Assembly: GCA_029241965.1 (NCBI GenBank)
Contig: JAPWVK010000159.1
Span: 1 to 34,086, forward strand
DNA from: Candidatus Methanophagales archaeon
Lineage (GTDB): Archaea > Halobacteriota > Syntropharchaeia > Alkanophagales > Methanospirareceae
Reading direction: 5' to 3'
Length of the DNA stretch: 34,086 nt
This document shows, in pieces, positions 1 through 34,086 of this stretch; positions within the stretch are counted from its first letter, which is position 1; every line of letters starts with the position of its first letter. The translations under genes were made by a program, and so were the position numbers. The notes below the pieces were generated by a model. That model was given only the letters and a program-made list of their open reading frames with translations, had not been told where the DNA came from and searched no databases.

Positions 1-285
1 ATTTTGTTGGATTTTTCGCAGGAATATATGCAGGGTTGGTAGTATTACTTGCGGATAAAATCCTTCCATATTTATGTTGGTGGACTGTGTTGTATTTTCT
101 ATTATTTGTTCTGTTGACGTTTTTTATGGGTTTCTTTGCATCATGATTCTTAATTATATTTGCACTTTAAAGAGGAGATGATTAATTAATTACGACTTCT
201 GTTAATAATCAATTCAATATAAAAATCCCGACTCCTCTTTTGTTCACTTTAGGGAAACGAAAAATGGGGGGGGTAAGATATTGCT

Positions 286-305
286 TCGCAAAAAAAAAAT
301 CAAAG
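286..305 (-). terminator. Oligo-T tract (T10 on minus strand) just downstream of the stop of the CAP-domain gene; archaeal-style terminator candidate
   Basis: A10 at 291-300 on plus strand gives T10 on minus, 28 nt after the stop at 328; a G8 run lies nearby at 265-272. Confidence 0.3.
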
Positions 306-327
306 GGTTCGAATCTATCTGGCAAAA

Positions 328-1197
328 TTAACAGAAATCTTCAGTTATATACACCTTGTCATCCCTTGAAATAGCCACACCAATACCTTCACTTTTCCAA
401 TAGGCTGTTAAAATGTTCTGTCTATGCCCGGGGCTATTCATCCAGCCTTGAACAGTGGATTCCGCAATTTCGTCCTGAGAGTTCCAATCATAAGAGGGAA
501 TTCCGCCATAGTATGTTACCGAACTGTATAAATTGTTCTGAAAAATATTTTCAGCACCCTTATAGATGTAGTTTCCCACACGTACATCACAATTAAAGCC
601 TTCTTGTTGGTATCTATAAGAAAAATCATGCCCTTCTGGATCGCTATGAGCAAAATAGTTTCTATTCGCCATATCTTGACTGTGCTTTCTCGCAATAACG
701 CTCAATTTGTCATTCCAAGCTAATGTCGGCAATCCTCGTTTTTCTCTTTCTTCGTTTATCAGGTCGTGGATTTGTTTTTCTAATTCTTGAATATTGATTT
801 CTGGTTTTGATGAAGTCACAGAAGGCGAATAATTGCCTGTTTCGTTCCACCAACTACCAACATCTTCACCTACACTTTGAAAAGATGATTGCATTCCATC
901 AGATTGGAAAGCAGGATATAAGAAATAACCAGCAACTGCTAAAATTGCTAGGGCAATTATAGCCTTTTTAATTTTCATTTCTCTTTCTTTTCTATATTTG
1001 TATCTCAGTTTTCTATAAGCAATAGTGCCTTGACCACCGAGATGTTCAATGTAATATCTGTAATGCTCCCCCGTAAGGTAAATGCCTTCCCAGCGACCAG
1101 TTTTATCTGCCATCTTGTATGCTCTTTTATAAACCCATTGGGGTATTTTCGTTTCGTCTATTTCTTCCCAACCGGTTAAATCAATTTTTCTTGGCAT
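328..1197 (-). CDS. Membrane-anchored CAP/SCP/PR-1-like domain protein
   Basis: C-terminal region has CAP-family signatures (ARKHSQDMANRNYFAHSDPEG ... SPGHRQNIL, cf. HNxxR and GHYTQ motifs); one TM helix (KKAIIALAILAVAGYFLY) after a basic cytoplasmic N-terminus. Confidence 0.5.
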   Translation of the reverse strand: MPRKIDLTGWEEIDETKIPQWVYKRAYKMADKTGRWEGIYLTGEHYRYYIEHLGGQGTIAYRKLRYKYRKEREMKIKKAIIALAILAVAGYFLYPAFQSDGMQSSFQSVGEDVGSWWNETGNYSPSVTSSKPEINIQELEKQIHDLINEEREKRGLPTLAWNDKLSVIARKHSQDMANRNYFAHSDPEGHDFSYRYQQEGFNCDVRVGNYIYKGAENIFQNNLYSSVTYYGGIPSYDWNSQDEIAESTVQGWMNSPGHRQNILTAYWKSEGIGVAISRDDKVYITEDFC

Positions 1198-1226
1198 ATT
1201 TTATTCCCTTTTTCGGATACAATAAC

Positions 1227-1574
1227 CTATATTTTTTCCCATTCTTTACGAATTTTGTAGGAATCGTTTTCTCCGAATATTATCGTTCTTCTGAGCTTTT
1301 TCAAAGCTTCTACTCTTTTTTGAGTCTTCGGACGAACCCATAAAAGACGATATATAAGATATATAAGATATGAAAAAATGAAGATTGAGATGATAAGTAG
1401 AGAAAACCGTAAACCAGAAATGATGGAAGTGATGTTATTAGCTGGTAAATTAGTTGTTCCTGCTGCAAATATAAGGGCTGTAATTGAAAGTGCAACTGCT
1501 ACAAGCAGAGTGATAGTTGGGGTAGTACTATCTTGGCTATTTTGTATTCTCTGTCGAGTAGAGCTCATAGCCAT
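1227..1574 (-). CDS. Small hypothetical membrane protein (2 predicted TM)
   Basis: ORF with two hydrophobic helices; overlaps the upstream gene by 10 nt, which suggests co-transcription. Confidence 0.3.
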
Positions 1575-2221
1575 CTCCTCCCGGAAGCTACTATGAGCCC
1601 CCTCACAGAACCGGACTTGAGGTTTTCCCTCATCCAGCTCTTCGGAAGAACCTCCCTACCCTTTACCGGATAGGTTATGAGTCCAGTTTTGTTGCCACCC
1701 TTTACCAGCCTCTTTGTGCGGTGGATGTGTCCCTGACCCAACGGTTCAACCGCCAGCCCCTTCCCTCCACGGGCATTACCCCGCTTCTCCGGTACTATGA
1801 ACTGGTCCGACTCCCAGAGTGTCGTCTGCACTATCTTACCGTTTATATGTTTGATAGGACATACTCCGGTAAGGAGAACACCCCGGGTCTCCCGAGTTAA
1901 CATAATATCCATTTGATACCGTGCCACGGTCTCAGACCCCGTCGGGCTCGCATCGCATCGCCACGTCCTATTAAGACTATCGGCGATGAGAGTACTGCCT
2001 TCCGCCAACCAAACAGCGTCGGCCACCGACACAATAAGAATTTCGTGGCTGAATCCCTTCACTTGCGTTGCAGCCCAGTATCCCATTCCCCTAGCTTCAC
2101 CACAGCCTGTTACCAGGCTGGATGCAAGGTTCAGTTCTGAGGTGGCGGCTAACCTTTCCTCAGGTTGGATTTCCACCAACTGGATATTATGAACTTTGCT
2201 CGGCACTCCCCCCCCAAACAT
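1565..2221 (-). CDS. Hypothetical protein, weak metallophosphoesterase-like C-terminus (GQGHIHR)
   Basis: 218-aa ORF; a GHxH-like motif near the C-terminus, other phosphoesterase motifs not convincingly present; poly-C8 tract (2208-2215) inside its first codons. Confidence 0.3.
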
Positions 2222-2292
2222 CTCCAGAACTCTGTACGAACACTAAATCCCTTTACCTGTAACTACGATACTCTGATATACGATACAACCGT

Positions 2293-4026
2293 TCACACAT
2301 CCAACCTGAATATCTTCACCTCTTTGCTCTGATAAAACGGCATGTAACCCTCGATAGAGGGGTTAGTCCATAACCGGTAATAGTTAGTCCGATTTGTGAG
2401 CTCGTTCCGCCCGACCAATCGCCCGTTATCATCAAAATACATCCTGATTGACTCATTACTGGGTGTCAGACTGTAACCCGTGGCATAACCCATTATAGGT
2501 GTCAGATAAGCATCGTACTGAAAAAGCATCAGGTACACTTCCGAGCTATTATGCTTCTGTTTGAGTGTTCGCGCAATCTGCAAGCCTTTGTCCGGGTCCG
2601 TTGCCACGATGACCGCAGAAACCGCTTTTACTGTCTCATCAGGAATGTACATCTGGTCAATTACAGGCCTACGTTTCGCGAAATACGCCAATGAATTGCC
2701 GTGGTCCCACCAGTTGATAAATAGCGAATCTGCGGCTGTGTTGTTCTGGATGTACAAAAATGCTGCTTTCTTTTCTGGTTGGATGATATATCCGCCTGGA
2801 TAGCGCACTTCATTTACGGAACAAATGACAGGATTTACGAATGCGATGACTATGATTACGATAACAGCCACACTCGCAAGCTTTTTCCATACCGATTTTT
2901 GCCGTTCCTGCCCCTGTATTCTTTCTAATATGAACGAGGCACCGATGCCAAGCGAGATGTACACGAACATCGAGAACATATCCATGAAATGGTACGCCCG
3001 AACTGCCGGCATCATGGTAGCGAGCAGTGCGGCAAGGAGATACAAACCACTTCTTCCATCGCGTTTGTAAAGGCCATACACACCAACTGCGGTCATGACA
3101 AGCCCAACCAGCAGAAATGTCCCGAAAAGCGATTCAAAACTTTCTATGCGCGGCGGCATAAGGTCGCTTGTGAATTTATAGACCAAAGGACCTTCTGCAA
3201 ATCCCAGCATCTGTGCCGCTCTCAAGATTTCCACGGGTCCACGCACCGGATAGAGAATCAGCGCTATTATAGTGCCAAAGAACAGCGAGGAACAGATGAG
3301 CACCCACGTTTTCGGCAGATAACTCTTATATTGTTTCATAGAATCACGCTTGACCAAAACGGAAGTGGTTAAAAGGAGTGCATAAAAGATCAGTATCGCA
3401 TGAATGATGAAATATCCACCCCACGTGAAACCTGTGATGCCAATAAGAGCTGCGGGAGTGAGTATAGAAGCCAAATAGATAGCTCGATCCTTGAATCCCC
3501 TCGGAAACGGATTATCAACAGTTTTTAGTGCGTACCAAAAAGCGACAACCGTTAATAAGATTAGAAACAGAGAAAGAGCGTCGTGGAAGACGAACCCTTT
3601 CATGGTGCGTAAGATCAGAATATGAGAGAATGACGCGAGCACACCCGCAATGATTCCCGCAGACTTATTAAATAGGCTCGTTGCAAACCAGTATATAACC
3701 AGCACGGTAGCAGCACCGAGTAAGGGCGGCACCAGACCCTCAGCGATAATCATGCTTGGTTGCGAGAATTTGTAAGGAATGAGATCAATCAACCAGCCCA
3801 CGAAGGCAAGAAGATAAGCCATACCGGGCTGATATAACGGCGCTGAACTGAACGGGTCAGGAACTGCAGGATGTCCAAACGAATAGATATATTCTGCCTG
3901 TCTTGCCATATAAGCATCGTTATCCCATTTTGTCTCCCAAGTACCACCTAAAAAGCGTATGGCGAATGCTAAAATAAAGAGCAAGATAAAAGGAAACAGC
4001 TCTTCTATCTTCTTTCTTGCACTCAT
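2293..4026 (-). CDS. aglB: Archaeal oligosaccharyltransferase AglB (STT3 family, short type)
   Basis: Multi-TM N-terminal domain with first-loop motif WDNDAYMARQAEYIY (cf. STT3 DxD/DPDxYYHxR loop), a WWDHG variant of the catalytic WWDYG motif, and a DPDKGLQI DK-type motif in the C-terminal soluble domain; 577 aa. Confidence 0.65.
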   Translation of the reverse strand: MSARKKIEELFPFILLFILAFAIRFLGGTWETKWDNDAYMARQAEYIYSFGHPAVPDPFSSAPLYQPGMAYLLAFVGWLIDLIPYKFSQPSMIIAEGLVPPLLGAATVLVIYWFATSLFNKSAGIIAGVLASFSHILILRTMKGFVFHDALSLFLILLTVVAFWYALKTVDNPFPRGFKDRAIYLASILTPAALIGITGFTWGGYFIIHAILIFYALLLTTSVLVKRDSMKQYKSYLPKTWVLICSSLFFGTIIALILYPVRGPVEILRAAQMLGFAEGPLVYKFTSDLMPPRIESFESLFGTFLLVGLVMTAVGVYGLYKRDGRSGLYLLAALLATMMPAVRAYHFMDMFSMFVYISLGIGASFILERIQGQERQKSVWKKLASVAVIVIIVIAFVNPVICSVNEVRYPGGYIIQPEKKAAFLYIQNNTAADSLFINWWDHGNSLAYFAKRRPVIDQMYIPDETVKAVSAVIVATDPDKGLQIARTLKQKHNSSEVYLMLFQYDAYLTPIMGYATGYSLTPSNESIRMYFDDNGRLVGRNELTNRTNYYRLWTNPSIEGYMPFYQSKEVKIFRLDV

Positions 4027-4063
4027 GGCTTTACACCATTTTTTCTGTGTCTTTTCAAATGAG

Positions 4064-5977
<1,914 letters not shown>

Positions 5978-6032
5978 CTATCTATTTATGTGAGATACAT
6001 TTAAATAAATCAGCATTAAAATTGCTGTATTT

Positions 6033-6184
6033 GTATAGCAAATTTTTAAAACCACGAGATTCCACAAGATCAACACAAGAAATAGGGATTAATGTGGGAT
6101 AATGTGGCCTATGGTATACTAAAATCTGGTTACTGCCCTTCTATTCTCGTGGAAATCGGTAAAATCTTGTGGTTAACTAAACAA
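6033..6184 (+). repeat. Interspersed intergenic repeat, copy A (left arm tgtatagcaaat..aaaccacgagattccacaagat, right arm ttctcgtggaaatcggtaaaatcttgtggttaactaaacaa)
   Basis: Same bipartite element also at 12291-12449 (+), 13971-14120 (-) and 33838-33994 (+); the arms contain mutually inverted ccacgag/ctcgtgg motifs. Confidence 0.5.
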
Positions 6185-6444
6185 TCACAAATTGCTCTCC
6201 ACCATCTATATTTTATCGTATAACCAAGCGGACAGTTTGATCTCGAAAGATGATGTTGGGCAAGTCACGAAGTATAAATAGAGGAAATAAAAATTAAAAT
6301 AGTGATTTGAAATGGAAGAGAGGTTTTGATATGTGATAAATGTTGATAGAAAGTTGGTTTGGGAATGAAGGAATCCGAGACAAAATCAGGGAAAAGAGAT
6401 AGTGATAGCGTGGCGAACAAAAGAAAAGATTCTGGTGTGTTGAA

Positions 6445-6696
6445 ATGGAGATAGAATTTCCATATGTGGAAGAGGAAAGCAGTGTGTTGGAGACAGTAAA
6501 GAGGCCCCGCATCAAGAGGGATGCTCTTTCGGAACTGGTAAGCGATTGGGTTACTATAGATGAGGTTTTGGTGGATACCGGTGCTGATTTCTGTGTGCTG
6601 CCAAAGTATATCGGTGAGACACTGGTTAAGGACATAACAACCGGCAATTTACCTCTTACGAAAATACCCCTTTCAGCCCAGTACTGTCCACCATGA
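6445..6696 (+). pseudogene. 3'-truncated retropepsin-like aspartic protease paralog (DTGAD active-site motif retained)
   Basis: 83-aa ORF, EFPYVEEES...LVDTGADFCVLPKYIGETLVKD aligns to the N-terminal ~80 aa of the 145-aa protease at 21699-22136 (FEYTEKES...LADTGADISVLPRDVGDLLIED) but ends early where it overlaps the convergent membrane-protein gene; a degenerate remnant of the partner small ORF lies just upstream (6400-6460). Confidence 0.45.
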
Positions 6697-7603
6697 TCAT
6701 ATTCAACCGTACCACTAACGCGAAAGAGAGCCCGAGGACCTCCCCGTTTGGTATGCCAAGCAGGAGGAACATCACCGCCGTTGTGCCTTCCATTAGCCCC
6801 AATCCCGACACTGTTACAGGCACGAACCTGAGAAGGGTAATCAAAGGATGCAGAAGGAAATAAGTCAAAAAGCTTAATTCGGTGATGCCCAGCGATAAAC
6901 CAATGAGCTGCCATTGAAGCGCCAGAAGTATCCAGCAGATGAAATATATAATGAGGATAACAGGAAGGCTATCCCGAATCGAAAGACTCTTATCCTTCAT
7001 ATTCTGAAAATCGTCCTTGAATTTCTTGATGTATGGTATCTTAGCGAGTAGATTGCTCGATAACGATTCATCTGTCCACAATATCCAGAGCATAACCACA
7101 CCCAAGCCACCAAAAATACAGCCGCCTATACACAATGATACCAGCACATTTGTGCTTATATTCACAGAAACCGCAGTGATAAAGAATATTAAGCCGAGGA
7201 AGCCGCCTACGACTTTCAAAACGAACTCTATACCCTGCGGTGCCAGAATTGCTGCCATACCGTGGGAAATACTGCAATTTGTACGATTCTTCAAGAAATA
7301 CGGTACAAGAAAAAACCCAGACCTGCCTGGCGTAACATCCGAGGCTATCATACCAGCAATGTGTGCAAAGAACGAATGCGTGAAACTAACCTTATTGCCC
7401 ATCGTACCCAGCAGGTAGTAAAGACGATACGCCATAATGAGGTTGTAGCAGAGATAGGAAATAGCTGCGGCTACGAATAATAAAATGTTTACACCTCTTA
7501 TCGCTGCTAACACCTCATGGATGTCTATCTTATAAAACAGAAGTGCGAGTATCGTTATTCCTATAAATACCTGGACGAATCTTCTTTTATTGTTCATAAA
7601 CAT
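6656..7603 (-). CDS. Flippase-like membrane protein (UPF0104 / lysyl-PG-synthase TM-domain family)
   Basis: ~8 TM helices, N-terminal pattern ILALLFYKIDIHEVLAAIRGVNILLFVAAAISYL...YRLYYLL typical of this family; 315 aa. Confidence 0.45.
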   Translation of the reverse strand: MFMNNKRRFVQVFIGITILALLFYKIDIHEVLAAIRGVNILLFVAAAISYLCYNLIMAYRLYYLLGTMGNKVSFTHSFFAHIAGMIASDVTPGRSGFFLVPYFLKNRTNCSISHGMAAILAPQGIEFVLKVVGGFLGLIFFITAVSVNISTNVLVSLCIGGCIFGGLGVVMLWILWTDESLSSNLLAKIPYIKKFKDDFQNMKDKSLSIRDSLPVILIIYFICWILLALQWQLIGLSLGITELSFLTYFLLHPLITLLRFVPVTVSGLGLMEGTTAVMFLLLGIPNGEVLGLSFALVVRLNMIMVDSTGLKGVFS

Positions 7604-7639
7604 TTATTTAAAAAGAAAGCTTTACCAAAGAAATAAAAT

Positions 7640-7683
7640 TTTTTCTTTTAGTGCAGGTTTTCTTTTTATAAAAAGAAAAAGTG
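7640..7683 (+). promoter_or_regulatory. Palindromic A/T-rich promoter-like motif (ttttctttttataaaaagaaaa) preceding tRNA-Leu
   Basis: Perfect 11+11 palindrome with TATA-like centre ending 3 nt before the tRNA; near-identical motifs at 14126-14172 (+) and 33884-33936 (-). Confidence 0.35.
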
Positions 7684-7686
7684 CAT

Positions 7687-7769
7687 GCGGAGGTCGCCGA
7701 GTGGACAAAGGCGTGAGGTTCAGGGCCTCATCCCGTAGGGGTTCGGGAGTTCGAATCTCCCCCTCCGCA
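7687..7769 (+). tRNA. tRNA-Leu (anticodon CAG), class II with long variable arm
   Basis: Acceptor GCGGAGG/CCTCCGC, D-arm GCCG..GGCG, anticodon stem TGAGG/CCTCA with loop TTCAGGG, 13-nt variable arm, T-arm CGGGA GTTCGAATC TCCCG (5' GTTCGAATC 3' loop), discriminator A. Confidence 0.85.
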
Positions 7770-7804
7770 TCAAAGAACATAACAGAGCCTTAGAAAAGGA
7801 AGAA

Positions 7805-8776
7805 ATGAAAGATAGCGAACCGATGGCGATATTGGAAAGGAACGTAGAGGAGATAGTAACGAGCGCAGATTTGAAAGAGGCTCTGGCATCACTGCCTGAC
7901 TCTAAAGATAAACTAAGAGCGTATGTGGGCTTTGAACCAAGCGGCGTAGTGCACATTGGGCATTTACCCCTAATAAACAAGTTGCGGGAGCTGCAACGCA
8001 TTGGCTTTCATGTAATCGTGCTGCTTGCCGATATGCACGCGTACCTGAACGAAAAAGGTACTTTCGAAGCAATAAGAGATACTGCGGAATACAATAAGAA
8101 ATGTTTTGCAGCGGCGGGCTTGAGTGACGAGACCGAATTTATCTTCGGAGCTTCTTTTCAGATGCAAGAAGACTATATGCTGAACGTATTAAAGCTTGCA
8201 ACGGTGACAACCGAGAAGCGAGCGCGGCGGAGCATGGATGAACTTTCGCGTAGCAAGGAAGATCGGAAAGTATCGCAACTGATATATCCATTGATGCAAG
8301 CCGTAGACATTGCAGCCCTTGATATAGATGTAGCAGTGGGCGGCATAGACCAGCGGAAAATACACATGCTTGCAAGAGAGAACCTCCCAAAATTAGGCTT
8401 TAAAGCACCTATTTGTATTCATACCCCGCTGTTAATCGGGTTGGATGGCGAGAAGATGTCCTCTTCATTGGGTAATTTTATTTCCGTGCATGAGCTGGTG
8501 GAAGACGTGGAGACCAAGATAAAAGCTGCTTTTTGCCCTCCTGAAATAGCAGACGGCAATCCTGTACTGCAAATCTACAAGCACACTATATTCCCGGTTG
8601 TGGAAGAAGTGCGGATTGAACGGCCGGCAAAATATGGCGGTGACGTAAATTATAATCGGTACGCGGATTTAGAACGTGATTATACCGGGGGAAAATTGCA
8701 CCCGCTGGATGTGAAAACAACTGCTGCGAGGTATCTGAATGAGATACTGGCGCCTATCAGGAATAGATTGCAATAG
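7805..8776 (+). CDS. tyrS: Tyrosine--tRNA ligase (archaeal/eukaryal type)
   Basis: HIGH motif (VHIGHLPL) and KMSKS motif (KMSSSLGN); 323 aa, typical archaeal TyrRS. Confidence 0.9.
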   Translation: MKDSEPMAILERNVEEIVTSADLKEALASLPDSKDKLRAYVGFEPSGVVHIGHLPLINKLRELQRIGFHVIVLLADMHAYLNEKGTFEAIRDTAEYNKKCFAAAGLSDETEFIFGASFQMQEDYMLNVLKLATVTTEKRARRSMDELSRSKEDRKVSQLIYPLMQAVDIAALDIDVAVGGIDQRKIHMLARENLPKLGFKAPICIHTPLLIGLDGEKMSSSLGNFISVHELVEDVETKIKAAFCPPEIADGNPVLQIYKHTIFPVVEEVRIERPAKYGGDVNYNRYADLERDYTGGKLHPLDVKTTAARYLNEILAPIRNRLQ

Positions 8777-8871
8777 CAAATTTGGGAAAGAAAGCTTTAC
8801 TAAAGAAAAAGAAAGGGTAATATAAAAGTGTACATTGAAACCGCGGTAAAGGAGAATAGGAGGGATAGGGA

Positions 8872-10191
8872 ATGGTAGCAGCTATCATAGCCTTCGTTGT
8901 GTTTATAATCGGGGCAGGTCTATCATGGGAAATATGGCAAGGAATCAAAAAAGCAGAAGAACCTATTGAGAATCAAGAAAAAGCATTTAAGGAAAAACGT
9001 GAAGAGCTTAGAGTCTTATATTCAGAATTAGGGGTAATCCCTATGGATGAAAGAGATACAAAACGAAAAGAAATCCAGAACAAGCGTAATGAACTTCGGA
9101 CGGAAAGAGAGAAATTAACTAAAAAAGTAGAAACAGAGCAAGTAGGAAATTACTTAAAGCTCATATCCACTATAGTTGGAACGTTTTATCTAATGATACT
9201 TATTCTGATAACGGGAGCAGAGAAAGGATTGGGGCTTTTTTCGTGGATGATGATTTGGGCTCTACCAATAGTGATTGCATTCTATATTCTATCAAGTATT
9301 AAAACGGTAGGCGCAGACGAAAAGGGATTAAAGCTTTTCATGGATTTACCTTATCAAGAAGCAAAAAGTGGTCCAAATTTTGTTCCCCTTCAGTTGGTTC
9401 AACTGCTAAAATTACCGACTACCGTTAATTATTTGAAATTTGAGGAAGATACAGTAATGCTTACAGGACCAGAATCACAGCCATTACGACTTAATTTTTC
9501 TTTAAAATGGAATATAAAACAACTATTTGATGCCGTGACCACCCTTGGAATGAGTATGGATAAAATCAGCGGCAAGCTTGAAGGACCACCAGAAGGAAGT
9601 GGGGAAAAAGGAATATTAAGAGACAGAGTGGCTGAGATAAGCCGTTCTTTCTTTGCTAAATTAACAGGAAAAGATGCTCTTGATAAGGCATTAGGAAGCC
9701 GTGAAGAACTCGTAGGAGCGCTAAACGAGCAACTCAGGGATATGCTAGAATACCACGGAATTGAATGTGATGTGATAGTTGGTGATATAAATCCCGCAGA
9801 TGAAATGGTCAAAGCCCGGCTCGATAAGACTACGACTAAAGTGGAAGTGGAAACTGCGAAAGAAAAGCGTAAAGTGAAATTTGAAGAAGGGGCAGCGAAG
9901 ATAGATGTTATCAAACATCTTAAACAAGAAATACCGGAAGCTGAAAGAATAGTTCCCTTGATCTCAGTAATGATGCTTGGTGAAGATGCGATTGGAAAAT
10001 TGATGGAGGGTGCGGGGAAATTGAATATTTATTTAGCGCCGGCGTTACAAGAACTCTTTGCCGCTCTTAAAGGCGGTTCTACACCAGAAATTAATGAATC
10101 AACGCAAAAACTATTAGAATTTTCGGAAGATGAAATAAGAAGTCTAATAGAGTTTGCAAAGACTTTATCAGGCAAAGATGAGAAAAAATGA
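8872..10191 (+). CDS. Membrane protein with coiled-coil region and SPFH/band-7-like C-terminal domain
   Basis: N-terminal TM, charged coiled-coil (EEPIENQEKAFKEKREELR...), 3 further TM helices, then a region resembling SPFH (CDVIVGDINPADEMVKARLDKTTTKVEVETAKEKRKVKFEEGAAKIDVIK...). Confidence 0.35.
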   Translation: MVAAIIAFVVFIIGAGLSWEIWQGIKKAEEPIENQEKAFKEKREELRVLYSELGVIPMDERDTKRKEIQNKRNELRTEREKLTKKVETEQVGNYLKLISTIVGTFYLMILILITGAEKGLGLFSWMMIWALPIVIAFYILSSIKTVGADEKGLKLFMDLPYQEAKSGPNFVPLQLVQLLKLPTTVNYLKFEEDTVMLTGPESQPLRLNFSLKWNIKQLFDAVTTLGMSMDKISGKLEGPPEGSGEKGILRDRVAEISRSFFAKLTGKDALDKALGSREELVGALNEQLRDMLEYHGIECDVIVGDINPADEMVKARLDKTTTKVEVETAKEKRKVKFEEGAAKIDVIKHLKQEIPEAERIVPLISVMMLGEDAIGKLMEGAGKLNIYLAPALQELFAALKGGSTPEINESTQKLLEFSEDEIRSLIEFAKTLSGKDEKK

Positions 10192-10847
10192 CTGAAGCAC
10201 TTCTGGCGCTGGTAGTTGATCTCAGTATAGCAGGTGTAATTTTCTTAATCTGGTACTTCTATAAGGACTCAAAAGCGCCGAAAACAGAAGGAAAAACAAA
10301 AACCGCCGAAGCGCCGACAACACCAGCTCCAGAGAAAGAATTTCCTTGGGGACTAATTATTGGAGGAATAATATTGATAATAGCAATAATAGCAATTGCT
10401 TCTGTTGTCAGTAACTTGGACAGCCAGCCAGCTCCTAAGAAAACAACTAAAACAGAAGAAATAGTAACAGTCAGAGTATACGCTAACGGCTATACTTGCG
10501 CTGTAACTCCCTTTTTTGAAAAAGGACAAACAATCGTAATTACAGCCACTGGAAACATTTTAGATTCGACAAATCAAAACAGAATTGGTCCTGAAGGATA
10601 TCAGTCAGACCCGATAAATATTCAAGGGTATAAAAAATGCATGAGTAATATCAGATATAGAGCATTGATCGGATATTTTGAAGGAGACTCTGGGCATTGT
10701 TTCCATATTGGAACAAGTATGAGCATTGAAGCAGAAAGATCAGGAATACAAACAATCTGTTTTACTACTAATAAAGTCAACGAGCTACGCAATAACTACG
10801 AAAATGACAGCGGATATTACACAGTGACAATCAGAGTAGTCGATTAG
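10188..10847 (+). CDS. Membrane-anchored protein with C-terminal PA-IL (LecA)-like lectin domain
   Basis: Start overlaps previous stop (ATGA), suggesting an operon; TM helix, Pro/Thr linker, then ~120 aa that align by eye to Pseudomonas LecA/PA-IL (GQTIVITATGN..IGPEGY vs GDVITIVAAGW..WGPQGD; ALIGYFEGDSG vs ALVMKIGNSG; YENDSGYYTVTIRV vs YGNNSGSFSVNIG). Confidence 0.4.
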   Translation: MTEALLALVVDLSIAGVIFLIWYFYKDSKAPKTEGKTKTAEAPTTPAPEKEFPWGLIIGGIILIIAIIAIASVVSNLDSQPAPKKTTKTEEIVTVRVYANGYTCAVTPFFEKGQTIVITATGNILDSTNQNRIGPEGYQSDPINIQGYKKCMSNIRYRALIGYFEGDSGHCFHIGTSMSIEAERSGIQTICFTTNKVNELRNNYENDSGYYTVTIRVVD

Positions 10848-10895
10848 AGCAAAATCAACAAATCAAATCCCCAAAAAACAAAAAAATGAAAAATG

Positions 10896-10945
10896 GACAG
10901 AAATTTGAAATTTCAATCAAATTGATTTCAAAAATCTGTCCTCTT
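10896..10945 (+). terminator. Dyad-symmetry element followed by T8, candidate terminator of the 8872-10847 operon
   Basis: ttgaaatttcaatcaaattgatttcaa palindromes followed by cctcttttttttatc. Confidence 0.25.
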
Positions 10946-11325
10946 TTTTTTATCAAAATTTTATGGTATTCTAAATGCTATTATGGCAGAAATTAGCGTT
11001 AGTAATTGACCTTTGTATAATATAGAAGCATTTTTCTGAAAAGGTTAAAGACCACCGAAAGCAATCACCAGAACCATAGAAAAAAACCAGGTAAGGACTG
11101 CTGTCGGTATAATAGCATTGATAATAGTGATAACAGCAATTGCCCTTCTTGCCACCAATTCCAGTGATAATTCCCGTAAAATCCCTGCAAAATTCACCAA
11201 AACGGTCAGTCCATATCAAGTCACACAAAACCCAGACGGATCAGTAACTTTGACAGCAGACGCAAAAGAAAAAACATTTACTCCTTCTCAGCGCTCTCGG
11301 TGATCTAAGCGGTAAACAAATAGGA

Positions 11326-12240
11326 TTATAACATGCCATTCAACCTTTGTATCTCTTCGCATATCCTCAGATTGTTCAGCGCCTGCACAGGTGTAATCGG
11401 GAAAACCTTGCCTTTCTGCACACACGCAATAAACGTCTTCAATTCCTCCTTTAACGGCTCTACCTTATTAACCAGCACCTTCTCTATGATATTCTCCTGT
11501 GTATACCGCTCTGCTTCTATATCATATCGCTCTGGCTTTCTATACACGTAAATCTCCTGGTTCATAAAATCACCCTCAATGGTGAACTCCTCTTCCTCTA
11601 TATAAACCGCCCTGATCTTCTTTGACGCCTTTCTACTTGCGGACAACGCCACAACAGAAGAGCCAAATTTTAGTATTACTTTGCTCAGGTCTTCATTGCC
11701 CGCGCTGTATAGTTCATAAGCGCCGCTAAACAAGACGTTGAATACAATGTCTATGTCGTGAATCATCAAATCTTCGACGACCGTGCTGTCCGTAATCCGT
11801 GCAGATGCCGGATTGTGCCTTCGTATCGCAACATAAAGCGGGTTCTTTACTATCTTCGCTATTTCACCTACTATTGGATTAAACCGCTCGATGTGCCCAA
11901 CGCCGACAATTACCGCCTTAGCTTCTATTAAATTCAGTAATTCCTCGCCCTCTTTTGTGGTTGATGTGATTGGCTTCTCTATAATGCAATGAACGCCGTT
12001 TTCAACGGCAGTCTTAGCAATATCAAGATGATATTTCGTCGGAGCACAAATGCTAACTACATCTACACGCTCCAGAAGCTCTTCCATAGAATCAGAGACG
12101 ATAGCACCATACTCCTTCACACTTTTTACATTCACCTTATCAACATCAAATGCGTAAACCTCGTCAACATCCTTGAGTTCTGAATAGATTCTCACATGGT
12201 TCTTCCCCATTGTTCCCGTGCCTATAACACCCGCTTTCAT
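11326..12240 (-). CDS. Gfo/Idh/MocA-family NAD(P)-dependent oxidoreductase (sugar dehydrogenase-like)
   Basis: N-terminal Rossmann motif MKAGVIGTGTMGKNHVRIY, family-typical EKP motif (CIIEKPI); 304 aa. Confidence 0.65.
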   Translation of the reverse strand: MKAGVIGTGTMGKNHVRIYSELKDVDEVYAFDVDKVNVKSVKEYGAIVSDSMEELLERVDVVSICAPTKYHLDIAKTAVENGVHCIIEKPITSTTKEGEELLNLIEAKAVIVGVGHIERFNPIVGEIAKIVKNPLYVAIRRHNPASARITDSTVVEDLMIHDIDIVFNVLFSGAYELYSAGNEDLSKVILKFGSSVVALSASRKASKKIRAVYIEEEEFTIEGDFMNQEIYVYRKPERYDIEAERYTQENIIEKVLVNKVEPLKEELKTFIACVQKGKVFPITPVQALNNLRICEEIQRLNGML

Positions 12241-12290
12241 TTTTACTGCCTCAAAAGGAATAAAGTTTTTGAGTACATATTAAATTAACC

Positions 12291-12449
12291 GTGTTTGTAA
12301 AGTCGGGGTAAAAAACCACGAGATTTCACGAGAACCCCACAAGATTTTTGGATTAACCGGGGATGAAAGAGCCATTAAAGTACTTAAGCCGGAACCATTT
12401 TATCGTTTTTCTTGTGTGAATCTGCGTAATCTTGTGGTTAACTAAACAA
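12291..12449 (+). repeat. Interspersed intergenic repeat, copy B
   Basis: aaaaaccacgagatttcacgag ... cttgtggttaactaaacaa, same arms as copy A. Confidence 0.45.
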
Positions 12450-12490
12450 ATGCAATTAAACCACTCCACAAACCTACACAAAAAGTTGCC

Positions 12491-13903
12491 TTAAAGTATC
12501 GCTGTTTTCATCAGTCCCCGTATATACAACCGAGCCCATGAGTATGCTACTGTCACACCAATAATGTTTGCTACAACCAGGCCCCACCAGATGCCCACTA
12601 AGCCCAATCCAAGGTTGAACGCGAATACGGCTGCAAATAACGGAGTTAGAATGACTGTTCGTAAAACGGTGACAAGCAGTGCGGGAATCGCTCTGCCCGT
12701 TCCTTGAAAGACAGAAGAAGAGAGCATACCAAATGATATTGCAGGGTAGAATAGAGCGATTATCCGGAGAAAAATTGTCAAATCCGATGTTATATGTGCT
12801 GCACCCTCTGCTTGTGTAAATACCGCGGCGATCTGCGGTGCGAAAATGAAGGTTGCCGCTGCTATCGCTATCTCTATCATGATACCAATCTTTATTGCAT
12901 AGAGGTGCGCGATACTTATTTTCAAAAAGGCGCGTGCGCCAAAAGCAGCTCCGGTTACCGTAACAACGGCAGTAGCGATACCCATTGACGGCAGGACCGC
13001 TATACTTGCTACCCGCCAGCCGGTAGAATAGATTGCCACTCCATCGGTGCCGCCCACCATTACTATTAGGACGTTCAGGATAAGCATAGTGAACGACATA
13101 GAGAGCTGCATCACTGCAGATGGCAGACCAACTCTAAAAATATCCTTAACAATGCTTTTATCGTATTTGAAGTCGCGGAATGTGAATAATACATAGGTGT
13201 CCTTTTTGAATAGGAACCAGTTTAACATGATGATGGATGTAACGCCCAGCGATATGAGTGTAGCCCAGGCTGCACCGGCAATACCCAAACCAAGCGTGTA
13301 GATAAAAATAGGGTCTAATACGATATTCAGACCGGCACCCAATGCCATTGCATACATGGCTCGTTTGGCGTCGCCTTCACCCCGCAGTATTGCATTCGCT
13401 ACGCTAGTGAAAAATATGAAAATACTGCCGGCAAAGATAACCCTACCGTAGGCTACTGCCATAGCTAAGGTTCCACCCGCACCTATCAGAGCGAATATCT
13501 CCGCTGCAAAGGCGAAAAGCGGTATGGTGAAAGCAACTGCGACTATCACCGTTATAATGAGTGTATGAACTGCTACGTTATCTGCACCTACCTTATCCCG
13601 CGCACCGATCCTACGGGATATAGCCGACCCTGCTCCTACGCCCAATCCGTTGGACAGAGCCATAGCCATAAAGAAAAATGGGAAGACGAAACCAATGGCA
13701 GCGAGTGCGTCTGCACCGAGACCCGACACCCAAACGGCATCAACAAGATTATAGATGGTCTGCATGGACATAGCCGCAATCATAGGCAATGCAAGTTTGA
13801 TAATGCCTTTTTTCGGGTCGCCAAGTAAAGTCTCTACGCCTTTCGTTCTCTTGTTCTGTGATGACTCCGCAGAAATGTCTTTTCCTGATAATTTAGTATT
13901 CAT
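12491..13903 (-). CDS. MATE-family (MOP superfamily) transporter, possible glycan/drug exporter
   Basis: 12 predicted TM, N-terminal pattern IIKLALPMIAAMSMQTIYNLVDAVWVSGLGADALAAIG typical of MATE/NorM; 470 aa. Confidence 0.65.
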   Translation of the reverse strand: MNTKLSGKDISAESSQNKRTKGVETLLGDPKKGIIKLALPMIAAMSMQTIYNLVDAVWVSGLGADALAAIGFVFPFFFMAMALSNGLGVGAGSAISRRIGARDKVGADNVAVHTLIITVIVAVAFTIPLFAFAAEIFALIGAGGTLAMAVAYGRVIFAGSIFIFFTSVANAILRGEGDAKRAMYAMALGAGLNIVLDPIFIYTLGLGIAGAAWATLISLGVTSIIMLNWFLFKKDTYVLFTFRDFKYDKSIVKDIFRVGLPSAVMQLSMSFTMLILNVLIVMVGGTDGVAIYSTGWRVASIAVLPSMGIATAVVTVTGAAFGARAFLKISIAHLYAIKIGIMIEIAIAAATFIFAPQIAAVFTQAEGAAHITSDLTIFLRIIALFYPAISFGMLSSSVFQGTGRAIPALLVTVLRTVILTPLFAAVFAFNLGLGLVGIWWGLVVANIIGVTVAYSWARLYIRGLMKTAIL

Positions 13904-13970
13904 GTGCAGCCTCTGTATTTAATTAATACACAAGCCCTGTTTAAGCACCACAAAAAAAATCAAGTCGTAA

Positions 13971-14120
13971 TTGTTTGACTAACCACAGATTACACAGATT
14001 TCCACGAGAAAATATAACGCTGTAAGGTATAAGATGCAAATCTAACCGATATCCTGCGTCCCGTACAATCTTCTTGTGCTAATCTCGTGGAATCTCGTGG
14101 TTTTAAAAATTCGCTATACA
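13971..14120 (-). repeat. Interspersed intergenic repeat, copy C (inverted orientation)
   Basis: Reverse complement matches copy A arms: ttctcgtggaaatctgtgtaatctgtggttagtcaaaca and tggaatctcgtggttttaaaaattcgctataca. Confidence 0.5.
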
Positions 14121-14125
14121 AATAC

Positions 14126-14172
14126 GTTTTTCTTTTAGCACATGTTTTCTTTTTTCTAAAAAGAAAAAGTGT
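14126..14172 (+). promoter_or_regulatory. Second copy of the palindromic TATA-like promoter motif
   Basis: tttcttttagcacatgttttcttttttctaaaaagaaaaagtg, near-identical to 7640-7683; lies directly upstream of the tandem structured-RNA region. Confidence 0.3.
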
Positions 14173-14239
14173 TGTGTTAAGTATTGTGTAATATCGTGGT
14201 CTGTCGACATGGAAGCTGCATCGCAGATTGCCCGTGCGG

Positions 14240-14533
14240 CTACCCCCGCCATTCGGGGTAATCCTACTGCGGAACACGTCGGGGGTAACGCTTGCGTGGT
14301 AAGCTCGCAGGACAACGTGGAAAATCAGAAAGTCCGATTTGGATCAACTGCCAGGATAAGAACGCTATTTGTTGACAAGAAGTTGCATCACCGATTGCCT
14401 AACCGGGTACCCCCGCCATTCGGGGTAATCCTACCGCGGAATGCGCGGATGGGAACGTCCACGTAGTAAGCCCGCGGAACAACGTGTAAAATCTGAAAGT
14501 CCGGTTTAGATCAACTGCAAGGATAAAAACACC
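14240..14533 (+). ncRNA. Tandem pair of homologous structured RNA elements (copy 1 ~14240-14405, copy 2 ~14406-14533), candidate cis-regulatory leader or small RNAs; family not identified
   Basis: Two ~130-165-nt copies share CCCC-GCCATTC-GGGG hairpin, a long-range helix with compensatory changes (CTGCG...CGCAG vs CCGCG...CGCGG), inner hairpin ACGC..GCGT vs ACGT..ACGT, conserved GAAAGTCCG loop region. Confidence 0.35.
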
Positions 14534-14923
14534 ATGAAGAGCGTAAAGCGAACCATTGTAAGAGTCGTCACGTATAATAAGCGAAAACGGACTGTTACGC
14601 TTGGACCAAAAGGTACGGAATTTGGCCATAATGGCTACCATAACGTTATGGTGGGTGGACATACGATTCCCGGCTTACAGGCGGCTTCTAAGGTGTTCAT
14701 AAATATCTGTGATGTAGAACGTGGTAAGCCCTATATGCTCCCGGAATCACAGGGTAGGGACCTCGTAAGGGTAAACGATGGCTTAGAGGGTAGAGGATTT
14801 GGTAAAAAGCGAATGGCATCTTGTAATGAAAGGTATAGGGGTTCGAAATTTGCCCTAACCCGAAAGGGTGCTGACTTACCAAATTGGTGTTCCATTGTAT
14901 GCTTGGAGGCAGAATGTAAGTAG
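14534..14923 (+). CDS. Hypothetical small basic protein (129 aa)
   Basis: ATG immediately after the second RNA copy; K/R-rich N-terminus, several Cys; no recognisable family. Confidence 0.35.
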   Translation: MKSVKRTIVRVVTYNKRKRTVTLGPKGTEFGHNGYHNVMVGGHTIPGLQAASKVFINICDVERGKPYMLPESQGRDLVRVNDGLEGRGFGKKRMASCNERYRGSKFALTRKGADLPNWCSIVCLEAECK

Positions 14924-15171
14924 TTCAATTACGCCTGTAATAGGCGAGCGACTTACAGACATTCAACCAAAACGCCGATATCATATGGAAAGAGGTTGAA
15001 GAACTTGTTAACAGGTTGCAAACCTGAATTACAAAAGCAGTTAACTGCTGCCCGATACAGAAAGGGTTATGAAATGCTTGAGCGGTATGAAGGGAAACTT
15101 TCACGTACCGTTCTGAGACGAGGAGGGGCGAGCAATCGCCCCATCCTTAGTCTGCTAGCTAAACAAATAAT

Positions 15172-16419
15172 TCAAAATGACTTCGTCAATTCCTCTACTA
15201 TCGCGTTGGCTATCAACTTCTTCGCGCCTTTCACATGCTTTATATCCACCGCACCTGCGCTTAAAATGAACACATCGTTATCTTCGGTTCCTATTCCACC
15301 CTTGCCAACGTCATTTGCAACTACCATCGCAAGGTTGTAGCTCTCCATCTTTTCCCGCGCTCTTTCTATCAGTTCATCATCAGAAACGTGCGTCTCCGCT
15401 TTGAATCCCACGATAACGAGTTTCGGGAATTCTTTACGTACTTCTTCTATCAGTTTCGGAGTGGGGACAAGAGTCAGATGGAGCTCGCCTCCTGATGGGA
15501 TTTTCGTATCTACCGAATTACCGGTAAAATCGGCGATCGCCGCTGAGGATATAAGCGCATCGTATTCTTTACCGTTCTTTTTACCCTCACGTAGTTCATT
15601 AACGCAAGCATCAATCATTTCTTGCGCTGTTTCCACCCGGATTTCTTTTATCCCTGTTAAATCCAGTGCTCTGCTGTGTACGAGTGTGACTTCGGCTCCC
15701 TGCGTGTATGCCGCCCTTGCGAGTTCTACACCTGTTCGTCCAGAGCTTCGGTTTGTTAAAATCCTTATCGGATCTATCGGCTCAATGGTCGCACCTCCTG
15801 TAATGATGATGCGTCTTCCCAGAAGATTCTTTGGCGAGAGTACACGCTCAATGGTAAGAACCATATTCTCGATTGATACGATCTTAGCAAGCCCTTCCTC
15901 TATTTTCGGCCCTATGACGGTTACACCGAGCCTTTTCAGCTTATTGAGGTTCTCTATCAGAACAGGACTCTTATATATAGTCTCGTGCATCGCCGGCACC
16001 ACAATAATTGGTATTTCAGAGCCGAAGGCAGTGGTTGCAAATGCAGTCACCGTGGTGTCCGACACGCCCGTAGCGATTTTATTTAACGTGTTTGCAGTGC
16101 ATGGTGCGACGATAAACAGGTCTGCGAAACCTTCCATACCCAAGAACTCTACATGCTCTATATTACCCATTAGTTTCGTTATCACTTCGTGACCCGTGGC
16201 GTAATGAAGCGTATAAGGGTGAATTATTTCGGTTGCCGCTTCACTCATCACGCCGTACACATCTGCACCATGCCGTACTAGTTCGCGTGCGAGTTCAACA
16301 GTTCTTACTGCTGCGATAGAGCCCGTAACACCCAGAACTATCTTCTTATCTAACAGAGACTGGCTTTTTGTTCCTTTGATGCGCAGGGTCGGATGCGGCC
16401 CCCTATCTCTTTTTGTCAT
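15172..16419 (-). CDS. coaBC: Bifunctional phosphopantothenoylcysteine decarboxylase / phosphopantothenate-cysteine ligase CoaBC
   Basis: N-terminal flavoprotein motif KKIVLGVTGSIAAVRTVELARELVRHGADVY and C-terminal CoaB motif RRIIITGGATIEPIDPIRILTNRSSGRTG; the six-frame ORF extends to 16479 but overlaps tRNA-Ala, so the start is placed at the internal Met (MTKRDRG...). Confidence 0.8.
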   Translation of the reverse strand: MTKRDRGPHPTLRIKGTKSQSLLDKKIVLGVTGSIAAVRTVELARELVRHGADVYGVMSEAATEIIHPYTLHYATGHEVITKLMGNIEHVEFLGMEGFADLFIVAPCTANTLNKIATGVSDTTVTAFATTAFGSEIPIIVVPAMHETIYKSPVLIENLNKLKRLGVTVIGPKIEEGLAKIVSIENMVLTIERVLSPKNLLGRRIIITGGATIEPIDPIRILTNRSSGRTGVELARAAYTQGAEVTLVHSRALDLTGIKEIRVETAQEMIDACVNELREGKKNGKEYDALISSAAIADFTGNSVDTKIPSGGELHLTLVPTPKLIEEVRKEFPKLVIVGFKAETHVSDDELIERAREKMESYNLAMVVANDVGKGGIGTEDNDVFILSAGAVDIKHVKGAKKLIANAIVEELTKSF

Positions 16420-16421
16420 AA

Positions 16422-16494
16422 TGGACTGGTCGGGATTTGAACCCGAGGCCTCTCGCACGCCAAGCGAGTGATCTTCCAACTGATCTACCAGCCC
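16422..16494 (-). tRNA. tRNA-Ala (anticodon GGC)
   Basis: GGGCTGG acceptor with G3:U70 Ala identity pair, D-arm GATC..GATC, anticodon loop TTGGCGT, 5-nt variable loop, T-arm CGGGTTCAAATCCCG, discriminator A. Confidence 0.85.
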
Positions 16495-16979
16495 TTACTA
16501 CTTCTTTCTTAATATACCATAATCTATTAATATAATATATAACACAAAACATTACATTTTTAGATATTCGGCAGATATAACAAGAAAGCATAATATCCAC
16601 CCAAAATTAAATATTGACACCGATTAACGCTGATTTACACAGAAGAAATTAAATCCTTGTGAATCTGCGTAAATAGGTAGAAGTTATACGTTATATATAA
16701 AAATAGAGGTGAAAAAAGCTAATGTCACAAGTAAAATTCTTGAAGAGTTCCAGAAAGTTACTGCTACAGAGCGCTTTGCTATCATTCAGGTTGCTTTACA
16801 TTTGATCCGTGAAGACCGTCAGCAAATATAACAACCACCAAATCGAGAAGAGAGAAAACGGCAAGTTACCGAAGCGGCTGAGGCTTTATTGCAGGATTAC
16901 AAGTCGGGCAGCAGTGAACTGACTATTTTCTCCGTTCTTAACTAAACCTTTATTCCCTTTATCACACCCAGAATCAAGC

Positions 16980-17783
16980 CTATTTCCTCTTTACGTAGTA
17001 ATAAAAACCTACAATGCCAATTATAACCAAAGCGACAATTAGAATGATTAAGAGTTTGTACGTTTGTTTTGGCGACACAGGCGCAGGAGTAATTGTTACC
17101 GTGGGTGCAGGTGTTGCAGTTATTGTTTGTTTAGTCAATGCAGGAGTTACTGCGGGCGCATCAGAACCAGGATAGGAATGTTGGTCATTCGGATCGGTTC
17201 CTACAAACGTCTCATCTATGTCGCGATAACCGTCTCCATCTGCGTCCGTTTCTCCGCCCGCGCCACTCCGATTATATGGTGGTGTGGTAGTCACTACGTA
17301 TAACAGCCCATTTCTTGCGGCTGACGTTCCGAAATTGCCCTCGGGATCCGACAATTCGATATCACTCAGCGTCATATGGCTATAATTTATCGAATCAGAT
17401 GTTCTTTCCACGCTAAAGTTGAGCAAAGCAATTGAACCACTTGACCCATTTGATATGGCATATGCAAAAGGACCAGCGAGTGAAACACGAGTCCCCCCCT
17501 CAAAATCGTTGTTAAACCCTAAAACATTCCATTCCAACGTTAGTTCCCCTCTTAAAACGTTTGTAACGTTTATGACTCGCTTGTCATAAGCTATATTAAA
17601 TACAATAGCTTGAACCGGCCCGTTTTTTACTGTTGTTATATTTACTGGCACGATTACATGTGTTCCCTGCACTCCACTTGCATCTACCAGACCAAAACCA
17701 TCGGCACTTGGCTGTGCAGATACGGGTATCAGTGCTATTACCAAACACATGCCTATTCCATACGCTAACGTTTTAATATTCAT
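16980..17783 (-). CDS. Secreted cohesin-domain protein with Ca-binding Asp-rich segment and C-terminal TM anchor plus basic tail
   Basis: Signal peptide (start placed at MNIKTLAYG); cohesin-like pattern GTHVIVPVNITTVKNGPVQAIVFNIAYDKRVINVTNVLRGEL; DADGDGYRDIDETFVGTDPND; Pro/Thr linker; C-terminal LLIILIVALVIIGIVGFYYYVKRK. Confidence 0.55.
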   Translation of the reverse strand: MNIKTLAYGIGMCLVIALIPVSAQPSADGFGLVDASGVQGTHVIVPVNITTVKNGPVQAIVFNIAYDKRVINVTNVLRGELTLEWNVLGFNNDFEGGTRVSLAGPFAYAISNGSSGSIALLNFSVERTSDSINYSHMTLSDIELSDPEGNFGTSAARNGLLYVVTTTPPYNRSGAGGETDADGDGYRDIDETFVGTDPNDQHSYPGSDAPAVTPALTKQTITATPAPTVTITPAPVSPKQTYKLLIILIVALVIIGIVGFYYYVKRK

Positions 17784-18200
17784 TTCTTTCTCCGTTATAC
17801 AACCCTTATTGCAGGAACCCAATCATCGTATATCTCCCCGTTTGCGTCCGTGAATTTGGTGCAGGTAATTTCTCCGCCTGTTACGTTTATTCTATGTTCG
17901 TGTACTATCTGCGGATATGATCCTGTTTTTATTGTATAGTTGTACTTTTTACCTTCTCTTAATTTAAATGTATTCGTGAAATTTATGTTTTGATACTCGT
18001 CATTGTAACCGTTCCATGAGGCACTTTCATTCACGCCATGCCCCTGAATCCAAACGTATTCGGTATGCCCGCCTGTGCCTTCACAGGAATACGTATAGAG
18101 TGTATGCACGGTAATATCAGCATTCGGCGTAATCGTTCCTATGTGTATGCCGGAGATGGAGGGATAGGTGCCTGGGCCCGTATGGAATATTGTTTTTTCG
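17762..18200. repeat. ~440-bp direct repeat (copy 1) ~93% identical to 18762-19198
   Basis: Near-identical nucleotide stretches offset by exactly 998 bp; they cover the shared C-terminal domain plus ~35 bp beyond the stop, including the MNIKTLAYG start of the next gene. Confidence 0.8.
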
Positions 18201-18661
18201 AGCACATTTACTGAGATCGGAATCCTAAGGCCAGAATATTCATTTCCACCAATATTTGTATCCTGAAATTGAATATACATCCTTCTCTCATCGGAATGCC
18301 CTACTTCGCATGCGCTTCCCGACGTTGCGCCATATAATCCTGGTTCGGCATTCTTTGGTATCTTGATTGTAACAGTAAAAGTTTTTATTTCTCCACTCTT
18401 GATCGTGTACTTCTCTGGTTCGACTCTGATCCATGATGTAATGTTAATCAATTCTTCATCATCTTTCTCTACATGCTCGTAATATACGGACCAATATCCA
18501 GTTCTCTCAGTAGGTATTGTCCCCACTAGTGTGATATTTTGATTTAATGTATCACCCGGACAGCCTTCCCAGTTGCACATAGAGCGGCAATCAACCGATG
18601 TCGCGGATGCCGCCGGAACGCACAACAGTGCAATCAACATTATCAGTATTATTTTCTTCAT
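17795..18661 (-). CDS. Secreted two-domain surface protein (N-terminal domain paralogous to 30464-31066 and 31063-31722 genes; C-terminal ~125-aa domain shared with 18800-19729 gene)
   Basis: Signal peptide MKKIILIMLIALLCVPAASA; N-domain ITSWIRVEPEKYTIKSGEIKTFTVTIKIPKNAEPGLYGATSG; C-domain GTYPSISGIHIGTITPNADITVHTLYTYSCEGTGGHTEYVWIQGHG... Confidence 0.55.
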   Translation of the reverse strand: MKKIILIMLIALLCVPAASATSVDCRSMCNWEGCPGDTLNQNITLVGTIPTERTGYWSVYYEHVEKDDEELINITSWIRVEPEKYTIKSGEIKTFTVTIKIPKNAEPGLYGATSGSACEVGHSDERRMYIQFQDTNIGGNEYSGLRIPISVNVLEKTIFHTGPGTYPSISGIHIGTITPNADITVHTLYTYSCEGTGGHTEYVWIQGHGVNESASWNGYNDEYQNINFTNTFKLREGKKYNYTIKTGSYPQIVHEHRINVTGGEITCTKFTDANGEIYDDWVPAIRVV

Positions 18662-18761
18662 AATTACCTGTACTATTTTCGTATTAAAAGTACTTTATTA
18701 ATTTCATGCTCTTTGGTGTTTCCTTTGGCGCTATTACCAAACACAGCGCACTAATGCTTAA

Positions 18762-19198
18762 TCCATACGCTAACGTTTTAATATTCATTTCTTTCTCCGT
18801 TATACAAACCTTATTGCAGGAACCCAATCATCGTATATCTCCCCGTTTGCGTCCGTGAATTTGGTGCAGGTGATTTCTCCGCCTGTTACGTTTTTGCTAT
18901 GTTCGTGTACTATCTGCGGATATGATCCTGTTTTTATTGTATAGTTGTACTTTTTACCTTCTACTAATATAAATGTATTCTCGAATTCTATGTTTTGATA
19001 ATCGTCATTGTAACCGTCCCATGAGGCACTTTCATTCACGCCATGCCCCTGAATCCAGACGTATTTGGTATGCCCGCCTGTGCCTTCACAGGAATACGTA
19101 TAGAGTGTATGCACGGTAATATCAGCATTCGGCGTAATCGTTCCAATGTGTATGCCGGAGATAGAGGGATAGGAGCCCTGACCCGTATCGAATAAAGT
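18762..19198. repeat. ~440-bp direct repeat (copy 2)
   Basis: See copy 1; downstream of this copy (18690-18790, minus strand) lies an orphan 5' fragment MNIKTLAYGLSISALCLVIAPKETPKSMKLIKY of the cohesin gene. Confidence 0.8.
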
Positions 19199-19729
19199 TC
19201 CGGTAGTATAAAACGTCCCGTTCTTCACTGGTGCTGGTCCTTCGTTACCAGACGGATCCGACAATTGAATATCACTCAGGTTCATGTCAGTTTTATATGG
19301 TGCACCGCCTATGACGCGGAAGTTAAGAAGGACGACAGAACCACTTGAGCCATTCAGTATGGCATGAGCGGATGGTCCTGAGAGTAAAACACGGGTACCC
19401 CATGCAAAGTTGTTGTTAAAGCCTAAATTGCCCCAATTAGACGTTAGAGTACCTCTTGAAACGCCTGTAACGTTTATAACCGTCTTGTCATACGCTATGT
19501 TGAATACAATGCCTAAAATCGGACCGCTGCTTGTATTTGTAATGTTTACCGGCACGGTTACATAAGTCCCTATAAGCCCATTGGCATCGTCAACACCGAA
19601 ATTATCTGCGGTGGGCGCCGCCAGAGCCGTTAACTCAAATATAGCAAATACCGTTAACAACCCGAATATAGCTAAACCCCCTCTCAGTCCTATTAAGCCT
19701 CTTCGTTTCCTCGATGCGGTTTTTTTCAT
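18800..19729 (-). CDS. Secreted cohesin-domain protein with shared C-terminal domain
   Basis: Signal peptide; cohesin-like GTYVTVPVNITNTSSGPILGIVFNIAYDKTVINVTGVSRGTL; C-terminal domain near-identical to that of 17795-18661. Confidence 0.55.
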   Translation of the reverse strand: MKKTASRKRRGLIGLRGGLAIFGLLTVFAIFELTALAAPTADNFGVDDANGLIGTYVTVPVNITNTSSGPILGIVFNIAYDKTVINVTGVSRGTLTSNWGNLGFNNNFAWGTRVLLSGPSAHAILNGSSGSVVLLNFRVIGGAPYKTDMNLSDIQLSDPSGNEGPAPVKNGTFYTTGTLFDTGQGSYPSISGIHIGTITPNADITVHTLYTYSCEGTGGHTKYVWIQGHGVNESASWDGYNDDYQNIEFENTFILVEGKKYNYTIKTGSYPQIVHEHSKNVTGGEITCTKFTDANGEIYDDWVPAIRFV

Positions 19730-19760
19730 TGTAGTATAATATTTCTTTGGTAAAGCTTTT

Positions 19761-20810
19761 TCATTTCTTCTTTCGCAACCAAAGGTATCCCATGAGTACG
19801 AGCAATCCTCCAGAAACGAGGGTCATTGTACTCCATTCAGGAATCGGGTAGCCCGGGTCCGTTCCGGGTGATGATATGTAGCTCCATGCCATACCGGTCT
19901 GCACCTTGTAGTCATAGCTCGTATTGTTGTTTGTCAGATTGAGTGCTAAAAACTTTCCTGCCGGCACAGTAAACGCTGCTGCGGTTGTTTCAAACGAGAA
20001 GACGCTTTTGCTGCCGTTTCCAGTCAGTGTTGCCTGTGGTCCTCCGGCAGTAAAATTGGTGCCACCCGAAGAATTACCTATCTCAACCTTGAATGTATCT
20101 CCGTCTGCCGGTGCCGCGACAAACGTTATCTGCCCTGTCCAATTGTTGCCATTCACTGGAAAGGTAACGTCTGTCTGCGCCGCTGAATCCGCAACCCAGA
20201 TATGAGAGTCGCTGTGGTTTATGGTAATATTACCCTGTGGTTTGGTCTGGTTTCCCTTGTACATCTCGCTGTCGTTGTGCAGATACCAGGACTGTGTGCC
20301 GCTGACAGTAAAAGTCCCATTCTTTGGGGGGGCAGATCCTATTCTATAACCGCTTACATCTGAGAAGCTTATATTTACATACGTAAAGTTCATAGTACTT
20401 GTTTCACCCCGAGTTCCAATAACGCTGAAGTTGAGTAGAGCGACAGAACCACTTGACCCATTTGATATGTTATATTCGGCAGCTCCCGTCATGTAAACAC
20501 GAGTACCCCATGTAACGCTGTTGTTATAGTCGAAATTATTCCAACTAGACGTTAAATTACCTTTTAAAACGTCTGTAACGTTTATGACATTTTTGTCATA
20601 CACAATATTAAATATTATTCCCAAAAGTGGACCGTTGCTAACATTTGTAATGTTCACCGGCACAATCACCGAAGTCCCATGTGCGCCACTCGCATCGTCC
20701 ACACCAAAACTTTCCGCAGTAGGATCTTGTGCTGAAACAGGCATCGCCATTACAAGTACTGACAACAGCACGATTGCACTTAGTCCATGCACCCATCTAT
20801 TTCTATTCAT
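19761..20810 (-). CDS. Secreted cohesin-domain glycoprotein with PEF-CTERM-like (PEW + TM + RKKK) C-terminal anchor
   Basis: Signal peptide; cohesin-like GTSVIVPVNITNVSNGPLLGIIFNIVYDKNVINVTDVLKGNL; sequon-rich C-terminal half; ends PEWSTMTLVSGGLLVLMGYLWLRKKK. Confidence 0.55.
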   Translation of the reverse strand: MNRNRWVHGLSAIVLLSVLVMAMPVSAQDPTAESFGVDDASGAHGTSVIVPVNITNVSNGPLLGIIFNIVYDKNVINVTDVLKGNLTSSWNNFDYNNSVTWGTRVYMTGAAEYNISNGSSGSVALLNFSVIGTRGETSTMNFTYVNISFSDVSGYRIGSAPPKNGTFTVSGTQSWYLHNDSEMYKGNQTKPQGNITINHSDSHIWVADSAAQTDVTFPVNGNNWTGQITFVAAPADGDTFKVEIGNSSGGTNFTAGGPQATLTGNGSKSVFSFETTAAAFTVPAGKFLALNLTNNNTSYDYKVQTGMAWSYISSPGTDPGYPIPEWSTMTLVSGGLLVLMGYLWLRKKK

Positions 20811-21084
20811 TTTTCTGGCTTCGGGGCAAAAATATATCTTTCCCCCCCTTTTTTCTAACCGCTTATCCCTTTCGCTTTTATTCTATATGCACTGTACCAT
20901 ATATAAAGTTGTATGTGGAGTGTTCCCTATATAAAGCTATACCTATGTGGAAACTATGGTGTGTGAACAGGCAGAAGCACAGGAGAATATGCGAATACGC
21001 TCTTTCGGTTGCAATAAAGTCCAATTTGGGTAATCTGTGCGATCCGTAGTTGACTATTATCCAGAGCACATTCGTCTCGCTTCA

Positions 21085-21714
21085 TCATGTCAATATGATT
21101 TCGCCCAATACCGCCCGGTTCATCAACACTAAATCGCCGGCATCTGCTATCCTATCGTTATGGTTCAAGTCCCACCGCCAATCTCCCGGTATTTCCCATA
21201 ACACCGCTCGGTTCATCAACACTAAATCGCCGGCATCTGCTGACTTCCCCTCATTGTTCAAATCGCCTACCAGCCAAAGCGATAGATTCGTGGTCTCATT
21301 GGCAGTTGCATTTACTTCAGTTGAGTTATCCCAATACCTTGTTTTCGAGGCGTTTACGTAATAATCGCCGGCATTAACGTTTGTAAAGTTGTAATAGCCC
21401 GTTCCGTTCGTGTGTGTTGAACTTACGACATTCATAGTGGTCGCGTTCGTCAAATTTACCGATACATTTGGCATCCCGATAGTAGTATTATTACTATATG
21501 TTATCTGCCCTGTTATAATTACGGGTGCGGGCAGCACCGTTACGTACTGTACTGCAGCAAACACGAGTGAGGGAAGCAGCGCTAATACCACTAAAATCAA
21601 TATGATCATCTCCTTCTTTCTATTACTCTGTTCCATCTTTTTAAATGCTCTTTTTTTGTTAGAATTTGCTTCAAAATCCAAAGCCGCACTAATCGCATTC
21701 ATTCTTCCCAGCAT
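21085..21714 (-). CDS. Dockerin-domain protein with carboxypeptidase-regulatory-like (PEGA-like) beta-sandwich domain
   Basis: Two dockerin repeats GDLNNEGKSADAGDLVLMNRAVLWEI and DLNHNDRIADAGDLVLMNRAVLGEI (DxNxDG...D...L..R..L); GQITYSNNTTIGMPNVSVNLTNATT...TNGTGYYNFTNVNAGDYYVNAS; TM/signal segment; likely true start at internal Met near 21636. Confidence 0.55.
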   Translation of the reverse strand: MLGRMNAISAALDFEANSNKKRAFKKMEQSNRKKEMIILILVVLALLPSLVFAAVQYVTVLPAPVIITGQITYSNNTTIGMPNVSVNLTNATTMNVVSSTHTNGTGYYNFTNVNAGDYYVNASKTRYWDNSTEVNATANETTNLSLWLVGDLNNEGKSADAGDLVLMNRAVLWEIPGDWRWDLNHNDRIADAGDLVLMNRAVLGEIILT

Positions 21715-22136
21715 AGTTTAACCTTCTCCCCCTTTAAAAAGTTAGCATCGAAGAGGTCTAAACCATTGACCCTGCCTAAGATTGGCGGAACATCATTTGA
21801 ATCTGAAATTGCCACTGGTAACTCGAATTCTTTACCGTTGAGTCTAAATTTGAGTTGGTGAATGTAAACGATTAGTTTTGCGTACGGAACAATCCCTCTT
21901 GTGACATCTTCAATTAATAAGTCGCCGACATCTCTTGGTAGGACCGATATATCAGCACCAGTATCTGCTAATGCATTCTCTATTTTTATCCATTCTAAAG
22001 TATCGCCTTTTATTTCAACTTCAATCAGAGGTCTTAATACCTTCCCAAAAATTCCACTTTCTTTTTCCGTGTACTCAAAAACTTTCTCGGGCATTTGAAC
22101 ACCTAAGCTATTAAAATTCCTGCTGGTGGCTCCCAT
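21699..22136 (-). CDS. Retropepsin-like (clan AA) aspartic protease
   Basis: ALADTGADISVLP active-site motif, GRV..L motif near the C-terminus (ILGRVNGLD); 145 aa. Confidence 0.5.
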   Translation of the reverse strand: MGATSRNFNSLGVQMPEKVFEYTEKESGIFGKVLRPLIEVEIKGDTLEWIKIENALADTGADISVLPRDVGDLLIEDVTRGIVPYAKLIVYIHQLKFRLNGKEFELPVAISDSNDVPPILGRVNGLDLFDANFLKGEKVKLCWEE

Positions 22137-22258
22137 CTAATAGATAATTTTTTGTTGGGATATTTCACCTTTGCTCGTTTCCACATCTCTTTTAAATTCC
22201 TACCTTCTAAAATTGGTTTTCCATCAGCCAATACAAAGTATTCATACATTTTTTCCAT
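22103..22258 (-). CDS. Small ORF (51 aa) overlapping the start of the protease gene, possible partner protein
   Basis: MEKMYEYFVLADGKPILEGRNLKEMWKRAKVKYPNKKLSIRWEPP; not in the six-frame track at this length cutoff; a degenerate copy precedes the truncated protease paralog at ~6400. Confidence 0.25.
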   Translation of the reverse strand: MEKMYEYFVLADGKPILEGRNLKEMWKRAKVKYPNKKLSIRWEPPAGILIA

Positions 22259-22343
22259 TTTTCATCACCCCATAATTTATTTCTTCTTTATTCTTTTTAT
22301 AATTTTCACTATTCTTCTTCTCGCTCAATCAAGCGTTATATTG

Positions 22344-23801
22344 TTATACCGCTTCTCCCAACACCGACACCGTGGATGTGTCCGTTCCCGACCCTTTCAG
22401 CTCGTATGCCAGATACAAGTCATTGTAAGTTCCTACGGATACTGTTACCCCTGTATCTTTATAGCTACCCCATGACTTTAGAGTAGTCCAGCTACTGACC
22501 GCCCAGGGGCTCGTGTCATCTACGGTTACATTACAGAAATGAACCGGATAACTCTCTATGGCTGAAGACGTATTTGCATCCCTGACGAAGCATGCTAGCG
22601 TTATTGTCTCCCCTACGGTGTAACTATTTTCGTCAGGAGGCAAATCCCATGTTACGTTTGACCAGCCCCACTTAACCACCGACTCATTCTGATAAGAGCT
22701 GTTAGAATTAGATGCATTGTCATAAGTTGTTTCGGTAATATTGTATTCTCCGTCCTCAGGGACGGACAAAGTAACGACAAAAGTTCCATTTGTGGCGTTT
22801 GTAGTTGAATTGACTATCTTTCCTTCGTAAGGCACTTTGTCTATTTTCTTGATGATTACAGGTTTATTATTCTCATCAAGGGCGACCAAAATTCTTCCAT
22901 CCGAAATCTTCTGGTAGATGTTTTCTATCCTTATAAGAGAGAATTTATTTATATACCCGTTGCCAATATTATCAGTGGTGGTAGAAATGTCGGAAGTCGA
23001 AATCAGGTTTAAAGTTCCCACGGGATTGAAGGAAGAGATGGAAGAGCTTCCGGGAATGGAAGAGATGGTTGTAGAATTCATAAGGCTGAAGATTTTCGAG
23101 CATGAATTGAAGAAGTCTAAGGAATTACAGAGGTTCATATTTGAGTCGTTGTCCGCAAAGAGCAAATTGACGCTGGCAGATGCTATTGAACTTGGGGCGA
23201 AAATGAAGGAAGGAATGCTTGAAGAGCTCAAAGAGAAGGGATTACTGTAGATGAGACTGGTTGTGGATGCAAATGAGCTGTTCGCGGGGATAATCGCTAA
23301 AGGTAAGGAATTACAGAGTTGGACGCTGGACATATTATTTTCAGATGAAGTTGAATTGTTCGCACCTTTCATATTGCTTGCCGAATTGGAGAAGAACAGG
23401 GATGAGATAAGGGAAAAGTCAGGATTTTCCCTGAGGGATTTTGATGTGTTCGTTGGCATCCTCAAGTTAAGAGTCGGATTTATCCCTCTGGAGCGGTTTT
23501 TAGCTAAGATTCCGGAGGCTAAGGAGTTGGCACCGCATTTAAAAGATGTCGAATATTTCGCATAAGCATTGAAACTTGATTGCCCAATCTGGACGCAAGA
23601 AAAAGCGTTCAAAAAACAATCTGTAGTCAAGGTGTTCTCAACTCTTGATTTGTTTTCGTTTTTATCCGAGACAGGCCCATAGCCCGCTAAAGAGGTTGAA
23701 GGATATTTTGGATTGACTGAAGTGTAAACCTTATGCTCTGGCGAAAACGTCAGAACTGTTTCGTATCTACTCAAATCCATAAATCTTATTTTTTGCTTCA
23801 T
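22344..23801 (-). CDS. Truncated paralog of the giant surface protein (last ~190 aa) preceded by a third, N-terminally truncated intein-like element
   Basis: C-terminus ...SWTTLKSWGSYKDTGVTVSVGTYNDLYLAYELKGSGTDTSTVSVLGEAV nearly identical to the giant protein C-terminus; N-terminal part carries FSPEHKVY (Hint block B) and ILVALDENNKPVIIKKIDKVPYEGKI (Hint C-terminal half) around a low-complexity S/L-rich segment that is antisense to 22987-23682. Confidence 0.45.
   Translation of the reverse strand: MKQKIRFMDLSRYETVLTFSPEHKVYTSVNPKYPSTSLAGYGPVSDKNENKSRVENTLTTDCFLNAFSCVQIGQSSFNAYAKYSTSFKCGANSLASGILAKNRSRGINPTLNLRMPTNTSKSLRENPDFSLISSLFFSNSASNMKGANNSTSSENNMSSVQLCNSLPLAIIPANSSFASTTSLIYSNPFSLSSSSIPSFIFAPSSIASASVNLLFADNDSNMNLCNSLDFFNSCSKIFSLMNSTTISSIPGSSSISSFNPVGTLNLISTSDISTTTDNIGNGYINKFSLIRIENIYQKISDGRILVALDENNKPVIIKKIDKVPYEGKIVNSTTNATNGTFVVTLSVPEDGEYNITETTYDNASNSNSSYQNESVVKWGWSNVTWDLPPDENSYTVGETITLACFVRDANTSSAIESYPVHFCNVTVDDTSPWAVSSWTTLKSWGSYKDTGVTVSVGTYNDLYLAYELKGSGTDTSTVSVLGEAV
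22987..23250 (+). CDS. Small antitoxin-like protein (partner of the PIN gene), antisense within intein-like copy 3
   Basis: MSEVEIRFKVPTGLKEEMEELPG..., homologous to 26826-27050 and 27864-28094 products (shared E-[IV]-V-V/F-K/E-V-P N-terminus); stop abuts the PIN start (TAGATG); track ORF starts earlier at 22918. Confidence 0.45.
   Translation: MSEVEIRFKVPTGLKEEMEELPGMEEMVVEFIRLKIFEHELKKSKELQRFIFESLSAKSKLTLADAIELGAKMKEGMLEELKEKGLL
23251..23682 (+). pseudogene. PIN-domain toxin gene interrupted by an in-frame TAA
   Basis: MRLVVDANELFAGI... (PIN N-terminal Asp) ...HLKDVEYFA-stop-ALKLDCPIWTQEKAFKK...; intact paralogs read HLKDMPYVALSLKFDCKIL and DVDFFALALKLNCPLW at the same position. Confidence 0.45.
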
Positions 23802-26800
23802 ACCGCTTCTCCCAACACCGACACCGTGGATGTGCCCGTTCCCGACCCTTTCAGCTCGTATGCCAGATACAAGTCTTTGTGTGTTCCTTTGGATACTCTT
23901 ACCCCTGTATCTTTATAGCTACCCCAAGATTTTAGACTAATCCAGCTACCAACAGCCCCGGGGCTCGTGTCATTTGCGGTTACGTTAAACTTCTCGTCAT
24001 TTATTATTGTTGACCAACCGTTCACCTCTTCTACCTTCAGCCAGATCTTGTATTCAGTCGAAGAAGAAGGATTGTAAATTGTAACTACTGGTGAGTTACT
24101 GGTCACATTTTGCGGGTTGCCGCTGCCGTCCGCATTATTGTGTGGGTCAACTACTGTGGCACCAGTTGCACCCGAGAAGTTAATGGAACTGATACTCTGC
24201 GAAGCAGTTTGATTTCTGATTTCAAGTGTCGTTGCGTATGACAACTCTATGGATGTATTGGCTTCATCATCCGCAGTGACGTTATAAAACAGCGTGGCAT
24301 TATCCGTGATATTACATTTTGGATAGTACCATCCTACTGCCACGCCTGATGTATCCCAATCCAGGACGGCATATCCGCTGCTATTCGTGTAATTCAGACC
24401 AAGGTATGTCACGGTAGAGTCAGTCTTGTTATAAAAACGAACCGGATAATTCTCTATGCCCGATGAGGTATTGACATCGCGGACAAGGCATGTTAGCGTT
24501 ATTATCGCACCTGATTCGTAACTACTTCCGCCGGAAGGCGAGCCCCACGTTACGTTTGACCAACCCATCTTAAACACCGATTGATTTTGATACGAGATAT
24601 TATAATTCGATGCGTTATCATACATCTCTACCGACACGTTGTATTTCCCCTTAGCAGCACTTGAATTTAGATAAAAACTCGCATTTACATACGAATTTGG
24701 TGTGTAAGCAGTATCCGACGACGAATTGATGGTCGCAGTAGCGTTGTATATCGTGACCGTGTAGTTCTTTGGATTATCCTCCGTGTACGAGAAGTTGACA
24801 TAAAACTGCTCGCCGCCCTTCTTGTAGATTGGAACGGAAGTTGTAGGCACGTCTATCGTGATAGTCGGTGATTGCGAATCTATGGTGAAGTTCGTACCGA
24901 GCCACGTCTCTGACGTCTCGCCCTCATCGTCTGTTGCCACGCAATGCAACGTATAGAGTCCGGGACTATAATTGGATGCGTTGAACGCTATATCGGCAAT
25001 CCCGCCAGCGGCATCCGCTTCGGTAAAAGTATTGTTTACTATCGAAATAAATGTCTGGTTCGGATAGCACAAAGTCAGATTATGAACCACTGTGCCGCCG
25101 TCCGGATCGGTCGCAACCCCAACACCAATATCGAATATACCGTCATAGCTACCATTCATATCATAGTCCTTTACACCACTGATATTGAAATACCTAATGT
25201 GCGGGACGGTAGGTGGATAGTGCACCAATCTGATGTCGTTTGTAAGCAGCGTTGAATTGCTCCAACTACCCGATGCGTTTGCTGCATACAGCTTCATCTG
25301 GTGCTGCATACCACTTTTAGAGTAGTCGAAAAATAACTTCGGCGTCCATGCCGCCTGCAAAAATGACGAGCCATCATTGGTACTCGTCCATGCAACGTTT
25401 GTTTGCGCAAACGATATGTTCATACCGCTCGTACCATCTACATACGCCAGGCGGTACTCATTGCTTGTAGCTGTCGGAGATCGGAAGTATATGTATCCAT
25501 GCGGTGTTGTGTTTACGTCAGAACCTATAACCCTGCTATTGTTCACACCAATCGTAAAGGTCACGAACGAACTGTTGTACGGCTCGTACGTGTAATCATC
25601 TACTGTTGTGCCAGTGTACGAAGTCAAGTAAGTATAATATGGACTTTCGAGTGGCTTACCGCCAGTGATGTTATACGAGTCGTTTAGGTAGTAAATATCA
25701 AGATTGTTCGATGCTCCCAGATCGGTTGCCTCGAAAGCGATATGTATTTTATAGTCCGAAGAACCTTTAATTGCTTCAGTGTCCCAGAACTTGACCAGAG
25801 CAGCACGGTATCCTGTTGAGCCCTGTTTATAGATGTCATAATATTTGCTAATCTCTTTCTGCATCCGCGTCCTATCTAAGTAATACATGTTCTCAAATAC
25901 AGTATTCTCAACCGTGCCATTCCAGTGCACATACGAGTGCGTGTCATTTACCTTTTGGATAGTAAGCCGGGAAGTGTTTTCATCCGCGCCCGCCCATTTC
26001 CAGACGTTGCCCTCTGTGATGGTGGCATTATCCTCAAAGTTCAAGCGCTGTATTGTAGCATTCCGGTTATCGGCACGTAGAATCTGCTCGTTGCATAAAG
26101 CCCATACCGCAGATTTGTTGTTGCTCGGAACACGGAGTGACCAGTTATAACTATCGAGCACCGAGTCCCAGAGCGTCCAGACGAGCGATACGCTGCTGTT
26201 ATTGAGTGTATGTGTAGCATCCGTAGTAACCAACCAGGTTACGTTGAATGCACCGGTCGAGTTCTCGTAAATCGTAGCCGGCTCCTGCGAGATGAGTTCA
26301 AATGTCGGACAGCCCGCCTGATTGTATGCATAATCGACGTCACCACCAAATCGAAACTCTAATGCGTGTTTGCCCGAAGTTAAAACCTTACTTGTTTCGT
26401 AGCTGGTTTCGTTACAGGAATAATTGTGTATGAATAAGGAATTGTTTCGCCATTGATAATCCAGTGTGCGATTGCCGCATTTCAGGGCAAGCAATTGCAG
26501 GTCATAGTTTGAGTTGCCGCACCAGACAGGCGTTGAGTTTTTACGCCGTATTAAAAGTATGCGGTTCGGGACGGTAACAGAGTAAATCTTGCCGTTATAA
26601 GGGACTTCTTCGATTTTTTTTACTGCTACGGGATTCTGTTCGGAATCGAGGAATACTAACTGTTTGTCGGGTAGCTCGTGGAGTTCCGAGATTTTTAGCA
26701 ATGAATAGGTATTTAAACCGTTCGGATTTATAGTATTAGTGATGACGGTTTCTTTTTCATTCACGGTCACAGGCATCGAGAAGTTATTTAAATACAGCAA

Positions 26801-29800
26801 GTTAGTTTTATTATTGGTGAGAGAAATGGCCGAAATAGTTGTTAAGGTTCCAGAGGATATTGGTATAGAGCTTGGTAGGGTTTCAGAAGAGAATTGGCAA
26901 TTGTTATTCTCAAGATTCCTGAGAAGAGAGCTGGAAGAAATAAGAGGGATCGAAGCGATAGTATCTAAATCAAAACTAACAGAGGAGCAAGCCAAAGAAT
27001 TAGCAGATGAAGTAAGTTTAGCGATAGCTAAAAGACTTCTTGAGAAGTGATTCGAGATGTTATTGGTAGTTGACGCTAATGTCGTATTCTCAGCACTAAT
27101 AAGAAGAGGCAAGCCATTAAGGGTATTTGAGTTGAACAAGCTTCTCATGAAATTTGAATTTATTGCACCAGAGTTCCTGTTCTTTGAGGTGGGTAAAAGA
27201 ATGGATAAAATACTCAAGCTCACAGATTTATCTAAAGAAGAGTTCATAACGGTTTTTTCATTCATTAAGAATGAACTCGAGCTAATTCCTCTTGAAACAT
27301 TTGAAGATAAAGTTGATGAAGCCAAGGAGAGATCACCACACTTGAAGGATATGCCATATGTTGCTTTATCCCTCAAATTCGATTGTAAGATTCTGTCTGG
27401 AGATAAAGGAATAAAGGAATGCTTGCCTGGTAGAGTCATCATACCATCTAAAGCCTTAAGAATTCTATTTGGGAGGACTGCACCATAAACCTTATGCTCA
27501 GGCGAAACCAGCAGTTGACTGCCATCTTCCAGAGTAAGCTCGAACATCGCATCCGAATAGTCGTATTCCAGATATTTAATCGGTTTCTGATTGCAAAAAA
27601 GTTTTGTGTGTTCTTTTGTAATTTGTGGTTTCCTTGTGGTTTCGTTATGCCGTTTCACCAGCACGATGTCGTTCGGGACGTCAACGTCATAAATCTTGCC
27701 GGTATAAGGGACTTCTTCGATTTTTTTTACTGCTACGGGATTCAGCTCGGAGTCAAGGAATACTAACTGTTTGTCTGATAGCTTGTCATAGAGTTCCGAT
27801 ATTTTTAGCAATGAATAAGTATTTAAATACAGCAAGCCAGTCTTATAATTAGGGGCGATAGAAATGTCAGAGTTAGTTGTTGAGGTTCCAGGATTGCTTA
27901 GAGGAGAGGTTGGTAAGCTAGAGCGAGAGATAGAGGAGCTAATATCGTGGGAGGAGAAGCGTAAATTACTCTCTCTGTTCATGGATGAGGTTATGAAAGA
28001 TGCTAAACAGTTGAGCGAAGACGAACTGGTTACACTTGGAAGAGAGATTAAGAAAGGCAGGTTTGAAAAGCTCAAGCAAAGGGGGTTTGTATGAGTGCGG
28101 TTAGTTGCTGACACAACCGAACTCTTCTCGTTCTTCAACGCTCGGTCAAAGGCAAGGGAGTTATCCATAATCCCTGAATTGGAATTACATTCCCCCTCCT
28201 TTTCTTTATATGAACTCAAAGAACATAAATCCAAGATTCTTACGAGTTTCTCGTTGACCGAGACACAGTTTCTATTGATAATGAAGTTGCTTAAGACCGT
28301 TGTAAAAGTTGCTAAAGAGGAAGAATACTCGGATTTTCTATCGGAGGCTAAGGAAATATCTCCAGACCCTAACGATGTAGATTTCTTTGCGTTGGCTCTG
28401 AAACTGAACTGTCCGCTTTGGTCAGAGGATAAGCTGCTAAAGGGGCAGTCTAAGGTTAAGGTACTCTCTACAAAAGATTTACTTGAACTTTTATCTCTCA
28501 TCAGCCCATAAACCTTATGCTCAGGCGAAACCAGCAGTTTACTGCCATCCGCCAGAGTAAGCTTGAACATCGCATCCGAATAGTCGTATTCCAGATATTT
28601 AATCGGTTTCTGCCATTCCTGCTCTCCCGTCTCCTGGTTTAAAGTCAGAACTTCTTCTTCTGGTTCTAAATCTTTGAACAGTTTCCAGCCTTCTTTTGTT
28701 AGAACCTCGGTTTCTTCGTCGTAACATTCGTACGGTTGGTTAGTCCAGGTCGTCCCGTTAACCGCGGTTATAGTCAAATCCGCAGTTCCTTCCGTCTCGA
28801 ACTTGACAGACCAGTTTCCACCTACTGCTGGATAAGACTGGACATTAATTATACTAATCGGATCAACAGCAACATACCAGGGTCTTGCCTCTGTAAATGT
28901 TTCTGAATCATAACTAATTTCCGCAGTACCTAAAGCGTACAAATAAGGCCACACAGGAGGAACTGCGTAAGAATAACTGACAGATGTTTTCTTGCCAATT
29001 AAATCTTTATTCCAGGTTATTGTCTTTGTATCGTCTTCCTGCATAACCGTAGCGGCATCCGTTGAATACACATCGAACTCAGCAGGCACAAATTCTTTTA
29101 ACGTTACGGATTCCGCATCAGTAAAGCATTCTACGTCAATCCTGACCTCAAACCTGTCCTGCAGTGTGGGGTCTATCTTGCTTTGTGTCGTTCTTATGAT
29201 GTCGAATTCATACTCCGGCTGAACCCGGAAATACGTATTGAAGAATACTTCAACGTTGTCAATTAAACCCGTGACTGAGATCGAGTGATTACCCTCTATT
29301 TCCGTTGGGTAATCCAGGTTATAAATGCCAGATTCGCTACTTGCGGTAATCGTGCCATCAGCGGTGGAATAAATCGTTTCCTCGTTATCGGGATTGTTTA
29401 CGGTTAAATAAAGATCGGCATTGCTGACTGAGTGCCCTGCTTTATCCAGGACAACGATAACGAATTCCACGGTTTCACCGGGTTTGTAGATGCTTTTTTT
29501 GGTGTTTACGGAAACAAGGCCCCACGGGAATTCGGATTCTAAAACGTAAACGTGCTCGTCCTTCACTAACTCCACACTTAATGTATATACGCCCACTCGG
29601 AATGCTCGTTCCTTAGGCAATTTAATTGCGAATTTGCCTTCGCCTTTTTTCGCTATTTCGGGCGCGATGTCTGTTAGTGCACCCGAAGAATCATAAACAA
29701 AAGTCTCTATCGTTTCGTTTTCTGTCACCCAGCGTTTCAATGCTTTTTGGGGTGCGCCAATAGCAGCTTCCTCACTTACAGTGCTAAGCATTTCCCGCGA

Positions 29801-30460
29801 TGCGTTTTCGGTAACATTTTCATTAAAAGTTTTCTGCGAAGCGTTTTTGATAAAACTTTTATTAAAAGTTTTATATTCAAACGAAAAAGTCGGTTCCTCA
29901 TCCAGGGAATAAGACTCTTTGTTTGCAATTAGTTTTGGCGGTTCAATCACGGATTCCGTAACATTAATATTACGTGATTCACCTGTTGATTCGTTAATCG
30001 TATAATTCAAACCGATGACGGAGGTATTATCAGTTGCATTTTCCGGTGTTTGTATCGTAACGCCCGAGGCATTACCTGTTGTATTATCCGTTGTATTTTC
30101 CGGTGTTTGTAACGTAACGCCCGAGGCATTACCTGTTGTACTATTATTAGTTGCAGTTTCAGGTGTTTGTATCGTAATGCCCGTGGCATTATCAGTTGTG
30201 TTATCAGTTACATTATCAGGTGATAGTATCGGATTTATCGGTGCCGTTACGTCCGTAATATTTTCTGACGGGGTATCATTAAGGTTAGTTACGTATGATG
30301 TAATGTTTTCAGGCAGCGTTGTGTTCTCGTTTTGTGTTGCACCAAAAGCGATTAAAGGCACGATAAGCAAAGCTATGACAATTGTAATGCGTGCGCTCTT
30401 CCAGTTTGTTTTTGCTCTTAGCATCTTTTCGCAGGTCAAGCTTCCTTTTCTATCATACAT
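23798..30460 (-). CDS. Giant secreted cell-surface glycoprotein (2220 aa) containing two tandem intein-like insertions
   Basis: N-terminal signal/TM (ARITIVIALLIVPLIAFGA), three 22-aa tandem repeats, very high density of N-x-S/T sequons throughout, repeated beta-rich domains, C-terminal domain shared with 22344-23801 and 31856-32419 products; likely true start at MLRAKT (~30424). Confidence 0.55.
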   Translation of the reverse strand: MYDRKGSLTCEKMLRAKTNWKSARITIVIALLIVPLIAFGATQNENTTLPENITSYVTNLNDTPSENITDVTAPINPILSPDNVTDNTTDNATGITIQTPETATNNSTTGNASGVTLQTPENTTDNTTGNASGVTIQTPENATDNTSVIGLNYTINESTGESRNINVTESVIEPPKLIANKESYSLDEEPTFSFEYKTFNKSFIKNASQKTFNENVTENASREMLSTVSEEAAIGAPQKALKRWVTENETIETFVYDSSGALTDIAPEIAKKGEGKFAIKLPKERAFRVGVYTLSVELVKDEHVYVLESEFPWGLVSVNTKKSIYKPGETVEFVIVVLDKAGHSVSNADLYLTVNNPDNEETIYSTADGTITASSESGIYNLDYPTEIEGNHSISVTGLIDNVEVFFNTYFRVQPEYEFDIIRTTQSKIDPTLQDRFEVRIDVECFTDAESVTLKEFVPAEFDVYSTDAATVMQEDDTKTITWNKDLIGKKTSVSYSYAVPPVWPYLYALGTAEISYDSETFTEARPWYVAVDPISIINVQSYPAVGGNWSVKFETEGTADLTITAVNGTTWTNQPYECYDEETEVLTKEGWKLFKDLEPEEEVLTLNQETGEQEWQKPIKYLEYDYSDAMFKLTLADGSKLLVSPEHKVYGLMRDKSSSKSFVESTLTLDCPFSSLSSDQSGQFSFRANAKKSTSLGSGDISLASDRKSEYSSSLATFTTVLSNFIINRNCVSVNEKLVRILDLCSLSSYKEKEGECNSNSGIMDNSLAFDRALKNEKSSVVSATNRTHTNPLCLSFSNLPFLISLPSVTSSSSLNCLASFITSSMNRESNLRFSSHDISSSISRSSLPTSPLSNPGTSTTNSDISIAPNYKTGLLYLNTYSLLKISELYDKLSDKQLVFLDSELNPVAVKKIEEVPYTGKIYDVDVPNDIVLVKRHNETTRKPQITKEHTKLFCNQKPIKYLEYDYSDAMFELTLEDGSQLLVSPEHKVYGAVLPNRILKALDGMMTLPGKHSFIPLSPDRILQSNLRDKATYGISFKCGDLSLASSTLSSNVSRGISSSSFLMNEKTVMNSSLDKSVSLSILSILLPTSKNRNSGAINSNFMRSLFNSNTLNGLPLLISAENTTLASTTNNISNHFSRSLLAIAKLTSSANSLACSSVSFDLDTIASIPLISSSSLLRNLENNNCQFSSETLPSSIPISSGTLTTISAISLTNNKTNLLYLNNFSMPVTVNEKETVITNTINPNGLNTYSLLKISELHELPDKQLVFLDSEQNPVAVKKIEEVPYNGKIYSVTVPNRILLIRRKNSTPVWCGNSNYDLQLLALKCGNRTLDYQWRNNSLFIHNYSCNETSYETSKVLTSGKHALEFRFGGDVDYAYNQAGCPTFELISQEPATIYENSTGAFNVTWLVTTDATHTLNNSSVSLVWTLWDSVLDSYNWSLRVPSNNKSAVWALCNEQILRADNRNATIQRLNFEDNATITEGNVWKWAGADENTSRLTIQKVNDTHSYVHWNGTVENTVFENMYYLDRTRMQKEISKYYDIYKQGSTGYRAALVKFWDTEAIKGSSDYKIHIAFEATDLGASNNLDIYYLNDSYNITGGKPLESPYYTYLTSYTGTTVDDYTYEPYNSSFVTFTIGVNNSRVIGSDVNTTPHGYIYFRSPTATSNEYRLAYVDGTSGMNISFAQTNVAWTSTNDGSSFLQAAWTPKLFFDYSKSGMQHQMKLYAANASGSWSNSTLLTNDIRLVHYPPTVPHIRYFNISGVKDYDMNGSYDGIFDIGVGVATDPDGGTVVHNLTLCYPNQTFISIVNNTFTEADAAGGIADIAFNASNYSPGLYTLHCVATDDEGETSETWLGTNFTIDSQSPTITIDVPTTSVPIYKKGGEQFYVNFSYTEDNPKNYTVTIYNATATINSSSDTAYTPNSYVNASFYLNSSAAKGKYNVSVEMYDNASNYNISYQNQSVFKMGWSNVTWGSPSGGSSYESGAIITLTCLVRDVNTSSGIENYPVRFYNKTDSTVTYLGLNYTNSSGYAVLDWDTSGVAVGWYYPKCNITDNATLFYNVTADDEANTSIELSYATTLEIRNQTASQSISSINFSGATGATVVDPHNNADGSGNPQNVTSNSPVVTIYNPSSSTEYKIWLKVEEVNGWSTIINDEKFNVTANDTSPGAVGSWISLKSWGSYKDTGVRVSKGTHKDLYLAYELKGSGTGTSTVSVLGEAV
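26826..27050 (+). CDS. Small antitoxin-like protein, antisense within intein-like copy 2
   Basis: MAEIVVKVPEDIGIELGRVSEENWQLLFSRFLRRELEEIRGIEAIVSKSKLTEEQAKELADEVSLAIAKRLLEK; 6 nt upstream of the PIN start; track ORF starts earlier at 26739. Confidence 0.5.
   Translation: MAEIVVKVPEDIGIELGRVSEENWQLLFSRFLRRELEEIRGIEAIVSKSKLTEEQAKELADEVSLAIAKRLLEK
27057..27488 (+). CDS. PIN-domain (VapC-like, PIN_3-like) toxin
   Basis: MLLVVDANVVFSAL (Asp6), FEFIAPEFLFFEV (conserved Glu), HLKDMPYVALSLKFDCKILSGDKG (C-terminal Asp motifs); 143 aa. Confidence 0.6.
   Translation: MLLVVDANVVFSALIRRGKPLRVFELNKLLMKFEFIAPEFLFFEVGKRMDKILKLTDLSKEEFITVFSFIKNELELIPLETFEDKVDEAKERSPHLKDMPYVALSLKFDCKILSGDKGIKECLPGRVIIPSKALRILFGRTAP
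27864..28094 (+). CDS. Small antitoxin-like protein, antisense within intein-like copy 1
   Basis: MSELVVEVPGLLRGEVGKLEREIEELISWEEKRKLL...; stop TGA directly abuts the GTG start of the PIN gene. Confidence 0.5.
   Translation: MSELVVEVPGLLRGEVGKLEREIEELISWEEKRKLLSLFMDEVMKDAKQLSEDELVTLGREIKKGRFEKLKQRGFV
28095..28511 (+). CDS. PIN-domain (VapC-like) toxin, GTG start
   Basis: VRLVADTTELFSFF (Asp), ...EISPDPNDVDFFALALKLNCPLWSEDK; 138 aa. Confidence 0.55.
   Translation: MRLVADTTELFSFFNARSKARELSIIPELELHSPSFSLYELKEHKSKILTSFSLTETQFLLIMKLLKTVVKVAKEEEYSDFLSEAKEISPDPNDVDFFALALKLNCPLWSEDKLLKGQSKVKVLSTKDLLELLSLISP
30030..30240 (-). repeat. Three tandem ~66-bp coding repeats (22-aa sequon-rich units DNTTGNASGVTIQTPENATDNT) near the 5' end of the giant gene
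   Basis: Repeated nucleotide unit cgtaacgcccgaggcattacctgttgt... visible three times; sits within the 30424/30460-23798 giant-protein CDS. Confidence 0.6.
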
Positions 30461-30463
30461 ACA

Positions 30464-31066
30464 TTATCTTTTCCTTCTCAACCACACCACAATCAATATA
30501 ATTACGATTGCCACGAGCGCAACAAGATGATTATTCTCCTTTAGTTCCCTTGTAATAAGGGTAAACGGATTTTGCACTGCTAAAACGTTTACTGATGCAG
30601 GTATCAGGAGCCCCGTATAAACTGTAGAGTCACCTGCACCTGCTGCTGCCGCCGAAGCATCCTCAAACAAGATGTATGTCCTTCTTTCACCGGAATGCCC
30701 TTCCATGCCTGCATCTTCAGAAGTGGCACCATACAATCCAGGTTTTGCATCTTTCGGTATGCTTATCCGCACTGAAAACTCCTTTTCTTCCCCTGCTTTA
30801 AGTGTGTAATCCTCAGGAATTACCTCTAGCCAGCTCGTTATGTTTGCCTTCGCCGAATCACCTTCCACCGTTTTATAAAAAGTGCGCCAGTGCCCTATCC
30901 TTTCCACTGATGTGCACTCCAGCGTGACTGGTATAGTAAGCACATCGCCTGCATATCCTTCGTTATTGCAGATGGATAACCGATTTACCGCGGTTGCTGC
31001 TACAGATGCGATAGTTACTACGAAGATGAGAACCAATATTGTTAGTGCTATTGGTATCTGCCTCAT
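30464..31066 (-). CDS. Secreted surface-domain protein with C-terminal TM anchor and RRKR tail
   Basis: Signal peptide; ITSWLEVIPEDYTLKAGEEKEFSVRISIPKDAKPGLYGATSEDAGMEGH domain paralogous to 17795-18661 N-domain; C-terminal LVALVAIVIILIVVWLRRKR. Confidence 0.5.
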   Translation of the reverse strand: MRQIPIALTILVLIFVVTIASVAATAVNRLSICNNEGYAGDVLTIPVTLECTSVERIGHWRTFYKTVEGDSAKANITSWLEVIPEDYTLKAGEEKEFSVRISIPKDAKPGLYGATSEDAGMEGHSGERRTYILFEDASAAAAGAGDSTVYTGLLIPASVNVLAVQNPFTLITRELKENNHLVALVAIVIILIVVWLRRKR

Positions 31067-31722
31067 GTTTTCCTGCGCCTGAGCAGTATTACCAGAAGCA
31101 CAACGATTACCGCTAACATAGCGATAGATAGGATATTCGATTTTAGCGTGTCTGTAATGCCTTCGAATGGCGACGGTTTTTCGGGTGTTCCTAAAACGTT
31201 AACTGAGACTGGTATTCTAATCCCTGTGTATGTGGTAGAGCCCGCACCTTGCACAACAGCTTCTGCATCAGCATCCTTGAATTCTATGTAGGTTCTTCTT
31301 TGGGCTGCATGCCCCGCTATCCCTGCATCTTCTGATGTCGCACCCCATAGTCCAAGGGAAGCATCCGAAGGCACGTTTATTATCAACATAAAATGCTTTG
31401 CTTCTCCGGTTTTTATTGTATAGTCCTTTGGTTTCACTTCTATCCAGGAAGTTATGTCCATCTTCTCCGAATCGCCTTCTATTTGCTTATAAAAAATTCG
31501 CCAGCTTCCTGTCCTATCTGGAAGGTCACCATACAGCGTCATGTCTTCCGTTATTGTATCGCCCGGATAAGCATTGAGATTGCAGAATATTACTCTCTCC
31601 GCAGTTGTTGCAGATGCTATTTGTATTGGGACTTGGACAGTAGCCGAGAGTACCAAGACTAATAACCCGAACGCTAGAATTGTTGCTATGTTCTTCGCGG
31701 TATCCGCCTTTTCGTTTCGCAT
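31063..31722 (-). CDS. Secreted surface-domain protein paralog with C-terminal TM anchor and RRRKT tail
   Basis: 4-nt overlap with the downstream paralog, suggesting an operon; ITSWIEVKPKDYTIKTGEAKHFMLIINVPSDASLGLWGATSEDAGIAGH; C-terminal LSIAMLAVIVVLLVILLRRRKT. Confidence 0.5.
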   Translation of the reverse strand: MRNEKADTAKNIATILAFGLLVLVLSATVQVPIQIASATTAERVIFCNLNAYPGDTITEDMTLYGDLPDRTGSWRIFYKQIEGDSEKMDITSWIEVKPKDYTIKTGEAKHFMLIINVPSDASLGLWGATSEDAGIAGHAAQRRTYIEFKDADAEAVVQGAGSTTYTGIRIPVSVNVLGTPEKPSPFEGITDTLKSNILSIAMLAVIVVLLVILLRRRKT

Positions 31723-31775
31723 GTCTTTCTTTTACTCCTGTTTATTTTAAATGTTTTTGTTTCGTGTAATGCCCT

Positions 31776-31803
31776 TTTTTAAAAAAAAAAGTGGGGCGAA
31801 AAC
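31776..31803 (-). terminator. GC hairpin (GGGGCG-aaaa-CGCCCC) followed by T10 on the minus strand, terminator of the 31856-32419 gene
   Basis: Plus strand aaaaaaaaaagtggggcgaaaacgccccgttc; lies between the stop at 31856 and the next start at 31722. Confidence 0.4.
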
Positions 31804-31855
31804 GCCCCGTTCTTTATACTCCTATGCCCCCGTTCCTATTCTTAGCTACATTGTT

Positions 31856-32419
31856 TTACAGCTCGCAAGTCACGTTAAACGTTGATGTTGCCGATCCACC
31901 TTGGTTTAACGCTGCTTTTAGCCAAAGCGACCAGTTTCCATTCGCAGAGAGTGTGGTATTAGGTGCATTTGAAATATTAAGCGGTACCTCAACGTCATCA
32001 GCGAATACTGTCCAACCAGCGGGCTTTGTGCCATCAGAAACATTCCAGGATTCTGATGATATCACATTGTCACCAGTCCATGCGCCTGCGGTTATGTAAA
32101 CAGTCATAGCTGCGGCGGTGTTCGTGTTGTTCAGGCATGCTACGGCTGTTTGATTAGTAGTTATAACTTGTGTTTGACCCGCTGAATTCGCGGGATCAGC
32201 TACAGTTGCGCCAGACTGACCTGAGAAGTTCCAGTGGGTGACTGCAGGAGTTGCTGCGCCAGATTGACCTACGATTTTAACCGCCGTAATGTTCTTCGTC
32301 ACAGTTGCGTTCTGCACCGATTCGGAACCACTTACCGGTAAAGAAGCAGAGAACACCAGCATCGCCACAACAACTGCAAGGATTAGTGACAAACCTATAG
32401 TTGTTTTATCTATTCCCAT
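31856..32419 (-). CDS. Secreted sequon-rich protein with a domain paralogous to part of the giant surface protein
   Basis: Signal/TM MGIDKTTIGLSLILAVVVAMLVFSA; NFSGQSGATVADPANSAGQTQVITTNQTAV vs giant NFSGATGATVVDPHNNADGSGNPQNVTSNSPVV. Confidence 0.45.
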   Translation of the reverse strand: MGIDKTTIGLSLILAVVVAMLVFSASLPVSGSESVQNATVTKNITAVKIVGQSGAATPAVTHWNFSGQSGATVADPANSAGQTQVITTNQTAVACLNNTNTAAAMTVYITAGAWTGDNVISSESWNVSDGTKPAGWTVFADDVEVPLNISNAPNTTLSANGNWSLWLKAALNQGGSATSTFNVTCEL

Positions 32420-32949
32420 TTTTTATTTATCACCCCCTAATTTTTTATAAAAGATTTTACAATCGTCCCTTCTTCTTTGATGTCCATTGCCTGGGTATAA
32501 CACCACAGCCGAAACATATTTACGCTCATCGTTTTTCAGGTTATCTATTGTGGGACATAGCCATATTTTTGGTAGCTTCTTACCACTACCAAAAAATTAA
32601 TAAGGGAACGACAGTTAAATTGATTTGCGGTAGCTGCAAAAAAAATTGTGGATGTTGTAATTTTTTTTAGGAACATGTAGTACGGAGTTTGTACAGATGT
32701 TAGTGTCTCTTGAAGTAGTCAGAGGAATGATTAAATCTGGACGAAATAGAAGAAGAATTTAACGCAGTTGGCTGTGTTACTCACGGAAGCGAAGAGGTCT
32801 ATATGTAAAAAGCAGTAATTGAAGCGATGCAGCGCGGGATAGAAGAAAAGAGGCAGGGAAAAAACGCGAATATTGAGCTAAAACGATTAGAGAAGGGATT
32901 TGACTTTGGGAAGAGATTGTATAAGACGAGAGATGTTACCAACTACCAT

Positions 32950-33735
32950 TCATACTTTACAAACCTTATCAAATATCTCTTTCACTGCGACAACCGCTTT
33001 AGAATCCTCCGGTAGCTCTAATATTGGCGTACCAACTAAATCAAACGCTCTTATGTTCTCATCCTCAGGAACCGTTCCTACAAGCGTAAGCCTGCTATCC
33101 TTTACCAGCCCCGCAAGGGCAGCCTTCACTTTCTCGTCTTCCGTCATCTTGTTCAGCACCAGATATATCTGCCCGAAGTCAATATGCAGCTTTTCCGCAA
33201 TGTTCTTTATCGTGGATGCCGTGTCTATACCTCGTTTTGTGGGATCGCTAACTACGAGCATTGTATCCACGTCCCGAGTCGTTCTGCGGCTCAGATGCTC
33301 CAACCCGGCTTCGCAATCTATCAGGATTGTGCAAAACCGCGAAGACAGCTTATCAATGAAATGCCGCAGCATATCGTTTATCAGGCAGTAGCAGCCCGGA
33401 CCTTCAGAACGACCCATGACTAATACCGAGAACCGTGCGGTATTCACCAATATCTCGTCTATTTTGTACTCAATCAGCATGTCGGTGGGCATGTCTTCGG
33501 AGAAGAAGACTCCGCTTGGCGATGCTATCTCTTCTCGCACATCACCTAAGGTCTTATTCACTTTCACACCTAACGTGCTTGGTAAGCTCGACGCGGGATC
33601 GGCATCTATTGCAAGCACTCTCCCGCCTGTTCCGTTCTCGGCCAGGAATTTTAGTAGTAACGAGGCTATCACTGTCTTACCCGTACCACCTTTTCCTGCT
33701 ACTGCGATAATATGCGCTCCGTTTCTATGCGACAT
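32950..33735 (-). CDS. cooC: CooC/AcsF-family P-loop ATPase (MinD/ParA superfamily; CODH/ACS nickel-insertion accessory-protein type)
   Basis: Walker A AVAGKGGTGKT, AIDADPASSL, CYCLINDML, DCEAGLEHLSRRTTRDVDTMLVVSDPTKRGIDTA, all closely matching CooC signatures; start placed at MSHRNG (track ORF to 33759). Confidence 0.65.
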   Translation of the reverse strand: MSHRNGAHIIAVAGKGGTGKTVIASLLLKFLAENGTGGRVLAIDADPASSLPSTLGVKVNKTLGDVREEIASPSGVFFSEDMPTDMLIEYKIDEILVNTARFSVLVMGRSEGPGCYCLINDMLRHFIDKLSSRFCTILIDCEAGLEHLSRRTTRDVDTMLVVSDPTKRGIDTASTIKNIAEKLHIDFGQIYLVLNKMTEDEKVKAALAGLVKDSRLTLVGTVPEDENIRAFDLVGTPILELPEDSKAVVAVKEIFDKVCKV

Positions 33736-33837
33736 GGTTTTTAGATTGTAACTCCACACATCTAATAACAGCTATGTATGATATAGTTGTTCTCTGCACG
33801 GAAAAAATGATATGGAAAGCAATATCAAATATTTGTT

Positions 33838-33994
33838 TGTACAGCAAATCTACGAAACCACGAGATTCCACGAGATTAGCACAACACTTTTTCTTTTTCA
33901 GAAAAAGAAAACCTGTGCTAAAAGAAAACACGTTTGTTCTTTTGGTAAAGCTTTTCTTTCAAAGAAAAGGTTTCTCGTGGAAATCTATGGTTCG
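33838..33994 (+). repeat. Interspersed intergenic repeat, copy D, with the palindromic promoter motif embedded (33884-33936, minus orientation)
   Basis: tgtacagcaaatctacgaaaccacgagattccacgagatt ... tttctcgtggaaatctatggttcgctaaacaaaca; the embedded motif is the reverse complement of tttcttttagcacaggttttctttttctgaaaaagaaaaagtg and points toward the cooC-like gene. Confidence 0.45.
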
Positions 33995-34086
33995 CTAAAC
34001 AAACATTAAACATCTATTGAGCCTCTGGAAGCAGACCTATCCTATCCCCATTAATAAATCAATTTACTATTTTTATCCCTTTTTCA

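Follow-up and report, generated by a model that had tools for sequence, protein, structure and literature searches.

A tandem structured RNA repeat in a Candidatus Methanophagales contig as the probable remnant of nested group II introns

The two consecutive structured RNA units found in this archaeal contig match domain I of group II introns, and they are very probably the 5′ ends of two introns of the same family and of different sub-lineages, one nested in the other, of which the window now holds a collapsed remnant. "The window" denotes the whole stretch of DNA analysed (34,086 nt; contig JAPWVK010000159.1 of assembly GCA_029241965.1).

The whole window was scanned against Rfam at gathering thresholds (34 bits for RF02012 and 40 bits for RF00029). 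Relatives were collected by a pattern scan of one genome per species, which gave 64 loci (designated L with a number), nearly all of them from ANME-1/Methanophagales and ANME-2/Methanosarcinales assemblies. The direct repeat described in the earlier note was confirmed by Tandem Repeats Finder (14212-14530, period 167, 1.9 copies, 81% matches) and by a repeat search of the window, which returned two 157-nt direct copies starting at 14212 and 14379, 167 nt apart and 80% identical. By comparison of filled with empty insertion sites, the units were refined to 14201-14368 (168 nt) and 14369-14535 (167 nt), 79% identical to each other. The features of the region are as follows.

14126-14200, plus strand: 5′ flank ("5′ exon"), ending ...GTGTAATATCGTGGT, within a dispersed intergenic repeat
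14201-14368, plus strand: copy 1 of the repeat, running from CTGTCGACATGG... to ...GAACGCTAT; initial 168 nt of the outer group II intron (5′ portion of domain I)
14369-14535, plus strand: copy 2 of the repeat; initial 167 nt of the inner intron, in its domain I
14369-15155, plus strand: complete ORF-less group II intron of 787 nt, in the domain I of the outer intron, from TTGTTGACAAG... to ...AGTCTGC
14534-14923, plus strand: spurious open frame of 129 codons, inside ribozyme domains I-III
14881-15045, plus strand: domain IV with a degenerate N-terminal RT remnant (...VNRLQT*ITKAVN), deletion breakpoint at 15045
15080-15113, plus strand: domain V, the catalytic hairpin (RF00029)
15116-15155, plus strand: domain VI and intron 3′ end, with the bulged A in CCUUAGUCU (RF00029 alignment)
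15156-15170, plus strand: 3′ flank TAGCTAAACAAATAA, the 3′ half of the target-site repeat

The earlier note had been unable to place the element in an Rfam family; the scan assigned both units to a known one. Copy 2 matched RF02012 (group-II-D1D4-7) with 45.3 bits at 14410-14541 and copy 1 with 37.8 bits at 14244-14385, each over positions 1-151 of the 151-position model, and domains V/VI matched RF00029 (Intron_gpII) over its full length with 60 bits at 15078-15155, on the same strand as the RF02012 matches. No riboswitch family in Rfam was matched in the window at E ≤ 1. By blastn, 14369-15155 was collinear with single-copy introns in more than 20 loci, and most of the 64 loci contained one unit running straight into homologues of 14536-15044 and then into domains V/VI. 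Homology at the 3′ boundary ended after ...CTGC in an alignment of 8 copies. RNAalifold applied to 19 complete regions gave 159 consensus pairs for D1-D3 as a whole, the domains not being assigned helix by helix, and 41 of these pairs had compensatory changes. By the sequence-level criteria tested, 14369-15155 is a group II intron with a departing 5′ end.

The copy 2 match ends at an ATG, which suggested a reading of the Rfam "D1D4" model as a pre-ORF leader (D2-D4a). This was ruled out by the position of the RT genes of the relatives, about 500 nt further downstream, and by calibration on a second intron of the window, for which the only room is between the AglB stop and its own domain V; this showed that what an Rfam "D1D4" model covers can be the 5′ portion of domain I and not a pre-ORF leader. 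The second intron is likewise ORF-less and belongs to a different RNA family (1553-2204, minus strand; RF02005 with 112.5 bits and RF00029 with 49.9 bits), and has the AglB/STT3 stop (2293) on one side and a small Yip1-like ORF on the other. A putative 218-aa ORF (1565-2221) without a Pfam match lies almost wholly inside it and may be spurious. Elsewhere in the window, 23798-30460 and 16980-20810 on the minus strand contain, respectively, a 2220-aa ORF with MG2 and intein-splicing matches and three adjacent cohesin-domain ORFs.

When the 5′ flanks of all loci were aligned, the homology shared by independent insertions started at [G/Y]UG[U]YGACAAGAAG, and each repeat unit therefore begins at an intron 5′ end. 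The filled/empty site comparison gave starts of CUGUCG and UUGUUG for the two window copies, off the GUGYG consensus. Over loci L001-L062, the ANME-1 intron copies, like those of the window at 14201 and 14369, begin YUGUYGAC (C or U first, with one extra U), and the ANME-2 relatives L005, L012, L015, L028, L043 and L054 keep the canonical GUGYG as GUGCG or GUGUG in register. Altered 5′ termini of group II introns are documented (PMC4424553), and the active TeI4h intron has a 5′ T (PMC2882425). Splicing competence is uncertain because both window 5′ ends depart from the consensus.

Five loci (L010, L043, L045, L060 and L035) contained about 1.3 kb inserted at the point matching window position ~15044, and in L010, L045 and both L035 copies a gene with RVT_N, RVT_1 and GIIM domains occupied the position of the window's deletion. 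In the window, 14881-15045 encodes an RT remnant with 43% identity to the L010 RT and internal stops (tblastn), the counterpart of L010 1141-2412 is absent, and no other RT was found beyond this stub. The same deletion is common to L017, L018, L023, both L050 copies, L054 and L064. The inner element is an ORF-less derivative, the putative splicing or mobility of which would need an RT/maturase in trans. Against the maturase of PDB 6ME0, the RT of the relatives scored 488 bits over 419 residues; it stops near residue 424 of the 562 in the 6ME0 chain and is without that C-terminal region. PDB 6ME0 is presumably TeI4h, the RNP of a Thermosynechococcus elongatus IIB intron. The family is probably related to the chloroplast-like/IIB1 lineage, this RT similarity being the sole basis of the class assignment.

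Shorter forms were also present among the relatives. In L006, L019, L038, L044 and L053, the first ~170-220 nt were fused directly to domains V/VI (for example L038 589-832 and L053 2460-2720), partly through ATGAAG microhomology. These mini-derivatives may be non-autonomous mini-elements or mere deletion debris.

For the analysis of covariation, 48 distinct unit copies from the 64 loci were aligned, and the helices described in the earlier note were tested together with a 7-bp hairpin, 34 pairs in total. Pairing was observed in 88.5% of cells, versus 28-46% when the partners were slid by 1-3 columns; 18 of the 34 pairs had changed on both sides, and none of 500 shuffles reached the observed values. 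The swap of CTGCG/CGCAG for CCGCG/CGCGG that had been pointed out between the two copies corresponds to pair 88/133, which covaries across the unit copies (UA:30, CG:15), and the swap in the inner hairpin (ACGC-GCGT versus ACGT-ACGT) corresponds to pair 95/122 (CG:26, UA:17). The earlier conclusion that paired substitutions maintain a structured non-coding RNA is thus upheld, and the paired differences between the two copies amount to ordinary covariation, which keeps the domain I helices in two diverged intron lineages. The description of GAAAGTCCG as a conserved single strand did not hold: its GAA is paired as part of the 7-bp helix, and most relatives read GAGAACCCAG at this position with compensating changes (pair 155/165, AU:25, GC:20). 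For the GAAA hairpin, the 7-bp register, backed by the majority lineage, was preferred to the Rfam register. A local 5′ hairpin, GCAUC...GAUUGC (helix 1), was rejected for want of compensatory changes; in the alignment fold, the segment GCAUC.C.GAU at the 5′ end instead has its partner far away at ~14700, and this long-range pairing covaries.

The flanks place the whole element in one canonical target site. An inverted repeat with 15-nt arms (14140-14154/14158-14172) lies within the segment 14126-14172, which the earlier note took for a promoter motif; the segment forms a hairpin and belongs to a dispersed intergenic repeat carrying the intron insertion site. The repeat (...GTGGAAATCTGTGTAATCTYGTGGT / TAACTAAACAA..., the slash marking the insertion point here and below) is present at 6051-6173, 12315-12438, 14087-14200 and 33857-33871, and its 15-nt 5′ half-site occurs 7 times in the window versus 1.4 expected. 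Empty sites of the window at 6173/6174 and 12438/12439 read ...GTGGT/TAACTAAACAA, and the filled site reads ...ATCGTGGT/(14201-15155)/TAGCTAAACAAAT, so that the 5′ and 3′ flanks together form the site, as in L017. The 3′ flank, which abuts the CoaBC stop codon (15172-15174, minus strand), is the same in L017 and L018, and the 5′ flank also precedes introns in L031, L035, L036, L052 and L058. Across the 64 loci the flanks are varied; the copies are mobile, with precise filled and empty target sites.

A further empty site is that of L018, the orthologous MatE locus of ANME-1 GoMg2, which is 96% identical to the window at the DNA level (MatE, 95-97% at the protein level; 5′ flank, 97%). It is empty at the position of 14200/14201 (...GTGTAATCTCGTGGT/TTTTGAG), and where L018 has its own intron the window is empty (...CTTGTGGT/TAACTAAACAAATGC, 12438/12439). 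Synteny between the two stops exactly at the insertion point (14200). In L018 1-1716, the sequence downstream of the equivalent position has 99-aa and 342-aa ORFs in place of CoaBC; since gene order differs, the synteny breakpoint coincides with the intron/repeat. The MatE orthologue of L018 is also split by a 224-nt insertion at 2256-2480, corresponding to window position ~13555.

The junction between the two units is a nested one. The uninterrupted domain I site of this family reads ...CTAT/GAAGAG, and copy 1 ends exactly there. The nested junction ...CTAT/Y-TGTTGACAAGAAGTTGCATCAC was found in the window, L027, L035, L036, L039 and L040, loci that span at least three different outer lineages or flanks. 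An intact intron within an intron is preserved in L035, where nt 1-168 of the outer intron are followed by a complete inner intron with an RT gene, and the outer intron resumes (GAAGAGTG...; GAAGAGTGTAATGC...) directly after the inner domain VI (...AATCTGC) and has an RT gene of its own. L035 is therefore a twintron in the sense of having outer parts on both sides; the window is not, as blastn found no match to outer intron nt 169 onward after 15155. Copy 2 was 94.6% identical to the L035 inner intron and shared with it the state of 39 of the 45 diagnostic sites, whereas copy 1 was 85% identical to the outer 5′ part of L035 and closest to the L017/L039/L008/L045 lineage, with up to 97% identity in 60-nt windows. 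These differing affinities suggest that one intron lineage was inserted into domain I of another. Further insertions were seen in two of the loci. At L035 11-129 on the minus strand, an intron of another family (RF01999, group-II-D1D4-2, 122.6 bits) forms a third level of nesting and begins where the RT ORF of the outer intron (76-1119) is cut short, and in L027 (78-420, minus strand) the outer intron has a further insertion of ~120 nt in the first hairpin region, between GGGTAATTCTAC and GGAGTAATCCTAC.

The following course of events would account for the window. A first intron would have occupied the site in the dispersed intergenic repeat (...GTGGT/TARCTAAACAA), and a second would have retrohomed into the domain I site of the first (...CTAT/GAAGAG) to form an intron within an intron. 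The outer remainder, nt 169 onward, would then have been lost, most likely by homologous recombination between the inner and outer copies, and the product, outer(1-168) followed by inner(1-x)/outer-like(x-end), would appear as a tandem duplication of 168 nt. Recombinational collapse of a twintron is the simplest account of the missing outer remainder. Retrohoming is the probable mechanism of insertion; that base pairing directed it into the domain I site is likewise only inferred, because the EBS1/EBS2 search identified no exon-binding sequence complementary to that site and gave weak candidates only, within a palindromic hairpin. Judged by the positions that distinguish the inner from the outer intron of L035, the window was inner-like at 15 of 15 up to 14616 and then had 25 inner and 31 outer diagnostic sites (Fisher p = 5.6e-5), and a sliding-window comparison agreed. 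Past ~14616 the window is thus an inner/outer mosaic and not cleanly outer-like, and the recombination partner may have been a third copy.

Such a mosaic would also be expected of a collapsed consensus, and an assembly chimera, in which the assembler passed through the repeated intron from a MatE-side twintron into a CoaBC-side intron copy, is the alternative that survives best, unlikely as it is. In many related loci the contig breaks off within the intron, as a repeat that breaks assemblies would cause, and the 96%-identical L018 loses synteny with the window exactly at 14200, an observation that would fit a real rearrangement as well. Against a chimera stands the single canonical target site formed jointly by the two flanks, as in L017, and recombinational deletion among nested introns is documented in archaea (PMC4424553). 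The junction of copy 1 with copy 2 would be unaffected in either case, because it is independently present in five other assemblies.

A local tandem duplication of the first 168 nt of one intron by replication slippage or unequal crossing-over, followed by divergence in place, would equally give head-to-tail copies with a period of 167 and an entire element in one target site, but it is very improbable. Introns of other genomes are much closer to the two copies (95-100% and 97% in 60-nt windows) than the copies are to each other (79%), which rules out a recent local duplication, and the comparisons place copy 1 and copy 2 in different lineages. Moreover, the point of junction is precisely an intron 5′ end, five other loci share it with different outer lineages and flanks, and L035 retains the full outer remainder. 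Nested introns remain the preferred reading of the repeat.

The small basic ORF that had been reported at 14534 exists as an open frame of 129 codons (14534-14923), but it is not coding. It had no Pfam match, and about half of its homologues carried in-frame stops or frameshifts. In 24 pairwise alignments, mismatches at codon positions 1/2/3 numbered 450/516/441 and indels were of 1, 2 and 7 nt; the same test applied to the real RT gene as a positive control gave 316/219/789 (p = 6e-93). Many of the 159 predicted D1-D3 pairs, covarying helices among them, span the frame. By these comparisons of the copies, 14534-14923 is not a gene and is ribozyme sequence, and the earlier judgement that the overlapping ORFs of the region are spurious is borne out, no codon-periodic substitution being present in this frame. 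The frame is open in a number of diverged copies (L001, L015, L018, both L035 copies, L043 and L060), more often than expected at random, and because both copies of L035 keep it open a coding ORF was considered, in the form of a real intron-borne accessory protein overlapping the ribozyme. This is scarcely credible given the lack of a third-position excess, the non-triplet indels, the stops and frameshifts of the other copies, the want of a Pfam match, the covarying RNA helices that cross the region, and an amino-acid identity that does not exceed the nucleotide identity.

The proposal of the earlier note, a tandem riboswitch-like or attenuator leader with its promoter at 14126-14172 and the ORF at 14534 under its control, can be dismissed as next to impossible. 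The RNA structure, backed by covariation, is real and an open 129-codon frame does follow, but both units are group II intron domain I matches above the RF02012 threshold and continue into domains II-VI. The ORF gives no sign of coding and is interrupted in about half of its homologues, the supposed promoter belongs to a dispersed repeat, in which it forms a hairpin, and the homologues sit in many unrelated contexts, next to RT genes, as a mobile element does. Neither outcome that the earlier note had named as a refutation was observed: the element is conserved well beyond this genome, and an overlapping ORF with coding conservation was not found.

A further proposal is decidedly doubtful. The CTAACCGG sub-lineage may have specialised on the domain I site of sister introns as a renewable homing site, with its own ...CACCAT (versus ...CGCTAT) protecting it from self-invasion, and the first ~170 nt together with domains V/VI may constitute a minimal cis-acting module. 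The module is proposed because independent mini-derivatives of just those parts recur (L006, L019, L038, L044 and L053). If true, ANME archaea would harbour non-autonomous group II elements that make up a MITE-like class.

For ANME-1/ANME-2 genomics, these results document an abundant group II intron family, most copies of which are ORF-less, that targets a dispersed intergenic repeat and its own members, breaks assemblies and coincides with a synteny breakpoint. They also serve as a correction, in that two adjacent Rfam "D1D4" matches followed by an open frame can mimic a tandem cis-regulatory RNA with a small gene. The value is local, to ANME genome annotation and intron population biology, and the picture of how such introns proliferate and decay in archaea gains modestly from the recurrent insertion site in domain I and from the mini-derivatives. 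The RF02012 model covers no more than the first ~150 nt of domain I; its family description does not provide for a pair of adjacent matches, and the pair seen here reflects nesting.

Nesting of group II introns is known from several systems. A 2024 bioRxiv survey of archaeal group II introns makes no mention of ANME or of nesting. Plant mitochondria reportedly contain decayed "zombie" twintrons and a hypermobile group II intron that invades itself (PMC7049729); those introns are organellar, maturase-dependent and located within genes, whereas the introns described here are prokaryotic and intergenic. The TeI4/TeI3 family of T. elongatus (CL/IIB1; Mohr et al. 2010) includes ORF-less derivatives and twintrons (PMC2882425). 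It shares with the present family ORF-less derivatives having one deletion in common and N-terminal ORF remnants, twintrons, insertions into other mobile or repeated elements, and a non-canonical 5′ nucleotide (PMC2882425); its twintron site is in domain IV, where the RT ORF has its first two ATGs and the insertion falls between them (PMC2882425), and the site here is in domain I. The closest likeness is to the nested introns of Methanosarcina acetivorans (Dai & Zimmerly 2003, summarised in Zimmerly & Semper 2015, PMC4424553), where the host is likewise archaeal and ORF-less copies occur with RT-encoding ones. Archaeal group II introns home into other introns, and homologous recombination trims the resulting arrays (PMC4424553); in M. 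acetivorans, as here, intron-into-intron homing is site-specific and intergenic, without coding exons, and the arrays are trimmed by recombination (PMC4424553). Homing in M. acetivorans is reportedly into the RT ORFs of related introns, whereas the recurrent site described here lies ~168 nt into the intron, in domain I of the ribozyme. The present hosts are ANME archaea, a further difference, and the window has a collapsed remnant, not an intact nest. What is specific to the present case is the ANME hosts, the intergenic repeat as target, and the recurrent insertion site in domain I, in place of the RT ORF or domain IV.

What the first reader, a model, noticed from the sequence alone, without database searches (positions are those of the whole stretch)
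16980..21714. Archaeal cohesin-dockerin gene cluster: three tandem cohesin-domain genes next to a dockerin-domain gene
Three secreted proteins each carry an N-terminal domain with the hallmark cohesin pattern G-T-x-V-x-VPVNITN...G.....F.I.YDK.VINVT.V..G.L. The adjacent gene encodes two textbook dockerin Ca-binding repeats (DLNNEGKSADAGDLVLMNRAVL and DLNHNDRIADAGDLVLMNRAVL) fused to a PEGA/carboxypeptidase-regulatory-like domain. Cohesin and dockerin modules are known in some archaea but are rare, and their function there is unclear. Co-localisation of anchored cohesins (C-terminal TM/basic tails, one PEW-type) with a dockerin protein suggests a cell-surface protein-assembly system.
Basis: partly seen in the sequence, partly recalled or inferred. 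Interest (0 to 1): 0.55.

Follow-up and report, generated by a model that had tools for sequence, protein, structure and literature searches.

The report
ANME-1 cohesin–dockerin surface-protein gene cluster
A methane-oxidising archaeon (ANME-1) carries a conserved run of genes for three cohesin-bearing surface proteins and one protein with a divergent dockerin; the modules are real, but ANME-1 genomes are already known to be full of them and their function is still unknown.

Summary
Genes B (19761-20810), C (18800-19729) and E (16980-17822) each pass Pfam's Cohesin cut-off. A profile of their cohesin modules hits only cohesins in the PDB.

Gene A (21085-21714) is signal peptide + CarboxypepD_reg + a C-terminal 64-residue duplicated module. 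Pfam Dockerin_1 does not match that module. Other evidence says it is a dockerin:
- sequence profiles find almost only solved dockerins;
- an AlphaFold model (pLDDT 93.6) matches 22 PDB chains, all dockerins (TM about 0.75);
- the module sits C-terminal to many different domains;
- it shares a polypeptide with a cohesin in 24 of 93 relatives.

It is a divergent subfamily, with Ca loops one residue longer than canonical (ADAGD motif).

- the cohesin genes are not strictly tandem, because gene D (17795-18661) has no cohesin and is a chimera;
- only B and E have C-terminal membrane tails;
- no sortase-type signal model matches.

The order 'giant surface protein, dockerin gene, 2-4 cohesin genes' recurs in contigs from other assemblies. 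The organism is ANME-1, where 77-80 cohesin and 112-149 dockerin domains per genome are published. This is therefore a new member of a known kind, not a rarity. Binding between these modules is inferred, not shown.

The parts
21085..21714 (-). Gene A: secreted CarboxypepD_reg + dockerin protein. The ORF is 209 aa; the probable start is M27 at 21636, giving 183 aa. Signal peptide ...LPSLVFA|AVQ.
   Evidence: ORF. Homologues of 176-192 aa. Hydrophobic N-terminus.
21277..21516 (-). Gene A, CarboxypepD_reg (transthyretin-like beta-sandwich) domain, residues 67-146
   Evidence: Pfam PF13620, 44.4 bits against a cut-off of 32.3. The AF2 full-length model shows strands at moderate to good pLDDT here.
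21088..21279 (-). Gene A, divergent dockerin module, residues 146-209. Two 22-residue repeats at 21199-21264 and 21106-21171.
   Evidence: Profile vs PDB: the top 9 hits are dockerins, E = 0.002. AF2 pLDDT 93.6. Foldseek: 22 of 22 hits are dockerins, TM 0.67-0.77. No Pfam Dockerin_1 hit.
19761..20810 (-). Gene B (349 aa): signal peptide, cohesin (20313-20702), unassigned middle domain (19851-20303), then the C-terminal tail PIPEW-STMTLVSGGLLVLMGYLWL-RKKK (19764-19847)
   Evidence: Pfam Cohesin 49.5 bits. Best PDB hit is cohesin 2xdh. The tail has no hit to PEF/PGF-CTERM models. 21 N-x-S/T sequons.
18800..19729 (-). Gene C (309 aa): signal peptide, cohesin (19226-19594), C-terminal 'domain X' (18803-19198). 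No membrane tail.
   Evidence: Pfam Cohesin 42.2 bits. Domain X has no Pfam or PDB match and 72 homologues in which it is a C-terminal module.
17795..18661 (-). Gene D (288 aa): no cohesin. The N-terminal beta-sandwich is 47% identical to the window protein at 30464-31066. The C-terminal domain X (17798-18193) is 89% identical to that of gene C. It is a lineage-specific chimera, absent between the C and E orthologues in L001, L004, L005 and L008.
16980..17822 (-). Gene E (probable start 17783, 267 aa): signal peptide, cohesin (17391-17684), TSP3-like Ca-binding repeat (17184-17246), Thr/Pro-rich stalk, C-terminal transmembrane helix + KRK
   Evidence: Pfam Cohesin 33 bits; TSP3_bac 19.9 bits, below its cut-off of 25. 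Hydrophobic segment at residues 249-279. Orthologues have the same architecture.
23798..30460 (-). Upstream giant secreted protein (2220 aa; MG2 domain; interrupted by intein-like inserts). A gene of this kind precedes the dockerin gene in the related contigs, so it probably belongs to the same conserved unit.
   Evidence: Pfam. Synteny.

Best explanation
This is part of a conserved ANME-1 (Methanophagaceae) cell-envelope operon. It encodes three single-cohesin surface proteins and one small secreted protein whose only recognisable parts are a CarboxypepD_reg beta-sandwich and a C-terminal dockerin.

Proposed mechanism. All five proteins are exported through N-terminal signal peptides. B and E stay on the membrane through C-terminal hydrophobic anchors, E on a Thr/Pro-rich stalk, and hold their cohesins outside the cell. 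C carries its cohesin on a widespread uncharacterised C-terminal module (domain X), which may attach it to another envelope component. The dockerin of A, and probably those of other proteins with this dockerin type, folds around Ca2+ and plugs into these cohesins, tethering non-enzymatic binding domains to the cell surface. The two dockerin repeats are nearly identical (ADAGDLVLMNRAVL twice). In clostridial type I dockerins that kind of symmetry goes with a dual binding mode.

Shown: domain identities, export signals, anchors, conserved gene order and lineage.

Inferred: that these cohesins bind this dockerin, the Ca dependence, and a role in surface or consortium architecture.
For: Cohesin HMM above cut-off in B, C and E. 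The cohesin profile hits only solved cohesins.

The dockerin module profile hits solved dockerins across both repeats. The AF2 model has pLDDT 93.6 and pTM 0.82. All 22 Foldseek PDB matches are dockerins, rmsd 1.5-3.0 A.

The module behaves as a dockerin should. It lies at the extreme C-terminus of nearly all of the 150 best of 255 representatives. It follows diverse domains (CarboxypepD_reg 46/93, NosD/Beta_helix, LamG_3, DUF2341, CARDB, fn3, cupredoxin, subtilase). It shares a polypeptide with a Pfam cohesin in 24 of 93 (examples P0018, P0021).

Synteny. The order 'giant protein, dockerin gene, 2-4 cohesin genes' is seen in L001, L004/L005, L007 and L008-L010, which come from different assemblies. 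Dockerin-protein identity to the window ranges from 68 to 88%. L006 shows the giant gene and the dockerin gene, followed by an unannotated gene cut by the contig end.

L001 has in the same place a 678-aa adaptor with two cohesins plus CarboxypepD_reg plus dockerin.

Archaeal cohesin-dockerin pairs from A. fulgidus are reported to bind specifically (as cited in PMC9012536).
Against: There is no binding evidence for any ANME module.

Pfam Dockerin_1 fails, and as aligned the Ca loop is 13 rather than 12 residues, so Ca binding and cohesin recognition could differ.

The full-length AF2 model left the dockerin unstructured (pLDDT < 50).

With about 80 cohesin and more than 110 dockerin domains per ANME-1 genome, adjacency alone is weak evidence for cognate pairing.

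The conserved order among relatives of 68-92% identity may be plain vertical inheritance.

Protein A has no obvious 'cargo' function.
Confidence: 0.6

Rival explanations
1. It is a scaffoldin-type gene cluster without in-cis pairing. The three cohesin proteins are generic surface receptors for the many dockerin proteins encoded elsewhere in the genome. Protein A docks to cohesins encoded elsewhere, or to the multi-cohesin proteins reported in ANME-1. Adjacency reflects shared regulation or history, not cognate binding.
For: In ANME-1, dockerin domains (112-149) outnumber cohesin domains (77-80). The three cohesin modules are only 54-59% identical to each other, so they may have different specificities. 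Cohesin-gene number and architecture vary between relatives (2 to 4 genes). From my own knowledge, in bacterial cellulosome systems scaffoldin genes cluster while dockerin-bearing genes are dispersed.
Against: The dockerin gene keeps its position immediately upstream of the cohesin genes in every related contig recovered that extends far enough.
Confidence: 0.25
2. The modules are homologous to cohesin and dockerin but do not bind each other here. The cohesin-like beta-sandwiches act as adhesin or carbohydrate-binding domains. The dockerin-like duplicated EF-hand is only a Ca-dependent stabilising or envelope-binding tail.
For: The function of non-cellulosomal cohesin/dockerin modules is unknown (PMC5244752; PMC9012536). 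The loop is one residue longer than canonical. Pfam Dockerin_1 does not recognise the module.
Against: Cohesin and this dockerin type co-occur in the same polypeptide in 26% of representatives and in the same operon here, which is the pattern expected of interacting partners. The predicted fold superposes on dockerins solved in complex with cohesins.
Confidence: 0.1
3. It is a true cellulosome-like polysaccharide-degrading complex.
For: Only the presence of cohesin and dockerin modules.
Against: No glycoside hydrolase, polysaccharide lyase catalytic domain or CBM was found in the cluster. Each window protein has a single cohesin. The cargo of this dockerin family is dominated by beta-sandwich, beta-helix and adhesin-type domains. 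From my own knowledge, the host is a methane oxidiser.
Confidence: 0.02

Closest known systems
Cohesin/dockerin-domain protein repertoire of ANME archaea (Timmers et al. 2017, PMC5244752; Chadwick et al. 2022, PMC9012536)
   Same: Same lineage (ANME-1). The same pattern is seen: many cohesins, and dockerins recognised by the broad InterPro dockerin entry but not by the Pfam type I repeat (IPR002105 counts of 1 and 0 against IPR016134 counts of 149 and 112). Non-enzymatic cargo. A proposed role in surface attachment or cell-cell contact.
   Different: Those papers give domain censuses and general trends. In the passages I read they do not describe this conserved operon (giant protein, CarboxypepD_reg-dockerin gene, 2-4 single-cohesin genes). 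I did not check their supplementary tables.
Archaeoglobus fulgidus non-cellulosomal cohesin and dockerin (solved cohesin 2xdh; binding reported by Haimovitz et al. 2008, as cited in PMC9012536)
   Same: Archaeal and non-cellulosomal. 2xdh is the best solved-structure match for the window cohesins (E = 0.0016 for a single sequence; 1.2e-6 for the profile).
   Different: Sequence similarity is low (about 31 bits). The identification of 2xdh as the A. fulgidus cohesin rests on my own knowledge; the PDB molecule name is only 'COHESIN'.
Clostridial type I cohesin-dockerin pairs and anchoring scaffoldins (e.g. C. thermocellum 1ohz/2ccl, OlpA/OlpC 3ul4/4dh2)
   Same: The predicted dockerin fold superposes at TM about 0.75 and rmsd 1.6-2.2 A. 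The repeats are duplicated and near-symmetrical. Single-cohesin, cell-anchored proteins resemble the OlpA/OlpC-type anchoring proteins in logic.
   Different: There are no SLH domains, no multi-cohesin scaffoldin in the window, no CBM and no glycoside hydrolases. The Ca loop is one residue longer (ADAGD instead of N-S-T-D as aligned). Anchoring is by a C-terminal transmembrane helix or an uncharacterised domain. The Pfam Dockerin_1 model is not matched.
Clostridium perfringens NagH-type non-cellulosomal dockerin (2jnk/2ozn)
   Same: It is the top PDB hit of the broader module profile (E = 0.0014). It too is a non-cellulosomal use of the pair.
   Different: Only the first repeat and the start of the second align. 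The organism is a bacterial toxin-complex context.

Membership tests
Cohesin domain (Pfam PF00963) | Score above the curated gathering threshold of the family HMM | tested here: met
   B 49.5, C 42.2 and E 33.0 bits against a cut-off of 24.1
Cohesin domain (Pfam PF00963) | Homology to experimentally solved cohesin beta-sandwiches | tested here: met
   Profile A8 against the PDB: 12 of 12 hits are cohesins, best 2xdh at E = 1.2e-6.
Cohesin domain (Pfam PF00963) | Binds a dockerin | not testable with these tools
   No multimer prediction or experiment was available
Dockerin (type I repeat, Pfam PF00404) | Match to the Pfam Dockerin_1 HMM | tested here: not met
   No hit at E <= 1 on the whole protein and E <= 10 on the isolated module. 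No homologue carries a precomputed PF00404.
Dockerin (fold/superfamily level) | Two tandem segments of about 22 residues, each a Ca-binding loop followed by a helix, forming the three-helix dockerin fold | tested here: met
   The repeats are visible in the sequence. The AF2 model has pLDDT 93.6 with helices at 18-28 and 49-59 plus a short helix at 36-38. Foldseek: 22 of 22 PDB hits are dockerins, TM 0.67-0.77. Profiles hit solved dockerins.
Dockerin (fold/superfamily level) | Canonical 12-residue EF-hand-like Ca loop (D1, N/D3, D/N5, N/D9, D12) | tested here: not met
   As HMMER aligns the module to CelS and XynY dockerins, each loop has one extra residue: D-L-N-x-x-G-x-x-A-D-A-G-D, 13 residues. 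Acidic or amide residues are kept at positions 1, 3, 5, 10 and 13.
Dockerin (fold/superfamily level) | Ca2+-dependent binding to a cohesin | not testable with these tools
   Needs ITC, ELISA or a complex prediction with Ca2+
Cellulosome | Multi-cohesin scaffoldin, CBM and dockerin-bearing carbohydrate-active enzymes | tested here: not met
   There is one cohesin per protein in the window and no GH or CBM domains. A relative has a 2-cohesin + dockerin adaptor (L001), but again without enzymes.
Archaeosortase-type C-terminal sorting signal (PGF-CTERM / PEF-CTERM) | Match to the NCBIfam/TIGRFAM sorting-signal models; short motif + TM helix + basic tail at the extreme C-terminus | tested here: inconclusive
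   The tripartite layout is present in B (PIPEW...RKKK) and in the L001 orthologue (PVPEY...RKKG). No PEF, PGF or PIP-CTERM signal model hit at E <= 10; the only sortase-related signal hit is LPXTG_anchor at 15.3 bits, just below its cut-off of 15.9. No archaeosortase gene was found among the window ORFs scanned.
ANME-1 (Methanophagaceae) cohesin/dockerin repertoire | Encoded in an ANME-1 genome | tested here: met
   Close homologues are named Candidatus Methanophagaceae / Methanophaga sp. ANME-1 by their sources

The most novel reading that the evidence does not exclude
The conserved operon (small beta-sandwich proteins, a giant MG2/LamG-type protein, a CarboxypepD_reg-dockerin protein, and 2-4 single-cohesin proteins anchored by a TM helix or by the uncharacterised 'domain X') is a self-contained ANME-1 surface-assembly kit. 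In it a distinct dockerin subfamily with 13-residue loops pairs with the cohesins encoded next to it. Domain X is a new archaeal envelope-anchoring module, doing the job SLH domains do in bacteria. The assembled structure mediates cell-cell or cell-matrix contact in methane-oxidising consortia.
Probability: 0.15. Interest if true: 0.6.

Novelty: new member of a known kind. Interest (0 to 1): 0.35.

Why it matters
ANME archaea carry one of the largest non-cellulosomal cohesin/dockerin repertoires known, and nobody knows what it does. The published work asks for experiments to find which cohesins bind which dockerins.

This cluster is a compact, conserved and experimentally tractable candidate set: one 64-residue dockerin and three cohesins of about 130 residues encoded side by side. 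A first ANME pairing could be tested on it.

It also shows that the standard Pfam Dockerin_1 model misses this dockerin subfamily, which matters for censuses that rely on Pfam alone.

Beyond that, the find is expected for this lineage rather than surprising.

Tried and rejected
1. Pfam and NCBIfam scans of the whole protein A and of the isolated dockerin module found no dockerin model. I therefore turned to profile-vs-PDB search and structure prediction.

2. AF2 on full-length A with 18 close homologues folded only the CarboxypepD_reg domain. The dockerin had pLDDT < 50, so that model was unusable for fold search. A module-only alignment of 24 more diverse sequences solved this.

I removed that row.

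4. The word-indexed profile search with the module returned mostly short gene fragments, which say little about cargo. The exhaustive representative search plus Pfam answered that question.

5. The C-terminal tails of B, E and the L001 orthologue matched no PEF, PGF or PIP-CTERM signal model in NCBIfam. The 'PEW-type sorting signal' is left as unproven.

6. Domain X (the C-termini of C and D) has no Pfam hit and no solved relative by profile. Its function is unknown.

7. The middle domain of B has no Pfam hit.

8. Cellulosome reading: rejected on domain content.

No complex prediction was therefore made.

10. A literature search for inteins with antisense PIN genes found nothing relevant.


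Full report
WHAT IS THERE. The interval 16980-21714 holds five genes, all on the minus strand.
- Gene A, 21085-21714. Its probable start is M27 at 21636, judged from the 176-192-aa homologues.
- Gene B, 19761-20810.
- Gene C, 18800-19729.
- Gene D, 17795-18661.
- Gene E, 16980-17822. Its probable start is M14 at 17783, which is also the public gene call.
All five begin with a hydrophobic signal-like segment.

COHESINS. Pfam Cohesin (PF00963, cut-off 24.1 bits) scores 49.5 bits in B, 42.2 in C and 33.0 in E. B alone finds the solved cohesin 2xdh as its best PDB relative. A profile of the nine cohesin modules from the window and two related contigs finds 12 PDB sequences at E <= 0.01. All are cohesins, with 2xdh best at 1.2e-6. 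The three window modules are 54-59% identical to one another, and E is 78-84% identical to its orthologues. The cohesin claim is confirmed. Gene D has no cohesin. Its N-terminal half is 47% identical to the small secreted protein at 30464-31066. Its C-terminal 132 residues are 89% identical to the C-terminus of gene C. No such gene lies between the C and E orthologues in L001, L004, L005 or L008. D is therefore a recent chimera inserted between C and E.

DOCKERIN. Gene A has a CarboxypepD_reg domain (44.4 bits against a cut-off of 32.3; PEGA is below its cut-off), followed by two 22-residue repeats. Pfam Dockerin_1 does not match, even when the 66-residue module is scanned alone at E <= 10. 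None of the homologues carries a precomputed PF00404. Four independent lines nevertheless support it:
1. A profile of nine such modules finds solved dockerins as its nine best PDB hits: CelS 2mte/1daq, XynY 2ccl/1ohz and others, best E = 0.002. The alignments span both repeats and place a one-residue gap in the known dockerins within each loop. A broader 21-sequence profile gives 10 dockerins among 12 hits, the best being the non-cellulosomal C. perfringens NagH dockerin at E = 0.0014.
2. AlphaFold2 on the module alone, with 24 diverse homologues, gives pLDDT 93.6 and pTM 0.82. It has two long helices and a short one between them. All 22 Foldseek matches in the PDB are dockerins, at TM 0.67-0.77 and rmsd 1.5-3.0 A. 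The earlier full-length model left this part disordered.
3. The module is modular and terminal. An exhaustive profile search of 1.84 billion representatives finds 255 proteins at E <= 0.001 and 185 at E <= 1e-10. Among the 150 best that are listed, the match almost always lies at the last residues of the protein.
4. Among 93 of these proteins scanned with Pfam, 24 also contain a Pfam cohesin. 46 have CarboxypepD_reg just upstream. Others carry NosD/beta-helix, DUF3344, Laminin_G_3, DUF2341, CARDB, fn3, cupredoxin or subtilase domains (examples).
I conclude that this is a true dockerin homologue of a divergent subfamily (consensus GDLNxNGxxADAGDLVLMKRASxGEI, twice), not a textbook type I dockerin. 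The same pattern is visible in published counts for ANME-1. The broad dockerin entry IPR016134 finds 149 and 112 domains, while the type I repeat entry IPR002105 finds 1 and 0 (PMC5244752, Table 2).

ANCHORS.
- E ends in a TSP3-like Ca-binding repeat (19.9 bits, below cut-off), a Thr/Pro-rich stretch, a strongly hydrophobic helix and KRK.
- B ends in PIPEW, a moderately hydrophobic 19-residue segment and RKKK. Its L001 orthologue ends in PVPEY, a TM segment and RKKG. No PEF, PGF or PIP-CTERM signal model matches these tails, so an archaeosortase signal is possible but unproven.
- C has no membrane segment. Instead it has domain X, a highly conserved 130-residue module with invariant C..GTGGH and TGSYPQI.H motifs. 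Domain X has no Pfam or PDB relative. It ends many Methanophagales proteins that carry PKD, fn3, NosD or subtilase domains.

ORGANISM AND CONTEXT. Close homologues are labelled Candidatus Methanophagaceae or Methanophaga sp. ANME-1 by their sources. The window is chromosomal: gyrB, TyrRS, AglB/STT3, a MatE transporter, and CoaBC as read from the ORF translation. The gene order 'giant secreted protein, CarboxypepD_reg-dockerin gene, cohesin genes' recurs in other assemblies:
- L001 (GCA_964400255.1) has four cohesin genes, including a 678-aa protein with two cohesins, CarboxypepD_reg and a dockerin.
- L004/L005 have two cohesin genes.
- L007 has at least one.
- L008 has three; the related contigs L009 and L010 show two and at least one.
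- L006 shows the giant gene and the dockerin gene, but the next gene is cut by the contig end.
L001 also shares small genes upstream of the giant gene. The unit is therefore conserved within the family, with a variable number of cohesin genes.

HOW IT PROBABLY WORKS. Shown: homology, export signals, anchors and synteny. Inferred: the membrane-anchored cohesins of B and E, and the domain-X-borne cohesin of C, are displayed on the cell surface. There they capture the Ca-folded dockerin of A and probably other dockerins of the same type. The captured proteins carry binding-type beta-sandwich domains rather than enzymes. The near identity of the two repeat helices suggests a dual binding mode, as in C. 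thermocellum type I dockerins (my own knowledge; 2ccl is among the fold matches). I put 0.6 on this overall. I put about 0.25 on the variant in which the neighbours are not each other's partners. With about 80 cohesins and more than 110 dockerins per genome, adjacency is not strong evidence. The conserved order could also be simple inheritance.

COMPARISON WITH WHAT IS KNOWN. This is not a cellulosome: there is no multi-cohesin scaffoldin in the window, no CBM and no glycoside hydrolase. It belongs to the non-cellulosomal archaeal cohesin/dockerin repertoire already reported as unusually large in ANME-1 and ANME-2a (PMC5244752). That repertoire is discussed as a possible means of attaching proteins to the cell exterior or mediating partner contact (PMC9012536; for the bacterial partners, PMC10553843). 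In the text I read I found no description of this particular conserved operon. I did not check the supplementary tables of those papers.

VERDICT. Novelty: a new member of a known kind. Interest 0.35: a tractable test case for an open question, but expected in this lineage.

Noticed in passing
window 23798-30460 (-), with + strand ORFs 26742-27050, 27057-27488, 27864-28094, 28095-28511; also 22344-23801 (-) with 22918-23250 and 23251-23565 (+); L001:4488-6587: The giant surface-protein gene is interrupted by an intein-like (Hint) insert (Pfam Intein_splicing, 37 bits), which the L004 orthologue lacks at that site. Inside each Hint copy, where a homing endonuclease would normally sit, the other strand encodes a two-gene cassette: a small antitoxin-like ORF plus a PIN_2 nuclease (E = 8e-22, 3e-20, 2e-9). 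The Hint reading frame stays open straight through the antisense of the cassette, as a Ser-rich stretch. This holds in all four copies examined (three here, one in L001, PINs 31-49% identical). The Hint frame has 0 stops while the other two antisense frames have 12-23. Codon-order shuffles keep it open in only 4-10% of trials per copy. Most free-standing PIN_2 homologues in other archaea do not have an open antisense frame. The terminal residues look degenerate (HN|E, KN|S) and one copy lacks its N-terminal part, so activity is doubtful. I found no literature on inteins carrying antisense PIN/toxin-antitoxin genes. This may deserve its own investigation.
   Followed up: partly
window 18803-19198 and 17798-18193 (-): 'Domain X' is a strongly conserved C-terminal module of about 130 residues (FDTG..YPSISG.H.GTI...C.GTGGHTE...TGSYPQI.H...C..F.DANG..Y.DWIPAIRL). 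It has no Pfam or PDB relative. It ends at least 72 proteins, mostly from Methanophagales, after PKD, fn3, NosD or subtilase domains. It is a candidate new anchoring or binding module.
   Followed up: partly
window 17795-18661 (-) and 30464-31066 (-): Gene D is a chimera. Its N-terminal half is 47% identical to the small secreted protein encoded about 12 kb upstream. Its C-terminal half is 89% identical to the end of the neighbouring gene C. It is absent from related contigs, which points to recent domain shuffling inside the cluster.
   Followed up: yes
window 30464-32419 (-) and L001:37-1281: Three small secreted-looking genes (187, 219 and 200 aa) precede the giant gene. The genes at L001:37-1281 resemble them (38-65% identity). 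The 187-aa protein also resembles the last 150 or so residues of giant-gene homologues (about 30% identity to L007-L010), and the 184-aa L001 protein is 36% identical to the window giant protein's C-terminus. The conserved unit may therefore span about 15 kb (16980-32419) and include several proteins sharing one terminal domain.
   Followed up: partly
window 14244-15155 (+) and 1553-2173 (-): Rfam finds group II intron RNA domains: D1-D4 fragments plus domain V/VI. The hits span only about 0.6-0.9 kb each, and I identified no intron-encoded protein in them. They look like ORF-less or degenerate group II introns.
   Followed up: no
window 21699-22136 (-): A 145-aa ORF overlaps the long form of gene A's start. 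It has weak retroviral-type (clan AA) aspartic protease similarity (RVP E = 0.003, below cut-off). It is absent from the same position in L008 and found in none of the related contigs.
   Followed up: no
window 328-1197 (-): A CAP (cysteine-rich secretory protein) domain protein with a hydrophobic segment before the CAP domain. A different CAP-domain protein elsewhere (P0022) carries the same ADAGD-type dockerin at its C-terminus, but this one does not.
   Followed up: partly
window 16422-16494 (-) and 15172-16479 (-): The listed TTG start of the CoaBC-like ORF overlaps tRNA-Ala(GGC). The long N-terminal extension is probably an ORF-listing artefact, and the real start lies further downstream.
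   Followed up: no
window 19761-20810 (-) and the cluster generally; 2293-4026 (-): The surface proteins are dense in N-x-S/T sequons (21 in the 349-aa protein B, 11 in A). An AglB/STT3 oligosaccharyltransferase gene lies in the same window, consistent with heavily N-glycosylated envelope proteins.
   Followed up: no

Follow-up and report, generated by a model that had tools for sequence, protein, structure and literature searches.

Classical class 1 inteins, such as those of DnaE, DnaB, KlbA and NrdHF, are Hint-fold domains with conserved blocks A, B, F and G, which begin with a Cys, have S/TxxH in block B and end in an Asn that stands before a Ser, Thr or Cys; they lie in frame within conserved replication and repair enzymes and carry a homing endonuclease in the loop after block B. 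Bacterial intein-like (BIL) domains are also Hint domains, found at non-conserved sites of hypervariable secreted and surface proteins, for which a role in generating variability has been proposed and which often favour cleavage over splicing; they are small and have no cargo genes. They were reportedly described by Amitai et al. in 2003. Chromosomal integrons are arrays of cassettes that hold toxin-antitoxin cassettes, and the VapBC type II modules place a small antitoxin gene directly 5' of the gene for a PIN nuclease and decay to orphan antitoxins. In the so-called 'fractured genes' (PMC2677866), a free-standing gene that has expression signals of its own lies between two intein halves, after motif N4/block B; the three coding regions share one strand, and while the host gene is split into two open reading frames (ORFs), the intein works in trans.

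We report the analysis of a 34,086-nucleotide stretch of a Candidatus Methanophagales contig (GenBank assembly GCA_029241965.1, contig JAPWVK010000159.1; 'the window' in what follows), in which three toxin-antitoxin cassettes lie antisense within intein-like elements of two adjacent minus-strand ORFs. In our judgement, the third cassette and its surroundings (copy 3) probably represent a conserved second gene with its start within a Hint domain, in a more degraded state than any other version known, and belong to a family of Hint elements with antisense cargo. This family lives in secreted and surface proteins of archaea (DPANN, ANME-1 and relatives) and, as read from sequence, its post-block-B loop holds an opposite-strand type II toxin-antitoxin operon, made up of a ribbon-helix-helix (RHH)-type antitoxin and a PIN_2 toxin or of other families. 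The set that we assembled comprises 73 pairs of Hint N and Hint C halves, mostly from DPANN archaea, 70 of which lie in one ORF spanning an insert of 0.5-1.7 kb. PIN genes occur inside 38 inserts, all antisense and none in the sense direction, and the cargo families are PIN_2, DUF433/DUF5615, ParE, DUF2283 and Gp49; 135 of the 177 antisense ORFs in the inserts are wobble-aligned with the host frame. A promoter-like octamer stands at the boundary of 47 out of 67 elements, against 4.6% of control windows. We found no published description of Hint or intein domains with toxin-antitoxin, PIN or antisense genes in a literature whose coverage was incomplete, and the family appears to be undescribed so far.

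The family shares with the classical inteins a Hint domain recognisable from sequence, blocks A, B, F and G, the in-frame position within a host protein and the large insert after block B, but it carries a reverse-complement toxin-antitoxin operon in place of the homing endonuclease, its hosts are variable surface proteins entered at many different sites, and the penultimate His is replaced by Gly. The choice of variable secreted or surface proteins and non-conserved sites is that of the BIL domains, from which the family differs in being archaeal, in matching intein models best at the sequence level and in its antisense operons. Unlike the fractured genes (PMC2677866), it has antisense cargo and a continuous host frame. 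The tandem toxin-antitoxin arrays with a short repeated junction in L036, L001 and the large ORF of the window, together with the exchange of cargo between conserved flanks, recall integrons; no integrase or attC sites were seen in the family arrays, however, and each array is a single open frame on the opposite strand with one promoter per cassette.

The upstream of the two ORFs (23798..30460, minus strand) is a giant gene for a surface protein of 2220 aa, with a signal-like N-terminus, an MG2 domain and an Intein_splicing domain, and it houses cassettes 1 and 2. Both are enclosed in a composite Hint element (26513..28726, minus strand) with one Cys1 (CYDEETEVLT), two successive units of block B, cargo and block F, and one terminal VWCGN^S, where '^' marks the junction. 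Copies 1 and 2 together thus hold Cys1, the block B His (SPEHKVY) and the terminal Asn with its +1 nucleophile, block G having been placed by alignment, and this intact composite has the Cys, S/TxxH and Asn-Ser arrangement of the classical elements. For the composite and the family, sequence models of inteins give 37.1 bits with PF14890 (cut-off 35.8) and 33.2 bits with TIGR01445 (cut-off 24.5), and the family profile matches solved inteins in the PDB with a best E-value of 2.8e-5, among them those of AceL NrdHF, DnaE and KlbA. VW[SC]GN^S is found at the junction in the single-cassette P0003 as well as in L003, L002 and L105. A version of the host domain that is free of the element, known from one comparison only, reads LTIIALNKT^VDLHFLEIKCGN (P0009); its counterpart in the window is LTITAVNGT[TWTNQPYE-C...WCGN-SNY]DLQLLALKCGN. 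An AlphaFold (AF2) model of the 739-aa composite is of low overall quality (mean pLDDT 39.8) and backs only the Hint parts, at 70-82, and the predicted disorder of the inserts, at 25-35. A Foldseek search of the PDB gave no match at E <= 0.001, and some 24 top matches are Hint folds with probabilities of 0.95-1.0; the solved BIL domains 2lwy and 6tmm are among the fold matches. No LAGLIDADG or HNH homing endonuclease domain was found in the host frame with Pfam.

The cargo of cassette 1 (27864..28511, plus strand) consists of an antitoxin gene at 27864-28094 and a PIN_2 gene at 28095-28511, and that of cassette 2 (26826..27488, plus strand) of an antitoxin gene at 26826-27050 and a PIN_2 gene at 27057-27488; all four genes are intact, and the PIN_2 (PF10130) matches of copies 1 and 2 have E-values of 8e-22 and 3e-20. 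All three cassettes of the window have the same layout, with the antitoxin gene directly 5' of the toxin gene, but they are not recent copies of one another, their PIN proteins being only 30-39% identical and their antitoxins 27-33%; the DNA of cassette 2 is 94% identical to the first cassette of L001. All six plus-strand cargo genes share one phase relative to the host frame, and that frame runs through the three cassettes with 0 stops, whereas the other two minus-strand frames have 15-26 stops each.

The downstream ORF (22344..23801, minus strand; 485 aa) has orthologues in L003 and in P0046/L125. Its ATG overlaps the TGA of the giant ORF in an ATGA (23798..23801, minus strand), likewise in the syntenic locus L125, and it proceeds from a start in the interior of a Hint N-half through an antisense reading of the cargo to a truncated Hint C-half and a shortened terminal domain, D', before ending in TAA. 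The original prediction that this gene starts within a third intein-like element is borne out by a Hint N block B near its 5' end and a Hint C-half behind the cargo. So is the claim that the Hint N-half is gone save for its block B remnant FSPEHKVY (23724..23747, minus strand; repeat family D6), besides which an HMM built from the Hint N family matched nothing in copy 3. Neither block A nor an N-terminal Cys/Ser1 nucleophile is present in copy 3, whose ORF opens with MKQKIRF, and block A is equally missing from the orthologues L003 and P0046. In contrast to the fractured genes, copy 3 is broken on the 5' side of block B, and the 3' end of the giant ORF was found to encode no N-intein fragment. 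Two further readings of the junction were rejected. A -1 frameshift at the ATGA would fuse the ORFs, but neither the window nor L125 has a slippery sequence there. A split intein, in which the giant C-terminus VLGEAV plus MKQKIRFMDL would be collinear with Hint VLTKEG/WKLFKDL, fails on the Met aligning to about Hint position 20 (P0046) and on the motif that ends the giant ORF, STVSVLGEAV and stop, also ending D' and the unrelated P0047 and P0050.

At the other side of the cargo, the Hint C remnant (22812..22949, minus strand) covers HMM positions 1-46. An in-frame deletion of 81 bp relative to L003, between 22815 and 22816, has removed 27 codons and with them blocks F and G and the terminal Asn: where the orthologues have GKIYDVTVPNHIIMVKR(D/E)GK(V/A)VWSGN^SQSL, copy 3 reads GKI^VNSTTN, and its block G site offers no C-terminal Asn with Ser, Thr or Cys at +1. 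Compared with the classical inteins, copy 3 thus has no block A, F or G. The N-terminal part of D' (22534..22811, minus strand) is 90% identical to L003 and 74-76% identical to 24429-24645 of the giant gene (76% for 22531-22724 against 24429-24622), while its 3' end (22346..22533, minus strand) matches the giant ORF's own 3' end, at 23800-23987, with 90% identity. Because the same 188 bp (22346-22533) are only 74% identical to L003, we read them as a tract of giant-like sequence acquired by gene conversion or recombination. At the upstream edge of this tract 441 bp of giant-equivalent sequence (23988-24428) are absent, such that the 156 post-Hint codons of the downstream ORF correspond to the last ~295 codons of the giant gene minus a gap of 147. 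The downstream gene had been proposed to duplicate the last ~190 codons of the giant gene; the 3' homology holds, but not as a simple duplication. The C-terminal domain is Ig-like or structural, with a weak Pfam match to Big_13, and no signal peptide was found in the protein. A sequence look-up returned no exact match for the full 485-aa ORF, the reason being that gene callers shorten it to 181 aa. In copy 3 the 485 codons of the host frame are still free of stops and both deletions preserve that frame, which would be consistent with an ORF that is still in use as well.

The DNA of the downstream ORF is 97% identical over 987 bp to L003, which has a 94-bp terminal repeat, and in both L003 and P0046 the PIN gene and Hint C blocks F and G are intact and the C-terminal domain is of full length, which marks copy 3, by this comparison, as more decayed than its orthologues L003 and P0046/L125. 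The start in the Hint N-half, MKQ(K/R)IRF, and the ATGA overlap with an upstream MG2 gene are kept in L125, a syntenic but divergent genome, and the MKQ.IRF start is present in L003 as well. The locus is built on a 3' domain duplicated in tandem (D, D'), and this duplication and the start within the Hint are old features, conserved in the syntenic genome. The view of copy 3 as an older, decaying copy born of a partial 3' duplication accordingly stands as to the decay and the tandem duplication; the truncation itself is not recent, given the start shared with L125 and L003. Nor does the cassette travel with the surrounding host coding sequence, as had been suggested. In L125 the orthologous site is occupied by another toxin-antitoxin pair, with a PIN 50% identical to that of cassette 1 (PIN1) and 39% to that of copy 3 (PIN3); the closest relatives of PIN3 (83-94% amino acid identity) occur mostly in other contexts; and the Hint flanks of copies 1 and 2 are 87-96% identical around cargo of only 30% identity. 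These comparisons show that the exchange of cargo does not depend on the host frame. The locus had also been regarded as an internal snapshot of active against toxin-dead elements; the toxin is indeed dead, and copy 3 is not a copy of cassette 1 or 2.

A sequence of losses may be proposed from these comparisons. Block A, with Cys1, would have been lost long ago, as the stop/ATG junction arose between the duplicated domain D and the Hint, an event common to L125; further loss of the Hint N-half would have followed in the common ancestor with L003. In the lineage of the window, the 81-bp deletion would next have removed blocks F and G, and this lineage would also have lost 441 bp of D', had its 3' end converted by the giant gene, and lost its toxin through a TTA to TAA change and additional amino acid changes.

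It is possible, though we think it unlikely, that the downstream ORF is instead maintained as a gene or module, either because ribosomes terminate and reinitiate at the ATGA to translate it or because it acts as a recombination donor for exchange of the C-terminal domain of the surface protein. The homology for such exchange would come from its 5' block B and its conserved 3' end, as in the orphan C-terminal modules of polymorphic toxins. The conservation of the start and overlap in divergent L125, and of the start in L003, would suit such a role, as would the 485 open codons with both deletions in frame, the 188-bp tract apparently converted by the giant gene, the 22 bp of block B DNA shared at 95% identity with the Hints of the giant gene, and the presence in L003 of another unit that begins close to block B, after the stop of the orthologue. 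The window copy, however, has no signal peptide and is short of 147 codons of D', and because Cys1 and the terminal Asn are both missing no Hint chemistry is possible in it; at 3% divergence from L003, moreover, an open frame is to be expected by inertia. Arrays of orphan modules could not be made a general rule either, since most of the 40 partial Hint N matches that we surveyed proved to be frameshifted arrays (L105, L100, L117) or units internal to a tandem, not clean, 5'-truncated genes. Nor did the locus show a secreted C-terminal toxin domain with a downstream immunity gene, the PIN/antitoxin pair being antisense and cytoplasmic.

Across the family, 5 host-frame stops occur in 12,256 cargo codons where synonymous resampling leads one to expect 83.7, a 17-fold depletion, which argues for selection on synonymous sites as the force that keeps the host frame open. 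We consider it improbable that the frame is a compositional by-product of genes rich in Glu, Lys and Leu, never translated, and that the Hint halves are decayed fragments flanking ordinary operons. Stops are indeed intrinsically rarest in the wobble-aligned antisense phase (in reference genes, 0.028 per codon with a longest run of 283 codons), single genes stay open in 19-100% of resamplings given their amino acid sequences, and close PIN3-type cassettes outside any recognisable Hint likewise keep the antisense frame open, so that an open antisense frame alone is no proof of current translation. Yet composition leaves unexplained the occurrence of Hint N and Hint C in frame in one ORF in 70 of 73 elements with several unrelated cargo families, the 17-fold depletion, the joint probability of about 0.006 for the six genes of the window and the existence of the intein-free host domain in P0009. 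Stop avoidance within the PIN3 family, where T is absent before CAx/TAx codons at some 10 sites, was also considered and set aside as not significant by itself, because these sequences share ancestry and most of the residues just before such sites are Lys or Glu; the argument is carried by the family-wide resampling. The variability at the three codon positions of the cassette-3 alignment is 109/75/194, which places protein-level constraint on the cargo strand.

The PIN_2 toxin pseudogene of copy 3 (PIN3; 23251..23682, plus strand; PF10130, E 2.9e-19 with the stop set to Leu) is interrupted by an in-frame TAA at 23563..23565 (plus strand), through a T to A change at 23564 in the TTA codon of Leu105, a position that aligns with Leu in copies 1 and 2. 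Position 23564 is A in the window and T in 12 relatives (L003 and 11 others), and the stop is thus a derived TTA(Leu) to TAA change. The product is of 104 aa and lacks the C-terminal 38 aa with the last (fourth) acidic residue (WTQEK); the conserved PIN acidic residues of copy 3 are therefore not all within one polypeptide, whereas copies 1 and 2 have all of them. Apart from the TAA the frame is intact, and its downstream part still resembles a PIN C-terminus. The original prediction of a PIN gene broken by an in-frame stop is confirmed by separate assemblies: contigs from other datasets (L121, a Logan assembly of SRR12623520, and L124, ENA ERZ25746585), as well as L123, agree with the window at 100% identity across stop, junction and deletions alike, and the exact 104-aa product is recorded on 5 contigs. 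The window is itself metagenome-assembled and the stop is one base away from the Leu codon of the relatives, as an error in sequencing or assembly would have it, but because these separately assembled contigs, possibly not from independent samples, agree, and given other damaging changes to PIN3 in the same lineage, such as R40I, we regard it as very unlikely that PIN3 is intact in the organism. Least credible of all is programmed read-through or recoding of the TAA, for which the intact, PIN-like frame beyond the stop would be apt but is expected anyway if the mutation is recent, since all relatives have an ordinary Leu codon at the site, other genes of the window, the downstream ORF among them, terminate with TAA, and we know of no TAA recoding in archaea.

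The lineage of the window has accumulated about 8 nonsynonymous and 3 synonymous changes in PIN3 by our polarisation of substitutions, against 2 and 1 in that of L003, and R40I falls within the otherwise invariant APFRLLAELE; the antitoxin, in turn, shows 1 change in the window lineage and 3 in that of L003. With some 14 PIN3 substitutions in total, the excess of nonsynonymous changes is suggestive. We relied on polarised substitutions and codon-position variability here because dS was saturated (nan) for many pairs of the 13-sequence cassette-3 alignment used for dN/dS.

The partner antitoxin AT3 (22987..23250, plus strand; 87 aa), a putative ribbon-helix-helix/VapB-like protein, is intact as originally proposed, its ORF being open from its true start at 22987, and its stop (23248-23250) adjoins the PIN ATG at 23251. 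Its fold matches are weak: a precomputed one to PF26688 RHH_12, a VapB match in NCBIfam at E 0.005, below the cut-off, and none in a Pfam scan. The promoter-like element of the antitoxin is also intact, with a TATA-box-like TTTATATA (22948..22955, plus strand) 32-39 nt 5' of the ATG, whose host-strand reading is the conserved YINKF, and GGTGGT at 22977-22982; equivalents of the TATA element lie at about 26790 and 27825. Only the antitoxin and its promoter are probably still functional in copy 3, as an orphan antitoxin beside a dead toxin. The gene order, and the inactivation of the toxin first with the antitoxin kept, are those of VapBC modules and their decay; the toxin, however, is PIN_2 (PF10130) and not a classical VapC PIN, the similarity of the antitoxin to RHH/VapB is weak and the operon is embedded antisense inside a coding sequence.

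For the intact elements, we envisage that the cargo operon, which lies in the phase in which the third codon positions of both strands coincide, would be run from its own archaeal BRE/TATA promoter, and that the host protein would be translated straight through the cargo as an unstructured linker rich in Ser, Leu and Asn, which the Hint would then take out by splicing or cleavage. The toxin-antitoxin pair may make loss of the element costly, or may merely use the Hint loop as a safe insertion site. Translation through the insert and Hint activity are suggested by the conservation of the host frame, and the cargo would function as a toxin-antitoxin pair. A wider reading would make the Hints of surface proteins integron-like, 'splice-out' hosts of exchangeable antisense toxin-antitoxin cassettes: cargo would be swapped between conserved Hint flanks in multi-cassette arrays, with promoters written into the host codons; near-identical Hint DNA would offer a portable stretch of homology by which extracellular domains are shuffled; the stop/ATG junction conserved within the Hint, before D', would mark a maintained second product or a recombination donor; and copy 3 would be a stage of the cycle in which, with the toxin dead, the orphan antitoxin gives anti-addiction immunity against the PINs of the same gene. 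Taken jointly, these proposals are speculative and we hold the whole to be doubtful.

A dead toxin beside an intact antitoxin would, by itself, be an ordinary case of toxin-antitoxin decay, and it is the context that lends it importance. From L125 through L003 to the window, the downstream gene offers a natural series, in three steps, of an antisense-cargo Hint element falling apart, in which the catalytic ends of the Hint go first and the toxin second; the open host frame and the antitoxin with its promoter go last. If the Hint does remove an antisense-encoded linker, the family would represent a new way for selfish genes to sit harmlessly within coding sequence and a clear-cut example of selection acting on dual-strand coding over a long range, and may be a source of inteins that tolerate large, arbitrary inserts.

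The window is of archaeal origin and encodes AglB/STT3, GyrB and cohesin-domain proteins; a homologue of the giant protein's N-terminal part, 93% identical, is annotated as Candidatus Methanophagaceae. The giant surface-protein ORF (23798-30460, minus strand; 2220 aa) combines a signal-like N-terminus with MG2 and Intein_splicing domains, and its TGA overlaps, as ATGA, the ATG of the downstream ORF (22344-23801, minus strand; 485 aa). Three antitoxin/PIN units are nested in these ORFs on the plus strand: cassette 1 (antitoxin 27864-28094, PIN 28095-28511) and cassette 2 (antitoxin 26826-27050, PIN 27057-27488) in the giant ORF and cassette 3 (antitoxin 22987-23250, PIN 23251-23682) in the downstream ORF. 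Each of the three is bounded, on the minus strand, by Hint block B (SPEHKVY) on one side and by a Hint C-half on the other. In its 5' part, at 29968-30231, the giant ORF has four tandem 57-60-nt repeats, which encode a recurring TPEN(A/T)TDNT..GVT(I/L)QTPE segment after the signal-like N-terminus. Genes for a DUF5678 protein (51 aa) and a retropepsin-like aspartyl protease (145 aa) adjoin the 3' side of the downstream ORF on the same strand (21699-22258, minus); proteases like the latter are antisense cargo within Hint elements of other genomes. A run of cohesin-domain proteins with a CarboxypepD_reg-like protein (17795-20810, minus strand) lies 3' of the surface-protein genes and is syntenic with 7234-11780 of L125, a divergent locus. 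Rfam matches of up to 112 bits to group II intron models (D1-D4, domain V-VI) at 1553-2173 (minus) and 14244-15155 (plus) suggest insertions or remnants elsewhere in the window.

The PIN gene of cassette 3 (PIN3), a member of Pfam PIN_2 (E 2.9e-19 with the stop replaced), is cut, as the original prediction held, by an in-frame TAA at 23563-23565, in place of the Leu of copies 1 and 2, and its partner antitoxin is indeed intact, with an open frame that abuts the PIN start. The closest relative, L003, has 97% identity over 987 bp, a stretch that ends precisely at the ATG of the downstream ORF. Because L003 and 11 further cassette-3 relatives (12/12) carry T at position 23564, where the window has A, the stop is a TTA(Leu) to TAA change derived in the window lineage. 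The truncated 104-aa product has an exact match on record on five contigs, and two contigs from other datasets, L121 (Logan assembly of SRR12623520) and L124 (ENA ERZ25746585), are 100% identical to the window over the stop, the ATGA junction and the deletions, which makes a random assembly error at the stop unlikely, with the proviso that the contigs' samples are possibly not independent; that the gene is interrupted, as had been noticed, is borne out. A further contig, L122 (SRR22302358), spans window positions 22392-23406. Polarised with outgroups, PIN3 shows about 8 nonsynonymous changes in the window lineage, R40I in the otherwise invariant APFRLLAELE among them, against 2 in L003, and the copy-3 antitoxin 1 change against 3; the numbers are small, but the trend is the one expected if constraint were relaxed on the toxin alone.

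Of the Hint N-half of copy 3, said to be missing save for FSPEHKVY, that motif (23724-23747) is the sole remnant, and the C-half is shortened (22812-22949, minus strand). The downstream gene had been read as a duplicate of the giant's last ~190 codons; the homology to the giant's 3' end stands but its extent does not, since the 156 codons after the Hint correspond to the giant's last ~295 codons minus a 441-bp gap, and identity is 90% only in the last 188 bp (76% in the adjacent stretch). A search with the downstream ORF retrieved P0046 (699 aa), a protein encoded at L125 (GCA_964400255.1), where, as in the window, an MG2 protein, a 4-base ATGA overlap, P0046 and then CarboxypepD_reg-like and cohesin genes follow one another. 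P0046 starts as the window's ORF does (MKQRIRFEDFLNPEMNEKEWQKP..LLGSPEHTVYG), continues into a Hint N-half from about position 20, and has a complete Hint C-half (..GKIYDVTVPNHIIMVKREGKAVWSGN/SQSL, where '/' is the junction) and a full duplicate of the upstream protein's C-terminal domain, 326 aa long and 65% identical to that protein's last 291 residues. Because start, ATGA overlap and duplicated domain are shared, the 3' domain duplication and the stop/ATG junction inside the Hint are of old date and conserved, and no accident of the window genome; of the decaying copy created by partial 3' duplication that had been proposed, the decay and the duplication stand but the truncation inside the Hint is older, being conserved in L125.

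Compared with P0046, L003 has lost a further 29 Hint N-half residues, a loss common to the window, which is also without 27 C-half codons (blocks F/G and the terminal Asn, between 22815 and 22816) and 147 codons of the duplicated domain. The last 188 bp of its downstream ORF are a giant-like replacement (identity 90% with the giant and 74% with L003), and on top of the losses it acquired the TAA in PIN. P0046, L003 and the window form a graded decay series. As to the features of a functional intein, copy 3 is without block A and, in the window, also without blocks F/G. L003 has an exact 94-bp terminal repeat (1-94 and 3299-3392) and, at 1-180 (minus strand), a second unit that starts near block B (MMMRKQRGKNKKEDGSKLLVSQEHRVYG), 75 nt past the orthologue's stop, and whose leader resembles what precedes the start of the orthologue itself.

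The Hint family scores above the cut-offs of Pfam Intein_splicing and TIGR01445 and its profile matches solved inteins; among fold matches, inteins, hedgehog and BIL domains rank best, though none is statistically strong. Because the alignment reads the C-terminal junction as VW(SC)GN/S, cassettes 1 and 2 probably belong to one composite element (26513-28726, minus strand) with only one Cys1 (CYDEETEVLT) and one terminal ..VWCGN/S; its internal boundary (..VKRHN-ETTRKPQITKEHTKLFCNQ-KPIKY..) is without a nucleophile. The composite array seems to have arisen by unequal crossing-over of Hint repeats, and the same host domain occurs in intein-free form in the protein P0009.

Scanning species-representative genomes with the Hint alignment gave 72 loci, mostly from Woese-, Pace-, Nano-, Aenigm- and Altiarchaeota, plus Methanosarcinales and Methanophagales. 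Family HMMs delimited 73 Hint N/Hint C pairs (the loci are partly redundant), 70 of them in one uninterrupted host ORF across inserts of ~0.5-1.7 kb. Nearly all long inserts hold two antisense ORFs, and the PIN gene found within 38 inserts is always antisense (0 sense); 135 of 177 antisense ORFs are wobble-aligned, our term for the phase that sets third codon positions opposite one another on the two strands. By Pfam the cargo families are PIN_2, DUF433+DUF5615, ParE, DUF2283, Gp49 and an aspartyl protease. Over 113 wobble-aligned cargo genes (12,256 codons), the host frame, read on the opposite strand, has 5 stops against 83.7 expected from synonymous resampling; the window's six cargo genes by themselves would all leave the host frame open with a joint probability of ~0.006. 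Variable columns at cargo codon positions 1/2/3 number 109/75/194 in a 13-sequence cassette-3 alignment, so that amino-acid constraint acts on the cargo strand, the host frame being merely kept open. AlphaFold predicts the antisense-translated inserts to be disordered (pLDDT 25-35) and the Hint parts to form beta structure (pLDDT 70-82). In full-text literature searches, no account of an intein or Hint domain that carries antisense or toxin-antitoxin cargo came up.

In 47 of 67 elements the boundary between insert and Hint C has a TATA-like octamer on the cargo strand (4.6% of control windows), joined in 28 of 67 by a BRE-like purine run (1.6% of controls). In copy 3 it is TTTATATA (22948-22955, plus strand) and in copies 1 and 2 TATTTAAATA; YINKF and LYLN, conserved motifs of the host, are reverse complements of the window's TATA-like elements.

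That the cassette travels with the surrounding host coding sequence, as had been suggested, is contradicted by L125, whose orthologous site holds a different pair, its PIN 50% identical to PIN1 (of cassette 1) and 39% to PIN3. The window's three cargo pairs are divergent (PINs 30-39% identical, antitoxins 27-33%) and old, in contrast to the Hint sequences that flank copies 1 and 2 (87-96% DNA identity); between these two copies, similarity ends precisely at the stop codon of the PIN gene in one direction and within the antitoxin gene in the other. The giant gene's closest relative, L001, carries 3 tandem cassettes where the giant has its Hint, the first of which is window copy 2 (94% DNA identity); the others hold other cargo, and that of window copy 1 is absent. 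A stop inside a Hint N-half of L001 (3677-3695) splits the host ORF (1598-3679 and 3695-6763), which reflects either one more element in decay or a misassembly.

Close PIN3 relatives (83-94% aa identity) lie mostly outside recognisable Hints, sometimes in arrays. L036 (57-3305) has a 1083-codon open antisense frame through at least 5 cassettes, with a repeated junction between them (SPISITYNNIGNAYINTFSSTLTSCEDA..); this array is almost without Hint parts though the frame is open. On the metagenome contigs L004-L016, which hold close cassette-3 relatives without a detectable Hint, the wobble-aligned antisense frame is still open, spanning the toxin-antitoxin module only (~270-290 codons), and the antisense-promoter motif is kept. 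L029 (939-1355) and L030 (644-1081) encode chimeric PINs, PIN1-like over the first ~100 residues and nearly identical to the PIN3 type over the last ~40, suggesting recombination at a motif, FALALKL(N/D)CPIW, that is conserved and is also the site of the window's TAA. PIN C-terminal fragments occur alone in many loci.

We propose that in intact elements the host protein would be translated through the reverse complement of the cargo as an unstructured linker, which the Hint would then excise, and that the cargo would be expressed from its own promoter on the opposite strand; the element may gain stability from the toxin-antitoxin pair, or the pair may merely exploit a site that tolerates any open sequence. 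In copy 3 Hint chemistry is impossible and the toxin is dead; the antitoxin and its putative promoter are likely still functional, and this orphan could, hypothetically, neutralise related PINs. Taken alone, the broken PIN is ordinary toxin-antitoxin decay; the points of interest are the start conserved within the Hint, the exchange of cargo at an orthologous site and the antisense architecture shared across the family.

Follow-up and report, generated by a model that had tools for sequence, protein, structure and literature searches.

The loop of an intein in a giant surface-protein gene appears to serve as a slot for opposite-strand type II toxin–antitoxin (TA) operons, most likely with a mutual payoff that includes addiction (probability about 0.55). 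The intein lies in a 34,086-nucleotide window, the whole stretch of DNA analysed here. A first-pass annotation of the window had proposed its core architecture, an intein with opposite-strand TA operons across which the host frame is kept open, and this generalizes: a related intein family comprises 78 loci, chiefly in DPANN, Altiarchaeota and Methanosarcinales genomes, and most of them bear antisense TA cargo. We found no published description in the literature of an intein carrying antisense TA operons.

The host protein and its intein

The host protein (2220 residues) is secreted and N-glycosylation-rich, and contains an MG2 domain (Pfam, E = 2e-12) and Ig-like repeats. Its nearest relatives, at 91–94% identity, belong to Methanophagaceae/ANME-1. 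A secreted protein is an atypical place for an intein. GC skew in the window turns positive across the cassettes.

The presence of intein-like Hint halves in this ORF, as first annotated, is borne out by Pfam, by profile matches to PDB entries and by structure prediction. Pfam Intein_splicing matches residues 596–930 above its gathering cutoff (E = 3.5e-9). A family alignment and profile built from 22 cargo-deleted inteins (A4) matches the solved inteins 6zgq (7e-8), 2jmz (1e-6) and also 2cw7, and across these 22 diverged members C1, H70 (the block-B His), W-x-G-N and the Ser at +1 are all invariant. The AlphaFold model has pLDDT values of 83–96 in the Hint halves and of 23–35 in the cargo-antisense loops, and the best 50 Foldseek matches listed for it are all Hint folds (inteins, BIL domains and hedgehog autoprocessing domains). 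The intein is an insertion, because host homologues that are free of it (P0020, P0037, P0029 and P0041) run contiguously across the exact predicted splice junction. Close relatives of the intein occur in ThyX, where they sit at a catalytic motif that is conserved and have Cys at +1; this is classic intein behaviour. We identify the element as a canonical class-1 intein without a homing endonuclease, which would splice in cis.

Its boundaries and internal organization differ from those originally drawn, which comprised two adjacent inteins, a C-terminus at VKRHN and a splice peptide ...NQPYE/STPVW... (slashes mark splice points). As the family-wide intein end is ...VW[SC]GN/S, the intein extends from C579 to N1316 with S1317 at +1, and the spliced junction is predicted to be ...TNQPYE/SNYDLQ.... 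The 2220-aa gene contains a single intein, in which a partial tandem duplication creates two cargo slots (Table 1): unit A is without the last strand, and unit B is without the first ~39 residues, including Cys1. The Hint C-halves of the two units share 87% DNA identity, and the partial N-half of unit B is 96% identical to positions 28506–28612. A composite intein with redundant partial halves might misfold. Preceding the terminal Asn is a Gly, where the usual residue is His.

Table 1. Coordinates of the host gene, intein and cargo cassettes in the window
Feature	Position	Strand	Evidence or remark
Host gene, 2220-aa giant surface protein	23798..30460	minus	ORF list and Pfam
Composite class-1 intein, 738 aa, Cys579 ... 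Gly-Asn1316	26513..28726	minus	Family alignment A4, intein-free homologues
Hint N-half, unit A (blocks A and B: CYDEETEVLTKEGW ... LLVSPEHKVYG)	28505..28726	minus	AlphaFold pLDDT about 95
Hint C-half, unit A, ending ...VKRHN, without final strand or splice Asn	27644..27826	minus	pLDDT about 94
Linker ETTRKPQITKEHTKLFCNQ joining unit A to unit B	27587..27643	minus	Sequence
Partial Hint N-half, unit B (KPIKYLEY...SPEHKVYG), without Cys1 and block A	27482..27586	minus	DNA identity
Hint C-half, unit B, carrying the true C-terminus ...LLIRRKNSTPVWCGN	26513..26716	minus	Sequence, family alignment
+1 Ser1317 codon	26510-26512	minus	Directly after intein Asn1316
Cassette A TATA box, within palindrome GTATTTAAATAC	27822..27829	plus	42 nt upstream of ATG
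Cassette A partner gene, 76 aa, antitoxin-like	27864..28094	plus	ORF list
Cassette A PIN_2 nuclease gene, 138 aa	28095..28511	plus	Pfam PF10130, E 2.7e-20
Cassette B TATA box	26787..26794	plus	39 nt upstream of ATG, then GGTGA Shine-Dalgarno-like motif
Cassette B partner gene, 74 aa from ATG at 26826, antitoxin-like	26826..27050	plus	Sequence and family
Cassette B PIN_2 nuclease gene, 143 aa	27057..27488	plus	Pfam PF10130, E about 1e-22 to 8.4e-22
485-aa ORF, decayed intein fragment and partial duplicate of host C-terminus	22344..23801	minus	ORF list, DNA repeats
Cassette C, whole	22948..23565	plus	Sequence
Cassette C TATA box	22948-22955	plus	Sequence
Cassette C partner gene	22987-23250	plus	Sequence
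Cassette C PIN_2 gene, shortened by in-frame TAA	23251-23565	plus	Pfam PIN_2, E 2e-9

Cargo cassettes

On the plus strand, three ORFs match PIN_2 (PF10130), each with an adjacent ~75-aa ORF upstream, in agreement with the PIN genes first annotated there. In cassette A, the TATA box, whose stretch the host frame translates as 'LYLNT', is followed by a GGGG Shine-Dalgarno-like motif; the GTG start of the PIN_2 gene directly adjoins the partner stop, and its TAA stop is formed by conserved Val-Tyr codons of the intein. The PIN proteins of cassettes A and B share 29% identity, the Hint-coding flanks 87–96% in DNA, and no terminal inverted repeats were found flanking the cassettes.

The pairs had been read as antitoxin plus PIN toxin, of which the PIN half is matched by profiles; the ~75-aa partner proteins have no match in Pfam, NCBIfam or any curated antitoxin family. 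The partner family numbers 101–117 ORFs across the loci, all antisense and 60 of them directly upstream of a PIN-like ORF; by size, position and conserved synteny we call these proteins antitoxin-like.

What had been counted as a third copy of the arrangement does contain a cassette in the same phase. It lies outside the 2220-aa ORF, in a 485-aa ORF of its own whose ATG overlaps the host stop codon (ATGA) and in which Cys1, the C-terminal Asn and both splice junctions are absent. Positions 22346–22533 repeat 23800–23987 at 90% identity. Reading of its PIN_2 gene resumes beyond the premature TAA (...ALKLDCPIWTQEK), and the copy is a dead, decayed remnant.

Cargo cassettes evidently carry their own predicted TATA-box promoters. 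Across the family, the commonest distance from TTTAWATA to the cargo start is exactly 30 nt (leaderless; 15 of 35 sites), and a second group lies 55 nt before the cargo start, with GGAGGT.

An open host frame across the cargo

The common phase and open host frame noted at the outset hold for all six cargo ORFs of the window: the first position of each host codon falls on the second position of a cargo codon, and the host-phase antisense frame has 0 stops, against 5–13 in each of the remaining two frames. This openness is less improbable than it appears, because phase 2 stops need cargo Tyr, His or Gln codons. Under synonymous permutation, the probability of an open frame, a calculation that the first-pass annotation had called for, is 0.26 and 0.35 for the window's two PINs and 1.0 for the partner ORFs; from the phase 2 background in other window genes (3.1 stops per 100 codons) it is about 1e-3 per cassette. 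Within the window by itself, openness is only weakly improbable under the conservative null; the decisive statistics are those of the wider family.

Across the family, antisense phase 2 is free of stops in 69 of 69 PIN-like ORFs (other phases, 8–12 per 100 codons), with a summed log10 P of −47 under synonymous permutation. The P values are nominal, since loci from metagenome-assembled genomes were used that lack phylogenetic independence. Phase 3 is open in 32 of 33 ParE-like and 14 of 14 DUF433 ORFs, the lone exception being the sole copy on the host strand, and these two groups contain no TTA, CTA or TCA codons where about 260 are expected. The selection tests were run without conditioning on openness. 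Since the host frame is open family-wide and these codons are avoided, there is selection for reading through the cargo in the host frame.

Cargo classes and turnover

The antisense cargo falls into three unrelated TA classes: PIN_2, DUF433 with DUF5615, and ParE/RelE/YafQ. Long cargo ORFs match PIN_2 (45 of 61) or DUF5615/Mut7-C (12 of 61), with further matches to DUF433 (n = 12) and ParE/YafQ (n = 9–12). Pfam and NCBIfam models detect the toxin domains, the match to the YafQ family TIGR00053 (E = 1e-16) lying below its curated cutoff. Of 65 complete inteins, at least 52 carry TA-class cargo; the Hint halves are mutually in frame across the cargo at 65 of 82 loci, and in nine independent assemblies a single intein contains two or more toxin genes. 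Sense-strand tRNA genes are also found as cargo, and cargo-free mini versions are rare in the sample.

In relatives P0010 and P0013–16, the segment between the same Hint halves is in frame and contains a LAGLIDADG-type motif, as read from their sequences; LAGLIDADG_3 matches P0010, P0013, P0015 and P0016 weakly and P0014 not at all. As initially suggested, TA cargo appears to occupy the position where sequence relatives carry a homing endonuclease. At locus L082, the same position (TNQPYE/C ... WCGN/SNYDLQ) is occupied by an orthologue of the intein whose cargo is ParE and a truncated DUF433; at the sequence level, this shows cargo turnover at a fixed intein site.

Comparison with known systems

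Canonical class-1 inteins with a nested LAGLIDADG homing endonuclease (for example PI-PkoII, PI-PfuI and ThyX inteins) and mini-inteins share the Hint fold, Cys1, block-B His, C-terminal Asn and +1 nucleophile; they too are in-frame insertions missing from homologues, with their cargo placed in the loop that joins the N- and C-halves. The present intein differs in having no endonuclease domain, in its penultimate Gly, and in a secreted surface protein as host rather than a replication or repair enzyme. Its loop DNA consists of complete two-gene opposite-strand operons with their own putative promoters, and the loop translation would be a by-product constrained solely to be stop-free. Type II TA operons (VapBC-like PIN, RelBE/ParDE/YafQ, and DUF433 with PIN-like DUF5615) likewise couple a small upstream partner tightly to a ~90–145-aa toxin-family gene behind their own promoter, whereas here they are wholly embedded, antisense, within another gene's reading frame, with codon usage shaped by that frame and an unannotated family as the PIN_2 partner. 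BIL domains, one structure of which is among the fold matches, likewise occur as Hint folds in highly variable proteins that are secreted or at the surface. They are not known to contain insertions of the endonuclease type, and a conserved context for the +1 nucleophile is typically missing from them; in the present family, neither the Ser at +1 nor the terminal Asn varies, and homologues free of the intein fit a splicing junction.

ShiLan-type insertions in phage methylase genes also leave the host frame open and hide a real gene, for an HNH endonuclease, in another frame of the same DNA (PMC11855218). The hidden gene there is a same-strand homing endonuclease, and no splicing domain is reported to be detectable, whereas the gene pair here is an antisense TA operon within a bona fide intein. 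STALEMATE, a synthetic entanglement of toxin and essential genes, resembles the present case in its overlapping frames on the same DNA, mutual mutational constraint and toxin or containment module (PMC12455656). It is engineered; the present case is apparently natural, and one overlapping product would be disposable because it is presumably spliced out.

Alternative explanations

The intein loop may instead be a neutral safe harbour in which mobile TA cassettes pile up while the intein gains nothing, which we hold possible at well below even odds; the open-frame codon bias would then, just as tentatively, be selection to preserve the host protein and nothing more. Insertion there would be harmless because splicing removes whatever gets translated, and compact genomes have few such places. 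The whole architectural evidence fits equally; a benefit from addiction and neutral hitch-hiking are consistent with the same data. In archaeal chromosomes, hitch-hiking by type II TA modules is well established; the tRNA genes fit a general landing pad, and the nonsense codon in PIN C and the truncated DUF433 of L082 show cargo decay. Against it, though not decisively, all identified cargo besides tRNAs is TA, drawn from three unrelated classes and present in most complete inteins, and cargo-free versions are rare.

It is improbable that the Hint domain is non-splicing, with BIL- or hedgehog-type autoprocessing cleaving or remodelling the surface protein, or that the interrupted genes are pseudogenes. 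A secreted, variable host is typical of BIL domains rather than inteins, the penultimate Gly and the BIL2 and hedgehog structures among the fold matches point the same way, and the composite duplication and dead third copy indicate decay; however, the 22 diverged members all keep Cys1, the terminal Asn and Ser at +1, as ligation requires, host homologues without the intein are continuous across precisely these positions, close relatives occupy the ThyX motif with Cys at +1, and strong selection against stops excludes pseudogenes as the general state. A chiefly regulatory role, in which convergent transcription or antisense RNA tunes the giant gene, is very unlikely: every cassette's own promoter is directed against the host gene, and antisense transcription across 0.7 kb would form duplexes with host mRNA, but cargo type shows no link to host gene type, and PIN, ParE and DUF433 homology is kept across 15–67% identity, which requires selection on the cargo proteins beyond transcription. 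Least credible is chance or artefact, with openness intrinsic to the phase and to Glu/Lys/Leu-rich cargo and the tandem a metagenome mis-assembly of two alleles. The few codons that can yield phase 2 stops (none in the window's partners), the unremarkable PIN probabilities and the 96% identical flanks, which could confuse assemblers, favour it in the window, yet it is effectively refuted at the family level by the family-wide open frames, including phase-3 cargo with total TTA/CTA/TCA avoidance, and is opposed by the multi-toxin inteins of the nine assemblies and by Hint halves in frame across cargo.

Proposed mechanism

In the reading that we prefer, mutual payoff between intein and TA operon, splicing, toxicity and its neutralization, recombinational cassette exchange and the benefit of addiction are steps that we infer. 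The host ribosome would read the cargo backwards, and because it must read through, cargo codon choice would keep the host frame stop-free. Read-through would yield hydrophobic, low-complexity loops of about 200–250 residues (~210–245 in the window), predicted to be disordered, which protein splicing would remove along with the intein, restoring the uninterrupted host sequence. Cassettes may shift between intein copies by homologous recombination in the conserved Hint-coding flanks. To the TA operon, small and probably transcribed independently, the intein would offer an insertion site harmless to the host; in return, the operon would penalise loss or replacement of the intein-bearing allele, assuming the persistence role of the lost endonuclease. 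It is plausible that TA addiction in this family stands in for homing.

A single composite intein in the surface-protein gene

Inserted into the 2,220-aa surface-protein gene is a single composite intein of 738 residues, spanning Cys579 to Asn1316 with Ser1317 at the +1 position. The first-pass annotation had read its partially duplicated halves as two adjacent inteins and had taken VKRHN as the C-terminal end. In relatives, found by searching with the host-frame translation of the intein and with a profile of the Hint N-half, the end is ...V-W-[SC]-G-N/S (the slash marks the splice junction), and the relatives resident in ThyX end ...WCGN/C directly ahead of the ThyX RHR motif, which fixes the position of the junction. 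The ligated sequence now expected is ...TNQPYE-SNYDLQ..., replacing the junction peptide NQPYE/STPVW predicted earlier.

The composite begins with a complete N-half (A), followed by cargo slot A and a C-half A that ends in VKRHN and lacks the last strand. Beyond a 19-aa linker are a partial N-half (B), starting at KPIKYLEY without Cys1 and block A, cargo slot B and a complete C-half B. DNA identity of the repeated Hint-coding pieces is 96% (107 nt) and 87% (121 nt); the PIN proteins of cassettes A and B (the + strand gene pairs in the two slots) share only 29% identity.

The third copy of the arrangement reported earlier still has a recognizable PIN_2 gene, but it lies outside the host ORF, in a 485-aa ORF without either splice junction and joined to a partial copy of the host C terminus, and its PIN gene is interrupted by an in-frame nonsense codon (between ...EYFA and ALKLDCPIWTQEK). 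This copy is a decayed remnant. The duplicated host 3' ends are 90% identical in DNA, and the 485-aa ORF appears to have arisen by partial duplication of the host gene's 3' end in association with the intein. The host TGA stop and the ATG of the 485-aa ORF overlap as ATGA (23798–23801), and both products share the C terminus ...STVSVLGEAV.

The closest homologues of the host protein are from Methanophagaceae/ANME-1 (91–94% identity), and its gene has chromosomal archaeal neighbours: gyrB, an AglB/STT3 oligosaccharyltransferase, a class I Trp/Tyr-type tRNA synthetase, CoaBC and a cohesin-domain protein. Rfam also detects two signatures of group II intron RNAs (RF02005, 112 bits; RF00029, 60 and 50 bits; RF02012 also matched), so the window holds several kinds of mobile element.

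Coordinates of features in the window and in loci carrying the same intein family (L-numbers); tRNA genes are from Rfam RF00005/ARAGORN
Feature	Sequence	Position	Strand	Remarks
Host ORF, 2,220 aa	window	23798–30460	−	signal-anchor-like N terminus, many N-x-S/T sequons, MG2 domain, Ig-like repeats (Pfam for domains)
Intein, Cys579 to Asn1316	window	28726–26513	−	
Third copy, 485-aa ORF	window	22344–23801	−	
Duplicated host 3' end	window	22346–22533, 23800–23987		
PIN stop region	window	28505–28511		TAA from block-B Val-Tyr codons
PIN stop region	window	27482–27488		TAA from block-B Val-Tyr codons
PIN stop region	window	23720–23730		TAA from block-B Val-Tyr codons
Group II intron signature	window	1553–2173	−	Rfam
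Group II intron signature	window	14244–15155	+	Rfam
Late-site insert	L019	3950–4565		DUF433 + PIN-like pair
tRNA gene	L008	779–860	sense	
tRNA gene	L023	4412–4493	sense	
tRNA gene	L023	4847–4928	sense	late site
tRNA gene	L034	3794–3875	sense	
tRNA gene	L044	3707–3788	sense	
tRNA gene	L046	3884–3965	sense	
tRNA gene	L050	1017–1101	sense	
tRNA gene	L058	214–301	sense	
tRNA gene	L063	670–760	sense	

Fold, catalytic residues and insertion site

Pfam Intein_splicing (PF14890) matches residues 596–930 of the host protein (E-value of 3.5e-9, over the gathering threshold), bearing out the earlier reading of the flanking halves. Removal of the cargo from 22 diverged family members left a domain of ~140 aa, from which a profile was built. 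Invariant in these members are Cys1, the block-B His, W-x-G-N and Ser at +1, represented in the window by C579, H648 (within VSPEHKVY) and ...PVWCGN1316/S1317. The penultimate residue of class 1 inteins is usually His; here it is Gly, which is atypical, not disqualifying. The cargo-deleted profile matches solved inteins (AceL NrdHF, PDB 6zgq, 7e-8; Methanocaldococcus jannaschii KlbA, PDB 2jmz, 1e-6; also PI-PkoII and TFIIB inteins), and was needed for this, as phmmer with the complete 738-aa intein matched no PDB sequence. In an AlphaFold model of the whole composite, the Hint pieces have pLDDT of 83–96 and both cargo-antisense stretches 23–35; the best 50 PDB matches listed by Foldseek are all of Hint fold, comprising inteins, bacterial intein-like (BIL) domains and hedgehog autoprocessing domains.

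Host homologues free of the insert were sought with the conceptually spliced extein as query; P0020 (...TAVNGTTWSNDNEDNDLQLREIKCGN...), P0037, P0029 and P0041 are contiguous exactly at the predicted junction. By fold, catalytic residues and insertion, the element is a genuine class 1 intein inserted into the host gene, and the invariant catalytic residues, together with selection for an open frame (see below), suggest that it splices.

No endonuclease-family match was found in the host frame of the window, where the low-complexity middles have pLDDT <35. Between the same halves, database relatives P0010 and P0013–P0016 carry a LAGLIDADG-type motif in an in-frame middle, as read from the sequences; LAGLIDADG_3 matches weakly in P0010, P0013, P0015 and P0016, and not in P0014, despite the motif seen by eye. 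P0006 has no LAGLIDADG-type middle, the middle of L008 is a tRNA gene only, and L019 has its cargo further downstream. Assignment as a BIL domain was rejected on the invariant +1 Ser and the large insertion where relatives hold the LAGLIDADG-like middle.

Putative toxin–antitoxin cassettes on the antisense strand

The three + strand ORFs named earlier as PIN proteins all match PIN_2 (Pfam PF10130; E-values of 8e-22, 3e-20 and 2e-9), the two stronger matches spanning profile positions 1–117 of 133; neither NCBIfam nor PADLOC gives PIN_2 a name. PIN A and PIN B are PIN domains with conserved acidic active-site residues, D6 being nearly invariant in the alignment of cargo PIN proteins and acidic residues standing, by eye, at the expected motifs. 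PIN C is truncated.

Located 0–6 nt upstream of the PIN gene is the gene for the ~75-aa partner, which has no match in Pfam, NCBIfam or PADLOC, curated antitoxin families included. Its family comprises 101–117 ORFs in the fetched loci, all antisense, with 60 directly upstream of a PIN-like ORF, and it is on this synteny that we label it a putative antitoxin.

Each cassette has a TATA box (TTTAAATA or TTTATATA) 39–42 nt upstream of the partner ATG, within a palindrome (GTATTTAAATAC) in cassettes A and B, and a Shine–Dalgarno-like GGTG/GGGG motif downstream of it. Read in the host frame, the TATA box gives Y-L-N, which accounts for the Y[LI]N motif that the family conserves directly ahead of the C-half. 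At the other end of the cassette, the TAA stop of the PIN gene is the reverse complement of the conserved block-B Val-Tyr codons of the intein (CCATAAACCTTATGCTC is common to the copies), so that the cargo ORF ends within Hint-coding sequence. GC skew is positive over the cassettes, as + strand coding predicts.

A family of cargo-bearing inteins

A scan of one genome per species with the Hint N-half found 78 loci, mainly in Woese-, Pace-, Nano- and Aenigmarchaeota, Altiarchaeota, Methanosarcinales and Methanobacteriota MAGs, with giant LamG/DUF2341 surface-protein genes as typical hosts. Intein length has a median of 403 aa and a maximum of 856 aa, and the middles are filled by antisense ORF pairs: PIN_2 together with the small partner (Pfam, 45 of the 61 long cargo ORFs), DUF433 with a DUF5615/Mut7-C PIN-like protein (12 each, Pfam), and ParE/RelE/YafQ toxins with a ~95-aa partner (Pfam; also TIGR00053, E-value of 1e-16, under the curated cutoff). 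The opposite-strand toxin–antitoxin (TA) cargo proposed for the window thus recurs in the family with three unrelated TA classes, but the PIN partner stays unmatched to curated antitoxins. A stricter HMM count places a toxin gene in at least 52 complete inteins and misses five further ones with a longer ORF directly downstream of a DUF433 gene, the DUF433/DUF5615 arrangement. At least two toxin genes are present in nine inteins, frequently alongside a truncated C-half/N-half joint like that of the window (for example, L068). An exact TTTAWATA stands at a fixed distance from the cargo start in 32 of 59 cargo inteins; the commonest distance is 30 nt (15 of 35 sites), a spacing typical of leaderless archaeal mRNAs, and the listed examples of a second group, at 55 nt, have GGAGGT.

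The host gene of the window has an orthologue, L082, with an intein at the same site (TNQPYE/C...PVWCGN/SNYDLQ), the cargo of this intein being a ParE-type pair and a truncated DUF433 in place of the PIN_2 pairs. Multiple intein copies occur per contig in the scan, and no terminal inverted repeats were found around the window cassettes, leaving a transposon model for them unsupported. Near-identical Hint flanks around unrelated cargo in the window, the lack of inverted repeats and the multiple copies per contig together suggest that homologous recombination, acting on the Hint-coding flanks, swaps cassettes.

Long Ser/Leu/Asn-rich stretches in P0001–P0005, P0007 and P0009 are antisense translations of TA operons, and gene callers either run straight through the cargo or seem to interrupt the host gene. 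Matches of the mini-intein profile (P0047–P0085) are mostly short, and those of 77–253 aa are probably fragments; they yielded no usable count of the family. Some loci come from bins labelled bacterial: L010 (Saccharibacteria MAG), L016 and L061 ('Hydrothermota bacterium') and L081 (Planctomycetia MAG). Host proteins in L016, L061 and L010 look archaeal, as does the TATA-type promoter in L010; these labels probably reflect mis-binning, not bacterial occurrence.

Selection for an open host frame

The shared frame phase described for the cassettes was confirmed: all six cargo ORFs of the window lie in one phase (phase 2, with host codon position 1 on cargo position 2), with no stop in that antisense frame and 5–13 stops in each of the other two. 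In phase 2 the wobble positions of both strands coincide, and a host stop is possible only at three kinds of cargo codon: Tyr, when the preceding codon ends in T or C, and His or Gln, when it ends in T. Stops being confined to so few contexts, the window alone is weak evidence: by synonymous permutation of the cargo codons, the probability of an open frame is 0.26–0.35 for the PIN genes and 1.0 for the partners, and non-randomness is strong only across the family. Against ordinary window genes (3.1 stops per 100 codons in phase 2), P is about 1e-3 per cassette. These genes and one host-strand ParE are the only usable controls, a search of the loci for free-standing PIN_2 genes having found none.

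For the family, cargo sets were defined by HMM in all six frames, with openness not a condition. They replace earlier codon counts (unsafe bases at 0 of 289 positions before Tyr and 0 of 505 before His/Gln codons) that were circular, the ORFs having been drawn only from open host-frame stretches. All 69 of 69 PIN-like ORFs are without a phase 2 stop (summed log10 P of −47 by synonymous permutation, nominal because loci are mutually dependent). In the codon-aligned phase 3, 32 of 33 ParE-like and 14 of 14 DUF433 ORFs are stop-free, the sole exception being the only host-strand copy. TTA, CTA and TCA are absent from the 337 Leu and 177 Ser codons of phase 3 cargo, where ~260 would be expected, and account for 56% of the Leu codons and 40% of the Ser codons in phase 2 cargo of the same elements. 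Fifteen PIN genes 'outside' annotated inteins are likewise all antisense and open in phase 2, and probably lie in further inteins.

That translation through the cargo matters is a robust conclusion from these codon patterns, and selection for read-through rules out split inteins and pseudogenes as the general condition. Of 82 loci, the window and three further contigs included, 65 have an uninterrupted host frame from the N-half to W[SC]GN/S; a split intein was rejected on this continuity, which in the window extends from Cys1 to the terminal Asn, and on the active avoidance of stops.

tRNA genes in the same inteins

Sense-strand tRNA genes of 82–91 nt occur in or just before inteins of this family. 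They score 47–56 bits against RF00005 (L034 only 31) and are identified by ARAGORN as Ile-GAU, Leu-CAA or Phe-GAA; the window intein contains none. The host frame is open across them in the two translated loci, L008 and L023, where a 'KYLNI'-type stretch (TATTTAAATA TATA box in DNA) lies a few codons upstream. Up to three positions are used: apparently block A (placed from the start of the N-half match), the middle slot that follows block B, and the loop ahead of the final strand. At this late site, bounded by ...VLVRR and the closing ...WSGN strand, L019 has its TA pair, L023 a tRNA gene, and the C-terminal regions of L004 and L005 extra host-frame sequence; in still other members, block A carries the insert. 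Insertion seems to be tolerated at three or more points of the Hint fold in this family.

Discussion

We propose that antisense TA operons occupy the endonuclease loop of a cis-splicing intein as a permissive slot. Ribosomes translating the host gene would read through the cargo, producing disordered junk loops that splicing would then discard. Both parties may benefit, the TA operon gaining a harmless site and the intein-bearing allele being guarded by TA addiction. For this whole chain, including actual splicing and mutual benefit, we put the probability at roughly 0.55. A related account, plausible although we hold it at somewhat under even odds, treats the whole as a class of composite selfish element not described before, in which endonuclease-less inteins persist by means of exchangeable antisense TA cassettes, and tRNA genes in DPANN archaea; the intein would be a protein-level 'integron', with cassettes in Hint-fold loops and cargo DNA coding on both strands. 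That the slot is a purely neutral safe harbour for TA cassettes seems to us less likely but retains an appreciable probability; the presence of in-frame tRNA genes alongside TA cargo in this intein family speaks for a general landing pad.

A PIN protein acting as a new type of homing nuclease was rejected, since the same slot holds three mechanistically unrelated toxin families, whose common factor is being a TA module and not nuclease-based homing. BIL-like cleavage without ligation, or a set of pseudogenes, is improbable given the invariant Asn and +1 Ser and the intein-free homologues that are contiguous at the junction. Still smaller is the chance that the cassettes serve mainly in antisense regulation of the host gene, and we give the least credence to coincidence or artefact, against which the non-random openness of the family stands.

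A full-text literature search yielded no account of an intein whose cargo is a TA module or is antisense; a match to co-occurrence in Thiomargarita (PMC4853749) was irrelevant. The nearest published analogue is the in-frame insertion in the methylase of phage ShiLan, which conceals an out-of-frame HNH gene on the same strand and has no detectable splicing domain (PMC11855218); the synthetic entanglement STALEMATE offers a conceptual parallel (PMC12455656). Inteins and type II TA modules are known as components, and their combination, the antisense dual coding and the phase rules appear new.

Long antisense dual coding in prokaryotes is much debated and rarely demonstrable. This family would be a natural and widespread case of it (200+ codons) with clear selection on both strands, and its phase locking with coincident wobble positions and its TATA box read as Tyr-Leu-Asn would provide natural design rules for sequence entanglement. 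Annotation of giant surface proteins in DPANN and ANME archaea is systematically affected, with loci split or mis-annotated by gene callers. The accepted life cycle of an intein consists of invasion, endonuclease decay and loss; to this would be added a state in which unrelated selfish modules occupy the place of the endonuclease and may block loss of the intein. If this is true, protein splicing creates genomic room for other genes and TA addiction can substitute for homing, making DNA inside essential or large genes of DPANN archaea and ANME-related lineages, whose genomes are compact, usable as neutral space for TA modules and apparently for tRNA genes.

Follow-up and report, generated by a model that had tools for sequence, protein, structure and literature searches.

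A 2.2-kb segment at positions 26513-28726 of the window, as we call the whole 34,086-nucleotide stretch of DNA analyzed here, most probably represents one compound class-1 intein that is excisable by splicing, belongs to a family of inteins with toxin-antitoxin (TA) cargo and uses its TA pairs as a persistence strategy; we give this reading a probability of roughly 0.7. The slot between intein blocks B and F normally houses a homing endonuclease. Here it would act as a cargo bay, the opposite strand of which holds a complete type II TA operon that would be expressed independently. Such an orientation would allow the host ORF to run on without interruption despite the TA promoter and the start and stop codons of the TA genes: from the stop-free intein frame the ribosome would make a disordered Ser/Leu/Asn-rich linker, and protein splicing could then remove the whole insert. 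The likeliest origin is a pair of complete inteins lying end to end, from which a deletion of about 12 codons removed block G of the leading one together with the Cys1 region of the one behind it. The N-terminal half of unit 1 and the C-terminal half of unit 2 would be the only catalytically complete ones left and would have to cooperate, excising everything between them, to restore the host protein. We infer that the compound intein actually splices and that its TA genes are expressed. The TA operons may replace homing, either as addiction or stabilization modules or as hitch-hikers that use the intein as a harmless landing site. Addiction is as a rule difficult to demonstrate for TA pairs in chromosomes, and for the pairs of the window an addiction or stabilizing role is suggested.

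Boundaries and fused architecture of the insert

The insert interrupts a minus-strand gene (Table 1) whose product carries an MG2 domain (Pfam) at residues 319-387 and has its nearest homologue, P0017 (88% identity), in a Ca. Methanophagaceae (ANME-1) archaeon. A secreted host protein is unusual for inteins. Downstream of the gene, at 22344-23801, lies a decayed third copy or truncated paralogue. The first-pass annotation had described two tandemly fused intein-like copies at 26537-28726, which falls within the 2220-codon ORF, and this is borne out: the span consists of two intein-like units (aa 579-939 and 940-1308), the Pfam profile Intein_splicing (PF14890) matches aa 596-930 with 37.1 bits against a cutoff of 35.8, and the units share direct DNA repeats of 107 nt at 96% identity (27483-27589 and 28506-28612) and of 121 nt at 87%. 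In Foldseek searches, the hits to the ordered parts of the AF2 model were all inteins or further Hint domains (E about 1e-3, probability 1.0, 75-100 aligned columns), namely the gp41-1, DnaB and NrdHF inteins, BIL2 and a C. thermocellum BIL domain, and hedgehog Hint domains. In this model both halves of unit 1 (residues 11-85 and 301-365) reach a pLDDT of about 90, and those of unit 2 (residues 391-430 and 680-740) one of 71-82.

The end of the insert was placed by the family C-terminal consensus V[RK]R.G..[VI]W[CS]GN followed by Ser, Cys or Thr, which is found in the classical-endonuclease relatives P0010 and P0013-P0016 and in more than 40 other family members. By this motif the window intein ends at Asn1316 (window position 26513), in RRKNSTPVWCGN followed by SNYDLQ. 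The true end, VWCGN before Ser, thus lies 8 residues past the RRKN-Ser earlier taken for the end of copy 2, and the +1 residue is Ser1317 and not Ser1309. In agreement, the intein-free homologue P0034 runs across the site uninterrupted (TITAVNGTTWTNYSE SDYDLKFLEIKCGN), and the insert is likewise absent from P0028, P0033-P0035, P0037, P0039 and L080-L087, which read TITAVNGTTW.N..E..DL.FLE.KCG. Since these homologues are contiguous across the site, the insert is fixed as Cys579 to Asn1316, a precise in-frame insertion between Glu578, the last residue of NQPYE, and Ser1317.

The insert begins with Cys579, has block B as VSPEHKVY and ends in Asn followed by Ser, with Gly and not His as the penultimate residue; the motifs CYD.ETE at the N-terminal junction, VS[PE][EK]H.VY, and WSGN before Ser recur family-wide with conserved catalytic residues. 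Blocks A and G occur once each, A with its Cys1 in unit 1 and G in unit 2, and blocks B and F twice each. With block G absent from copy 1 and block A from copy 2, complete junctions exist at the outer ends only, as had been proposed. It had also been noted correctly that copy 1 starts at Cys1 and ends in HN followed by Glu; this HN, however, is not a splice terminus, for it lines up with RRKN/RRGN, where block F ends. The alignment to relatives therefore shows that HN, KN and the +1 residue had all been misassigned. The reported absence of Cys1 from copy 2 and its 22-aa deletion hold, and its block A appears degenerate: the remnant starts with ETTRKPQITKEHTKLF and about 22 aa are deleted. Nothing supports the Cys of CNQ, which lies within this remnant, as an alternative nucleophile.

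Between the two units, identity reaches 77-95% in the Hint-coding ends and only 37-55% in the cargo; the N-terminal halves share 92% identity over their common part, the C-terminal parts 78% and the PIN_2 toxins 30%. The match of the unit 1 C-terminal domain spans q1-62 only. No LAGLIDADG or HNH endonuclease match was found by Pfam within the 2220-aa host protein; LAGLIDADG motifs are present in P0010 and P0013-P0016.

Table 1. Features of the host gene, the insert and the genes on its opposite strand (positions in the window).
Feature	Position	Strand	Description
Host gene	23798-30460	-	Single ORF, 2220 codons; surface protein, secreted or anchored, N-glycosylation-rich
Compound intein (predicted)	26513-28726	-	Cys579 to Asn1316, 738 aa (2.2 kb); from family C-terminal motif, intein-free homologues and motif map
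+1 nucleophile Ser1317	26510-26512	-	First C-extein residue
Unit 1, N-terminal Hint half	28505-28726	-	aa 579-652; block A CYDEETEVLTKEGWKLF, block B VSPEHKVYG; AF2 pLDDT about 90; Foldseek: inteins/Hint
Linker 1	27836-28504	-	aa 653-875; TA operon 1 read in reverse complement; Ser 25%, disorder predicted, stop-free
Unit 1, C-terminal Hint part	27644-27835	-	aa 876-939; block F only, end VLVKRHN; block G missing
Fusion junction and unit 2 N-terminal remnant	27482-27643	-	aa 940-993; block A decayed, block B VSPEHKVYG intact
Linker 2	26714-27481	-	aa 994-1249; TA operon 2 read in reverse complement; Ser 20%, disorder predicted, stop-free
Unit 2, C-terminal Hint half	26513-26713	-	aa 1250-1316; block F GKIYSVTVPNRILLIRR, block G TPVWCGN; AF2 pLDDT 71-80
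TATA box, operon 1	27822-27829	+	TTTAAATA, 42 nt before antitoxin ATG; conserved YLN in intein-strand reading
Antitoxin gene 1	27864-28094	+	76 aa, MSELVVEVP...; member of 68-member antitoxin cluster
PIN_2 toxin gene 1	28095-28511	+	138 aa, GTG start directly after antitoxin stop; Pfam PF10130, E=2.7e-20
TATA box, operon 2	26787-26794	+	TTTAAATA, 39 nt before antitoxin ATG; then GGTGA ribosome-binding site
Antitoxin gene 2	26826-27050	+	74 aa, MAEIVVKVP...; 92% identical in L088
PIN_2 toxin gene 2	27057-27488	+	143 aa; Pfam PF10130, E=8.4e-22

Opposite-strand operons and the open intein frame

On the plus strand each unit carries a two-gene operon, antitoxin first and PIN_2 toxin second, preceded by a TATA box and a ribosome-binding site of its own; the first-pass annotation had overlooked this arrangement. 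The gap between the two genes is 0 nt in operon 1 and 6 nt in operon 2. The toxins are intact: the active-site residues D6, E40 and D94 are kept in 98-100% of 45 aligned intein-borne PINs, both window copies included, toxin 1 also keeps the S.D motif, and 44 of the 45 measure 133-152 aa. Toxin 2 has 97 homologues, the nearest 95% identical, and a pN/pS of about 0.22 against its counterpart in L088. The sequence TTTAWATA recurs at -30 to -42 from the antitoxin ATG and the antitoxin-PIN_2 pairing in at least 39 loci. The antitoxin fold gives weak DUF2683 and VapB matches. A PIN fold with its acidic residues and a co-oriented upstream antitoxin would thus place both pairs among type II TA modules, and they are probably expressed.

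Where the minus strand runs antisense to these genes, the intein frame is free of stops, its product being Ser/Leu/Asn-rich, disordered according to AF2 (linker pLDDT about 25) and without any Pfam match. Over 76 interiors of the family (65,943 nt, about 22,000 codons) this frame contains no stop codon, whereas the expectation for the TA genes by themselves is about 590 and the other two sense frames hold 1,597 and 2,723; control genes of the same contigs show 3.4-6.6 antisense stops per 100 codons. The spacer, promoter and junction segments outside the TA genes are likewise stop-free. Elsewhere, PIN_2 cargo is read through in 54 protein clusters. The TA proteins are poor in Tyr, His and Gln (0.7, 0.7 and 1.4% versus 3.7, 1.8 and 2.3% in control genes), and synonymous shuffling of their genes yields almost no added stops; the open antisense frame is built into their amino-acid composition. 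In L090, moreover, the frame is open in a TA copy with no detectable Hint parts (L093 retains a Hint remnant only), so that openness at any single locus could be inherited and not currently selected. Yet open frames in all 76 interiors, with five unrelated TA families and two frame registers, are hard to explain without selection on read-through.

Related loci and exchange of cargo

The survey comprised the window and 77 related loci from DPANN, Altiarchaeota and ANME/Methanosarcinales. All 82 intein N-C pairs lie in the same frame, and the host ORFs of the family are intact up to more than 12 kb. TA genes occupy 74 of 76 interiors, every time on the opposite strand, and belong to five families: PIN_2, ParE/RelE-like, DUF433 with DUF5615, DUF2283 with DUF4258-like, and PIN. 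At one and the same host site, the cargo varies between close relatives. The N-extein of L088 is 100% identical to that of the window over 43 aa, and its layout is an N-terminal half, the window's second cargo, a first C-terminal part, an aspartic protease gene and a final C-terminal half; in L078 this site is occupied by ParE/RelE-like and DUF433 cargo. All three alleles are compound, with inner Hint remnants decayed and outer junctions kept, and in L078 and L088 too the frame is open. No published description of TA-carrying inteins was found in the literature.

Tentatively, with the odds leaning slightly against it, these "cargo inteins" might be a previously unrecognized composite selfish element that combines Hint self-removal, exchangeable opposite-strand cargo and TA addiction instead of homing. 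Self-removal by the Hint halves at the protein level would render insertion into conserved surface-protein genes harmless. The bay would accept the five TA families, the aspartic protease gene and, in DPANN, same-strand tRNA-like elements, and the conserved Hint-coding ends could serve as recombination arms, leading to cargo swapping and to compound arrays like that of the window.

Alternative readings and known systems

Of the two outcomes first envisaged for the tandem, excision as one giant unit appears the better supported, on account of the full class-1 block set at the outer ends, the contiguous module that the insert interrupts and the compound relatives L078 and L088 with their intact junctions. 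The other, a dead BIL-like domain, finds no support in an insert that has a +1 nucleophile, is precisely placed and has a low-complexity interior, predicted disordered, that is the reverse complement of other genes and bears little resemblance to a functional domain kept in place. An updated form of it seems to us unlikely but deserves weighing: the loss of block G from unit 1 and of block A from unit 2 might have left the compound element splicing-dead, the insert being either retained or subject to cleavage, at the N-terminal outer junction by the Hint fold of unit 1, at the C-terminal one by Asn cyclization in the fold of unit 2, or at both. The pLDDT pattern, taken as confidence values alone, is compatible with the halves of unit 1 forming one fold and those of unit 2 another; if each unit folds locally, the junctions would sit in different Hint domains and cleavage would be favored over splicing. 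Given its two long disordered linkers, a compound of 738 aa may in any case splice inefficiently, the structural search also turned up BIL and hedgehog Hint domains, BIL domains typically occur in variable secreted surface proteins such as this host, and the decayed copy at 22344-23801 shows that such elements die in this genome. Against this, three independent compound alleles have kept the outer Cys1, block B, terminal Asn and +1 Ser while their inner remnants decay, the host ORF is still open over 2220 codons, and the insert splits a module contiguous in homologues, where 738 disordered residues left in place would probably be harmful. Given the identities between the N-terminal halves and between the C-terminal parts, cross-pairing of the outer halves is plausible sterically and by sequence.

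A decaying recombination hotspot, with TA cassettes as what actually moves, Hint parts that are relics, an open frame left over passively from the amino-acid composition of a TA clade and a host gene that need not work, appears very improbable. The open frames of L090 and L093, the shuffling result, the variable cargo of close relatives and the truncated downstream paralogue all accord with it, but it leaves unaccounted for the stop-free interiors across families and registers, the equally open non-TA segments, the co-framing of every N-C pair, the long intact host ORFs and the catalytic residues conserved across the family. We give next to no credence to the plus-strand ORFs being chance antisense artefacts of a novel minus-strand intein-borne domain. 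Minus-strand interiors can be aligned in distant relatives (P0002 aligns to 99% of unit 1 at 39% identity); strong Pfam matches to PIN_2, ParE, DUF433, DUF5615 and DUF2283, however, fall on the plus strand only, which also has the antitoxin-toxin order, start and stop codons, TATA box, ribosome-binding site and conserved PIN active sites, against a minus-strand translation with 20-25% Ser, no Pfam match and a pLDDT of about 25. The plus-strand Pfam matches and the active sites effectively refute it.

As a TA-cargo intein, the element shares with classical LAGLIDADG class-1 inteins (P0010 and P0013-P0016, ThyX inteins included) the Hint blocks, the signature CYD.ETE..T..GWKLFKDL ... WCGN before Cys or Ser, the B-F slot for extra sequence and the in-frame position at a conserved host site. 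It differs in that no domain is fused into the slot, the extra sequence being the reverse complement of separate genes with their own promoter, and in that the hosts are surface proteins and not enzymes of replication or nucleotide metabolism. Since the cargo is a TA pair and not a DNA endonuclease, there is no evident homing machinery. BIL domains have the same Hint fold and variable secreted hosts, whereas the window element has a +1 Ser, is precisely inserted and falls, together with the ThyX inteins, within a bona fide intein family. Like the type II addiction modules of plasmids, integrons and integrative elements (VapBC-like PIN, ParDE/RelBE), the cargo has a small upstream antitoxin abutting the toxin gene, travels on a selfish element and is exchanged between copies like a cassette; here, however, the carrier is an intein and the whole operon overlaps an opposite-strand frame that must stay open. 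Group I and II introns and other ORF-carrying self-splicing or nested elements also combine silent gene insertion with an internal cargo slot, but because the window element would be removed at the protein level its cargo DNA must be translatable in the host frame, a constraint from which intron cargo is free. With long overlapping genes in antisense, known from viral overprinting and from a few bacteria, the element shares opposite-strand frames over hundreds of codons and a preference for wobble opposite wobble, whereas in the window one strand alone encodes folded proteins, the other being merely stop-free and harmless, and the arrangement recurs with five unrelated gene families.

Boundaries of the compound intein and its host gene

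Two fused intein-like copies had been described in the first-pass annotation, and both are real: unit 1 covers residues 579-939 and unit 2 residues 940-1308 of the host protein, the Pfam Intein_splicing family spans unit 1, and the units are connected by two direct DNA repeats, one of 107 nt at 96% identity and one of 121 nt at 87%. Homology searches with unit 1 retrieved relatives with classical LAGLIDADG interiors, inserted in ThyX, LamG and other hosts, with C-termini of the form '...V[RK]R.G..[VI]W[CS]GN|[CST]'; the same ending, WSGN|S, was present in more than 40 further family members. According to this motif, the intein of the window ends 'RRKNSTPVWCGN|SNYDLQ', with Asn1316 as terminal residue and Ser1317 at +1, eight residues downstream of the 'KN|S' junction first proposed, and the His-Asn once taken as the terminus of unit 1 belongs to 'KRHN', which aligns to RRKN/RRGN at the end of block F. 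Among the Hint motifs, blocks A and G occur once and blocks B and F twice in the compound intein, which upholds the earlier conclusion that only the outer ends are complete, with some of the residues named for it misassigned. The 'CNQ' cysteine was considered as an alternative nucleophile and discarded, as it falls in what is left of a decayed block A, and nothing in the family alignment corresponds to it.

At the sequence level, the boundaries can be considered settled by intein-free homologues. Homologue P0034 is contiguous across the site ('...TITAVNGTTWTNYSE SDYDLKFLEIKCGN'), as are P0028, P0033, P0035, P0037, P0039 and eight metagenome loci, and the window protein without C579..N1316 reads '...TITAVNGTTWTNQPYE|SNYDLQLLALKCGN', collinear with them. 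The compound intein shows the testable features of intein membership with the sole exception of a fused homing endonuclease, which defines the mobile subclass only, and we file it as an intein-family member, putative for splicing.

Both units lie in a single ORF. Its product has a signal or anchor segment at the N-terminus, is very rich in N-x-S/T sequons and contains an MG2 domain (Pfam); its best homologue (88% identity) comes from a Ca. Methanophagaceae (ANME-1) archaeon. The window is chromosomal and contains gyrB, a class I tRNA synthetase, AglB/STT3, CoaBC and an adjoining cluster of cohesin-domain surface proteins. A third, decayed copy was found in the gene next downstream of the host (minus ORF 22344-23801), a truncated paralogue of the host C-terminus; it keeps a block B remnant (FSPEHKVY) and a C-part that ends within block F, and lacks blocks A and G. 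Rfam also detected group II intron pieces at 1553-2173 (-) and 14244-15155 (+), corresponding to domains 1-4 and 5-6; between them no ORF for an intron-encoded reverse transcriptase was evident, and the pieces resemble group II introns that are fragmentary or have no ORF.

Toxin-antitoxin genes on the opposite strand

Each unit carries on the plus strand a PIN_2 gene with a small ORF directly before it, a toxin-antitoxin (TA) pair overlooked in the earlier account of the units. Upstream of each pair are a GGTGA-like ribosome-binding site and TTTAAATA, the latter at -39 or -42 relative to the ATG, and the minus-strand intein frame crosses the reverse complement of these genes without any stop. 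The resulting linkers consist of 20-25% Ser, plus Leu and Asn, and gave no Pfam match; an NCBIfam search with the TA proteins gave no usable match that would assign the antitoxin fold. The AlphaFold2 model of the whole compound intein, with a mean pLDDT of 46, was used solely for the pattern of order and disorder (linkers about 25, Hint parts 71-94) and for Hint-fold matches, and the only PDB matches of the Hint parts were inteins, BIL and hedgehog Hint domains. In cargo 2, the TA pair of unit 2, the pN/pS ratio against L088, in the closest pair, was about 0.22 on 30 differences only, which shows purifying selection on the TA frame; the wobble positions of both strands coincide, so that the strands are not separable by pN/pS.

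Coordinates of the host gene, the opposite-strand genes and the tRNA-like elements
Feature	Coordinates	Strand	Remarks
Host ORF, 2220 codons	23798..30460	-	single ORF containing both intein-like copies
Antitoxin gene 2 (unit 2)	26826-27050	+	small ORF upstream of PIN_2
PIN_2 gene 2 (unit 2)	27057-27488	+	PIN_2, E=8e-22
Antitoxin gene 1 (unit 1)	27864-28094	+	small ORF upstream of PIN_2
PIN_2 gene 1 (unit 1)	28095-28511	+	PIN_2, E=3e-20
ORFs of the third, decayed copy	22918-23250 and 23251-23565	+	opposite-strand antitoxin; PIN_2 gene cut short at 104 aa
Aspartic protease gene, L088	959-1321	opposite host ORF 208..4227	120 aa, retropepsin-like, PF13650/PF13975
tRNA-like elements, L038	336-419, 772-856, 2526-2609, 3810-3895	same as intein
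tRNA-like elements, L071	208-295, 5922-6005, 6358-6442	same as intein

Recurrence of the cargo and openness of the intein frame

Related loci (L001-L077, one of them a duplicate) were collected from the contigs of protein matches and from a C-domain profile scan with one genome per species. Matches of the scan came almost entirely from DPANN (Woese-, Pace- and Nanoarchaeota), Altiarchaeota and Methanosarcinales/ANME MAGs; a scan of viral contigs with the C-domain profile found no relatives. N- and C-domain matches were combined into pairs irrespective of frame, and in all 82 pairs (82/82) both members turned out to share a frame that no stop interrupts. Among the interiors, 76 exceed 400 nt (65,943 nt in total); their intein frame contains no stop, and the two remaining sense frames contain 1,597 and 2,723. 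In eighty control genes from the same contigs, antisense stops numbered 3.4, 4.8 and 6.6 per 100 codons in the three registers, and only one gene was free of them; for the TA genes alone the expectation would be about 590 stops. Recognisable TA genes were present in 74 of the 76 interiors, on the opposite strand every time: PIN_2 with antitoxin in 39, ParE/RelE-like with antitoxin in 16, DUF433 with DUF5615 in 8, DUF2283 with a DUF4258-like toxin in 3, a PF01850 PIN in 1, and several doubles. The intein-borne toxins look functional, judging from the pN/pS of the closest pair, their length (133-152 aa in 44/45 PINs) and the D, E, D residues conserved in 98-100% of the PINs. TATA-like elements lie just 5' of the antitoxin genes in most loci, peaking at -25..-45 from the start codon, and in the intein frame they read as a conserved 'Y[LI][NK]' or '[VL][FY]K[SP]F' at the C-domain start. 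When the minus-strand linker of the window was compared with 1.84 billion representative proteins, 54 clusters were recovered, some of 1259-3994 aa with the same read-through. The opposite-strand TA cargo is thus a family trait and not a local accident.

An independently expressed operon would need promoter, start codons and stop codons. If the operon lay on the sense strand, the host protein would be cut short at the operon's stop codons; on the opposite strand, the sole requirement would be the avoidance of TTA, CTA and TCA in one register. This register sets wobble facing wobble for the antitoxin, PIN_2 and DUF5615 genes, and another one is used by the ParE/RelE-like and DUF433 genes. Tyr, His and Gln make up 0.7, 0.7 and 1.4% of the TA proteins of the window versus 3.7, 1.8 and 2.3% in control genes, and the cost of an open antisense frame would be visible in this composition. 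Because these proteins are so poor in the three residues, shuffling synonymous codons in the four TA genes of the window leaves the antisense frame open whatever the codons; shuffling was uninformative as a null and was replaced by the 80 control genes and the counts in the other frames. Some copies of the PIN_2 clade retain an open antisense frame with the Hint parts gone (L090) or reduced to a remnant (L093); therefore, an open frame at any one locus may be a legacy and not the product of present selection, and it is the family-wide statistics, over five gene families and two registers, that argue for selection.

Ten loci (L014, L017, L024, L027, L028, L035, L039, L041, L045 and L068) share a C-extein starting with SNNG after '...WSGN', and those N-exteins whose junction was recovered have final motifs like 'SGH|', 'YMH|' or 'GE|'. 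These inteins are suspected to sit in the conserved LamG motif 'D.SG.GN.G', which would be a second recurrent insertion site besides the 'TWTNQPYE|SNYDL' site of the window.

Origin, function and relatives of the compound intein

The two units are mosaic: their Hint-coding ends are 77-95% identical, their cargo DNA only 37-55% and their PINs 30%, a disparity on which a simple recent tandem duplication was rejected. Two complete inteins may once have abutted and then lost about 12 codons [STPVWCGN|CYDE]; this would fit the DNA-level alignment, still detectable, of the fusion junction 'KRHN|ETT.RKPQITKEHTKLF' with block A 'EETEVLTKEGWKLF'. Recombination between the 96%-identical repeats at 27483-27589 and 28506-28612 would collapse the compound to a canonical single intein with cargo 2. 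Two compound relatives occupy the same host site. L078 carries ParE/RelE-like and DUF433 cargo. L088, whose N-extein is 100% identical over 43 aa, has the N-domain, cargo 2 of the window (92-95% identical), a decayed C-domain, an opposite-strand aspartic protease gene and the final C-domain; the protease gene is the second cargo, in place of a TA pair, and cargo is therefore not restricted to TA modules.

To the observed architecture, boundaries, recurrence, intact toxins and cargo turnover we add a functional reading, in which the 738-residue unit would splice, the TA operons would be transcribed and the TA pairs would have an addiction or stabilisation role. The main competing view is that splicing was lost through the fusion, each unit folding by itself, with cleavage as the only reaction or none at all; the confidence pattern of the AlphaFold2 model is compatible with such local folding. 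All three compounds have kept the outer junction residues and the open frame and have let the inner remnants decay, as expected if the outer pair were the selected functional unit.

In the usual view, inteins either persist by means of a fused homing endonuclease or decay into mini-inteins, and the intein cargo known to us is limited to in-frame endonuclease domains. A search of full-text literature, with subscription-only papers outside its reach, found no description of inteins with opposite-strand genes or TA cargo. The cargo-bay intein with antisense TA operons, here in a fused double form, is a new type of intein variant and would represent a new intein lifestyle, in which a widespread archaeal family carries whole TA operons in antisense orientation. 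This would be a cooperation between two kinds of selfish element, one rendering the insertion harmless and the other possibly making its loss costly. Both strands constrain about 220 codons in each unit, and this applies to dozens of lineages and five gene families; how far a protein sequence can bend to hold an antisense frame open may be studied on this natural data set. Gene callers either read through (54 protein clusters, some longer than 3000 aa) or break the host gene, and TA genes and giant DPANN/ANME surface proteins are therefore systematically mis-annotated. For protein engineering, the endonuclease slot of these putatively splicing inteins accommodates disordered inserts of 220-650 residues.

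In many DPANN members an extra insertion splits block A after 'CYD.ETEILT', the block then resuming with '..C..EEWKLFKDL' (P0004, P0006; L017, L024, L027, L032, L038, L044 and others, with N-domain matches from q11-15); the intein family thus tolerates inserts at a second position of the Hint fold. This insertion often holds a tRNA-like element. Such elements of the DPANN relatives (82-92 nt, with a long variable arm, mostly called Ile(gat) or Leu(caa) by ARAGORN) are located in split block A, about 200 nt past block F, or as the sole content of interiors of about 285 nt, and were also found in L017, L053, L056, L062, L069 and other loci. The Rfam tRNA model scored 36-53 bits for 11 of them in the five loci scanned, and 22/22 are read through in frame, the open stretches around them measuring from 1.8 kb to more than 12 kb. 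No mechanism of mobility was evident in the loci analysed. Finally, P0003 (locus L002) is a single complete intein (C1...WSGN|S) with ParE/RelE-like cargo, and no more than 3-6 codons of its ORF precede it. Its neighbours, at 58-501 and 1946-2824, are genes for an IS200/IS605-type Y1 transposase and an rve integrase, which possibly hint at how cargo inteins move.
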